DNA of 40,199 nucleotides from Macrostomum lignano (lineage: Eukaryota): NCBI GenBank assembly GCA_002269645.1, contig NIVC01004632.1:1-40199 (forward strand), read 5' to 3'. This document shows, piece by piece, positions 1 to 40,199 of this stretch. Under the pieces are notes generated by a model. The model searched no databases. It was not told the origin of the DNA and saw only the letters and a program-made list of their open reading frames with translations. Positions within the stretch are counted from its first letter, which is position 1. The number at the start of each line of letters is the position of its first letter. Made by a program: the position numbers and the translations under genes.

Positions 1-89
1 AGTGTGTACTTTGAGCCAATTTGTATTCATTGCCGATTTCTCTACCCCTCTGTACATTAAATCGCAGATACATTTTTCTATTCACACTG

Positions 90-620
90 TACATACGAGT
101 ATAAACCGATGGATTTCCCTACCCCTAGTGTACATGTAAACCCGATGGATTTCCCTACCCCAAAGTGTACATGTAAACCCGATGGATTTCCCTACCCCCA
201 GTGTACATATAACCCCGATGGATTTCCCTACCCCATTGTACATATAAACTCGATGGATTTCCCTACCCCCATTGTACATATAAACCCGATGGATTTCCCT
301 CCCCCATTGTACATATAAACTCGATGGATTTCCCTACCCCAGTTGTACATATAAACCCGATGGATTTCCCTACCCCCATTGTACATATAAACTCGATGGA
401 TTTCCCTACCCAGTTGTACATATAAACCGATGGATTTTCCTACCCCCAATTGTACATATAAACTCGATGGATATCCCTACCCCCAATTGTACATATAAAC
501 TCGATGGATTTCCCTACCCCCAATTGTACATATAAACTCGATGGATTTCCCTACCCCCAATTGTACATATACATGTAAACCCGATGGATTCCTTATTCCC
601 TCAATGTACACATAAACCCG
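90..620. repeat. Minisatellite, ~35-37 bp unit TGTACATATAAACYCGATGGATTTCCCTACCCCCA(A)T
   Basis: About 14 visible tandem copies; probably inside an ERCC2 intron. Confidence 0.95.
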
Positions 621-1096
621 ATGGTTGCAAAAACTACGTGTGATCTGAAATTAAAATACGAGGGACTTCCAAAGTTGGCATCGAGTTTTCTCGGTCCAGT
701 TCAATTATTGCTTTGAACTTTGTCCTTTACGCTCACACGCTATGTATGTGCCTTGAAATTTATGAAAAATCATAACTGGAATATGAATTCTTAACTGTCG
801 CTGTGCAGAAATTAAATGGGACCATGCTTAGCCAGTGCAGTACATATTTGACACACTCAAGGTAATTTTCAGATTAGATAATACGCATGCCCGCACAGAC
901 CCTTGAGGAGTGAGTTTTTTAATGCGGTCATTTTTAAAAACTGTTTTAGACAGTAAACTGGGTTTCATTTGCAACAAATAATTACCTATGTATGAAAAAG
1001 ACATCAGAAAAATTATTTTCGGCTCACGAGACATTGCGGAAGTTTTGGAATTCTGATAAACCCTGAAAAATATCTGGAATTCTATGGCTAAACTGC

Positions 1097-1878
1097 GCAG
1101 GTACTCCTGTAATTCCCCAGGGTTAATTTTCGCAGGCACACTGTAATTCCCCAGTGGCTAAATTGCGCAGGCCCACTGTAATTCCCCAGTGGCTAAATTG
1201 CTCAGGCACACTGTAATTCACCAGTGGCTAAAATATTTAGGCACACTGTAATTCCCCAGTAGCTAAATTGCTCAGGCACACTGTAATTCCCCAGTGGCTA
1301 AATGCACAGGCACAATGTAATTCCCAGTGGCTAAATTGCGCAGGCCCACTGTAATTCCCCAGTGGCTAAATGCACAGGCACACTGTAATTCCCAGTGGCC
1401 AAATTGCTCAGGCACAATGTAATTCCCCAGTGGCTAAATTGCGCAGGCCCACTGTAATTCCCCAGTGGCTAAATGCACAGGCACACTGTAATTCCCAGTG
1501 GCTAAATTGCTCAGGCACACTGTAATTCCCCAGTGGCTAAAATGTTCAGGCACACTGTAATTCCCCAGTAGCTAAATTGCTTAGGCACACTGTAATTCCC
1601 CAGGACTAAACTGCACAAGCACACTGTAATTCCCCCTAGGCTAAATTTCTCAGGCACACTGTAATTCCCCAGGACTAAACTGCACAAGCACACTGTAATT
1701 CCCCCTAGGCTAAATTTCTCAGGCACACTGTAATTCCCCAGGACTGAACTGCACAAGCACACTGTAATTCCCCAGGACTAAACTGCACAAGCACACTGTA
1801 ATTCCCCCTAGGCTAAATTTCTCAGGCACACTGTAATTCCCCAGGACTGAACTGCACAAGCACACTATAATTCCCCAG
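1097..1878. repeat. Minisatellite, ~35 bp unit GCACACTGTAATTCCCCAGTGGCTAAATTGCTCAG, ending at the ERCC2 acceptor
   Basis: About 22 tandem copies with two subtypes; the last unit supplies the AG at 1877-1878. Confidence 0.95.
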
Positions 1879-2061
1879 GAAAACCTAAGCGAGGCTGTAC
1901 TCAATCTCTCAGTGGACGAAGCCGTGCAAATATCTCGCCGATTTCTCAAACAAATGGCCCAGCCGTTCACCCGTCAGGATCAGCTGGGCGTGTCGCTGCT
2001 CACCCTGGAACAGCTGCGCGACATTGAAATGCAGCGCAGATACGCCAATGAAGCCGGCTAA
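1879..2061 (+). CDS. ERCC2: Terminal coding exon of TFIIH helicase XPD (upstream exons outside the window)
   Basis: After AG 1877-78 the frame reads [60 protein letters not shown], matching the recalled XPD C-terminus [39 protein letters not shown]. Confidence 0.93.
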
Positions 2062-2694
2062 CTACTAACCGCTAGTAGTATGCTAGTAATATGTTTAATC
2101 TAATCTTAAACTGACTGTTCGTGTTTCTTACTAAGTACGCCTCCCCAACCTTTAATTTCTATGCAAGATTAAAAAGTTGTTTGCGTTCGAAAGTCCCTGC
2201 AACTGCCTTTCTTTTCAGGCTTACAAAAATAGCTTACGCATTCTCTCTTACTACTGAACAGACAGTAGAGAAACTGCTCTACCAAAAAAGTACGCCTGAG
2301 TGTCCCACCTAGTTATTATTGTATTTGTACTACATGTCTGTTAAATAACAAAATAATTATGCATTTAATCATAACATGTAATTATTAACCGGTTCATCCT
2401 TTCCATATGAACGATTTGCTGGTATTTTTGTATTATTCTCCTTGCTAGAATTTATTCCCTAACATTATCTGTTGACGTACAACCGGTTGCCATTATATTT
2501 TCTATTTGTCAACAAAGCGCTGTTTGTTAAGTATATAGCTCTTTGACTCTGATTTTTTGTTCTGCAACAATGCAAACTTCGTAACTTTGATTTAGTCTTG
2601 TAGTAAAACAGACAACATTGTTAAATAATTGCGTTTTTTCTCCTTGCAGTATCTTCAAAAATAGTTATGAGCCTTAGCCTTAAGACAATAACCC

Positions 2695-3340
2695 TCACTT
2701 CCATAGCTAAACTCATGTTCCAGTGTACACTCTCGTCCCTAGCCAAACTCTTGCCCCAATGTACACTCACTTCCCTAGCCAAACTCTTGCCCCAATGTAC
2801 ACTCACTTCCCTAGCCAAACTCTTGCCCCAATGTACACTCACTTCCCTAGCCAAACTCTTGCCCCAATGTACACTCACTTCCCTAGCCAAACTCTTGCCC
2901 CAATGTACACTCACTTCCCTAGCCAAACTCTTGCCCCAATGTACACTCACTTCCCTAGCCAAACTCTTGCCCCAATGTACACTCACTTCCCTAGCCAAAC
3001 TTTTGCCCCAATGTACACTCACTTCCATAGCCAAACTCTTGCCCCAATGTACACCCACTTCCATAGCCAAACTCTTGCCCCAATGTACACTCACTTCCCT
3101 AGCCAAACTTTTGCCCCAATGTACACTCACTTCCATAGCCAAACTCTTGCCCCAATGTACACCCACTTCCATAGCCAAACTCTTGCCCCAATGTACACTC
3201 ACTTCCATAGCCAAACTCTTGCCCCAATGTACACCCACTTCCATAGCCAAACTCTTGCCCCAATGTACACCCACTTCCATAGCCAAACTCCTGCCCCAAC
3301 GTACACTTAGTTCCCTAACCAAACTCTTGCCACAATATAC
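2695..3340. repeat. Minisatellite, 36 bp unit CCCCAATGTACACTCACTTCCCTAGCCAAACTCTTG
   Basis: About 17 copies; explains the 12-aa periodic ORFs at 2621-3374. Confidence 0.97.
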
Positions 3341-3369
3341 AATCGCTTCACAGGCCAAAAAGACTGTAC

Positions 3370-3375
3370 AATAAA
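3370..3375 (+). terminator. Candidate polyadenylation signal AATAAA (ERCC2)
   Basis: AATAAA about 90 nt upstream of the acceptor-like TTTATTTTATTATCAG at 3451-3466. Confidence 0.4.
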
Positions 3376-3488
3376 TGCAAATGCGTAAAAGTAAAAATAT
3401 CTCTTCATTTACAATTAAATTGACGCGATAAAGTCTGCTAATGTTTCAGATTTATTTTATTATCAGCGCCAATCTAATCCTATAAAAG

Positions 3489-6015
<2,527 letters not shown>

Positions 6016-6104
6016 TGGACTATCTGCATTTGGTGATGACATTAGGTTTCTGCTGGCTATCGCTTGTAGCGCTTGTTTTCAGGGGTTTGGTTTCAAGCCC
6101 CGAC

Positions 6105-6122
6105 AGGCAGGCAGACAGATAA

Positions 6123-6207
<85 letters not shown>

Positions 6208-6216
6208 TAGACAGAG

Positions 6217-6293
<77 letters not shown>

Positions 6294-6348
6294 GGCAGGC
6301 AGGCAGACAGACAGGCAGGCAGACAGGCAGGCAGACAGATAGACAGAG

Positions 6349-6382
<34 letters not shown>

Positions 6383-6500
6383 GCAGGCAGGCAGACAGAC
6401 AGACAGACAGACAGACAGACAGGCAGACAGACAGACAGACAGGCAGGCAGGCAGACAGACAGACAGACAGACAGGCAGGCAGACATGCAGAGACAGGCAG
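6105..6500. repeat. (ACAG)n/(GCAG)n microsatellite downstream of the SPTLC1 stop
   Basis: Direct inspection. Confidence 0.97.
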
Positions 6501-7284
6501 ACAATTCAGGACACACTTTTCAGTCCCTATTCTCTGTTACACTTCTCCTGCAGCTAATTAGGATTGCGGCGTCATTTCTCGTTTGTCGTTTCCTGTATGC
6601 GATGCCACATTTTACTAGCGTGTGTTATTCTAGCAGTGATTAGTTGAATGACTTTGTTACAGTTTACAAATTGACTGACTACTATAAGTACGACGTAAGT
6701 AGCAATGTTTTTATGTAGAGAGCAATTTTACCTGATTGACCTTTGCTTTATGCTTTGCTTGCGCTTTGTTAATTTAGTTCATTTGATTCGGACAAAACTG
6801 TTGTGTCACTGCACTGTTTAATAAATCAGATATTTTGTATTAAAAAAGTTAAACCGATAAAAATGCAGCATTGCCATCCTTTGGTTCCACAATTATTCTA
6901 GGTAACTGACTACTTATACATTTTACGAGTAGTACTATCTACTGAAATTTCTTACTGACTTTTAATTTATCTTTCTAAATTATTATTTAATTCTTTAACA
7001 GTAACATAATTGATAAAGTCTGTTAAAGCCATTCCACTTGATCTGTTTTTTTATGTATTTGTCGGTAATTTAGTACTACAAGTAGTTGATAAAGTAGTAG
7101 TAGATATAGAAAATTCATTCAATTTTTGGTGCTGTATTGGTTCAAAAAGATTTCTAGTGCAGACTTATAGAATTATTGAGAAAGTAAAATGTTGGAATGC
7201 CTATTCTTGGAAATTTATTTCCTAAAATTCAACACAGACTACTTATTTGTATCTACTTGTACTTTTACTTGCTCTGGTAGACTT

Positions 7285-7420
7285 CTGCTACTGATCCACC
7301 TGATCAGCTGACCCACCTGATCTACTGATCCACCTGATCTACTGATCCACCTGATCTACTGACCCACCTGATCTACTGACCCACTAGATCTACTGACCAA
7401 CTGACCCCCCTGATCTACAA
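7285..7420. repeat. 17 bp tandem repeat CTACTGATCCACCTGAT
   Basis: About 7 degenerate copies. Confidence 0.85.
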
Positions 7421-7904
7421 GTGACCAAAGTTGATCAGTTGCATTGCGTAAATTTTGAGTCGCTTTCACTGGCACTTTGTATTTTGTCGATATTTGTGTA
7501 GTACCAACTTTTTGTTCGACTGCGACTTTCCTTCCTTACCTGCCTATCAGTGAGTTTCTGAGTTCAAATCTTTCTCGTGCCTAGAAATGCTTTATGTTGC
7601 TTCATTTTGTACTTTTTAATGATTTATTGCGCTCTAACTTCCACTGACTCGCACTAAGTTGCACTGGTTTCTTACTCTACTTTTATATCGTATTATTTAT
7701 GCTTGAACTTATTGGCGCGGGGCTCCCGTGCTGCCATTTGTGAAGGCGCTGAACGGCTCAACTGTCTGCAGAAATAAATAAATTAAAACTATGTTGGAGT
7801 AATGTTTGTACTATTGATAGCAGGACACGTTTGGCTTTGATAGCTTAACTGCATTATGCGATAACTGGCTTGCTGTTCTGCGAATTCCCCGTTGCTTCTT
7901 TTTT

Positions 7905-8022
7905 GCCATCTGTCTGTCTGTGTGTCTGTCTGCCTGTGTGTCTGCCTGTGTGTCTGTCTGTCTGTCTGTCTGCCTGTGTGTCTGTCTGCCTGTGTGTCTG
8001 TCTGTGTGTCTGTCTGCCTGTG

Positions 8023-8061
<39 letters not shown>

Positions 8062-8130
8062 GTGTCTGTCTGTCTGTCTGTCTGTGTGTCTGTCTGCCTG
8101 TGTGTCTGTCTGTGTGTCTGTCTGCCTGTG

Positions 8131-8197
<67 letters not shown>

Positions 8198-8234
8198 GTG
8201 TCTGTGTGTCTGTTTGTGTGTCTGTCTGCCTGTG

Positions 8235-8269
<35 letters not shown>

Positions 8270-8336
8270 GTGTCTGTCTGTCTGTCTGTCTGGCTGTCTG
8301 TCTGTCTGTGTGTGTGTCTGTGTCTGTCTGGCTGTG

Positions 8337-8367
<31 letters not shown>

Positions 8368-8518
8368 GTGTCTGTTTGTGTCTGTCTGCCTGTGTGTCTG
8401 TCTGTCTGTCTGTCTGTGTGTCTGTTTGTGTCTGTCTGCCTGTGTGTCTGTCTGTCTGTCTGTCTGTGTGTCTGTTTGTGTCTGTCTGCCTGTGTGTCTG
8501 TCTGTCTGTCTGTCTGTG

Positions 8519-8549
<31 letters not shown>

Positions 8550-8630
8550 GTGTCTGTGTGTCTGTTTGTGTGTCTGTCTGTCTGTCTGTCTGTCTGTGTG
8601 TCTGTCTGCCTGTGTGTCTGTCTGCCTGTG

Positions 8631-8665
<35 letters not shown>

Positions 8666-9002
8666 GTGTCTGTGTGTCTGGCTGACTGTCTGTCTGTCTG
8701 GCTGTCTGTGTGTGTGTCTGTGTCTGTCTGGCTGTGTGTCTGTCTGTCTGTCTGTCTGTCTGTGTGTCTGTTTGTGTCTGTCTGCCTGTCAGTCTGTCTG
8801 TCTGTCTGTGTGTCTGCCTGTGTGTCTGTCTGTGTGTCTGTCTGTCTGTCTGTGTGTCTGTCTGTCTGTCTGTGTGTGTGTCTGTGTGTCTGTCTGTCTG
8901 TGTGTCTGTCTGCCTGTGTGTCTGCCTGTGTGTCTGTCTGTGTGTCTGTCTGCCTGTGTGTCTGTCTGCCTGTGTGTCTGTCTGTGTGTCTGTCTGCCTG
9001 TG

Positions 9003-9041
<39 letters not shown>

Positions 9042-9106
9042 GTGTCTGTCTGTCTGTCTGTGTGTCTGTCTGCCTGTGTGTCTGTCTGTGTGTCTGTCTG
9101 CCTGTG

Positions 9107-9165
<59 letters not shown>

Positions 9166-9202
9166 GTGTCTGTGTGTCTGTTTGTGTGTCTGTCTGCCTG
9201 TG

Positions 9203-9237
<35 letters not shown>

Positions 9238-9548
9238 GTGTCTGTCTGTCTGTCTGTCTGGCTGTCTGTCTGTCTGTGTGTGTGTCTGTGTCTGTCTGGC
9301 TGTGTGTCTGTCTGTCTGTCTGCCTGTCTGTCTGTCTGTGTGTCTGTTTGTGTCTGTCTGCCTGTGTGTCTGTCTGTCTGTCTGTCTGTGTGTCTGTTTG
9401 TGTCTGTCTGCCTGTGTGTCTGTCTGTCTGTCTGTCTGTGTGTCTGTCTGTCTGTCTGTGTGTCTGTCTGTCTGTCTGTCTGTGTGTCTGTCTGTCTGTG
9501 TGTCTGTCTGTCTGTCTGTCTGTCTGTGTGTCTGTGTGTCTGTTTGTG

Positions 9549-9591
<43 letters not shown>

Positions 9592-9895
9592 GTGTCTGTC
9601 TGCCTGTGTGTCTGTCTGTCTTGTGTCTGTCTGTCTGTCTGTGTGTCTGTGTGTCTGGCTGACTGTCTGTCTGTCTGGCTGTCTGTGTGTGTGTCTGTGT
9701 CTGTCTGGCTGTGTGTCTGTCTGTCTGTCTGTCTGTCTGTGTGTCTGTTTGTGTCTGTCTGCCTGTCAGTCTGTCTGTCTGTCTGTGTGTCTGCCTGTGT
9801 GTCTGTCTGTGTGTCTGTCTGTCTGTCTGTGTGTCTGTCTGTCTGTCTGTGTGTGTGTCTGTGTGTCTGTCTGGCTGTGTGTCTGTCTGTCTGTT
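7905..9895. repeat. 2 kb compound (TCTG/TGTG/CCTG)n microsatellite
   Basis: Source of the CLSV/TDRQ artefact ORFs. Confidence 0.98.
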
Positions 9896-10384
9896 TCATT
9901 CACCATATGGCCTGGACCTTCAGCATGCCTAGGTTACCTGGAACTTAGAGAGAAAGTCCAAAGCAATTAGGGAATTGAATCTCTGTGAAAAGTCGCAAAA
10001 TTTATGACTTGGGACTGAATGGTCAATTAGTGAATCGTGACTCTGTAAAAAGATTTGATAAATTAAATAAGTTGGCTCATTGAACACCTGACTTGGAACA
10101 AACAAGTGGCAAAATATAATCCTAAATTTCCTAGTTCAGTTTAATGCAATTCGAATCTTGGGGGGGGATGCGGAGAAAAGACTGGAGGACATCTTTGGGA
10201 TTTTCTATCTGAACCATCTAATCTATCACAGGTGCTTCCAGCAGCTCAACATTTAGAGGAAAGTTAGGCCTTGGATTATTGTAAGAACTGCATGTATGAT
10301 GCTCAGATTTTGGGGAAATTTGAGTAGCCATGGTCCTCAGATAATATGTCAAATGTCAAGGACATGATATGGGACAAATGGACG

Positions 10385-11258
10385 TGAAGGACTCTGGTCC
10401 TCAGATAAGAGCCGTGAAGGACTCTGGTCCTCAGATAGGAGAGCCGTGAAGGACTCTGGTCCTCAGATAAGAGAGCCGTGAAGGACTCTGGTCCCCAGAT
10501 AAGAGAGCCGTGAAGAACTCTGGTCCTCAGATAAGAGAGCCGTGAAGGACTCTGGTCCTCAGATAAGACAGCCGTGAAGGACTCTGGTCCTCAGATAAGA
10601 GAGCCGTGAAGGACTCTGGTCCTCAGATAAGAGAGCCGTGAAGGACTCTGGTCCTCAGATAAGAGAGTCGTGAAGGACTCTGGTCCTCAGATAAGAGAGC
10701 CGTGAAGGACTCTGGTCCTCAGATAAGAGAGCCGTGAAGGACTCTGGTCCTCAGATAAGAGAGCCGTAAAGGACTCTGGTCCTCAGATAAGAGAGCCGTG
10801 AAGGACTCTGGTCCTCAGATAAGAGAGCCGTGAAGGACTCTGGTCCTCAGATAAGAGAGCCGTGAAAGACTGGTCCTGAGATAGGAGAGCCGTGAAGGAC
10901 TCTGGTCCTCAGATAAGAGAGCTGTGAAGGACTCTGGTCCTCAGATAAGAGAGCCGTGAAGGACTCTGGTCCTCAGATAAGAGAGCCGTGAAGGACTCTG
11001 GTCCCCAGATAAGAGAGCCGTGAAGGACTCTGGTCCTCAGATAGGAGAGCCGTGAAGGACTCTGGTCCTCAGATAAGAGAGCCGTGAAGGACTCTGGTCC
11101 TCAGATAGGAGAGCCGTGAAGGACTCTGGTCCTCAGATAAGAGAGCCGTGAAGGACTCTGGTCCTCAGATAGGAGAGCCGTGAAGGACTCTGATCCTCAG
11201 ATAAGAGAGCCGTGAAGGACTCTGGTCCTCAGAAAAGAGAGCCGTGAAGGACTCTGGG
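10385..11258. repeat. 32 bp minisatellite GAGAGCCGTGAAGGACTCTGGTCCTCAGATAA
   Basis: About 27 near-identical head-to-tail copies with no spacers. Confidence 0.97.
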
Positions 11259-11774
11259 TCTTTAATCCTCAGCTAGAATCGAGCTAAGAGCTAAAAAGTC
11301 CCTTTTAAAAGTACCGAGCATAAGCGAAGTCAGTGCAGTGCGTGAAATCGAGTTTTTTAGCCCTGAAAGCCGTTCCATTAAAGCGCCTTTACCTGCCTGC
11401 CGGGTTCCACCTCTGTCCGGCCGGTTCGTGAGTAAGAGCGAGGAGTCCAGCGGCTTGAGGGGGCATGCAGGAAGACTGAAGGGATAATTAATTAGAGCGG
11501 TTAGACAGGAGCAGCCGGAGGAAAGATCGGGATTATAAGTCAGGCTCTTGAATACGCCTTGAGACTCAGTGAGAAATCTTGAGCAGAGGGAGTAGCGGAA
11601 ATCTGCCAACACCTCCCCCTCCAGGCTGAATGCAGGACGTTTCCGTGTGCAGTGTGATTATTCTTTGTTAATTGTCAGATAAACTGTTGCTTCATGCTGC
11701 GACTGTGAGACACAAATTCTATCAATAGTACTTCTGCAGTGAGCTCTGTTGGGCCTTGATCGCATTTTCTCCCT

Positions 11775-12750
11775 CTTCTTTTCTCCCTCTCTTTATCTAC
11801 CTCTCCTTAACTCCCTCTCCTTATCTCCCTCTCCTTTTCTCCCTCTCTTTATCTCCCTCTCCTTATCTCCCTCTCCTTTTCTCCCTCTCCTTATCTCCCT
11901 CTCCTTATCTTCCTCTCCTTATCTCCCTCTCCTTATCTCCCTCTCCTTATCTCCCTCTCCTTATCTCCCTCTCCTCATCTACCTCTCCTTATCTCCCTCT
12001 CCTTATCTCCCTCTCCTTATCTCCCTCTCCTTATCTCCCTCTCCTTATCTCCCTCTCCTTATCTACATCTCTACTTATCTCCCTCTCCTTATTTCCCTCT
12101 CCTTATCTACCTCTCCTTATCTCCCTCTCCTCATCTACCTCTCCTTATCTCCCTCTTCTTATCCCCCTCTCCTCATCTACCTCTCCTTATCTACCTCTCT
12201 ACTTATCTATCTCTCCTCATGTACCTCTTCTTATCTCCCTCTCATTATCTACCTCTCCTTATCTCCCTCTCCTTATCTCCCTCTCCTTATCTCCCTCTCC
12301 TCATCTACCTCCCCTTATCTCCCTCTCCTTATTTAACCTCATTATCTCCTTCTCCTTATCTCCCTCTTCTTATCCCCCTCTCCTCATCTACCTCTCCTTA
12401 TCTCCCTCTTCTTATCCCCCTCTCCTCATCTACCTCTCCTTATCTACCTCTCTACTTATCTATCTCTCCTTATGTACCTCTTCTTATCTCCCTCTCATTA
12501 TCTAACTCTCCTTATCTCCCTCTCCTTATCTCCCTCTCCTTATCTCCCTCTCCTCATCTACCTCTCCTTATCCCCCTCTTCTTATCTCCTTCTCCTCATC
12601 TACCTCTCCTTATCTACCTCTCTACTTATCTATCTCTCCTTATGTACCTCTTCTTATCTCCCTCTCATTATCTACCTCTCCTTATCTACCTCTCCTCATC
12701 TACCACTCCTTATCTCCCTCTCCTTATCTACCTCTTCTTATCTCCCTCTG
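11775..12750. repeat. Polypyrimidine minisatellite, ~14 bp unit CTCTCCTTATCTCC
   Basis: About 1 kb of almost G-free sequence. Confidence 0.95.
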
Positions 12751-13253
12751 AGTCCACACTCTACCTATATTTTTTCTTTCCCTCGACTCCAAATCTCAAT
12801 TATTTTCTTCTGTCGCTTCCAATCCCAAACGCCCCGTCTGCCTGTCTTCAAGAGTCAATCAAGTCGCCTCGCCACTTCAACTCAGACGCCATCCAGCCTT
12901 CTTCATCAATCTCTCTTTTTTTTGAAAAGTTTCCTTCCACTAAGACTCTACCGCAAGCTCTGCGCCCTGGCAGTGACAGAGTTAAGTTGAGCCTCGCTTA
13001 AGTTAAGACAAGTGTTTAAATTAGTGAGAGCAAAATTTAAATGACAGACAGACGGACAAAAATCGGCAGAGTGCACTTTTATGTGTGTTTTTCATACCCA
13101 GTTGGAAAATTACACACAATCTTTAGTTGCTGGAGATAGCGAGTACAGTATATTATAAAAAATGCCATAATCTCCAAGTGTTCCACCTTATTATAATTAC
13201 TACTCACGTGGTCCTTGAGTGGAAGATCAGGAGCTCAGTGCATGGAAATCAAG

Positions 13254-13390
13254 GACCTATGGATAATTGGTCTGGAAGCCAGCCAGAGTCTACGATTTCT
13301 TTATCAGAATTCAATTTTGATTCGATGCGACGAATATCCGTTTCTTACCGACCTCAAGCTCATTTCTAAGAAAAACGTTGTCCATGGTTC
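13254..13390 (-). mobile_element. Degenerate copy of a small MITE-like dispersed repeat, related to 22732-22950
   Basis: The reverse complement shares CCATGGACAAC..TTAGAAATGAG..GTAAG.AACG.AT..TCG.ATCG..ATTGAATTC with the 22732 copy. Confidence 0.5.
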
Positions 13391-13668
13391 TTGAAAAAAT
13401 GGCTTCTAGTCCAAGTCTCTATAGAATTCTATGGTAAAAAGAATACAAGTATAAAGTATATTAAGCCTGGCTGACATCAGGCTTGTTGAAAAGGATAGAA
13501 AACATGTAGAAAAGGATACACTATAAGGATACGGACACTGCGTACGATTTTAAATAAGCATCGCACAGTATTGAGAGGGCGTCGAACTTCAAATTTGTGA
13601 AAATTACAATTGAAGGCCTAATCTGCAGTCTAGCGAGATAAAAGAATTCCAGTTTTTTAAGCTAAAGC

Positions 13669-14430
13669 TCCGTGTCTCACTCCGTGTCTCACTCCGTGTC
13701 TCACTCCGTGTCTCACTCCGTGTCTCACTCCGTGTCTCACTCCGTGTCTCACTCCGTGTCTCACTCCGTGTCTCACTCCGTGTCTCACTCCGTGTCTCAC
13801 TCCGTGTCTCACTCCGTGTCTCACTCCGTGTCTCACTCCGTGTCTCACTCCGTGTCTCACTCCGTGTCTCACTCCGTGTCTCACTCCGTGTCTCACTCCG
13901 TGTCTCACTCCGTGTCTCACTCCGTGTCTCACTCCGTGTCTCACTCCGTGTCTCACTCCGTGTCTCACTCCGTGTCTCACTCCGTGTCTCACTCCGTGTC
14001 TCACTCCGTGTCTCACTCCGTGTCTCACTCCGTGTCTCACTCCGTGTCTCACTCCGTGTCTCACTCCGTGTCTCACTCCGTGTCTCACTCCGTGTCTCAC
14101 TCCGTGTCTCACTCCGTGTCTCACTCCGTGTCTCACTCCGTGTCTCACTCCGTGTCTCACTCCGTGTCTCACTCCGTGTCTCACTCCGTGTCTCACTCCG
14201 TGTCTCACTCCGTGTCTCACTCCGTGTCTCACTCCGTGTCTCACTCCGTGTCTCACTCCGTGTCTCACTCCGTGTCTCACTCCGTGTCTCACTCCGTGTC
14301 TCACTCCGTGTCTCACTCCGTGTCTCACTCCGTGTCTCACTCCGTGTCTCACTCCGTGTCTCACTCCGTGTCTCACTCCGTGTCTCACTCCGTGTCTCAC
14401 TCCGTGTCTCACTCCGTGTCTCACTCCGTG
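13669..14430. repeat. Perfect 12 bp array (TCCGTGTCTCAC) x63
   Basis: No variant units seen; begins a few nt after the stop of the minus-strand gene. Confidence 0.98.
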
Positions 14431-14435
14431 CGCAG

Positions 14436-15311
14436 TCACTTGCACCAAACGCAGGCGCCCAGGCCGCCTCCGTTGCTGCCGCCGCCTCCGTTCGCCCGAC
14501 TAAACCGCCTCGAATCTCTCCGCCCCGACGCCGATCCCGCCGGCGCTGTTCGATCCTCGTCACCGCCATCATCGTCGCCATCGTCGAGACCATCGGCAGA
14601 CAGCGAGTCCAGTTCCAGACTATGCTGCACCGTCCAGTGCGCCACGCTGACAGCCGACTGCAGCTGCTCAACAAGCCCACGAGCCGAAGCGGTCTCGCGA
14701 CGGAGCTCCGCCAGAGCCTCCTCAACGTTGGTCGATGCAGCTTCCTCGACGGACGCTGCAGCGGTTGTCGAAGCGGCCGCCGACGAGGGACCCGAAGCGT
14801 CGGCGTCCGGATTGGCTAGCGACGCCCGCGACACGGAGCCGCGGCGTGACGATCTGAGGGAGCTGGCCCGGCTGCCGCCGCCAACGCTGCCGCCGCCGCC
14901 CAGCCCGAAGATGGACCTGCGGCCGGTGCGGAAGGCCTCGGTGACGCCTGTCAGCACCGGCGGCTGACCCGGCCGAGCTCTGGCCACCAGAGCGGCTGTC
15001 CGGTCGGCATTGTCTATGGCGGACTCGGCCGTCTGCACCAGGGTGGCGTAGCGGGCCTCCCAGTCCCGCCTGGCTGGGCTGCCATCGTCCGCAGTGTGCA
15101 GCATGACGGGCAGGATGGCATCGCGGGCGGTGTACAGCCCAGCTAGCAGGCGGTCCAGCAGCACCGATTGAAGCTCGTCGCGAAGTCGCCGACCGTCCAC
15201 CTGGGTGCCGAGCTGGCGAAGCAGCAGTTTGCACTGGGCGAGGCAGCGGTTCAACGAGCGGAGATCTGCGCTGAACTGCTCGACGGTGGCGATGGGGCTG
15301 ACGGAGGCCAT
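14436..15311 (-). CDS. RGS9BP: RGS9-binding protein (R9AP)/R7BP-like syntaxin-related RGS anchor, 291 aa, single coding exon
   Basis: N-terminal LRQLGTQVDGRRLRDELQS (syntaxin Habc-like), PPVLTGV, and LAELRRETASARGLVEQLQSAVSVAHWTVQ, versus recalled R9AP PLVRTGV and LRELEREVLQVGEMIDNMEMKVNVPRWTVQ. The ATG at 15311 follows an acceptor AG at 15337-15336. Confidence 0.75.
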   Translation of the reverse strand: MASVSPIATVEQFSADLRSLNRCLAQCKLLLRQLGTQVDGRRLRDELQSVLLDRLLAGLYTARDAILPVMLHTADDGSPARRDWEARYATLVQTAESAIDNADRTAALVARARPGQPPVLTGVTEAFRTGRRSIFGLGGGGSVGGGSRASSLRSSRRGSVSRASLANPDADASGPSSAAASTTAAASVEEAASTNVEEALAELRRETASARGLVEQLQSAVSVAHWTVQHSLELDSLSADGLDDGDDDGGDEDRTAPAGSASGRRDSRRFSRANGGGGSNGGGLGACVWCK

Positions 15312-15574
15312 GGGAGCGGCTCCGGCTGACTCTGGCTGCAATATCGTTAATTATTGTTAATTAAGCTTAAAATCAACATTGAGTGCGAAAAAAGCAACGC
15401 GTTTCAACTCACTAGGGCCGTCGTCAGGGTATACGAGCTATTCTATCGATCAGACACAAAACAGTCCAATGTGTCAAATACAAAGAGGGGAAGGAACGAA
15501 AGTATGGAAGAGCATTAAAAGTGAGGGAGCATGAAGGAGGGAAATCTAAAATGTACACACAACAAAAGGCCCGA

Positions 15575-15890
15575 TCCGATGTATGCCTGTGTAGTTCCTG
15601 GGCCGCGTTTGATGAAGAGATGAGCAGCTTGACTAGGATTTTCAGCATGAACGGATGCCCTAAAGATCTCATTAGTCGTTTGATTAGCAAGTTTGTTACT
15701 GATAGTCACTGGCAGGGTGCATAAGAATCATGGCGAAAGGCCGAATGACCCTGTGATGGTCTTGCCTTTCTACGGTGTCCCTCCTAACCTGTTGAAAAAG
15801 AAACTTTGGAGATCTTTTCGAAAATGGTGCAACACTGCGATTAGGATTTGTTTTCACACAGTCAAGGTTGGTCAATTTGTCAGCAAACTC
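15575..15890 (+). mobile_element. Penelope-like retroelement fragment (RT thumb/linker, frameshifted)
   Basis: LCSSWAAFDEEMSSLTRIFSMNGCPKDLISRLISKF followed by VMVLPFYG..KKKLW..IRICFHTVKVGQF resembles the PLE region C-terminal to the RT core. Confidence 0.7.
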
Positions 15891-15999
15891 GCCGCTTTTA
15901 ATGCTCTGGTCTTTAAGCTATGTTCACCTAGTGGGTTTTTTCGCTGTCAATGTTGACTTTAAGCTTGTCCTCACTTTGGCGACAAATACAGAATCTGGA

Positions 16000-16300
16000 T
16001 GTTTGTCTCCATGGCAACAACAATCTCAATATGCTTGTCTACATGGAAACAAGATTTTCAATATGCTTGTCTCCATGGCATAAACAATCCCAATATGCTT
16101 GTCTCCATGGCAAAAACAATCTCATTATGCTTGTTTCTATGGCAACAACAATCTCAATATGCTTGTCTCCATGGCATAAACAATCCCAATATGCTTGTCT
16201 CCATGGCAAAAACAATCTCATTATGCCTGTTTCTATGGCAACAACAATCTCAATATGCTTGTAGCAATGGCAATAACTGTCTTAAAGTTTCCATGCAAAC
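16000..16300. repeat. 32 bp minisatellite ATGCTTGTCTCCATGGCAACAACAATCTCAAT whose unit contains an RFX X-box
   Basis: About 9-10 copies in the putative first intron of the R9AP-like gene. Confidence 0.9.
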
Positions 16301-16381
16301 TAAATGTTTTTGTTCACACGCATGCAAACAATTATTAATATTGTGTTTATGCTACTAAAAAAATTATCTAAGTAAACTTAC

Positions 16382-16520
16382 GCTGCCGCTTTTTAACTGA
16401 AAATTCAACTTGTCAGGTCACGCAGACCAAAGCCCAGTTGGGATTTGGCTGGCTTCGGGTCTGAGAGAAATCGGGGAAGAAAGCCAAGCGCCGTCTCGTA
16501 GATAAAGTAAAGCGCCTTAG
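16382..16520 (-). other. Putative non-coding first exon of the R9AP-like gene (5' end approximate)
   Basis: Minus-strand donor GGCAGC|GTAAGT at 16381-16376, just downstream of the X-box; no in-frame ATG. Confidence 0.45.
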
Positions 16521-16541
16521 TCTGCTCCCCAAGCTCTGCTA

Positions 16542-16555
16542 GTTGCCATGACAAC
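16542..16555. promoter_or_regulatory. RFX X-box GTTGCCATGACAAC
   Basis: Exact match to the consensus GTHNYYATRRNAAC in unique GC-rich sequence upstream of the R9AP-like gene. Confidence 0.65.
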
Positions 16556-16948
16556 GCTTTCTTCTCGCCCTATTCGAAGGCCGAATGGCCAAATCGCCTG
16601 CGGGGAGAAAAAAGGGGAGAGGGGAAACAGCAGCGCCAGGCAGGCAGGTGAGAGAAAGTGCATCCTGCGTGGTATTTGATTAGCAGCACAGATATTCTGC
16701 GGCTGACTGACTCTCCGTCTCTTCGCACTTCCTCAGCCCAGCTTCCCCTGTGGAATTGGCTTGTCATCGCTCAGAGTCGAAATTTGAGGAACTTCTGTCT
16801 TAAAAAAACTGACATTTGTCTGAACTCTTGAGATCAAGGATGGAGCAATGTAGTGTTGCAAGCACTTTGGAAACTGTTCATTCCTGTTGATTGATTTTTA
16901 GTCAGGCCGAAAAACTAGACAGGGGAAATCAGTCAATAACCAGGAAGG

Positions 16949-17123
<175 letters not shown>

Positions 17124-17426
17124 TTTCTACCGTGGCGCACAATGAATTAAGAACACCAAGTAAAATTATTATGTTTGCCATACTGGTCTTTAAGCTAAAT
17201 TCAAGAACTACATTTAAAGTAAAACTTATTTGATTTATCTGAATATTGCTTTATGTTATTTGTATAGCATTTTGGTTCAATGTCCAGCAGTTTTTAATAA
17301 AAAAACTGATGCGAGTATTTGAATGGGAAGTATAGCTTTAGGTCTAACATTGAAATAAGACCATAGATAAATACTAGGGAAATAAGTAGAGCAGTAGGCA
17401 CTGATATCCAACGAACTACTCTAATA

Positions 17427-19352
17427 TAGCTTTTTGCAGCCCATTTGGGCTTACACGCATTGAATTTAATCCAAGATATATTTGCTAAAGCAATTGAGCT
17501 GTTGTCTATGGTCGCAAGGTCTGACACTGCAGCATTTAATTTGGTCTAATAAGCATCAATTTGGGCTATAGCGGCTGTGAAACCCAATAACGAGTTACAG
17601 CTGTGTAATGCAATTTATTTGAGGAAACGTCACTGTACCAACACCAGGAAACGTAAAAAATGGAAATCTGATCAGCTCTAACAAGAACAAAAAGAGCATT
17701 TTAGCATGGTCAAGACTCCGCTGAGGAAGATGAAAAAAACGTGTTCAATTGAAATTTTCTCCTGCAATGCAAGCTGGCACGAAGCGCAGCATCTGCCGGT
17801 ACCAACCTGCACACTTTAAAGGTGTGATAGCGGCTGTAGCGGCCTCGGCAATGCGGTGAAGTACCAGTACTCTCCATTGACCAAGGGTGGTGTCAGGAGG
17901 CGGCTGATCAAGCTCTCGTTGGGTGGCCGGGTCACTGAGCTCCCGGTGGCAGTGGAGAGTGGAGAGAGTGGATAGTGGAGAGTATGGTGGCAACTGGATG
18001 AGTTGGATCCTGTCCTGATATACTTCCGGAATCCGGGCTCCATTATGAAACCGCGCACCATCCATAATGATGCGAACCTGTTGTTGGGCATCCAGTCCAT
18101 GAACTTCGAGTAGAGACTGCACCAGTTCATTGATGCACTGCTGAAACAGATCTCCGGTCATAGTCTGGCTCACAACTTTGTGGCAGACAAGTCCAATGGA
18201 TGGTGAAATCGCTTGCAGTACATTCACTTGATGGCCTCGCTGAGAATGAACGGTGCGCCGTACACGCTGACCGCGGCGACCACAACCTTGCGTCCTCCGA
18301 GTCCAAATGTTGAATCCAGTCTCGTCCAGATACATTAGATGAACCTCAAGAGCCGTTAGCCATTCGGCAAACTCCCGCCTTCTCGCAACCGTCTGCGGGC
18401 TGTTGCGTACCACTGGAATGTCTGCGTCTCTACCAAGAATTTTCAGTGTTATCAGTCGCTTTTCCAGAGCTCTGCTGATAGTCGAAATGCTGACAACCAA
18501 GTGAAACTGTTCGTCCAACTTCTGCTTCATTTGCTGCAACGTCAACAGAGGGTTTGTCTCAATTGCATCAAGTAGCAGTTGGACCTGAGGCTCTTGCAAC
18601 TTGCTTTGGCGATTGCCGCCCCTTCGTAGACGATCTCTTCTGCCAGTGGTTTCTACGCGCTGACGGATGCTGTACACTGTCTTTTCTTTGACGTTCAGCA
18701 TCCTATCAATGTCCTTTGGGTGCTCACCTCTGTCGAGTGCTTCGATCACAAGCCCATGGCGTTCGTTCGACAGTCTAGCATACGGTCCACGATTCTGAGG
18801 CAGATCTTGCTCCTCCTCCGCAGTAACAAATGAAGCATTGTATAGCAATTTGACGATCATTATTTGTAGTTTTTATGCGTTACAATTCATTGTTTGTTTG
18901 CCATTCGGCATTGAACCTAGTCTTGTCTATGGTAATCCTCAATGCTAATGTCGTCAAATAGGCTAGAGAGAAGGGTATGAATACACTCTACCATAGCATA
19001 CGATTTGATCGTCCAATAGCGATACAATGAAAAGAATCAGCGGTCCCAGTGCGTGACAACGATTTGTCTATGGCTCGCGCCTACCGGCGCTCGCCAGACA
19101 ATCGTTGTCACGCACTGGGACCGCTGATTATTTATCCATTGCTTCCATCATCACTGCTTGTATCGGTCATGGCTAAATTAAAATCTAGGGTTGAAACTAT
19201 AGAGCCGCTATGGACCAAATTGATGCTTATTAGACCAAATTAAATGCTGCAGTGTCAGTCCTTGCGACCATAGACAACAGATCAATTGCTTTAGCAAATA
19301 TATCTTGGATTAAATTCTATGCGTGTAAGCCCAAATGGGCTGCAAAAAGCTA
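17427..19352 (-). mobile_element. Nested ITm (IS630/Tc1/mariner) transposon with ~150 bp TIRs and TA target duplication
   Basis: 17427-17575 and ~19203-19352 are near-identical inverted repeats (TAGCTTTTTGCAGCCCATTTGGG...); TA at 17425-26 and 19353-54. Confidence 0.92.
17745..18860 (-). CDS. IS630/Tc1-like DDE transposase, 371 aa, apparently lacking the third catalytic residue
   Basis: HTH-like N-terminus, YLDETGFN, IIMDGARFHN, LPPYSP; the usual NPIE motif after PYSP is absent. Confidence 0.88.
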   Translation of the reverse strand: MIVKLLYNASFVTAEEEQDLPQNRGPYARLSNERHGLVIEALDRGEHPKDIDRMLNVKEKTVYSIRQRVETTGRRDRLRRGGNRQSKLQEPQVQLLLDAIETNPLLTLQQMKQKLDEQFHLVVSISTISRALEKRLITLKILGRDADIPVVRNSPQTVARRREFAEWLTALEVHLMYLDETGFNIWTRRTQGCGRRGQRVRRTVHSQRGHQVNVLQAISPSIGLVCHKVVSQTMTGDLFQQCINELVQSLLEVHGLDAQQQVRIIMDGARFHNGARIPEVYQDRIQLIQLPPYSPLSTLSTLHCHRELSDPATQRELDQPPPDTTLGQWRVLVLHRIAEAATAAITPLKCAGWYRQMLRFVPACIAGENFN

Positions 19353-19354
19353 TA

Positions 19355-20372
19355 CTTCGTAGCATGGTCTTTTGACTTAACCACAGCATTGCACCGCCTA
19401 GGCATGCTGTCCACCAGCTTCTGGCACACTTCTGCCAGCTCACGAGTCCTCAATGATACATTGATACAGTACAGCTGATCAAGGGAAGCTGGCTGCTGCT
19501 TCTGGATGTCTCACTCGACCCAGTTCCACAGATTCTCGATCGTATTGAGGTCTGGTGACTGTGCTGACCAGTCCATGGTACGGATGTTGTTCTCAGCAAG
19601 ACATGCCTTCACAAACTTGGAGATGTGCTTCGGGATCGTTGTCCTGCTGAAACTGGCAGCTGTGCACTGCACCCAGTGGCAGCGCATCTGCTGCCTCTGG
19701 TAGGTGGCTGCTGAGGATGTCACGGTACTTCTGACTGTCCATGATGCCCTCAATGCGAGTTATTGGCCCAGGTCCAGCACTGGAGAATGCAGCCCACACC
19801 ATGACATTGCCACCTCCATGCTTCATGGTACCAAAGGTGCACCTGGGATCGAATTCCTCACCAGCTCGGCGGCGCACATACTGGCGGCCATCAGAATCAG
19901 TGCGGGAAAATTTGCTCTCGTCACTCCAGATGACCTTGGCCCAGTCCTGGGGGTGTCCAGCTTGCATGCTGCTTCGCCCAGTTCAAGCGCTGCTTCCGGT
20001 TTTTGTCGGAGATAAATGGCTTCTTCCTAGCAATGCGGCCGTGCAGTCCGGCAGCTACCAAACCGTGGCGGAAAGTCATGGGGTGCAGCTGGACACCAAA
20101 AGTTCACGGCTGATGTCCACAGCGGTGAGCCGACGGTTGGACTCGGGCATTCGCACGATGCGGCGATCCAGTCGGAGGTCAGCTTTCGGTGCCCTGCCAG
20201 GTCTTGGGGCACAGCCTGTGCTGCCAGTGCTGCTGAAACGCCTGTGTGCTTGCTGGACGCAGGTTTTCAACTTCCTCAGCTGCGTGGCTATGGCACGCTG
20301 GGAAACTCCTTGGTCGAACAGGGCCTTGATTTTCCTACACGACTCAGGCGATAGAGCTCTGCCTTTCCCTAT
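19355..20372 (-). pseudogene. Tc1 transposase pseudogene of the outer element
   Basis: (ATA)GKGRALS..RPGRAPK..ARKKPFIS..VIWSDESKF..KHGGGNVMVWAAF..FQQDNDP..SPDLNTIENLW..SMPRRC..TKY; start codon mutated and several frameshifts. Confidence 0.92.
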
Positions 20373-20934
20373 TCTAGGAGAGTTCGAGATAATTTTTCTT
20401 TGAGTAATATTGAATTAGATGTTTTGGACTAACAGAATCAGCAGGGCCACTTTTAAGGCACCTTTTAGACCAATTAATTAAGTGGTCTTATTACTGTGTG
20501 ACTTATTAAATTCGAAAGTGAGACAAGGGACTACAATTAAACACACTCAATTGCGAGTAATTATCCAACACATCACTGATTTAATTAATTGATAACAGGG
20601 TTATCTATAGCTGAATAGATAAAAATGCTCCCACAATCTGTGTAGGATATGCAATCAAAATTTCGAATTAATTTTAGGTGGTCTTAATTCATTGTGCGCC
20701 ACTGTGTCTAAACATATTCCGCGGTAAAAAATTTTCAGGACCGCCGCTTACCTACCTACTGAAAGTAATATTTCTAAGGACTTGACTCGCAAAGCCATCA
20801 GTGGTTTTTCATGTTCCCTATGATAAATGTTGATGAAAGTATCACAAGAATGTTATTTGCTTTCCTCAGGGCGTTACACTCGCTACTTATAGGAATCAGG
20901 TTACAGAAGACAAAAAAGGAGACAAAAGTCATTC

Positions 20935-21222
<288 letters not shown>

Positions 21223-21311
21223 AGTTCAGCAGGACAATGTGGCACATGCAGTTCCGCTATCCAGTCAGGTTCCAGTGCTACGAAAGCGGTTACTGAGATT
21301 CCAAACCAGCG

Positions 21312-21557
21312 CAACTGGCAGCCCAGGTGAAGAGCATCCTCTCTGTAATTGCGTCTCTAACTGATCCACCCCCGTGTCTCTCAGGTGCATTTTCCTCGCT
21401 TTGAGTGCGTATTGGTGCTTCAGCTGCCACCTGAGTGCCCAGGTGGTATTGCTGCTATTCGTCGGTGAAAAAGATTTCAAAGGAAACCGCGTAGGCAGAT
21501 GAAAAGAGAACTACAGAAAAAAAATTCCAGCATCGTTTACATTTTGCACGCCACCTG
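21312..21557. promoter_or_regulatory. E-box cluster upstream of the neuropeptide gene
   Basis: CAGGTG/CACCTG at 21324, 21382, 21428, 21440, 21552, plus CAGCTG 21421, CAGATG 21496, CAACTG 21312. Confidence 0.55.
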
Positions 21558-21641
21558 AGACACCGCAAAATTTCTTTGATTTCTATAATACAGAACCGAT
21601 ACTAACAGAGCTGTGGTTCTAGGCCCTTTGATCTGCTTGTC

Positions 21642-21676
21642 TATAAAGGCAACAACTCGGAGCGAGAATTTCATTC
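21642..21676 (+). promoter_or_regulatory. TATA box plus initiator of the neuropeptide gene
   Basis: TATAAA at 21642-47 and TCATTC at 21671-76 (A 31 nt after the first T), 85 nt before the ATG. Confidence 0.7.
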
Positions 21677-21757
21677 GCCCAGACTCCCTACTCTCTCTTG
21701 TTGTCTTCTCAATAACTGGACAGAGTTTTTCTGTATCAACTGCAAATAGCACTCGAG

Positions 21758-22629
21758 ATGAGCAGCATTGGCTGGGCGTTCGCTCTGCTCTGTCTGGCAA
21801 CGGTGCTTTCGGCTCTGCCAGCTGGCCGCTATGAGAATCTGGAACTGACGGTGAGAGGTCCAAGATTAGTTTAACAATCGCCAAGATCAGTTTAACAATC
21901 GCCAAGATTAGTTTAACAATCGCGAAGATTGGTTTAACAATCGCCTAGATTAGTTTAACAATCGTGAAGATTAGTTTAACAATCGCCAAGATTAGTTTAA
22001 CAATCGCCTAGATCAGTTTAACAATCTCCAAGATTGGCTTGACAATCTCCAAGATTAGTTTAACAATCGCCTAGATTAGTTTAACAATCGCCTAGATTAG
22101 TTTAACAATCGCCTAGATTAGTTTAACAATCGCCTAGATTAGTTTAACAATCGTGAAGATTGGTTTAACAATCGCCAAGATTAGTTTAACAATCACCAAG
22201 ATTAGTTTAACAATCGCCTAGATTGAGTTTAACAATCACCAAGATTAGTTTAACAATCGCCTAGATTGAGTTTAACAATCGCCTAGATTGAGTTTAACAA
22301 TCGCCAAGAGTAGTTTAACAATCGCCTAGATTGAGTTTAACAATCGCCAAGATTAGTTTAACAGTCGTCAAGATTGGTTTAACAGTCTTTAAAACTAGTT
22401 TTGCAATGGTTTAGCAATTCTGTGATATTTTTTGCAATAATTTCAGCTGACCGACGTGAAGCACGAGCTGAAGTATGCCGAGGCTACTCATAACCTGCCA
22501 AAAGGAATCCTGCAGAAGTTGATCCCGTCAGTCGTGCTGACATCGACTGGCCTCGACAAGAGAGGCGGGCGTCGGTACAGCCTTTGCTGGGGGGTGTACC
22601 ACCCGGTGGCCTGCATCGGTGTACAGTAA
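21758..22629 (+). CDS. Secreted neuropeptide precursor, 91 aa, join(21758..21850,22447..22629); predicted cyclic peptide (GGRR)YSLCWGVYHPVACIGVQ
   Basis: Signal peptide MSSIGWAFALLCLATVLSA; phase-0 intron GTGAGA...TTTCAG; KR and RR convertase sites before a C-terminal two-Cys peptide. Confidence 0.88.
21860..22390. repeat. 21-22 bp minisatellite CAAGATTAGTTTAACAATCGC in the neuropeptide intron
   Basis: About 24 copies starting ~10 nt after the donor. Confidence 0.95.
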
Positions 22630-22731
22630 GCTGTACACTCATTTCGTCAAAAGACAATCGACAGCAGTTTAAGCTGTCTCGATTTAAAAAGAAACACTTT
22701 AACCCTTAAAATCCACAGGTATTTTAATATT

Positions 22732-22950
22732 GTGACCATGGACAACTGACGTACAAAGGACGCTTTACTAGGTTTTAGAAATGAGGTGGAGCCAGTAAGG
22801 AACGTATGTTTATCGTATCGCCATTGAATTCAGCAGTTTTACCATAGACTAAATCAGTTTGAGAAAAAGCAGATTCGTAATGCCCTACCATCTATGCCTC
22901 CAACATGTAGGTTTAGAGTCCTTCCTTTTACTGCAGTTGTCCATGGTCGC
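22732..22950. mobile_element. MITE-like element, ~220 bp
   Basis: Inverted ends GTGACCATGGACAACTG / CAGTTGTCCATGGTCGC; a related copy lies at ~13254-13390; no clear TSD. Confidence 0.6.
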
Positions 22951-23664
22951 GATCGGCTATTTTTAGAACTATTTAGAATAGAAAGCACTCTGGTCTCTGT
23001 CAGCCCAATACACGAGGTAATAAATATATAACTTTATATTAACACCTCCCTGCATAAACTTTATTCCAATCTATATTTGATTACCTGATTAATATAACCA
23101 AGAACAAAGTTCAGAGAAACTATGATAAGCTATCCTATACTATACCTGCACACAGAACTCGTAAAATATAAATATATATACTGAAGCAGTAGGTTCTCCT
23201 CTAACTGTTGTGATTTAGCAGTCCCAGGCATTCATAAATCAAAAAGCATCGTGACTGTGACGAGTTCGTTATTTCTGGCAGTTGATTAGATTATTGTTTT
23301 GTTTTATTCTTACCCTTGACGCCAAGGTCAAATCCGGTGACAATCATCGACAGTGACAGGCCAGATACGCAGCAAGCGCATACCATGAGTCTTAGTCAGG
23401 AACTACATGTAGTAGCAGTCTGTAGAGTTTGTAAATAATTTTTTTTAATAAACTGCATGTAGCTTTCGACCTTGTAACAGTGTCTATTGCCAGTTTTTTT
23501 AGGAAAACGATGCTTAAAATAAAAAAGCACCAAGCGCTGAAAGCCTGCTATCTAGCCTAAGACATCAGCACCCCTGTGAGCCTTGGCATCAAAACCTCCC
23601 TTTAAGGCTAAGCCATGGCTTAATACTAGCTTTTTATTTTATGCTTACCAGCAACTCCCAATCG

Positions 23665-24330
23665 ACCCTTGACATCTCAGCAATTCCCCCCGTGAGCCTG
23701 GCATCTCAGCAATTTCCCCCGTGAGCATTGACATCTCAGCAATTCCCCTCGTGAGCCTGGCATCTCAGAAATTCCCCTCGTGAGCCTGGCATCTCAGCAA
23801 TTCCACTCGTGAGCCTGGCATCTCAGCAATTCCCCCCGTGAGCCTGGCATCTCAGCAATTCCCCTCGTGAGCCTGGCATCTCAGCAATTCCCCTCGTGAG
23901 CCTGGCATCTCAGAAATTCCCCTCGTGAGCCTGGCATCTCAGCAATTCCCCTCGTGAGCCTGGCATCTCAGCAATTCCCCTCGTGAGCCTGGCATCTCAG
24001 CAATTCCCCTCGTGAGCCTGGCATCTCAGCAATTCCCCTCGTGAGCCTGGCATCTCAGCAATTCCCCTCGTGAGCCTGGCATCTCAGCAATTCCCCCCGT
24101 GAGCATTGACATCTCAGCAATTCCCCCCGTGAGCACTGGCATCTCAGCAATTCCCCCCGTGAGCATTGGCATCTCAGCAATTCCCCCCGTGAGCATTGAC
24201 ATCTCAGAAATTCCCCCGTGAGCATTGACATCTCAGCAATTCCCCCCGTGAGCATTGACATCTCAGCAATTCCCCCCGTGAGCACTGGCATCTCAGCAAT
24301 TCCCCCCGTGAGCATTGGCATCTCAGCAAG
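23665..24330. repeat. 29-30 bp minisatellite GCATCTCAGCAATTCCCCYCGTGAGC(CTG/ATTG)
   Basis: About 22 copies in two subtypes. Confidence 0.96.
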
Positions 24331-24550
24331 TCAAGATCGGCGACGAGTGAGTCACCAACGCGGCAACGTGGCCTAGTTCGTCCAAGATTAGTTTGCGCCG
24401 TCTACTACGAAGACGGCGACTCCAACTGGCTGGCCGCATCAGCGCCGAGTCGCACTGCCCACACGAGGTGCTGCTGCTGACGCTGCAGACACGACAGGCG
24501 CGCACTCGGCGTTTCGTCGACAGCCTGCTGAACAAATGTGACGCCGCTCT
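24330..24550 (+). mobile_element. Decayed 3' fragment of an RTE-like non-LTR retrotransposon
   Basis: One frame reads KIGDE*VTNAA..LLRRRRLQLAGRISAESHCPHEVLLLTLQTRQARTRRFVDSLL, resembling the RRL.xAGHV.R tail of RTE-clade RTs (recalled similarity). Confidence 0.55.
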
Positions 24551-24716
24551 CTTTAGATGGGTTTTTCACACACTGATCATGTCCTTGACTGCCACTCTCC
24601 CTGGCTGTCACATGTACATGCATCTGATAGCTGTCCTTGCATTTTAGAAACTAAATCGTTTCCAAGACTTTAGAAACGTTTTTTTGTACAAATTTTGCAT
24701 TAGGAGAGCATGCACT

Positions 24717-24948
24717 GGGGGTGTTTCTCGAAACTCACGTAAGTTTTATGGTAAGTTAGATCGTAAGAAAGAAATTTACGTGTAGCGTAAGTTTGCTCGT
24801 AAGACGCTTTCTCAAAACTCACTTAGACTTTGCGTGGCTTATGCTGTTCGTAAGTCGTATCTGAAACGAAAAGTTGCATGTCTATGGTCATAAATCTGTA
24901 AATATCTTTACTTAGTCTATCGTAAGTTGCTTTCGAGAAAGACCCACC
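24717..24948. mobile_element. MITE-like element, possibly PIF/Harbinger-type
   Basis: Inverted ends GGGTGTTTCTCGAAA / TTTCGAGAAAGACCC; internal CGTAAG repeats. Confidence 0.45.
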
Positions 24949-25531
24949 TTCGATAAAGTTTAACTTGACTTGGCTTGACTAAAGCTTCACGCAAGGACGA
25001 CTTAAGTAGAAGGACGGGAAACCTCGTTTCTTAGAAAATTTTTGAAGACACTTTTTTCCCGAAAAAATACACTGCGGAGATAGGAAATTTTCATTTTTTC
25101 AGCACAAAAATTGCTATAACTTTTGATAGGAGGCAGCTCCAGTGTTCATCTTTTGATATCTTGTGCCTTTTTTATTGCTCTATCGATATTTATAAGCTTT
25201 CCGTTCAGAAAATTAGGATTCAGAAAAACAGCACCGTAACAACTTGGTGATTTGAAGAGATCAACGCCCCTACGATACTGCGTTCAAGTAAATGTTTTAA
25301 TATATACCCGGTAATTATACGTTGCCAATTTAGACTACACAGAGAGAAGTACATGTTAGACTAATAAATATTTAAATCGTAAAATCTCCTCTATAGCCCG
25401 AAATTGTGGACATACGCTCGTAAAAGAAACAGCAGCATAAAAGAGACGTATGTGCACAGCGTGTACAGAACGGCGTGTGGCAGTGTCTAACTGACAAAAA
25501 CATGTCACGTTATTGGCGTAGCGGCCAGCTA

Positions 25532-25558
25532 TGCGGTGACCCTTAAAAGGGCCGTTTT
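25532..25558 (-). terminator. Histone-type 3' stem-loop AAAAC-GGCCCT-TTTA-AGGGTC-ACCGCA
   Basis: Matches the replication-dependent histone 3' element (6 bp stem, 4 nt loop, A/C-rich flanks) with one G-U pair; no histone ORF upstream. Confidence 0.65.
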
Positions 25559-26039
25559 AGTCCCAAAATAAGTTGAAGTCAATTCTTGTAAGCGGATTTT
25601 GTAGCGGAGCACTTGGCGATAAAGGCAGGAACTGCCGTAGTTGTCTTTATTGTTAATATCAGTATTAAGTTTGGTTGTTACTGGCAATAAACAGACTATA
25701 GCTTTCTGGGCACTGGCGGCTGCAGCAATGGGTTGAATATAATTTGGATATGAAGTCAAGTGGCAGGCGAATGACACAATGGCGACGTGACGTGAGCAGT
25801 GGCTATGAGCACAGTGAAGGCGGTGAAACGTAGTGGTGAGTTGGCGTCGGTCGTGGCGTGAAACAGTCAAGTAAGTGTGTGAGCAGGCTGGCCCAGACAG
25901 AAGGGCCGTGGTGAGAAATAAGGAGGCTCGAGGCAGCCAGACAAACAGATAAGACAGCTAAGAGGCCGCAGGGAAGGAAACAAGGGACAAGCGGGGAGAG
26001 ACGAAAAAGAGAGAGCGAGGGGAGGGTGGAGTGCCCGCC

Positions 26040-26190
26040 GCCAGGCGGGGGGGTTTAATAAAAGAGCGCAGAGGGGGGTAGCGCGAACACGAGTGATTTC
26101 ATTGGCTGGCGAGAGAACTTAAAATTATCGATCGTGCCAATTTTATACGGTGGCGAGAGAGGATAGCAAAATATACAATGAATTATAAAT
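26040..26190. promoter_or_regulatory. Candidate bidirectional promoter between the two stem-loops
   Basis: GGCGGGG at 26044, TATA-like TTTATTAAA (-) ~26054-62, CCAAT (-) 26101-05, CCAAT (+) 26137-41, TATAAAT (+) 26184-90. Confidence 0.35.
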
Positions 26191-26301
26191 TGCCACAAAA
26201 TCGTTGGGCACTACTACAAGTAAACGTCGCAATAAACGAATGGAAAAGTTTAGTTGAAGCGGTGAAACTGAAGGGTTGAATGACTATGGAAAACCAGCAG
26301 T

Positions 26302-26327
26302 CCAACGGCCCTTTTCGGGACCACCTT
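26302..26327 (+). terminator. Degenerate histone-type 3' stem-loop CCAAC-GGCCCT-TTTC-GGGACC-ACCTT
   Basis: Same AACGGCCCTTTT core and ACC 3' flank as the minus-strand copy; the stem has one mismatch and one wobble. Confidence 0.5.
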
Positions 26328-27569
26328 AAACTGACAACGTCACAAACAAATACAGCATATAGCTCGTACTTTTGTTAATCTCTGGCTCACTAGATCGGGG
26401 TGGATAATTTTCAATGTCCGTGGGTGAAGCAGTAATTTTGGTGAGGCCGGGGTGAGCCTTAGCCATAAGTGGCAAGATCCCTAGGATCCCCGAATTCCTG
26501 GAGTGTCTCACTGGCAAGGCACACTATTTCTGGGGCTCAAGCTGCTGCAACCGTCAAAAACAGCAAGAGGCCTGATCAGGTGGTCGTTTGCCAGCTCCTT
26601 CACGGGTTAAGTTCACCTAGCGCAATAATGGCAGCTCAAAGCAGCACAGAGAGCGCGGTACTCTTCCTTAAATACGGGCAGCTCACCAGCGATACAAAAT
26701 CGTCGGCAAGAAGTCTCAGGCCGCACCACAACCCTCCGAGCCGAGTACGCCTTCGGTGACAATCTCATCAGAGACCTTGTTTACGTCAGAATCGAATCAT
26801 ACTATAGCTTATCAAATCTTATCTGGAATTGTGTTCGACTTTGTTACTCATTCTCTTGTACCGTACCTGTGACTATTGGATAAGTTTTGGTTGGACTCGC
26901 CGGTGATAGGCAAATAGGAATCAACCGTTTTAAAACATCCGAATCGCTCCAGTATTTGTCTTGGGCGTGACTATTTGGCCGTATATACATGTATATTACA
27001 CCGTGGAACTGGATTGTGCGAAAGTTTCAAAAAAGGACGCTTGAGCTTTTTACAATGTTAATGCTCTCACACTCTTACTGCTCATAAATCACAGCCATCC
27101 TCGATTCCAATAAACAGAAAAGTAGCATTAATTAAGCTTTTTGAGCAATATTTTAAAGCTCCAACTTCCCGGCGATTCCTACTTGTATATGTGCTGCATA
27201 ACAAAGTCTTCTTTAAATATTCAAGAAAGTTTTTCTCAAGTTTTTCGTTAAGATAATCAACACATGTTTAAAAAACAAACAATAGTTTAATTAAGTTGTT
27301 TTGAAATGTTTTTCACAATTTCAATTTTCTATTTTCAATGAAACGAGACTTTTAGAAAGCAGTTAATCTTTCAGAAAAAACAGGATTGATTGTGACTATG
27401 TTAGTGATTACACTGTGTGTTACATTTCCATTTCATAAAATAGTTGAATCTAATCAATTAAATTTATCTCGTGGTTGCTAGATTCCCTTTTACAGACTAA
27501 TCGGACTTAGAGAAAGTTTCTAATCACTATTTGATTGTTTTAAAACGTTTCTAGTGACTGTCTGGTATA

Positions 27570-30500
27570 ATGTCGTATTCACAGCTGAGCCAGGATGTTA
27601 CTGAACGTTATTCAAATGTCTCCAATTTTTTTCGCAGTGGTCACATAGAAGACATTGACAAAATTGGTAAGCAGGAAAGCTAGAAGCTTTAAAGTATTGC
27701 TATTTTCATCAATAAATTTAAACAACAAATAAATATAGTCTAGACTCAACAAATATTTTTGCAATAATTAATTTTTGATAGTATTTGACTGGTTTATTTA
27801 GCAGTTAATTTGTCAATAATAAAATTTAAAATGATAATATAAATCCAAAGCTATGCTATAGCTATGGTTTATATTTTGTCAGTTGTTATTGTTATAGCAA
27901 AAAAAAGTATTGAAAGAATATAGTTATAAAAATCTATAAAAATGTTGTTTCAATGAATGTTTTTCATTGATATATTTTCAAAAATTTTTTTAATACATAT
28001 GTTTGACAAACTAGTCATATGCATATCTTTAAAAAGTTATTTCAAAAGTTCATAACTATTAGTATACTTCATCATTTATAGTATACTTATATTTTTTAAG
28101 CAGAAAATTTTCTCTGCTTTCACATATTGTGATTTTTTTCCTTTCATATATAATTTTATCTTTTTATTTATAGAAAAAAACAACACATTCATTTTTCATC
28201 TTATCCATTTTTTGGCTTATAGTATAACCATTTTTGCTTATAGTATTGTTATTATAGTAACTTTATATAAAAATTCACAATGGTTATTTTTATAGTCAAC
28301 ACCTAAAATATATATATATATACTTGTGGTGTCAATCATAAGACTCTAAGAGACTATAAATATAGTAATAAGAGATATCAAAACTTGTTTTTAATGCATT
28401 GATACTAAGTTAACTTTCTTGTCATCAACCATAGCTTATAACTAAATGCTTAGTATAATGAAATTTTCCTAATAAATATAAAAAAGCCATTCAGCTTTTT
28501 TTATTTAGTGACTATAAAAATAACAATTTTGATATTTATATAGTTTTGTTAAGTTAATCACTTCAGCTCAGATAGTATTCATTGTGTTAACCATAAAAAT
28601 AGCAATTTCACTATTTACATGGTCACCGTAACAATAACAAAAATCTTATATTTTATTGGGATTTAATATTTTGTAAGATTTAGAAGCAGTTTTTTTCTTT
28701 AAGCTTAAAACAATCAGGGTCAAATAAAATAATTTTAGTATGCTAAAGTAGGCATATTTTAGGCATATTTTAAATGCCTTTAAACAAAGAACCTATTATG
28801 GTGTTATAATTGATATTTTTTGAATATTTATTATTAATATTACTAAAAATTATCTATCTGTAAATCAACTAATATATAAACAGTGGTTTGTATAGCAATT
28901 ATATTCAGCACTTTTTCTGCTCACTTCTATCCATTTTATTATACAGGTATGTATGCAGCCACTAGTCAGCTACAGCAAAGGGCCAATGAGGTTCGGGCTA
29001 ACAGGGTGAATTGGCAATCATATTTGCAGTAAGTGAATTTCTATGACTTTGTTTTTTGTATGGTTTATTAATTCTCTTTTAACATATTGGGAGCAAGAAA
29101 GTTTTAATTATATAGGAGTAATTGCAATAGGGACTCATCTTATTAGTAGTTTAGTTGATATTTAGACATTTTTTTATTAATGAAAAAGACAATGAGATGT
29201 AGATCTAAGGTAGAGAGAGATAAAGGGTAAATTAATCAGATTCAGTTAGATGAAGGGAGAGTCAATGAGATGCAGGGAGTGAATGAGATGCAGGGAGAGT
29301 CAATGAGATGCAGGGAGAGTCAATGAGATGCAAGGAGAGTCAATGAGATGCAGGGAGAGTCAATGAGATTCAGGGAGAGTCAATGAGATGCAAGGAGAGT
29401 CAATGAGATGCAGGGAGAGTCAATGAGATGCAAGGAGAGTCAATGAGATGCAGGGAGAGTCAATGAGATGCAGGGAGAGTCAATGAGATGCAGGGAGAGT
29501 CAATGAGATGCAGGGAGAGTCAATGAGATGCAGGGAGAGTCAATGAGATGCAAGGAGAGTCAATGAGATGCAAGGAGAGTCAATGAGATGCAGGGAGAGT
29601 CAATGAGATGCAAAGAGAGTCAATGAGATGCAAAGAGAGTCAATGAGATGCAGGGAGAGTCAATGAGATGCAGGGAGAGTCAATGAGATGCAAGGAGAGT
29701 CAATGAGATGCAGGGAGAGTCAATGAGATGCAGGGAGAGTCAATGAGATGCAGGGAGAGTCAATGAGATGCAGGGAGAGTCAATGAGATGCAGGGAGTGA
29801 ATGAGATGCAGGGAGAGTCAATGAGATGCAGGGAGAGTCAATGAGATGCAAGGAGAGTCAATGAGATGCAAGGAGAGTCAATGAGATGCAGGGAGAGTCA
29901 ATGAGATGCAAGGAGAGTCAATGAGATGCAGGGAGAGTCAATGAGATGCAGGGAGAGTCAATGAGATGCAAGGAGAGTCAATGAGATGCAGGGAGAGTCA
30001 ATGAGATGCAGGGAGAGTCAATGAGATGCAAGGAGAGTCAATGAGATGCAGGGAGAGTCAATGAGATGCAAGGAGAGTCAATGAGATGCAAGGAGAGTCA
30101 ATGAGATGCAAGGAGAGTCAATGAGATGCAAGGAGAGTCAATGAGATGCAGGGAGAGTCAATGAGATGCAGGGAGAGTCAATGAGATGCAAGGAGAGTCA
30201 ATGAGATGCAGGGAGAGTCAATGAGATGCAGGGAGAGTCAATGAGATGCAGGGAGAGTCAATGAGATGCAGGGAGAGTCAATGAGATGCAAGGAGAGTCA
30301 ATGAGATGCAGGGAGAGTCAATGAGATGCAGGGAGAGTCAATGAGATGCAGGGAGAGTCAATGAGATGCAGGGAGAGTCAATGAGATGCAAGGAGAGTCA
30401 ATGAGATGCAGGGAGAGTCAATGAGATGCAGGGAGACACAGCCAGAGTAACTCAACCCCACATGCGCAGAGGCCAAATGATAGACCAGGCTGACTATGAC

Positions 30501-33500
30501 TTCATCGTGAAGCTGGAGTCCCGGGCCAGTCAACCGGAGCAGCGCAAGGCTCTGATAGACGAGAATTCCAGTCAGTTTGTTCGAACGATACTCGCCCTGC
30601 TGGCTAGAATCTCCAAGGAGCAGACTGTGCAGTACATCCTAACTCTGCTCGATGACCTGCTGCAGGAGGAAAAGCAACGCGTCGAGCTGTTCAAAGCTTA
30701 TTCCCAGCGACGCAGAGAGAGCGTATGGGCGCCGTTCTTTGGTATGCTGCACAGGCAGGATGGCTTCATTGTCAATCAGGCATCGAGAATCATCGCCAAA
30801 ATTGCCTGCTGGGGTAACCAGCTGATGGAGCACACTGAGCTGCTGCATTACCTGTCCTGGCTCAGGGAGCAGCTGCGACTGCCTGTAGGATTTTTAATTG
30901 TCTTCTCCGATGCTGTGTCTTCCCTATGATCCCAGTGTCTTCCTTATGATCCCAGAGTCTTCCTTATGATCCCAGTGTCTTCCTTATGATCCCAGTGTCT
31001 TCCTTATGATCCCAGAGTCTTCCTGGTGATCCCAGTGTCTTCCTTATGATCCCAGTGTCTTCCTTATGATCCCAGTGTCTTCCTTATGAACCCAGTGTCT
31101 TCCTTATGATCCCAGTGTCTTCCTTATGATCCAGAGTCTTCCTTATGATCCCAGTGTCTTCCTTATGATCCCAGTGTCTTCCTTATGATCCCAGTGTCTT
31201 CCTTATGATCCCAGAGTCTTCCTGGTGATCCCAGTGTCTTCCTTATGATCCCAGTGTCTTCCTTATGATCCCAGTGTCTTCCTTATGAACCCAGTGTCTT
31301 CCTTATGATCCCAGTGTCTTCCTTATGATCCCAGAGTCTTCTTATGATCCCAGTGTCTTCCTTATGATCCCAGTGTCTTCCTTATGATCCCAATGTTCCC
31401 TGTGATCTCAGTGTCTTCCTTATGATCCCAGAGTCTTCCTTATGATCCCAGTGTCTTCCTTATGATCCCAGTGTCTTCTTATGATCCCAGTGTCTTCCTT
31501 ATGATCCCAGTGTCTTCCTTATGATCCCAGTGTCTTCCTTATGATCCCAGTGTCTTCCTTAAGATCAGTGTCTTCCTTATGATCCCAGTGTCTTCCTTAT
31601 GATCCCAGAGTCTTCCCTATGATCCCAGTGTCTTCCTTATGATCCCAGTCTTCCCCACGATCCCGGTGTCTTCCCTATGATCCCAGTGTCTTCCCTATGA
31701 TCCCAGTCTTCCCCACGATCCCGGTGTCTTCCCCATGATCCCAGAGTCTTCCCCGTGATCCCAGTGTCTTTCACACGAGCATCATGAAGCCCATATGCAA
31801 TCCATATTATTCCAATGTCTCCCTGGCCTCACAGTGCTCTCTCTTGCTAACAACACCTTGCCGCTTTGAAATCCCCTCCGTAGTCGAACGAGTACATCCA
31901 AACAGTGGCCCGCTGCCTGCAAATGATGCTCAGAGTTGGGCCCTACAGACAGGCATTCTGCGACATTGACGGCATTGCCACCTTGGCCAGCGTTCTGTCA
32001 ACTAAGGTCAACTATCAGATCCAGTACCAGCTGGTGTTCTGCCTGTGGTGCCTCAGCTTCGATGCTGATATTGTTATGCGAATGAAGAAGTGAGTTTTAT
32101 TTATTCTGCAGTTTGCGGAAGAGTAGCGTTAGTTCTATTGGCGCTAAAGTCACGTATACGCTAAACTTGGCGCCACGATCTGTGTCTGCCAGTGGCACCG
32201 AATTTCGTGTGTGGATGGCGCCAAATTCAGTATGATAACGGCGCCAAATTTAGTATGTTGATGGCACCAGATTCAGTATGATAACGGCGCCAAATTCAGT
32301 ATGTTGATGGCGCCAAATTCAGTATGATAACGGCGCCAAATTTAGTATGTTGATGGCACCAGATTCAGTATGATAATAACGGCGCCAAATTCGTTATGTT
32401 GACGGCGCCAAATTCAGTATGATAACGGCGCCAAATTCAGTATGTTGATGGCGCCAAATTCAGTATTTTGATTGCGCCAAATTCGATATGTCAGTGGCGC
32501 CAAATTCAGTGTTTTGATTGCGCCAAATTCGATATGTCAGTGGCGCCAAATTCAGTATTTTGATTGAGCCAAATTCGATATGTCAGTGGCGCCAAATTCA
32601 GTATTTTGATTGCGCCAAATTCGATGTCAGTGGCGCCAAATTCAGTATGTTGATGGCGCCAAATTCAGTATGTTGATGGCGCCAAATTCAGTATGTTGAT
32701 GGCGCCAAATTCGGTATGATAATTTTTACATTGATAAGACGATAATTCGTCTATATCAACGTTTCCAGTATATTTTAGTTAAAATATAAACAAAATGAAT
32801 AAATATTCCTGCCGCCTACTGTTAGTAGCTGATAGCTCTCGTATATCAAGAGTAGCCGCTCTCTCTCCCGCGCAGGTACAATCTGATCCCAATCTGCGCG
32901 GACGTTCTGTGCGAATCCGAGAAAGAGAAAGTTAATCGCATTGTGTGCGCCTTCTTTCGGCACCTGCTTGAGAAGCCAACTGACTCAATGATGGTTAGGG
33001 AGAGCGCGCCCATGGTGCACTGCAAAGTGCTTAAACAGGTGCGAATGAGTATGATTTATTGCTTATCAACTGGGTGCTGGCATGTCAATTTTTTGCTAGA
33101 AAGTTACCCTCCATCCTGTAAGCTGTCAGTTCAGACTGTCACCCTCCATCCTGTAAGCTGTCAGTTCAGACTGTCACCCTCCATCCTGTAAGCTGTCAGT
33201 TCAGACTGTCACCCTCCATCCTGTCATCTGTCAGTTCAGACTGTCACCCTCCATCCTGTCATCTGTCAATTCAGACTGTCACCCTCCATCCTGTCATCTG
33301 TCAGTTCAGACTGTCACCCTCCATCCTGAAAGCTGTCAGTTCAGACTGTCACCCTCCATCCTGAAAGCTGTCAGTTCAGACTGTCACCCTCCATCCTGTA
33401 AGCTGTCAGTTCAGACTGTCACCCTCCATCCTGAAAGCTGTCAGTTCAGACTGTCACCCTCCATCCTGTAAGCTGTCAGTTCAGACTGTCACCCTCCATC

Positions 33501-35567
33501 CTATCCGCTGTCAGTTCAGGCTGTCACCCTCCATCCTATCAGCTGTCAGTTCAGGCTGTCACCCTCCATCCTATCAGCTGTCAGTTCAGGCTGTCACCCT
33601 CCATCCTGTAAGCTGTCAGTTCAGGCTGTCACCCTCCATCCTGTAAGCTGTCAGTTCAGGCTGTCACCCTCCATCCTGTAAGCTGTCAGTTCAGACTGTA
33701 ACCCTGCTCCCTGCTCACTCACCCGCCTCCAGGTGGAGCTGCTTGTGCAGAAAAAATACGACGATCCTGAGCACGAAGACGATTTACAGTTCCTGTTCGA
33801 ACGACTGAGCACTTCAATCCAAGATCTGAGCTCATTCGACGAATACGCCAGCGAATTGAAGGCGGGCCGACTCGAGTGGAGTCCGGTGCACAAGTCCGAG
33901 CGCTTCTGGCACGAGAATGCCACCAAGCTTAACGAGCGAAACTATGAACTGCTGAAGATCCTGGTTCGCCTGTTGGAGACTAGCAAAGACTCGCTCGTGC
34001 TCTGCGTTGCCGCTCACGATGTTGGAGAGTATGTTCGGCATTATCCCAGGGGAAAGACGTGAGTTATTGTACGCTTATGCTTTAGACATCTCATGTTCCC
34101 ATCTCAACATGAGAAATCCCACACTTCTAATCCCAAGATGAAAAATCTTAGACTTTAATCCCAACATGAGAAATCCCAAAATAAGAAATCCATACTCTAA
34201 TCCCAACACGAGAAATCCCAAACTCTAATCCCAACATGAGAAATCCCAAACTCTAATCCCAACATGAGAAATCCCACTCTAATCCCAACATGAGAAATCT
34301 CACACTTCTAATCCCAACATGAGAAATCCCAAGCTCTAATCCCAACATGAGAAATCTCACACTTCTAATCCCAGCATGAGAAATCCCATACTCTAATCCA
34401 AACATGAGAAATCCCAACTTCTAATCCCAACATGAAAACTTCCACATTCTAATCCCCACCTCGACATGAGAGATCTCACACATTTATCTCTCGCTAATTA
34501 AATGCGGTTTCACACAACTGCGCAGGGTTATTGAGCAGCTGGGCGCTAAAGAGCTGGTGATGAGGATGCTGACAAGCGACGATCCCAATGTTCGGTACAA
34601 CGCTCTCATTGCTGTGCAGAAGATCATGGTGCACAACTGGTCTGTTTTGGCATCATTTTGTCCTTGCTTGGTATAATTATTTTCATTCTTTCAAGGCCGT
34701 TTATCTTGTAGGTGGAGCTGTTAGACTGTCACCCTCTTCTGACTTGCTGTAGATTAGACTGTCACCATACTCTGACCTGCTGTAGATTAGACTGTCACCC
34801 TCTTCTGACCTGCTGTAGATTAGACTGTCACCATACTCTGACCTGCTGTAGATTGGACTGTCACCCTCTTCTGACTTGCTGTAGATTAGACTGTCACCCT
34901 CTTCTGACCTGCTGTAGATTAGACTGTCACCCTCTTCTGACCTGCTGTAGATTAGACTGTCACCATACTCTGACCTGCTGTAGATTAGACTGTCACCATA
35001 CTCTGACCTGCTGTAGATTGGACTGTCACCCTCTTCTGACTTGCTGTAGGTTAGACTGTCACCCTCTTCCGACTTGCTGTAAGTTAGACTGTCACCCTCT
35101 TCTGACCTGCTGTAGGTTAGACTGTCACCCTCTTCCGACTTGCTGTAGGTTAGACTGTCACCCTCTTCTGACCTGCTGTAGGTTAGACTGTCACCCTCTT
35201 CCGACTTGCTGTAGGTTAGACTGTCACCCTCTTCCGACTTGCTGTAAGTTAGACTGTCACCCTCTTCTGACCTGCTGTAGGTTAGACTGTCACCCTCTTC
35301 CGACTTGCTGTAGGTTAGACTGTCACCCTCTTCTGACCTGCTGTAGGTTAGACTGTCACCCTCTTCCGACTTGCTGTAGGTTAGACTGTCACCCCACTCT
35401 GACCTGCTGTAGATTATAAATACAGAAACAGACGATCAACCTACATTTCATTTCACTACACGCGCAGGGAGTACCTTGGCAAGCAGATTGAGGACAAGGC
35501 CAAGGCTGAGACTGGCGGTGGCGGCAAATCGGGCGGATCGCAGAGCCAGCAGGCTGTGAAATCTTGA
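27570..35567 (+). CDS. ATP6V1H: V-ATPase V1 subunit H, join(27570..27666 [first exon uncertain],28947..29028,30470..30884,31884..32089,32876..33038,33733..34058,34526..34639,35468..35567), ~500 aa
   Basis: [105 protein letters not shown]; all phases consistent (1503 nt). Confidence 0.96.
29260..30436. repeat. 20 bp minisatellite GAGAGTCAATGAGATGCA(G/A)G in ATP6V1H intron 2
   Basis: About 58 copies ending ~35 nt before the acceptor. Confidence 0.98.
30905..31775. repeat. 20 bp minisatellite GATCCCAGTGTCTTCCTTAT in ATP6V1H intron 3
   Basis: About 43 copies starting ~20 nt after the donor. Confidence 0.97.
32215..32715. repeat. ~23-25 bp minisatellite GGCGCCAAATTCAGTATGTTGAT in ATP6V1H intron 4
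   Basis: About 20 copies. Confidence 0.95.
33105..33705. repeat. 35 bp minisatellite CCCTCCATCCTGTAAGCTGTCAGTTCAGACTGTCA in ATP6V1H intron 5
   Basis: About 17 copies. Confidence 0.97.
34095..34460. repeat. ~31 bp minisatellite CTAATCCCAACATGAGAAATCCCACACTT in ATP6V1H intron 6
   Basis: About 11 degenerate copies. Confidence 0.92.
34718..35415. repeat. 36 bp minisatellite TTAGACTGTCACCCTCTTCTGACCTGCTGTAG.. in ATP6V1H intron 7
   Basis: About 19 copies; explains the [11 protein letters not shown] artefact ORF. Confidence 0.97.
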
Positions 35568-35884
35568 GTTGGAAAGTCGCAGCCGCAGCTCATTTTAATT
35601 ACAATTGGATGACCTCAATAGTTATGCTGACGTAGTTCCACATTTGTCTAGTATTATAGATTCACTCTCTGTAGCTGCCGTTTTGGCTAGAAATTGATAA
35701 ACCCGATCTGGTAGTGTAGGCTTTCTTCTGTGTTGTTAGTCTTCATGCGCAATTGAAATCATATATTCAGCTGGGGATATTTGTCCCATTATATTATATT
35801 ACGGTACATGCTTGCGCTCGTTTTACTTTAAGTAGTTGTCCTAGTCTTTTTCCTGTTTTTGGCTTCTTTTCAGCTGTTTCCGGT

Positions 35885-36046
35885 CCGTCTCTGTCTGTCT
35901 GTCTGTCTTAGTGTCTGTTTGTCTGTCTGTCTGTCTGTCTTAGTGTCTGTCTGTTTGTCTGTCTGTCTGCCTGCCTGTTTGTCTGTTTTTCTGTCTGTCT
36001 GTCCGTCTGTTTTTCTGTCTGTCTGTCTGCCTGTTTGTCTGTCTGC

Positions 36047-36077
<31 letters not shown>

Positions 36078-36099
36078 CCTGTTTGTCTGTCTGCCTGTT

Positions 36100-36131
<32 letters not shown>

Positions 36132-36134
36132 ATA

Positions 36135-36173
<39 letters not shown>

Positions 36174-36225
36174 TAGTGTCTGTCTGTCTGTCTGTCTGTC
36201 TTAGTGTCTGTCTGTCTGTCTGCAG
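35885..36225. repeat. (TCTG)n compound microsatellite
   Basis: Direct inspection. Confidence 0.96.
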
Positions 36226-36785
36226 ACATGCAACTCTTTAAGTTATCTCCAAATCCCATTTCTGTTTATTTTTGACAAACTACTAGCAGAAAAAAAATGA
36301 TTTTACTTTTCCTCGTTGATATTTTATTTTATTCCACAGCAAATTTTCTTGCTTCGAGTTGGCTTTTTATGCAGAAATAAATCATATTTTCAATGATATT
36401 CCATTTTTTGTTGTCCTTGACTAGCACACCGTTTTCTCCATTCTCAAATACTTCAATGACTTTTTAAATTGTCGTGCGAGTCTTGGAGACAGACCACAGT
36501 TTTTAATTAACTCACAGAGCCTCAGTTTTCTCATTAGAACTTTTTAAGCTTTGCACTCATTTTAGTTCCTACTTTATGCTTTTGACGTTGTGTGTACATT
36601 GATTGATAGCCTACTGTTGTAACTATTGATAATTACATGACTATTCTCTAATTTGTTCCTTTATTAATTAATTGCATTCACATAAAAATTGCATAATATT
36701 TTACAGTAAATGGGTTCCAATTCTAACTCTAGTTTTATTGTAGAATAAAATATATTTGCCTTATCCATTATCTTATCGTAAGAAA

Positions 36786-37325
36786 TTGAGTGAGTCACGG
36801 GAATTAAGCATCACAGCTTGAGTGAGTCACGGGGATTAAACATCACATCTTAAGTGAGTCACGGGGATTAAGCATCAAAGGTTGAGTGAGTCACGGGGAT
36901 TAAGCATCACAGGTTGAGTGAGTCACGGGGATTAAGCATCAAAGGTTGAGTGAGTCACGGGGATTAAACATCAAAGGTTGAGTGAGTCACGGGGGTTAAG
37001 CATCAAAGGTTGAGTGAGTCACGGGGGTTAAGCATCAAAGGTTGGGTGAGTTACGGGGATTAAGCATCAAAGGTTGAGTGAGTCACGGGGGTTAAGCATC
37101 AAAGGTTGAGTGAGTCACGGGGATTAAGCATCAAAGCTTGAGTGAGTCACGGGGATTAAGCATCACAACTTCAGTGAGTCACGTGGATTAAACATCAGAG
37201 GTTGAGTGAGTCACGGGGATTAAGCATCAAAACTTGAGTGAGTCACGGGATTAAGCATCACAGGTTGAGTGAGTCACGGGAATCAAGCATCACAGCTTGA
37301 GTGAGTCACGGCGATTAAACATCAG
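36786..37325. repeat. 32 bp minisatellite TTGAGTGAGTCACGGGGATTAAGCATCAAAGG upstream of WNK
   Basis: About 17 copies. Confidence 0.96.
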
Positions 37326-37391
37326 AGGTTTAGTTCGTCTATCAAACTACGTGGCTATCAATCACTTCTCAACCTTGCTGGCAATTTGCAG

Positions 37392-39530
37392 TCTTCAATT
37401 CGTCTCACGGTGGAAACCTCGGCTCCAGCCGACGATGGCAGCAAGATGCCACCGCCGCCGCCGCAGTCTCTGCCAGAGATTCAAGAGCCCGTCCGACTGA
37501 GGCAATCAGCGGAGACGCCCACCGGTTCCACAGCTGCGGAAGTACTCGGCGAAGTGCACCTGTGCTACGCCAGGTCGATGGAGTCTCTTGGCGGCAGCGG
37601 CGGCGGCGGCGGCGCGTTGCCGTGGGCGGCAAAACGACAGCAGCGTCAGCAGTTTGAGCCCGCTAGGCGCGCCTTACAAAGGCGCCGCCCGGCCCGCAGT
37701 GACCCGGGCTAGAAAGATGCAACGCGTGCCGATTAGAGAAACTGTGCTCAGCCAATGCGAACCGACTGAGGCCGCCCCAGATAGTGGGCTGCAACAGCGT
37801 TTATCCGTGGGGATTTCGGCTGCTAGCGAGTGAGTCTGAGGCTATGAATCTGCGTAATGTGTTGCTTGACTTGACTTGACTCTGGGCTTGACCCAGATTG
37901 ACCCAGGCTTGACTCAGGGCTTGACCCAGATTGACCAGGGCTTGACCCAGGGCTTGACCCAGGGCTTGACCCAGGGCTTGACCCAGGGCTTGACCCAGGG
38001 CTTGACCCAGGGCTTGACCCAGGGCTTGACCCAGGGCTTGACCCAGGGCTTGACCCAGGGCTTGACCCAGGGCTTGACCCAGGGCTTGACCAGGGCTTGA
38101 CCCAGGGCTTGACCCAGGGCTTGACCCAGGGCTTGACTCATACTGACCCAGGGCTTGACCCAGGACTTGACCCAGGGCTGGACCCAGGACTTGACCCAGG
38201 GCTGGACCCAGGACTTGACCCAGGGCTGGACCCAGGACTTGACCCAGGGCTGGACCCAGGACTTGACCCAGGGCTGGACCCAGGACTTGACCCAGGGCTG
38301 GACCCAGGACTTTACCCAGGGCTGGACCCAGGACTTGACCCAGGGCTTGACCCCGGGCTTGAACCAGGGCTGGACCCAGGACTTTACCCAGGGCTGGACC
38401 CAGGACTTGACCCAGGGCTTGACCCCGGGCTTGACCCCGGGCTTGACCCCGGGCTTGACCCCGGGCTTGACCCGGGCTTGACCCCGGGCTTGACCCGGCT
38501 TGACCCAGGACTTGACCCAGAGCTGGACCCTTGAGGGCTGGACCCAGGACTTGACCCAGGGCTGGACCCAGGACTTGACCCAGGGCTGGACCCAGGATTT
38601 TTCCCTTGTCTTAATGTTTACCTATTGTTCCCTTTGTTTTACCCTTAGGTTCACCTTAAACTTGACTATGTTTTATCCCAGGCTTTGACCAAGGACTTAC
38701 GCCAAGAACTAACTCACAGTTTGACTCATCATTATTTTCAGGCGTCGTCGCGTTCTTAGCGAGACAATCTCAAGCCGGTCCAAGCAGGATAAACAGAAAG
38801 AGAAGGAACTGCAGCAACAGGAACAACAACAGCAGCCTCAGCCATCGGAGCAGCAGCAGGCAGCTGAAGCAGACGAATCTCAGACTAGTCAGCAGAGACC
38901 AGATTCTGTTGCTATGCCGCCTCCGCCGCCTGCCGTCACGACTTTCGCCGCTGCGGCGGCAGTCACTCGCCTGTTGTAGTCGAGGCAGTCCTTGAGGAGC
39001 CTTCGCCAGCCGTGTCAGCAACAGACGCAGCCGATGTCCCGGCAACAATGAACGGGCACGACGCCTCCGCTGCGCAGATCTCGACGGCTGCTTCCGTTGT
39101 AGTTTCGGCCACTTCTACTTCGATTGCATCGTCAATAACAACGAATGCCACAACATCAACGACAGTTGCTTTCGCCGCTGCCGCCGTCGCCGCAGTCGCC
39201 ACACCGCCGCATGCCGCCTCCGAGAAGGAGCGCGAAATCAACAACAAGAAGGCAGCGAAATCGCGGGAAGAGAAGGCCAAAGAGCGGGAGCGCAAACGGG
39301 AGGAGCAGATGTGGCGCCGGCACCAGATGGAGCTGCAGTTGAAACAGCGGGGCATCGCCGTCAGCCCCTGCGGTCGGTGGATTAAGCACAATATTAAATG
39401 CGGCGAAGGCGCCTACAAGCGAGTCTACAGGGGCTACGATCGGGAGCAGGGCCGGCCCATTGCCTGGTGCGAGCTCAAGTTTCACGTGGGCAAGGATAAG
39501 CCAGCTGAGAGGGAGCAGGTTCGCAAGGAG
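37392..39530 (+). CDS. WNK: WNK-family Ser/Thr kinase, 5' part: exons 37392..37829 and 38742..39530; two apparent frameshifts (~37612, ~38954); continues beyond the window
   Basis: SPCGRWIKHNIKCGEGAYKRVYRGYDREQGRPIAWCELK has the WNK signature (Lys in the Gly-loop, Cys in the AWCEL subdomain II). Splice sites: TTTGCAG|37392, 37829|GTGAGT, TTTTCAG|38742, 39530|GTGAGC. Confidence 0.85.
37870..38600. repeat. 12 bp array GGGCTTGACCCA grading into the 24 bp dimer GGGCTGGACCCAGGACTTGACCCA, WNK intron
   Basis: Direct inspection. Confidence 0.96.
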
Positions 39531-39534
39531 GTGA

Positions 39535-40155
39535 GCAGTAGCTGATGCCTGACCCACTGTAGCTGATGCCTGACCCACTGTAGCTGATGCCTGACCCACT
39601 GTAGCTGATGCCTGACCCACTGTAGCTGATGCCTGACCCACTGTAGCTGATGCCTGACCCACTGTAGCTGATGCCTGACCCACTGTAGCTAATGCCTGAC
39701 CCACTGTAGCTAATTCCTGACCCACTGTAGCTAATGCCTGACCCACTGTAGCTAACGATTGACCCATCCCAGCTATCATCCTGACCCATCCAGCTATCAT
39801 CCTGACCAATCTCAGCTATCATCCTGACCAATCTCAGCTATCATCCTGACCCATCTCAGCTATCATCCTGACCCATCTCAGCTATCATCCTGACCCATCT
39901 CAGCTATCATCCTGACCCATCTCAGCTATCATCCTGACCCATCTCAGCTATCATCCTGACCCATCTCAGCTATCATCCTGACCCATCTCAGCTATCATCC
40001 TGACCCATCTCAGCTTTCATCCTGACCCATCTCAGCTTTCATCCTGACCCATCTCAGCTTTCATCCTGACCATCTCAGCTTTCATCCTGACCCATCTCAG
40101 CTATCATTCTGACCCATCTCAGCTATCATTCTGACCCATCTCAGCTATCATCCTC
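39535..40155. repeat. 21 bp array GTAGCTGATGCCTGACCCACT followed by the related 22 bp array CTCAGCTATCATCCTGACCCAT, WNK intron
   Basis: Starts within a few nt of the donor; switch at ~39760. Confidence 0.96.
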
Positions 40156-40199
40156 AACCAGCGCTTGCCGAAGCACTTGACTGGCCAAATTCATCCCAT

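What the first reader, a model, noticed from the sequence alone, without database searches (positions are those of the whole stretch)
16000..16555. RFX X-box promoter plus an intronic minisatellite built from X-boxes
Seen: a perfect X-box GTTGCCATGACAAC (16542-55) lies just upstream of a putative first exon. The 32 bp array in the following intron carries exact consensus X-boxes (GTCTCCATGGCAAC 16005; GTTTCTATGGCAAC 16133 and 16229) and near-matches in the other units. Established: RFX factors drive ciliary and sensory-neuron genes, and R9AP acts in ciliary photoreceptors. Inference: a copy-number-tunable RFX enhancer made by tandem amplification of a 14 bp site, far longer than chance motif hits.
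Basis: partly seen in the sequence, partly recalled or inferred. Interest (0 to 1): 0.72.

Follow-up and report, generated by a model that had tools for sequence, protein, structure and literature searches.

The report
Candidate RFX site beside ordinary minisatellite

Summary
Observation confirmed. All four quoted 14-mers sit at the stated coordinates, and the 32-bp array (15999-16277, 8.7 copies) is real.

Interpretation only partly supported.
- **The site at 16542:** GTTGCCATGACAAC is the only site in 40 kb within one mismatch of the ideal RFX palindrome (0.007 expected). It lies in a GC-richer unique block, 160 nt upstream of a strong GTAAGT donor. The spliced leader would be ATG-free, ahead of a single-exon CDS for an R9AP/R7BP-like protein. 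That protein's only detectable homologues are from the flatworm Macrostomum lignano. I rate the site about 50% likely to be a real RFX site.
- **The array:** only 3 of 9 units match the consensus, and two of those are one recent 96-bp duplication. The motif columns are no better conserved than the rest of the unit.
- **Context for the array:** tandem arrays cover 40% of the window. Other arrays carry perfect AP-1, TCF, E2F or GATA sites in most units. A selected, copy-number-tunable RFX enhancer is therefore unsupported (about 10%).

The TSS, trans-splicing, orthologous promoters and RFX dependence could not be tested here. The protein lacks R9AP's transmembrane anchor, so the ciliary-photoreceptor argument does not transfer.

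The parts
16542..16555 (.). Solitary X-box-like imperfect palindrome GTTGCCATGACAAC. It matches the ideal RFX dimer site at 13 of 14 positions. One half-site is a perfect GTTGCC and the other is GTTGTC.
   Evidence: (the only site within 1 mismatch in the window; 0.007 expected). Consensus definitions come from 10.1101/2020.08.21.260547 and PMC10530576.
15999..16277 (.). 32-bp minisatellite of 8.7 units with a 96-bp higher-order repeat. Units 1, 5 and 8 carry an exact nematode-consensus X-box; the other six are 1-2 mismatches away.
16382..16541 (-). Putative non-coding first exon, at most 160 nt and ATG-free, ending at a GC|GTAAGT donor. This is inferred; there is no transcript evidence.
   Evidence: probability of an ATG-free 184-nt leader about 0.07.
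15336..16381 (-). Putative 1,046-nt 5'UTR intron, or part of an outron if the acceptor is trans-spliced. It holds the array and an element bounded by inverted repeats.
   Evidence: Trans-splicing is frequent in M. lignano (PMC5730564).
14436..15311 (-). Single-exon CDS of 291 aa plus stop, encoding an R9AP/R7BP-like protein. It has a three-helix N-terminal bundle, a disordered linker, a long heptad-like helix, no TM segment, and ends ...ACVWCK.
16400..16799 (.). Unique GC-richer block (51-54% GC, against 24-38% in its flanks) with the X-box inside it. It is the most promoter-like sequence between the CDS and the transposons.
   Evidence: No other copy in the window. No Rfam family.
15363..15966 (.). 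Segment bounded by 36-nt inverted repeats (AAGCTTAAAATCAACATTGAG...), MITE-like or foldback, inside the putative intron and 33 bp from the array.
   Evidence: I3.
17134..20700 (.). Nested DNA transposons that bound the upstream region. The outer element has 24-nt TIRs. The inner Tc1-like element (17425-19354) has 152-nt TIRs and an intact DDE_3 transposase ORF.
   Evidence: I1, I4.

Best explanation
There are two different things here.

(1) The 32-bp array is an ordinary, neutrally evolving minisatellite of a tandem-repeat-saturated genome, probably that of a macrostomorph-like flatworm. Its founding unit (inferred as ATGCTTGTCTCCATGGCAACAACAATCTCAAT) happened to contain an X-box-like 14-mer, or was copied from the neighbouring site. 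Slippage or unequal exchange multiplied it, and the copies are now decaying. It lies in the 5'UTR intron or outron and is removed from the mRNA. Some units might bind RFX in passing, but nothing indicates selection for that.

(2) The solitary palindrome at 16542-16555 is the only element that merits the RFX hypothesis. It is a near-ideal RFX dimer site in the unique GC-richer block directly upstream of the putative first exon of an R9AP/R7BP-family gene. That family anchors RGS proteins to the membrane. If the site is functional, an RFX dimer bound there would switch the gene on in ciliated, probably sensory, cells.

What is shown: the sequences, the statistics and the array's anatomy. What is inferred: the exon/intron model, RFX binding and the target gene.

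Sub-probabilities: array neutral, about 0.85; site at 16542 genuinely bound or used by RFX, about 0.5. The confidence given (0.45) is for both statements holding together.
For: For the array being ordinary:
- 27 arrays cover 39.8% of the window, and this one is the fifth shortest.
- Only 3 of 9 units are intact. The sites at 16133 and 16229 are one duplication (95/96 identity). Motif columns carry 11 changes in 14 columns against 11 in 18 elsewhere.
- Other arrays carry AP-1 x16 and TCF x8 (36786-37334), E2F x19 (32210-32718), and GATA x21 and x41 (10383-11257, 11768-12749).
- M. lignano is 15% simple and tandem repeats (PMC5730564).

For the site:
- It is the only site in the window within 1 mismatch of the ideal palindrome, with 0.007 expected.
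- It sits in the middle of the GC-richer unique block.
- It is 160 nt upstream of one of only two GTRAGT donors on that strand in 15.3-17.8 kb.
- The spliced leader is ATG-free.
- The start codon and N-terminus are conserved with the M. lignano homologue.
- No other recognisable gene lies nearby; V-ATPase H starts at 28.9 kb.
Against: - There is no transcript, TSS, binding or cross-species evidence. Orthologous DNA could not be reached.
- The site is 1,231 bp from the ATG. Validated nematode X-boxes usually lie within about 250 bp of the ATG; one example lies at 181 bp. The position is therefore only acceptable if the exon 1 model is right.
- The motif was picked post hoc from many possible motifs.
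- The site and the array unit align at 15 of 19 positions, including 4 nt outside the motif. They may share ancestry, in which case the co-occurrence is a single chance event.
- Conversely, if the two are independent, finding two X-box events within 550 bp is unlikely by chance. That would argue the array's motif is not accidental.
- R9AP/R7BP genes are not known RFX targets.
Confidence: 0.45

Rival explanations
1. It is all coincidence. Neither the array nor the palindrome at 16542 has anything to do with RFX. The palindrome is a solitary relative or relic of the array unit (or the reverse), so one chance X-box-like sequence explains both.
For: - The site TGCTAGTTGCCATGACAAC and the unit TGCTTGTCTCCATGGCAAC are 15/19 identical, including the TGCT outside the motif.
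- A further consensus hit at 28248, in AT-rich DNA, shows that chance matches do occur.
- The strict consensus has no exact match and is not enriched at one mismatch.
- The motif was chosen post hoc, and other arrays mimic other factor sites.
- The gene family is not a known RFX target.
- The site is 1.2 kb from the ATG.
Against: - A site within 1 mismatch of the ideal palindrome is expected only 0.007 times per window.
- It sits exactly where a promoter would be expected: a unique GC-richer block, 160 nt upstream of a strong donor, ahead of an ATG-free leader.
- Similarity between the site and the array unit beyond the motif is only 4 nt.
Confidence: 0.35
2. The array is a selected homotypic cluster of RFX sites, an intronic enhancer whose strength is tuned by copy number. 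It cooperates with the promoter X-box to drive the gene in ciliated or photoreceptor cells.
For: - The only four sites in 40 kb within 2 mismatches of the ideal X-box all lie within 550 bp.
- A shuffled 32-bp unit of the same composition carries the consensus only 3.05e-4 of the time.
- The inferred founding unit carried an exact consensus X-box, and each intact unit keeps a perfect GTTGCC half-site.
- The 96-bp duplication at 95/96 identity shows that copy number is currently changing.
Against: - Six of nine units have lost the consensus, mostly in the critical AAC of the half-site.
- The motif is not conserved above the rest of the unit.
- Arrays of this kind make up 40% of the window, and this is one of the shortest.
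- Arrays with other perfect factor sites in most of their units exist in the same window.
- No precedent for an X-box minisatellite was found.
- The protein lacks the R9AP transmembrane anchor. Flatworm eyes are rhabdomeric (my own knowledge), so the photoreceptor logic does not carry over.
Confidence: 0.1
3. The palindrome and the array are parts of a mobile element, such as subterminal transposase-binding repeats or the internal tandem repeats of a MITE or DNA transposon, and are not host regulatory DNA.
For: - A 36-nt inverted-repeat pair (15363-15398 and 15931-15966) lies 33 bp from the array.
- Nested Tc1-like transposons start at 17134.
Against: - The array and the palindrome lie outside both TIR-bounded elements.
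- No second copy of the unit or of the 16385-16900 block exists in the window.
- No target-site duplication was seen.
Confidence: 0.05

Closest known systems
Promoter X-box of RFX/DAF-19 target genes (C. elegans xbx, bbs and ift genes; Drosophila and vertebrate ciliary genes)
   Same: It is a 14-bp imperfect palindrome matching GTHNYY AT RRNAAC. It has a perfect GTTGCC half-site, occurs as a single copy, and lies just upstream of the presumed transcription unit.
   Different: It misses the stricter GTNRCC N0-3 RGYAAC consensus by one base. It lies 1,231 bp from the ATG rather than within about 250 bp. The target is an RGS-anchor gene rather than a structural cilium gene. Binding, conservation and RFX dependence are untested.
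Ordinary intronic or intergenic minisatellites, as abundant in Macrostomum lignano (15% simple and tandem repeats)
   Same: The period is 32 bp with head-to-tail copies. A higher-order 96-bp duplication is present. Unit variants accumulate at random, and the array sits in non-coding DNA. It is one of 27 arrays in the window.
   Different: Nothing structural sets it apart. Its only peculiarity is that the founding unit resembles an RFX site, a rarer coincidence (about 18 bits) than the AP-1, E2F or GATA look-alikes in neighbouring arrays (13-15 bits).
Homotypic clusters of transcription-factor sites and regulatory VNTRs (for example the insulin VNTR; my own knowledge)
   Same: It consists of tandem copies of a factor-site-like sequence near a promoter, with copy number in flux.
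   Different: Most units are not intact sites. There is no conservation signal and no expression or binding data. No X-box VNTR appears in the literature searched.
R9AP / R7BP membrane anchors of R7-family RGS-Gbeta5 complexes (for the downstream gene)
   Same: It has an N-terminal three-helix region plus a heptad/SNARE-like helix (architecture per PMC5795056). The hhalign alignment is collinear, with 85% probability.
   Different: It has no C-terminal transmembrane segment, which R9AP has. Instead it ends in a Cys-containing tail that may be lipidated as in R7BP. An exhaustive sequence search finds only M. lignano homologues.

Membership tests
RFX X-box cis-element | Matches the nematode functional consensus GTHNYY AT RRNAAC | tested here: met
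   16542, 16005, 16133 and 16229 all match exactly. Consensus as quoted in 10.1101/2020.08.21.260547.
RFX X-box cis-element | Matches the general consensus GTNRCC N0-3 RGYAAC | tested here: not met
   With the 2-nt spacer there is no exact match in the window. By eye, each site has the AT spacer and misses the consensus by one base. All the one-mismatch matches are these same sites. Spacers of 0, 1 and 3 nt were not scanned. Consensus from PMC10530576.
RFX X-box cis-element | Contains at least one perfect monomer half-site GTTRCY | tested here: met
   Read directly from the sequence. GTTGCC is present in 16542 (+ strand) and in units 1, 5 and 8 (- strand). It is absent from the other six units.
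RFX X-box cis-element | Lies close upstream of the TSS or ATG of the regulated gene | tested here: inconclusive
   The site is 1,231 bp from the ATG but 160 nt upstream of a GTAAGT donor that would end a non-coding exon 1. The TSS is unknown and trans-splicing is possible.
RFX X-box cis-element | Conserved in orthologous promoters | not testable with these tools
   Homologues are known only as UniRef proteins of M. lignano, and no encoding DNA is on record. The Logan contigs with a V-ATPase H gene show no synteny.
RFX X-box cis-element | Bound by RFX, and target expression depends on RFX | not testable with these tools
   This needs EMSA, DAP-seq or CUT&Tag, RNAi, and reporters.
Minisatellite | Head-to-tail copies of a 10-100 bp unit with variant units | tested here: met
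   TRF: period 32, 8.7 copies, 84% matches, plus a 96-bp higher-order period.
Selected homotypic binding-site cluster / regulatory VNTR | Most units are intact sites, and the site is conserved above its surroundings | tested here: not met
   Three of nine units are intact. Motif columns carry 11 changes in 14 columns against 11 in 18 elsewhere.
R9AP/R7BP anchor proteins | N-terminal tri-helical region plus a heptad/SNARE-like helix | tested here: met
   The AF2 model has helices at 6-34, 40-73, 79-111 and 183-240. The helices reach pLDDT 64-83, but the mean is only 55.6. The top Foldseek hits are syntaxin-1 but are not significant (E 0.67).
R9AP/R7BP anchor proteins | Detectable sequence homology to R9AP or R7BP | tested here: inconclusive
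- phmmer against 1.84 billion proteins: only the M. lignano homologue.
- No Pfam or PDB hit.
R9AP specifically | C-terminal transmembrane anchor | tested here: not met
   The maximum Kyte-Doolittle 19-residue mean is 1.0, so there is no hydrophobic segment. The tail ends ...GLGACVWCK.

The most novel reading that the evidence does not exclude
The array is a functional, copy-number-variable cluster of RFX sites. It would have arisen by minisatellite amplification of a promoter X-box, and it tunes expression of an RGS-anchor gene in ciliated sensory cells of a flatworm. That would be a natural example of a tandem-repeat-rich genome building and adjusting an enhancer by slippage.
Probability: 0.08. 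Interest if true: 0.6.

Novelty: new member of a known kind. Interest (0 to 1): 0.25.

Why it matters
If the site at 16542 is real, it would add an R7-RGS membrane anchor to the RFX regulon in a flatworm. That hints at a GPCR shut-off module specific to ciliated sensory neurons. This is a modest extension of a well-known regulatory logic. The array matters mainly as a caution. In genomes where tandem arrays make up a large share of the sequence (40% of this window), arrays 'built from' transcription-factor sites arise readily. Here AP-1, TCF, E2F, GATA and RFX look-alikes all occur within 40 kb. They should not be read as enhancers without evidence of conservation or binding.

Tried and rejected
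- **Homologues of the 291-aa CDS:** the word-indexed search found nothing. The profile search found only M. lignano. The exhaustive phmmer search found only M. lignano plus two low-complexity hits.
- **Orthologous or source DNA:** exact-protein look-ups of the CDS, the transposase and P0001, P0004 and P0005 were all not on record.
- **Synteny route:** Logan contigs carrying a V-ATPase H relative (L001, L002) hold no R7BP-like gene within reach.
- **Dispersed-satellite test:** a metagenome scan for a 24-mer of the unit gave 0 hits, which is uninformative.
- **ncRNA or structure explanation:** there are no Rfam families at gathering score, and only two chance-level hits at E about 0.5. There are no tRNAs. 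DNA folding of the units and of the site is unremarkable, with z of -1.7, 0.2 and -0.6.
- **X-box serving another gene:** the first coding exon of V-ATPase H is at 28937-29029. ORFs between 20.7 and 28.9 kb have no Pfam match. A + strand GTGAG donor at 16648 exists, but nothing was found for it to splice to.
- **PDB sequence searches:** no significant hit.
- **Literature:** no paper links RFX or the X-box with minisatellites or with R9AP/R7BP.

Full report
**What the window is.** This is eukaryotic DNA with an extraordinary load of tandem repeats. TRF lists 27 major arrays, and they cover 39.8% of the 40,199 bases. The recognisable genes are as follows.
- An SPTLC1-like aminotransferase lies on the + strand at about 3.5-6 kb.
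- A single-exon CDS lies on the - strand at 15311..14436.
- Nested Tc1-like transposons occupy 17134-20700. The inner element (17425-19354) has 152-nt TIRs and an intact DDE_3 transposase ORF.
- V-ATPase subunit H lies on the + strand, with matched coding segments at 28937-29029, 30468-30887, 31866-32084 and 33733-34062.
- A WNK-like kinase exon near 39.0-39.5 kb is my own reading of the translation; Pfam gave no kinase hit.

The 291-aa CDS has no hit in the word-indexed search. In an exhaustive phmmer scan of 1.84 billion representatives it has one real homologue, P0001 (E 4.4e-22, 47% identity). P0001 and its cluster mates are UniRef entries of the flatworm Macrostomum lignano. The best V-ATPase H matches are a trematode (52%), a nematomorph (51%) and an unnamed Logan assembly (59%). 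I infer a flatworm, probably macrostomorph-like, whose genome is not in the searchable collections. M. lignano itself is reported as 15% simple and tandem repeats, and about 39% of its transcripts are trans-spliced (PMC5730564).

**Checking the observation.** The array spans 15999-16277 with period 32 and 8.7 copies, and it has a 96-bp higher-order period. In register, the units read as follows.
- Unit 1 is GTCTCCATGGCAAC, and units 5 and 8 are GTTTCTATGGCAAC. All three are exact.
- Units 2, 4 and 7 have one mismatch.
- Units 3, 6 and 9 have two mismatches.
- A one-mismatch relic lies at 16287.

Units 3-5 and 6-8 are a 96-bp duplication at 95/96 identity. The sites at 16133 and 16229 are therefore one event.

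**Is it more than chance?** The nematode consensus GTHNYY AT RRNAAC (quoted in 10.1101/2020.08.21.260547) gives 9 strand-hits against 0.34 expected. These collapse to three independent loci: the array, 16542, and GTTATTATAGTAAC at 28248 in 24-28% GC DNA.

The stricter GTNRCC N0-3 RGYAAC (PMC10530576), scanned with the 2-nt spacer, has no exact hit. With one mismatch it gives 5 hits against 2.9 expected, which is not significant in number, but all five lie in 16005-16555.

Measured against the ideal palindrome GTTGCCATGGCAAC, 16542 is the only site within one mismatch (0.007 expected per window). The three array sites are the only ones within two mismatches (0.15 expected). A shuffled 32-bp unit of the same composition contains the consensus in 3.05e-4 of trials.

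For a pre-specified motif, the site at 16542 and the co-occurrence of the two events are therefore unlikely by chance. Two caveats apply.
- The motif was chosen after reading the sequence.
- The site and the unit align at 15 of 19 positions, including TGCT outside the motif. They may share ancestry and so not be independent.

**The array.** Three lines of evidence argue against a selected RFX enhancer.
1. *Integrity.* Six of nine units have lost the consensus, mostly by changes in the AAC that defines the half-site. TRF's consensus unit ends GGCAAA.
2. *Constraint.* I compared the units with the inferred founding unit, counting the duplicated units once. The 14 motif columns carry 11 changes and the 18 other columns also carry 11, which is 0.79 against 0.61 per column. 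The motif is not protected.
3. *Context.* This is the fifth-shortest of 27 arrays, and four arrays lie within the V-ATPase H gene alone. A control scan with 26 textbook consensus sites, typed from my own knowledge, shows other arrays carrying perfect sites in most of their units.
   - AP-1 TGASTCA occurs 16 times and TCF/LEF 8 times in 36786-37334.
   - E2F TTTSGCGC occurs 19 times in 32210-32718.
   - AGATAAG occurs 21 times in 10383-11257 and 41 times in 11768-12749.

Those motifs hold less information (13-15 bits, against about 18 for the X-box consensus). They still show how readily arrays in this genome mimic clusters of binding sites. The amplified unit is 32 bp, not the 14-bp site. The near-identical 96-bp duplication shows that copy number is in flux, as in any minisatellite.

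**The solitary site and the gene model.** On the - strand, tattgcag|CC gives an acceptor AG at 15337-15336, 24 nt before the ATG at 15311. That start and the N-terminus (MASVSP...) align with the M. lignano protein (MTSVSP...). Only two GTRAGT donors exist on that strand between 15.3 and 17.8 kb. One is GC|GTAAGT at 16381, and the other is at 15412.

With the donor at 16381, the intron is 1,046 nt. It contains the array and a segment bounded by 36-nt inverted repeats at 15363-15966. Exon 1 would be at most 160 nt, starting just below the X-box. The 184-nt spliced leader has no ATG, which has a probability of about 0.07 by chance. The array, by contrast, would add an ATG per unit if it were retained.

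The X-box sits inside the only GC-richer unique block (16400-16799, 51-54% GC) between the CDS and the transposons that begin at 17134. No ncRNA family, tRNA or unusual fold explains the block. No other gene is near.

All this is consistent with a promoter, but none of it is transcript evidence. The acceptor could equally be a trans-splice site with the true TSS elsewhere upstream.

**The gene.** hhalign gives 85% probability and E 5.8e-6 over 168 columns, including ...LRQELQ..., P-V-x-TGV and V-x-x-WTVQ. Because the comparison sequence came from memory, this is a lead rather than a test. BLASTP against a recalled R7BP matches only CK[LM]L..TQV (E 0.011).

The AF2 model has a low mean pLDDT of 55.6, but its helices reach 64-83. 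It shows three N-terminal helices, a disordered linker and a long helix at 183-240. The top Foldseek hits are syntaxin-1, which is not significant at E 0.67. This is the architecture described for R9AP and R7BP (PMC5795056).

There is no hydrophobic segment (maximum KD 1.0), and the tail ends ...ACVWCK. The protein therefore lacks R9AP's defining transmembrane anchor and resembles lipid-anchored R7BP. In addition, flatworm eyes are rhabdomeric (my own knowledge). No paper in the library links RFX with these genes or with minisatellites. RFX proteins are widespread in animals and also regulate non-ciliary genes (PMC3493443).

**Verdict.** The best reading is an ordinary decaying minisatellite (about 0.85) next to a solitary, near-ideal X-box that is a reasonable but unproven RFX site for an R9AP/R7BP-like gene (about 0.5).
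- Both parts of that reading holding together: about 0.45.
- Pure coincidence, possibly through shared ancestry of the site and the unit: about 0.35.
- A transposon-derived origin: about 0.05.

The decisive data are the orthologous promoters, genome-wide copies of the unit, the TSS or spliced-leader mapping, and RFX binding and knock-down. None of these could be reached with the tools here.

Noticed in passing
window 17134-20700: Nested DNA transposons. The inner Tc1-like element (17425-19354) has 152-nt TIRs at 97% and an intact 371-aa HTH+DDE_3 transposase ORF (17745-18860, - strand), so it may still be active. It sits inside an outer element with 24-nt TIRs (17134-17157 and 20677-20700) that carries a second transposase remnant (19593-19967).
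   Followed up: partly
window 36786-37334; 32210-32718; 10383-11257; 11768-12749: Other minisatellites carry perfect textbook transcription-factor sites in most units. These are AP-1 TGAGTCA x16 plus TCF/LEF x8 plus TAATCC x11; E2F TTTGGCGC x19; and AGATAAG x21 and x41. They served here as a control for the X-box array.
   Followed up: partly
window 13668-14430: (CTCCGTGTCTCA)n has 63.6 copies at 100% identity and begins 5 nt after the stop codon of the R9AP/R7BP-like CDS. The 3'UTR would start with 763 bp of a perfectly pure 12-mer array. This points to a very recent expansion or an assembly artefact.
   Followed up: no
window 15363-15398 / 15931-15966: A 36-nt inverted-repeat pair (86-90% complementary) starting with AAGCTT, 532 nt apart, inside the putative intron. 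It looks MITE-like or like a foldback, and no target-site duplication was seen. A second GTGAGT donor at 15412 lies just inside it, 74 nt from the acceptor.
   Followed up: partly
window 29248-30436 and 30426-30929: The 20-bp array (59.7 copies) runs right up to the second coding exon of V-ATPase H. The mechanical ORF's ATG is part of the last repeat unit. The real first coding exon is at 28937-29029, upstream of the array.
   Followed up: partly
window 28248-28261: A fifth match to the nematode X-box consensus (GTTATTATAGTAAC) lies in 24-28% GC DNA about 700 bp upstream of the first coding exon of V-ATPase H. It is most likely a chance hit in AT-rich sequence.
   Followed up: no
window 16648: A + strand donor-like AGGCAG|GTGAGA lies 93 nt downstream of the X-box, so a divergent transcript is conceivable. 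No + strand exon for it to join was found before the transposons.
   Followed up: partly
L001 / L002 (Logan SRR24652123, SRR24652121): Contigs of an unidentified organism carry the closest V-ATPase H relative found (59% identity over one exon). No R9AP/R7BP-like gene lies within the 7.5 kb upstream, so synteny with the window was not seen.
   Followed up: partly

What the first reader, a model, noticed from the sequence alone, without database searches (positions are those of the whole stretch)
21758..22629. Unannotated neuropeptide precursor with a C-x8-C ring bridging allatostatin-C, MCH and elevenin motifs
Seen: signal peptide, spacer, KR-GG-RR, then YSLCWGVYHPVACIGVQ at the extreme C-terminus, with no amidation Gly. 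It is absent from the ORF track because it is split by a repeat-filled intron. Recalled comparisons: AstC RYRQC--YFNPISCF aligns to RYSLCWGVYHPVACI with a 2-residue ring insertion and the same C-terminal precursor position. MCH (CMLGRVYRPC) has the same 8-residue ring and a VYxP motif. Elevenin (CxxFVFHPxCRGV) has the same ring size and C-x-G-V tail but normally sits near the signal peptide. Inference: a divergent or new member of the somatostatin/AstC/MCH-related peptides, possibly defining an undescribed ligand-GPCR system.
Basis: partly seen in the sequence, partly recalled or inferred. Interest (0 to 1): 0.88.

Follow-up and report, generated by a model that had tools for sequence, protein, structure and literature searches.

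The report
Orphan cysteine-loop propeptide gene, Macrostomum
This is a real two-exon gene of the flatworm Macrostomum lignano for a 91-residue secreted precursor that most likely releases a 17-residue disulfide-looped peptide from its C-terminus, but it is already in UniProt as an uncharacterised "Secreted protein" and its claimed kinship to allatostatin-C, MCH and elevenin does not hold up statistically.

Summary
Exon 1 (21758-21850), a 596-nt phase-0 GT-AG intron filled with a 21-bp tandem repeat, and exon 2 (22447-22629) encode a 91-aa protein. It has a hydrophobic signal sequence, a spacer, KR-GG-RR, then YSLCWGVYHPVACIGVQ and a stop.

The window is Macrostomum lignano. The gene is not unannotated: UniProt holds gene models with this exact splice junction, A0A1I8GGZ1 (identical over all 91 aa) and A0A1I8HWD5 (93 % paralogue). 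Both are named only "Secreted protein".

Between paralogues all six amino-acid changes lie in the signal peptide or spacer. The processing site and the 17-mer carry only silent changes. Exon GC and GC3 match neighbouring real exons.

No homologue was found outside M. lignano in 1.84 billion representative proteins.

Family tests fail:
- Elevenin, in register: -6.8 bits against 15.7-34.4 for true members.
- AstC: ring of 8 instead of 6, and 2-5 bits against 12.7-28.5.
- MCH: both conserved ring residues are absent.
- Cestode npp-41: no profile similarity.

My verdict is a plausible orphan neuropeptide or peptide-hormone precursor with the generic somatostatin/AstC/MCH-style layout. Its family is undetermined. 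Expression and processing are untested. Interest is moderate.

The parts
21642..21647 (+). TATAAA, a candidate TATA box about 111 nt upstream of the ATG
   Evidence: Read directly from the sequence. Function is inferred, not tested.
21758..21850 (+). Coding exon 1, codons 1-31. It holds the signal peptide (about residues 1-19 to 1-23, MSSIGWAFALLCLATVLSALPAG) and the start of the propeptide.
   Evidence: Kyte-Doolittle 9-residue mean is 2.2-2.5 over residues 4-18. UniProt names both gene models 'Secreted protein'. The junction is the same as in P0001 and P0002.
21851..22446 (+). Phase-0 GT-AG intron of 596 nt
   Evidence: Donor GTGAGA and acceptor TTTCAG. Stops in all three frames. GC 0.34.
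21860..22384 (.). 21-bp tandem repeat, 24.8 copies, unit CCAAGATTAGTTTAACAATCG, filling the intron
   Evidence: Arrays like this cover 39 % of the window, so the repeat is ordinary for this genome.
22447..22557 (+). Exon 2, first part: the rest of the propeptide or spacer (residues 32-68)
   Evidence: Five of the six amino-acid differences from the paralogue fall in residues 26-68.
22558..22575 (+). Processing site K69-R70-G71-G72-R73-R74, two dibasic convertase sites
   Evidence: Invariant between paralogues. Cleavage is inferred from the general rule for prohormone convertases.
22576..22626 (+). Predicted mature peptide YSLCWGVYHPVACIGVQ, 17 aa. Cys78 is at 22585-22587 and Cys87 at 22612-22614, giving an 8-residue ring.
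   Evidence: Identical in the paralogue, with at least 2 silent differences (CTT>CTG at Leu77, GTA>GTG at Val90) deduced from out-of-frame stretches of P0003. Oxidised monoisotopic mass is 1891.875 Da.
22627..22629 (+). TAA stop codon of the 91-aa form. It overlaps a GTAAG donor-like site.
22626..22718 (+). Candidate second intron (CA|GTAAGC ... CCACAG|G), used by gene model A0A1I8GGZ1. It removes the stop and adds YFNIVTMDN (through 22749).
   Evidence: P0002 equals the window product plus YFNIVTMDN, with coordinates worked out. The added segment is AT-rich, and the paralogue model P0001 ends at Q91, so the 91-aa form is favoured. This is unresolved without transcripts.
23019..23024 (+). First AATAAA downstream of the stop, a candidate poly(A) signal implying a 3' UTR of about 400 nt
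   Evidence: Inferred only.

Best explanation
This is a small stand-alone Macrostomum lignano gene with two coding exons. It encodes a 91-aa prepropeptide.

The proposed mechanism has four steps:
1. The N-terminal signal sequence directs the protein into the secretory pathway.
2. Prohormone-convertase-type cleavage at KR(69-70) and RR(73-74), followed by carboxypeptidase trimming, frees the C-terminal 17-mer YSLCWGVYHPVACIGVQ.
3. Cys78 and Cys87 form an intramolecular disulfide, closing an 8-residue ring. The C-terminus stays a free acid.
4. The cyclic, hydrophobic, uncharged peptide is the active product. It is most likely a neuropeptide or peptide hormone acting on a rhodopsin-type GPCR.

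The layout (signal, spacer with one phase-0 intron, dibasic site, Cys-loop peptide at the very C-terminus) is that of somatostatin/AstC/MCH-type precursors. The peptide cannot be assigned to any of these families or to elevenin. It is at present an orphan known only from M. lignano.

Shown here: the gene structure, coding signature, secretory signal, dibasic sites, Cys spacing and the conservation pattern between paralogues.

Inferred: cleavage, the disulfide, neuronal or endocrine expression, and receptor type.
For: - Gene structure and translation.
- Independent gene models with the same junction: A0A1I8GGZ1 is identical over 91 aa, and A0A1I8HWD5 is 93 % identical.
- A syntenic paralogous locus exists. 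P0003 joins the same SPT exon, 100 % identical, to a P0001-like copy.
- Conservation pattern: the six amino-acid differences (W6L, E26K, T31M, T33G, A42V, D68N) all lie outside KRGGRR and the 17-mer. At least 2 silent differences lie inside the 17-mer and at least 6 in the gene overall.
- Coding signature: exon GC 0.58-0.59 and GC3 0.71, against 0.34 for the intron.
- A strongly hydrophobic N-terminus, and the source name 'Secreted protein'.
- Precursors of the same size and layout are accepted neuropeptide precursors elsewhere. Examples are ArMCHP, 88 aa with a C-terminal Cys-loop peptide after a dibasic site (PMC4772807), and cestode npp-41, 85 aa ending KR-FFCNPYGCI.
Against: - No transcript, expression, peptidomic or receptor data could be reached with these tools.
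- No homologue outside M. lignano was found in 1.84 billion representative proteins or in metagenome pattern scans. Conservation therefore rests on recent paralogues, and the numbers are small. Zero of 6 replacements falling in the last 23 residues has P of about 0.17 by position alone (my calculation), and 2 silent against 0 replacement changes in the 17-mer has P of about 0.06 (my calculation).
- No Pfam family matches.
- A second gene model splices out the stop and adds nine residues, so the true C-terminus is uncertain.
- Small secreted Cys-containing peptides can also be gland, seminal-fluid or defence products.
Confidence: 0.55

Rival explanations
1. It is a divergent member of the allatostatin-C/somatostatin-type superfamily, a flatworm AstC-type peptide whose ring has grown from 6 to 8 residues and which signals through an AstC/SST-like (rhodopsin gamma) receptor.
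For: - The precursor layout and the single phase-0 proregion intron are as described for spiralian AstC genes (PMC9048919).
- The C-terminal half, Y-H-P-V-A-C-I, lines up position for position with arthropod F-N-P-I-S-C-F and Aplysia N-V-V-A-C-Y (sequences).
- The first ring residue is aromatic and there is a [FY]xP motif, both noted as AstC traits.
- Cestode npp-41 (KR-FFCNPYGCI) shares P-x-x-C-I, and one UniRef entry for it is named 'Allatostatin C'.
Against: - The ring is 8 residues, whereas protostome AstC rings are stated to be always 6.
- The common ring Asn is absent.
- After the best deletion of two ring residues the profile score is 2.3-4.9 bits, against 12.7-28.5 for true AstCs, and 5 % of Cys-fixed shuffles do as well.
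- hhalign against the npp-41 family aligns only PVAC/PYGC, probability 0.3 %.
Confidence: 0.12
2. It is a divergent elevenin (L11-type peptide) that has moved to the C-terminus of its precursor.
For: - It has the same 8-residue ring and the same C-x-G-V tail. Gly at Cys2+2 is invariant in elevenins and is the residue most critical for receptor activation, and bivalve elevenins have C-L-G-V.
- VYHP resembles the V-F-H-P / P-Y-H-P core.
- The gapped HMM score is exceeded by only 0.9 % of shuffles.
Against: - In register the PSSM gives -6.8 bits, against 15.7-34.4 for true members, with 18.6 % of shuffles as good or better.
- The HMM hit is 4.3 bits and covers 5 residues.
- Arg at Cys2+1, Pro at Cys2-2 and Asp/Asn before Cys1 are all missing.
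- Elevenin sits directly after the signal peptide. The one elevenin gene described has two phase-2 introns, whereas this gene has one phase-0 intron and a C-terminal peptide.
Confidence: 0.05
3. It is a protostome melanin-concentrating-hormone-type peptide.
For: - It has an 8-residue ring, as in vertebrate MCH.
- The peptide lies at the extreme C-terminus after a dibasic site, is not amidated, and the precursor is about 90 aa like starfish ArMCHP.
- There is a loose G-(x)-V-Y-x-P resemblance to human MCH (recalled from memory, not a test).
Against: - The two conserved ring features given for MCH-type peptides are not met: Met/Ile after Cys1 (here Trp), and Lys/Arg two before Cys2 (here Val).
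- The VYxP motif is out of register with both Cys.
- MCH is so far known only from deuterostomes.
Confidence: 0.03
4. It is a secreted product of non-neural cells, such as a gland, seminal-fluid, adhesive or defence/toxin-like peptide. It uses furin-type processing and has no dedicated GPCR.
For: - The only secure facts are a signal peptide, dibasic sites and two Cys.
- The gene is lineage-restricted and its spacer evolves fast, as is common for reproductive and defence secretions.
- There is no amidation signal and no repeated peptide copies.
Against: - The peptide is uncharged and hydrophobic (pI 6.7, GRAVY 0.84), which is unlike cationic antimicrobial peptides.
- A single short Cys-loop peptide at the C-terminus behind a dibasic site, with a conserved peptide and a variable spacer, is the classical neuropeptide pattern.
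Confidence: 0.2
5. It is a spurious or decaying gene model with no functional product.
For: The gene models are computational. One database model of the paralogous locus (P0003) is chimeric and frameshifted twice.
Against: - Clean splice sites and an open frame.
- Exon-specific GC and GC3.
- An intact paralogue with only silent changes in the peptide.
- The frameshifts in P0003 are single-base events of the kind produced by assembly errors, and P0001 shows the same allele intact.
Confidence: 0.05

Closest known systems
Allatostatin-C / somatostatin-type precursors (including spiralian AstC)
   Same: Signal peptide, a spacer with a single phase-0 intron, a dibasic site, and one non-amidated disulfide-loop peptide at the extreme C-terminus. 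The first ring residue is aromatic. There is a [FY]-x-P motif, and the pattern P-x-x-C-hydrophobic matches arthropod AstC.
   Different: The ring is 8 residues, not 6 (10 in SS). There is no ring Asn and no FWK/WK core. The profile score lies far below that of true members.
Elevenin (Aplysia L11 peptide family)
   Same: C-x8-C ring, invariant Gly at Cys2+2, Val at Cys2+3, a V-[FY]-[HA]-P-like core, no amidation, and 17-20 aa length.
   Different: The core motif is shifted by one residue. Arg at Cys2+1, Pro at Cys2-2 and Asp/Asn before Cys1 are missing. The peptide is at the C-terminus rather than directly after the signal peptide. The intron is phase 0, against two phase-2 introns in the one described elevenin gene.
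Melanin-concentrating hormone-type precursors (vertebrates, echinoderms, hemichordates)
   Same: A precursor of about 90 aa, a C-terminal Cys-loop peptide after a dibasic site, an 8-residue ring as in vertebrates, and a free C-terminus.
   Different: It lacks Met/Ile after Cys1 and the basic residue two before Cys2. MCH is known only from deuterostomes.
Cestode npp-41 (KR-FFCNPYGCI; one UniRef entry is named 'Allatostatin C')
   Same: It is a flatworm peptide in an 85-aa precursor with an intron in the proregion. A KR site is followed by a short non-amidated Cys-loop peptide at the C-terminus ending in C-I, with Pro three residues before Cys2.
   Different: The ring is 4 residues, not 8. There is no detectable precursor similarity (hhalign probability 0.3 %), and no npp-41-like hit from M. 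lignano.

Membership tests
Generic neuropeptide/peptide-hormone precursor | N-terminal signal peptide | tested here: met
   Hydrophobic core over residues 4-18, Kyte-Doolittle mean 2.2-2.5. UniProt names both models 'Secreted protein'. SignalP was not available.
Generic neuropeptide/peptide-hormone precursor | Dibasic convertase sites flanking the peptide | tested here: met
   K69-R70 and R73-R74 lie directly before the 17-mer and are invariant in the paralogue. Actual cleavage was not tested.
Generic neuropeptide/peptide-hormone precursor | Peptide more conserved than spacer | tested here: inconclusive
   There are 0 replacements and at least 2 silent changes in the 17-mer, against 5 replacements in the spacer. 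This rests on paralogues within one species and on small numbers.
Generic neuropeptide/peptide-hormone precursor | Expression in neurons or endocrine cells, and a detectable mature peptide | not testable with these tools
   No transcriptome, in situ or peptidomic data for M. lignano could be reached.
Allatostatin-C | Six residues between the two Cys (stated to be invariant in protostomes) | tested here: not met
   There are eight residues here. The rule comes from PMC9048919 and PMC8786951.
Allatostatin-C | Sequence profile of the mature peptide (ring Asn, aliphatic or aromatic first ring residue, aromatic after Cys2) | tested here: not met
   Best score is 2.3-4.9 bits after deleting two ring residues, against 12.7-28.5 for true AstCs in leave-one-out. 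5 % of shuffles do as well. Asn is absent, and Ile rather than F/Y/W follows Cys2.
Allatostatin-C | [quoted passage not shown] | tested here: met
   PMC9048919 states that this feature does not distinguish between families.
Elevenin | Two Cys separated by 8 residues | tested here: met
   with the rule.
Elevenin | Conserved residues: Gly at Cys2+2, Arg at Cys2+1, Pro at Cys2-2, Asp/Asn before Cys1, aromatic at ring position 5 | tested here: not met
   Only Gly (and Val at Cys2+3) match. The in-register PSSM gives -6.8 bits, against 15.7-34.4 for true members. The gapped HMM gives 4.3 bits over 5 residues.
Elevenin | Peptide directly follows the signal peptide; gene with phase-2 introns | tested here: not met
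   The peptide is at the extreme C-terminus, and the gene has one phase-0 intron. The gene-structure reference is a single cone-snail gene.
Elevenin | Activates elevenin-clade GPCRs | not testable with these tools
   Needs receptor cloning and an assay.
Melanin-concentrating hormone type | Met/Ile after Cys1 and Lys/Arg two residues before Cys2 | tested here: not met
   Trp follows Cys1, and Val sits two before Cys2 (against PMC4772807).
Melanin-concentrating hormone type | Cys-loop peptide at the C-terminus of a short precursor after a dibasic site | tested here: met
   This is a generic feature shared with SS/AstC types.
Flatworm npp-41 | Detectable precursor or peptide homology to the FFCNPYGCI family | tested here: not met
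   hhalign probability 0.3 %, with only PVAC/PYGC aligned. The search with npp-41 returned cestodes only.

The most novel reading that the evidence does not exclude
The 17-mer is the founding member of an undescribed flatworm cysteine-loop neuropeptide family with its own GPCR. It might represent a basal-flatworm (macrostomorph) state of the AstC/somatostatin-type lineage with an expanded 8-residue ring. That would link canonical 6-residue AstC to the 4-residue-ring cestode npp-41.
Probability: 0.15. Interest if true: 0.6.

Novelty: new member of a known kind. Interest (0 to 1): 0.38.

Why it matters
Flatworm neuropeptidomes are dominated by short amidated peptides. Disulfide-loop peptides are rare among them, and somatostatin/AstC-, elevenin- and MCH-type ligands have not been firmly established in the phylum. 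Macrostomum lignano is an early-branching, transgenic-capable flatworm model.

A validated Cys-loop peptide with a receptor there would add a data point for how these ligand families evolved in Spiralia. It would also give a tractable signalling system for functional work.

As it stands, the gene is an uncharacterised, species-restricted "Secreted protein". The value of the finding is a concrete and easily testable candidate, with exact junction, peptide and mass. It is not evidence for a new evolutionary link.

Tried and rejected
1. Homologue searches.
   - The word-indexed search of 5.8 billion proteins gave only the M. lignano paralogue.
   - The exhaustive phmmer search of 1.84 billion representatives gave only M. 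lignano models plus three spurious repeat proteins.
   - A genome contigs pattern scan found nothing, and that collection is prokaryotic, so the scan was uninformative.
   - Two metagenome pattern scans gave 0 hits and then 6 hits. All six lie in unrelated reading contexts and are chance matches.
2. DNA of the paralogous loci could not be fetched, and the spliced product could not be looked up. A full dN/dS was therefore impossible. Silent differences were instead deduced from out-of-frame stretches of the chimeric model P0003.
3. Literature.
   - No paper in the library contains the peptide string.
   - The planarian prohormone supplements contain none of the motifs.
   - McVeigh 2009 is not held. 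Koziol 2016 is cited in the library but its text was not consulted.
   - No paper reports elevenin, AstC or MCH ligands in flatworms.
4. Pfam gave no family.
5. Rejected readings.
   - The 21-bp intronic repeat is not coding: it has stops in all frames.
   - The minus-strand ORF 21537-21905 is the reverse of exon 1 plus repeat.
   - The repeat-filled intron is not special, because 39 % of the window is tandem repeat.
6. A receptor-complement test was not attempted. No reliable receptor query sequence was available, and the search tool cannot be filtered by taxon.

Full report
**Origin of the window.** The window is genomic DNA of the free-living flatworm Macrostomum lignano. The spliced product of the flagged region is 93 % identical to UniProt A0A1I8HWD5 (P0001, 91 aa). 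It is identical over its whole length to A0A1I8GGZ1 (P0002, 100 aa). About 39 % of the 40 kb lies in 26 tandem-repeat arrays, so a repeat-filled intron is ordinary in this genome.

**Checking the observation.**
- The ATG at 21758 has G at -3 and an in-frame stop 13 codons upstream.
- It opens a 31-codon exon ending at 21850, with donor ACG|GTGAGA.
- The next 596 nt hold a 21-bp repeat of 24.8 copies and have stops in all three frames.
- The frame of the downstream coding block is closed two codons before 22447, just behind a TTTTTTGCAATAATTTCAG acceptor.
- Joining 21850 to 22447 (phase 0) gives MSSIGWAFALLCLATVLSALPAGRYENLELT|LTDVKHELKYAEATHNLPKGILQKLIPSVVLTSTGLDKRGGRRYSLCWGVYHPVACIGVQ*.

**Is it a real gene?** Four lines of evidence say yes.
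1. Both UniProt models use exactly this junction.
2. Exon GC is 0.58-0.59 and GC3 is 0.71. This matches the neighbouring serine-palmitoyltransferase-like and V-ATPase-H exons (GC3 0.74 and 0.65). The intron is 0.34 and the flanks are 0.38-0.42.
3. A paralogous, syntenic locus exists. Database protein P0003 is a chimeric model that joins the same SPT exon (132/132 identical) to a P0001-like copy of the precursor, read partly out of frame.
4. The conservation pattern fits a prohormone.
   - The six amino-acid differences between the window and P0001 (W6L, E26K, T31M, T33G, A42V, D68N) all lie in the signal peptide or spacer.
   - The out-of-frame stretches of P0003 reveal silent differences at Gly5, Cys12, Ala14, Thr62, Leu77 and Val90. 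At least two silent and no replacement changes therefore fall in the 17-mer.
   - The numbers are small. By my own calculation P is roughly 0.06-0.17 depending on the test. The paralogues are also recent. This evidence is consistent with constraint but is not proof.

A TATAAA lies about 111 nt upstream of the ATG, and the first AATAAA lies about 390 nt after the stop. This fits a small autonomous gene.

**An unresolved detail at the 3' end.** The stop codon TAA overlaps a GTAAG donor-like site (CA|GTAAGC at 22626). Model A0A1I8GGZ1 splices from there to CCACAG|G at 22718/22719, which replaces the stop with YFNIVTMDN. The paralogue model ends at Gln91, and the added segment is AT-rich like non-coding sequence. 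I therefore favour the 91-aa form, but only transcripts can decide. The extension contains no basic site, so it would yield a 26-residue peptide.

**Relatives elsewhere.** None were found.
- The exhaustive phmmer search of 1.84 billion representative proteins returned only the M. lignano models and three spurious repeat proteins.
- Pattern scans of metagenome contigs returned nothing, and then six chance matches.
- Pfam has no match.
- No paper in the library contains the peptide, and the planarian prohormone supplements lack its motifs.

**Testing the three proposed affinities against real family members.**

| Family | Reference set | Result for this peptide | True members | Shuffle control |
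|---|---|---|---|---|
| Elevenin, in register | 38 peptides, PMC10175484 Suppl. Table 1 | -6.8 bits | 15.7-34.4 bits (leave-one-out) | 18.6 % of Cys-fixed shuffles as good |
| Elevenin, gapped HMM | same set (37 non-redundant) | 4.3 bits, aligning only VYHPV to PFAPr | not computed | 0.9 % as good |
| AstC, two ring residues deleted | 16 peptides, PMC8786951 Suppl. Table 3 | 2.3-4.9 bits | 12.7-28.5 bits | 5 % as good |

- Elevenin. Of the residues shown to matter for receptor activation (Gly > Arg > Pro > Asp > Phe > Val > Ile), only Gly and Val are in place. Elevenins follow the signal peptide directly, and the one described gene has two phase-2 introns. Here the peptide is C-terminal and the intron is phase 0.
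- AstC. Protostome AstC rings are reported to be always six residues. The best local resemblance is Y-H-P-V-A-C-I to arthropod F-N-P-I-S-C-F. The precursor layout and the phase-0 proregion intron do match AstC/SS-type genes, but the source paper itself says this feature does not discriminate between families.
- MCH. The conserved Met/Ile after Cys1 and the basic residue two before Cys2 are both absent. MCH is so far restricted to deuterostomes.

With three families tried, nominal P values of 0.01-0.05 are not evidence of homology. The "bridge" is what one expects from short aromatic-Pro motifs inside hydrophobic Cys loops.

**Known flatworm peptides.** The only described flatworm precursor I found with a C-terminal, non-amidated Cys-loop peptide is cestode npp-41.
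- It is an 85-aa precursor ending KR-FFCNPYGCI, invariant across Taeniidae. One UniRef entry for it is named "Allatostatin C".
- It shares P-x-x-C-I and the general layout with the Macrostomum gene.
- Its ring has four residues, and profile-profile comparison finds nothing beyond PVAC/PYGC (probability 0.3 %).
- There is therefore no one-to-one orthology to a described flatworm peptide, and also no demonstrated link.

**Most likely mechanism.** The steps are signal-peptide removal, convertase cleavage at KR and RR, carboxypeptidase trimming, and oxidation of Cys78-Cys87 to an 8-residue ring.
- The product would be an uncharged, hydrophobic 17-mer with a free C-terminus (monoisotopic 1891.875 Da, pI 6.7, GRAVY 0.84).
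- It would act as a neuropeptide or hormone, probably on a rhodopsin-type GPCR.
- The dependence of elevenin and AstC activity on the disulfide is the functional precedent.
- The processing, the disulfide, the cell type and the receptor are all inferred.
- The main rival is a non-neural secreted product, which sequence alone cannot exclude.

**Verdict.** However, it is already a database gene model, and its proposed family links fail every specific membership test. Its support comes from one species only. I rate it a new, orphan member of a known kind (a small prohormone with a C-terminal Cys-loop peptide), of moderate interest.

Noticed in passing
window 1-40199 (for example 7909-9894, 13668-14430, 29248-30436): Twenty-six tandem-repeat arrays (periods 4-103 bp) cover about 39 % of the window. 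They include a 2-kb (TCTG)n tract and a perfect 12-bp array of 63.6 copies. Many generate long spurious ORFs in several frames.
   Followed up: partly
window 17745-18860 (-) and 19593-19967 (-): An intact 371-aa ORF with DDE_3 endonuclease and HTH_32/HTH_29 domains, which looks like a Tc1/mariner-type transposase. A second, 124-aa transposase-like fragment without a Pfam hit lies about 1 kb away.
   Followed up: partly
window 4045-4575 and 5491-6015 (+): Exons of an aminotransferase class I/II gene, serine-palmitoyltransferase-like by my reading. The second exon is 100 % identical to the N-terminus of database protein P0003.
   Followed up: partly
database protein P0003 (541 aa), corresponding to window about 5617-22660: A public gene model of the paralogous locus is chimeric. 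It fuses the SPT exon, pieces of low-complexity ORFs and the precursor gene across about 16 kb. It reads the precursor with two frameshifts, which are probably assembly indels.
   Followed up: partly
window 30426-30929 (+): An exon encoding the N-terminal domain of V-ATPase subunit H (Pfam E = 9e-33), flanked on both sides by 20-bp tandem arrays.
   Followed up: no
window 39012-39545 (+): An ORF whose C-terminal part (GEGAYKRVYRGYDREQGRPIAWCELK) looks like the start of a WNK-type protein kinase domain. Pfam gave no significant hit on this fragment.
   Followed up: no
window 27001-29000: A sharply AT-rich stretch (GC 0.24-0.28), against 0.40-0.65 in the rest of the window.
   Followed up: no
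proteins P0008-P0011 (Taeniidae npp-41 family): Cestode npp-41 precursors end in an invariant KR-FFCNPYGCI, a 4-residue Cys ring. One UniRef entry is named 'Allatostatin C'. P0011 looks like an intron-retention product that marks an intron in the proregion.
   Followed up: partly

What the first reader, a model, noticed from the sequence alone, without database searches (positions are those of the whole stretch)
25532..26327. Divergent pair of histone-type 3' stem-loops with no histone genes: candidate SLBP-terminated non-coding RNAs
Seen: AAC-GGCCCT-TTTN-RGGRYC-ACC occurs on the minus strand (25538-53) and the plus strand (26307-22), pointing away from a central region with a GC box, two CCAAT boxes and TATA-like motifs. 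This is the layout of a divergent histone pair, yet none of the frames I read encodes a histone. Implied RNAs are ~490 nt (-) and ~110 nt (+). Established: this stem-loop, bound by SLBP, is nearly exclusive to replication-dependent histone mRNAs and confers non-polyA 3' ends and S-phase control. Inference: cell-cycle-regulated ncRNAs or SLBP decoys, a histone locus whose coding parts were replaced, or a mobile element that captured histone ends.
Basis: partly seen in the sequence, partly recalled or inferred. Interest (0 to 1): 0.82.

Follow-up and report, generated by a model that had tools for sequence, protein, structure and literature searches.

The report
Degenerate histone-type stem-loop pair, no histones
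Two damaged copies of the hairpin that normally ends histone messenger RNAs point outward from a promoter-like core in an animal genome, with no histone or other gene between them, and they are more likely a dead remnant of a small gene pair than a new class of regulated non-coding RNA.

Summary
AAC-GGCCCT-TTTA-AGGGTC-ACC lies on the minus strand (25535-25556) and AAC-GGCCCT-TTTC-GGGACC-ACC on the plus strand (26304-26325). Between them are CCAAT, TATA and GC motifs, and no histone coding sequence occurs anywhere in the window. The pair is far beyond chance.

The functional reading is not supported.
- **Scores:** Rfam Histone3 gives 20.6 and 19.6 bits, against a gathering score of 34. Twenty-six genuine stem-loops from control loci scored 35.5-43.3.
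- **Stem defects:** one copy has a G·U at pair 2; the other has a C×A mismatch plus a U·G. None of 144 control stem-loops showed either defect, although the search pattern allowed them.
- **Downstream element:** neither copy has a purine-rich element after the stem.
- **Spacing:** 753 nt between stems is shorter than all 18 real divergent pairs (993-1580 nt).

Simulation excludes a core-histone pair decayed by point mutation. My best reading (about 0.5) is an inactive remnant of a compact divergent pair of genes with histone-type ends, not histones, possibly a dispersed unit.

The controls gave an unexpected precedent. In metagenomic eukaryote contigs, canonical histone stem-loops end transposase genes and small non-histone gene pairs. 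Functional non-coding RNAs remain possible (about 0.15) and need RNA data.

The parts
25535..25556 (-). Degenerate histone-type 3' stem-loop, AAC GGCCCT TTTA AGGGTC ACC. The stem-loop proper is 25538-25553. It has six pairs, and pair 2 is G·U instead of G-C.
   Evidence: Sequence. Rfam RF00032 gives 20.6 bits against a gathering score of 34. The hairpin forms in the minimum-energy fold of the minus strand. One substitution separates it from the canonical AACGGCCCTTTTAAGGGCCACC seen 53 times in control loci.
26304..26325 (+). Degenerate histone-type 3' stem-loop, AAC GGCCCT TTTC GGGACC ACC. The stem-loop proper is 26307-26322. It has a C×A mismatch at pair 3 and U·G at pair 6.
   Evidence: Sequence. 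Rfam RF00032 gives 19.6 bits against 34. The hairpin is not formed in the minimum-energy fold, where the 5' arm pairs with AAGGGUUG at 26271-26278. Two substitutions separate it from the canonical AACGGCCCTTTTCAGGGCCACC seen 91 times in control loci.
26034..26189 (.). Promoter-like core. Palindromic GC boxes at 26034-26049. TTTATTAAA (-) at 26054-26062. CCAAT (-) at 26101-26105. CCAAT (+) at 26137-26141. TATAAA (+) at 26184-26189. Direct repeat TGGCGAGAGA at 26107-26116 and 26151-26160.
   Evidence: Motif coordinates and direct repeat D4. CCAAT-to-TATA spacing is 43 nt leftward and 47 nt rightward. Promoter activity is inferred, not shown.
25533..26030 (-). Putative leftward unit of about 500 nt. 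It is C/T-rich, G-poor, contains no ATG, and is less structured than shuffled controls.
   Evidence: Composition is A99 C162 G73 T143, with 0 ATG in 477 nt; 0.9% of mononucleotide shuffles also had none. The ATG-free stretch runs 26102 to 25503. The folding z-score is +2.1. No coding frame ends before the stem-loop, and the 142-codon open frame runs through it. The transcription start is inferred from the TATA-like motif only.
26215..26327 (+). Putative rightward unit of about 110 nt. A 33-codon ORF (26178-26279) stops 27 nt before the stem-loop but starts upstream of the inferred transcription start.
   Evidence: ORF list and translations. No Pfam match and no match in the large protein collection.
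25489..25497 (+). Left copy of a 9-nt direct repeat, AACTGACAA. It is a possible target-site duplication bounding an 831-bp insert (25498-26328).
   Evidence: Exact 9-mer. The chance of such a repeat between the two 60-nt flanks is about 0.015 by my own arithmetic. This was a post hoc observation and is only suggestive.
26329..26337 (+). Right copy of the 9-nt direct repeat AACTGACAA. It begins 6 nt after the plus-strand stem, about where a processed histone-type 3' end would lie.
   Evidence: The link to a processed 3' end is inference.

Best explanation
The locus is a non-coding, probably inactive remnant of a compact bidirectional gene pair. Each arm once ended in a histone-type 3' processing signal, a stem-loop bound by SLBP. 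The ancestral unit was most likely not a core-histone pair. It resembles the small non-histone and mobile-element genes that carry canonical histone stem-loops in other eukaryotes, and it may have arrived here as a dispersed 0.8-kb unit. Shown: both stem-loops carry stem-weakening substitutions, no downstream purine-rich element is present, no reading frame is recognisable, and the spacing is too short for two histone genes. Inferred: the CCAAT/TATA core once drove, and may still weakly drive, divergent transcription. Any transcripts are now unlikely to be cleaved and protected efficiently by the SLBP/U7 pathway.
For: (1) The motifs are truly histone-type and non-random. They nevertheless score 15-23 bits below 26 genuine stem-loops with the same AACGGCCC core. 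(2) A metagenome scan used a pattern that permitted the window's variants. It returned 144 stem-loops, all with perfect stems and none with AAGGGTC or CGGGACC. (3) Control stem-loops show a purine peak at +11 to +15 after ACC (79% purine), and 85 of 142 carry an HDE-like pentamer. Neither window copy has one. (4) The stems are 753 nt apart, whereas 18 real divergent pairs span 993-1580 nt. (5) No histone or other protein remnant was found. (6) A real H2A-H2B pair mutated by 7% or 19% was detected 15 of 15 times. The stem-loops differ from canonical by only 3 of 44 positions, so point-mutational decay of a core-histone pair is excluded. (7) There is precedent. Canonical stem-loops follow DDE transposases, P2RX7_C, GDSL and unknown ORFs at 12-40 nt. 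Two of these lie inside TIR-bounded Tc1-like elements. In L088 and L041 a divergent pair of small non-histone genes has stems 993-1005 nt apart. (8) A 9-nt direct repeat brackets the unit. (9) A G7·U20 wobble, as in the minus copy, weakens SLBP binding (PMC10388802).
Against: All three substitutions fall in the 3' arms, while the 12 nt AACGGCCCTTTT (5' flank, 5' arm and loop U's) are identical in both copies. Under random placement this has a probability of about 0.02 (my arithmetic), which could reflect selection on the SLBP-contacting half. G7, the only base-specific SLBP contact (PMC10388802), is kept in both copies. At about 7% divergence a recent relic should still show long ORF fragments of its parent genes, and none is recognisable; lineage-specific parents would be undetectable, though. 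No second copy, no terminal inverted repeats and no homologous sequence were found. The dispersed-unit origin therefore rests on the 9-nt repeat alone. Some lineages, nematodes for example, process histone stem-loops without U7 or an HDE, so the missing HDE is not decisive (background knowledge).
Confidence: 0.5

Rival explanations
1. The locus is a working bidirectional unit. It makes an RNA of about 500 nt and one of about 110 nt, both non-coding, whose 3' ends are formed and protected through variant histone-type stem-loops.
For: Topology and promoter motifs sit at sensible distances. The leftward unit is ATG-free over 599 nt, with P about 0.009. The 5' flank, 5' arm and loop are perfectly kept in both copies, and all changes lie in the 3' arm. 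The minus hairpin forms in the minimum-energy fold. G7 is retained, and G·U at pair 2 weakens SLBP binding but does not abolish it (PMC10388802). Non-histone use of this signal exists elsewhere.
Against: Scores are sub-threshold. The stem defects were never seen in 144 functional-looking controls. There is no HDE-like element. The plus hairpin is out-competed by an alternative pairing. The leftward RNA is less structured than shuffles. No stem-loop pair lies upstream of V-ATPase H in the nearest available relative. In human cells SLBP binds only histone mRNAs, and the one non-histone stem-loop locus was not expressed (PMC4604434).
Confidence: 0.15
2. The whole 831-bp segment (25498-26328) is one copy of a dispersed non-autonomous or retroposed element, flanked by a 9-bp target-site duplication. 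It derives from an element whose genes use histone-type 3' ends.
For: AACTGACAA flanks the unit exactly, and the right copy starts 6 nt after the stem, about where a processed histone-type end lies. Complete TIR-bounded Tc1-like elements carry a canonical histone stem-loop after the transposase (L055, L057). Harbinger, piggyBac and ISL2EU-type transposases also have one.
Against: There are no terminal inverted repeats around the unit and no second copy in 40 kb. No similarity to any stem-loop-bearing control element exists outside the hairpin itself. The two Tc1-like ORFs in the window have no stem-loop. A 9-mer repeat has roughly a 1-5% chance probability once the post hoc search is allowed for.
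Confidence: 0.15
3. The locus is a decayed pseudogene pair of core histones (H2A-H2B or H3-H4) whose coding regions have drifted beyond recognition.
For: The divergent layout with a CCAAT/TATA core is that of histone pairs. The leftward unit of about 500 nt is the size of a histone mRNA.
Against: A real pair mutated by 7-19% is always detected, and about 40% divergence is needed to hide it. At 40% divergence, two 22-nt motifs would keep 21 of 22 or more and 20 of 22 or more identity with probability about 3e-7 (my arithmetic). The 753-nt spacing is at least 240 nt too short. tblastn and Pfam found nothing. Only a version in which the coding sequences were deleted or replaced survives, and that merges with the best explanation.
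Confidence: 0.04
4. The two hairpins are chance palindromes. The central motifs are simply the promoter of a neighbouring gene, for example a non-coding first exon of the V-ATPase H gene 4 kb downstream.
For: Each hit alone (about 20 bits) would be expected roughly once per several hundred megabases. CCAAT, TATA and GC motifs are individually common. V-ATPase H is a housekeeping gene on the plus strand starting at 30426.
Against: Two Histone3-type hits sit within 800 nt, in mirror orientation, each with correct 5' AAC and 3' ACC flanks and a UUUN loop. The per-family expectation is about 1e-4 each in the window, and 0 of 100 shuffles gave two pattern matches.
Confidence: 0.04

Closest known systems
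Histone 3' UTR stem-loop (Rfam RF00032, the SLBP-binding element of replication-dependent histone mRNAs)
   Same: The A-rich 5' flank ending in AAC, the 5' arm GGCCCU, the 4-nt loop UUUN and the 3' flank ACC all match. The 12-nt core is identical to 144 canonical copies in control loci.
   Different: Scores are 20.6 and 19.6 bits against a gathering score of 34, and against 35.5-43.3 for controls. The stems carry a G·U at pair 2, or a C×A mismatch plus a U·G. There is no histone coding sequence upstream and no purine-rich downstream element.
Divergently transcribed histone gene pairs (H2A-H2B, H3-H4) with a shared CCAAT/TATA promoter
   Same: Outward-pointing stem-loops surround a short promoter-like core with one CCAAT and one TATA-like motif per direction.
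   Different: No histone reading frames are present. Stem-to-stem distance is 753 nt, against 996-1580 nt in 16 real histone pairs. Decay by point mutation is excluded by simulation.
Non-histone genes ending in canonical histone stem-loops, seen here in metagenomic eukaryote contigs (Tc1/mariner, PIF/Harbinger, piggyBac and ISL2EU transposases; P2RX7_C and GDSL proteins; the L088/L041 small-gene pair)
   Same: A histone-type 3' signal is used outside histone genes. L088 and L041 show the same divergent, compact two-gene layout.
   Different: Those have intact ORFs that stop 12-40 nt before perfect stem-loops scoring above threshold, and some are bounded by long TIRs. The window unit has no recognisable ORF, damaged stems, no TIRs, and no sequence similarity to them outside the hairpin. 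I found no paper describing this class in the searched library.
Unexpressed histone pseudogenes and orphan stem-loop matches in the human genome
   Same: These are stem-loop-like sequences that are not bound by SLBP or not expressed (PMC4604434).
   Different: The human cases are single elements or recognisable histone pseudogenes, not a paired promoter-centred unit lacking any histone remnant.

Membership tests
Rfam RF00032 Histone3 stem-loop | Covariance-model score at or above the curated gathering score (34 bits) | tested here: not met
   Scores are 20.6 and 19.6 bits, and no hit reached gathering threshold. Positive controls scored 35.5-43.3 bits.
Rfam RF00032 Histone3 stem-loop | Six consecutive Watson-Crick pairs: G-C, G-C, three Y-R pairs, then U-A | tested here: not met
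   The minus copy has G·U at pair 2. The plus copy has C×A at pair 3 and U·G at pair 6. Zero of 144 control stem-loops carry these variants.
Rfam RF00032 Histone3 stem-loop | Four-nucleotide loop with U at positions 1 and 3, an A-rich 5' flank and an ACC 3' flank | tested here: met
   Loops are UUUA and UUUC, 5' flanks are AAAAC and CCAAC, and ACC follows both stems.
Rfam RF00032 Histone3 stem-loop | Located about 20-60 nt downstream of the stop codon of a replication-dependent histone gene | tested here: not met
   No histone coding sequence is present. In controls, histone stop codons lay 21-59 nt upstream.
Rfam RF00032 Histone3 stem-loop | Purine-rich histone downstream element for U7 snRNA about 10-15 nt after the cleavage site | tested here: not met
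   No HDE-like pentamer occurs at +5 to +30 in either copy. Controls show 79% purine at +11 to +15, and 85 of 142 carry such a pentamer. The U7 sequence of this animal is unknown.
Rfam RF00032 Histone3 stem-loop | Binding by SLBP and cleavage 4-5 nt after the stem | not testable with these tools
   This needs RNA 3'-end data or binding assays. The literature indicates that G7 is the key contact and that G·U at pair 2 weakens binding (PMC10388802).
Divergent core-histone gene pair | Two histone-fold reading frames between the stem-loops | tested here: not met
   tblastn at E up to 100 finds nothing credible. Simulation shows detection would be certain at the divergence implied by the stem-loops.
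Divergent core-histone gene pair | Stem-to-stem distance of about 1.0-1.6 kb | tested here: not met
   The window pair is 753 nt apart, against 996-1580 nt in 16 histone pairs.
Divergent core-histone gene pair | Shared bidirectional promoter with CCAAT and TATA elements | tested here: inconclusive
   The motifs are present at plausible spacing. They are short and common, and activity was not tested.
Mobile-element or non-histone genes with histone-type 3' ends (class seen in control loci) | Intact non-histone ORF stopping 12-40 nt before the stem-loop | tested here: not met
   The only candidate is a 33-codon ORF stopping 27 nt before the plus stem-loop. No frame ends before the minus stem-loop, and no homology was found.
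Mobile-element or non-histone genes with histone-type 3' ends (class seen in control loci) | Element boundaries (TIRs and/or target-site duplication) and multiple copies | tested here: inconclusive
   No TIRs were found and there is no second copy in the window. A 9-nt direct repeat flanks the unit. Genome-wide copy number cannot be tested here.

The most novel reading that the evidence does not exclude
The locus is an active bidirectional gene for two non-coding RNAs whose ends are made by histone-type processing through relaxed stem-loops (G·U, or a mismatch tolerated). That would make them the first SLBP-dependent, potentially S-phase-coupled non-coding RNAs, perhaps acting as SLBP sponges or as regulators of the neighbouring genes.
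Probability: 0.12. Interest if true: 0.75.

Novelty: new variant of a known kind. Interest (0 to 1): 0.35.

Why it matters
If the relic reading is right, the locus itself is a minor curiosity. It still shows that histone-type 3' ends in this animal were once attached to something other than core histones. The controls run for this check point the same way. In environmental eukaryote DNA, close to half of the canonical histone stem-loops retrieved (66 of 144) do not follow a core-histone gene. Many of these end transposase genes, two of them inside complete TIR-bounded elements. That would mean mobile elements can borrow the replication-coupled, poly(A)-independent expression route of histones, which I did not find described in the searched literature. 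If the two damaged hairpins in the window are still processed, they would be the first non-coding RNAs shown to use this pathway, and the sequence tolerance of SLBP could then be tested in vivo.

Tried and rejected
- **Rfam at gathering threshold:** no hit in the window.
- **Histone remnants:** tblastn with five canonical histones found nothing. The only weak hit (H2A N-terminal tail against the purine-rich plus strand, E = 0.63) is low-complexity basic sequence with no histone fold.
- **Inverted duplication or TIR element:** similarity between the two halves and flanks does not extend beyond the 22-nt motif. No TIRs were found in 20400-30400. A Helitron-type 3' hairpin was considered and dropped by eye, because CTRR is followed by C rather than T and no 5' TC end is present.
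- **Other copies:** none in the window.
- **Pol III small RNA for the plus unit:** a TATA box with a TTTT terminator inside the loop was considered. It cannot explain the paired arrangement or the minus unit, which has internal T runs, and no Rfam family matched.
- **Synteny:** the closest available relative's V-ATPase H locus (Logan SRR24652123, 59% protein identity) has no stem-loop pair upstream. It is too distant to be decisive.
- **Organism identification:** this failed. The best protein identities are 53-59% for V-ATPase H and 70% or less for SPTLC1, so the source is a metazoan with no close relative in the collection.
- **Last large protein search:** I used concatenated open frames of the locus plus two control ORFs.
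- **Taxon of the control elements:** cluster look-up gave no names.
- **Literature:** searches for transposon genes with histone stem-loops found nothing relevant.

Full report
**1. What is there**

On the minus strand, 25535-25556 reads AAC GGCCCT TTTA AGGGTC ACC. On the plus strand, 26304-26325 reads AAC GGCCCT TTTC GGGACC ACC. Shuffles give a mean of 0.05 matches, and 0 of 100 shuffles gave two.

They are also the only Rfam Histone3 (RF00032) hits when the whole window is scanned permissively: E = 0.29 and 0.68 across 4227 families. For that one family alone this is about 7e-5 and 1.6e-4. A single 20-bit hit would be expected by chance roughly once per several hundred megabases. Two within 800 nt, mirror-oriented and each with correct flanks, are not chance.

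The similarity between the two sides stops at the 22-nt motif. This is therefore not an extended inverted duplication.

**2. The centre and the two arms**

The core carries several promoter-like motifs:
- GGCGGG on both strands at 26034-26049
- TTTATTAAA (-) at 26054-26062
- CCAAT (-) at 26101-26105
- CCAAT (+) at 26137-26141
- TATAAA (+) at 26184-26189
- a duplicated TGGCGAGAGA at 26107-26116 and 26151-26160

CCAAT-to-TATA spacing is 43 nt leftward and 47 nt rightward. This would place transcription starts near 26030 (-) and 26215 (+). This part is inference from short, common motifs.

The leftward unit is C/T-rich and has no ATG over 599 nt; 0.9% of shuffles of the 477-nt unit also had none. 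It is less structured than shuffled sequence, with a z-score of +2.1. No frame terminates before its stem-loop.

The rightward unit holds only a 33-codon ORF. That ORF starts upstream of the inferred transcription start and stops 27 nt before the stem-loop.

**3. No histones and no other protein**

tblastn with H1, H2A, H2B, H3 and H4 at E up to 100 finds nothing credible in the locus or the window. Pfam finds nothing in any open frame of 45 codons or more between 24330 and 27400. A search of the large protein collection with the concatenated frames was empty, but it hit a candidate cap and is only a weak negative.

**4. Are the stem-loops functional-looking?**

Both score below the family's gathering score: 20.6 and 19.6 bits against 34. 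For calibration I scanned public metagenome contigs with AACGGCCCTTTTMRGGRYCACC, a pattern that admits the canonical sequence and both window variants.

- **Stem integrity.** All 144 matches had perfect stems (CAGGGCC 91, AAGGGCC 53). None had AAGGGTC or CGGGACC.
- **Scores.** Twenty-six stem-loops in 16 of these loci scored 35.5-43.3 bits, all above threshold.
- **Downstream element.** Controls show a purine-rich peak at +11 to +15 after ACC (79% purine), and 85 of 142 carry an HDE-like pentamer. Neither window copy has one.
- **Folding.** The plus-strand hairpin is not part of the minimum-energy fold, because its 5' arm pairs with an upstream AAGGGUUG.

In standard numbering the minus copy has G7·U20. 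The plus copy has C8×A19 and U11·G16. G7 is the only base-specific SLBP contact, and a G7·U20 wobble weakens SLBP binding (PMC10388802). Both elements are therefore damaged versions of the signal, although the SLBP-contacting 5' half is intact in both.

**5. Not a decayed core-histone pair**

The stem-loops differ from canonical at 3 of 44 positions, about 7% (upper confidence limit about 19%). I mutated a real H2A-H2B pair (L062) and embedded it in the window.

| Divergence | Detected by tblastn |
|---|---|
| 7% | 15 of 15 |
| 19% | 15 of 15 |
| 30% | 10 of 15 |
| 40% | 1 of 15 |

At 40% divergence, two 22-nt motifs would stay this intact with probability about 3e-7 (my arithmetic).

The stems are also too close together. 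They are 753 nt apart, whereas 18 real divergent pairs in the control loci span 993-1580 nt. Sixteen of those enclose H3-H4, H2A-H2B or H2B-H3.

**6. An unexpected precedent from the controls**

Of the 144 canonical stem-loops:
- 65 lay at most 185 nt downstream of a histone coding sequence, 64 of them core histones and one H1; the distances listed are mostly 21-59 nt
- 13 were at contig edges
- 66 had no core-histone coding sequence upstream

Among 48 ORFs of 70 aa or more ending just before such a stem-loop, 3 are linker histones. The rest include DDE_3 (4), DDE_Tnp_4 (2), DDE_Tnp_1_7, DDE_Tnp_IS1595, P2RX7_C (4), GDSL lipase (2), zinc-finger, RING and MADF proteins, and about 25 with no Pfam match. 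The stop-to-stem distance is typically 12-40 nt.

L055 and L057 are complete Tc1-like elements whose long TIRs enclose both the transposase and the stem-loop. In L088 and L041, two small non-histone genes are divergently transcribed, and each ends in a stem-loop that meets the perfect-stem descriptor. The two L088 hairpins score 39.8 and 39.1 bits; L041 was not scored with Rfam. The stems are 993-1005 nt apart. This is the same architecture as the window locus, but intact.

These families are multi-copy in ENA, JGI and Logan assemblies, and their taxon is unknown. I found no paper describing this. In human cells SLBP targets are histone mRNAs only (PMC4604434).

**7. Interpretation**

The best fit (about 0.5) is an inactive, non-coding remnant of a compact divergent pair of genes that used histone-type 3' ends and were not core histones.

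A 9-nt direct repeat, AACTGACAA, brackets the unit at 25489-25497 and 26329-26337. The right copy starts 6 nt after the stem. This hints that the 831-bp segment arrived as a unit. The hint is post hoc, with a chance probability of about 1-5%. There are no TIRs, no second copy, and no similarity to the control elements outside the hairpin.

Three facts argue against a pure relic: all three substitutions sit in the 3' arms (p about 0.02), G7 is retained, and the leftward unit is ATG-free. I therefore keep a functional non-coding RNA reading at about 0.15. Chance and point-mutational histone decay are each at or below about 0.04.

**8. Context**

The window is from a metazoan with no close relative in the protein collection. 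It is rich in minisatellites. The locus lies between two Tc1-like ORFs (17.7-20.1 kb) and a V-ATPase H gene whose exons run from 30426 to at least 34652.

The nearest available relative's V-ATPase H locus has no stem-loop pair upstream, but it is too distant to weigh much.

**9. Verdict**

The headline interpretation is not supported by the sequence evidence, and the fallback alternatives are favoured. The locus is of modest interest in itself. RNA 3'-end data and a genome-wide copy count would settle it.

Noticed in passing
L055:1-1837 and L057:36-2749 (also L048, L051, L100, L035, L082, L064, L040, L050): Transposase genes of Tc1/mariner, PIF/Harbinger, piggyBac and ISL2EU types end 14-121 nt before a canonical histone-type stem-loop; those included in the Rfam control set scored 35.8-38.6 bits. 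In L055 and L057 the stem-loop lies inside long TIRs, so it is part of the element. I found no description of this in the searched literature.
   Followed up: partly
L088:642-1716 and L041:338-1375: A divergent pair of small non-histone protein genes (about 125 aa and 75 aa), each ending in a perfect-stem histone stem-loop, with stems 993-1005 nt apart; the two L088 hairpins score 39.8 and 39.1 bits. Related ORFs ('MEQALNKLRS...', 'MERIEFKFNRV...CPACRGRLH') recur on several contigs from the same metagenome series. The taxon is unknown.
   Followed up: partly
L064:1236-1353: Three canonical histone stem-loops lie in tandem within 120 nt, downstream of a piggyBac-type transposase gene.
   Followed up: no
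L025, L042, L034, L085: Multi-copy ORFs with a P2RX7_C domain each stop 20-40 nt before a canonical histone stem-loop. Their clusters hold 10-12 members in ENA, Logan and MGnify assemblies.
   Followed up: partly
window 25820-25829, 25855-25864, 26259-26268: The 10-mer GCGGTGAAAC / GGCGTGAAAC occurs three times on the plus strand inside the unit (GTTTCACSGC on the minus strand). This is unlikely by chance, and its meaning is unknown.
   Followed up: no
window 30426-34652 (+): A V-ATPase subunit H gene. Exons were recognised at 30426-30929, about 31929-32090, 32880-32960, 33802-34056 and 34524-34652. Long minisatellites lie just upstream of and between the exons.
   Followed up: partly
window 17745-18860 (-) and 19352-20076 (-): Two Tc1/mariner-like transposase reading frames, one of them an intact 371-aa ORF. 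Neither is followed by a histone-type stem-loop.
   Followed up: partly
window 4300-6015 (+) and 39012-39545 (+): Exons of a serine palmitoyltransferase 1-like gene (70% identity or less to any database protein) and what looks, by eye only and not searched, like a protein-kinase exon (possibly WNK-like). The source animal has no close relative in the protein collection.
   Followed up: partly
window 100-40154 (45 TRF rows), e.g. 7909-9894, 13668-14430, 29248-30436: An exceptional density of micro- and minisatellites with periods of 4-36 nt, up to 2 kb long. They create many spurious long ORFs and a spurious mir-434 hit at 38417-38496.
   Followed up: no
window 27000-29000: A 2-kb block of very low G+C content (24-28%) lies immediately right of the locus, unlike the rest of the window (about 40-55%).
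   Followed up: no
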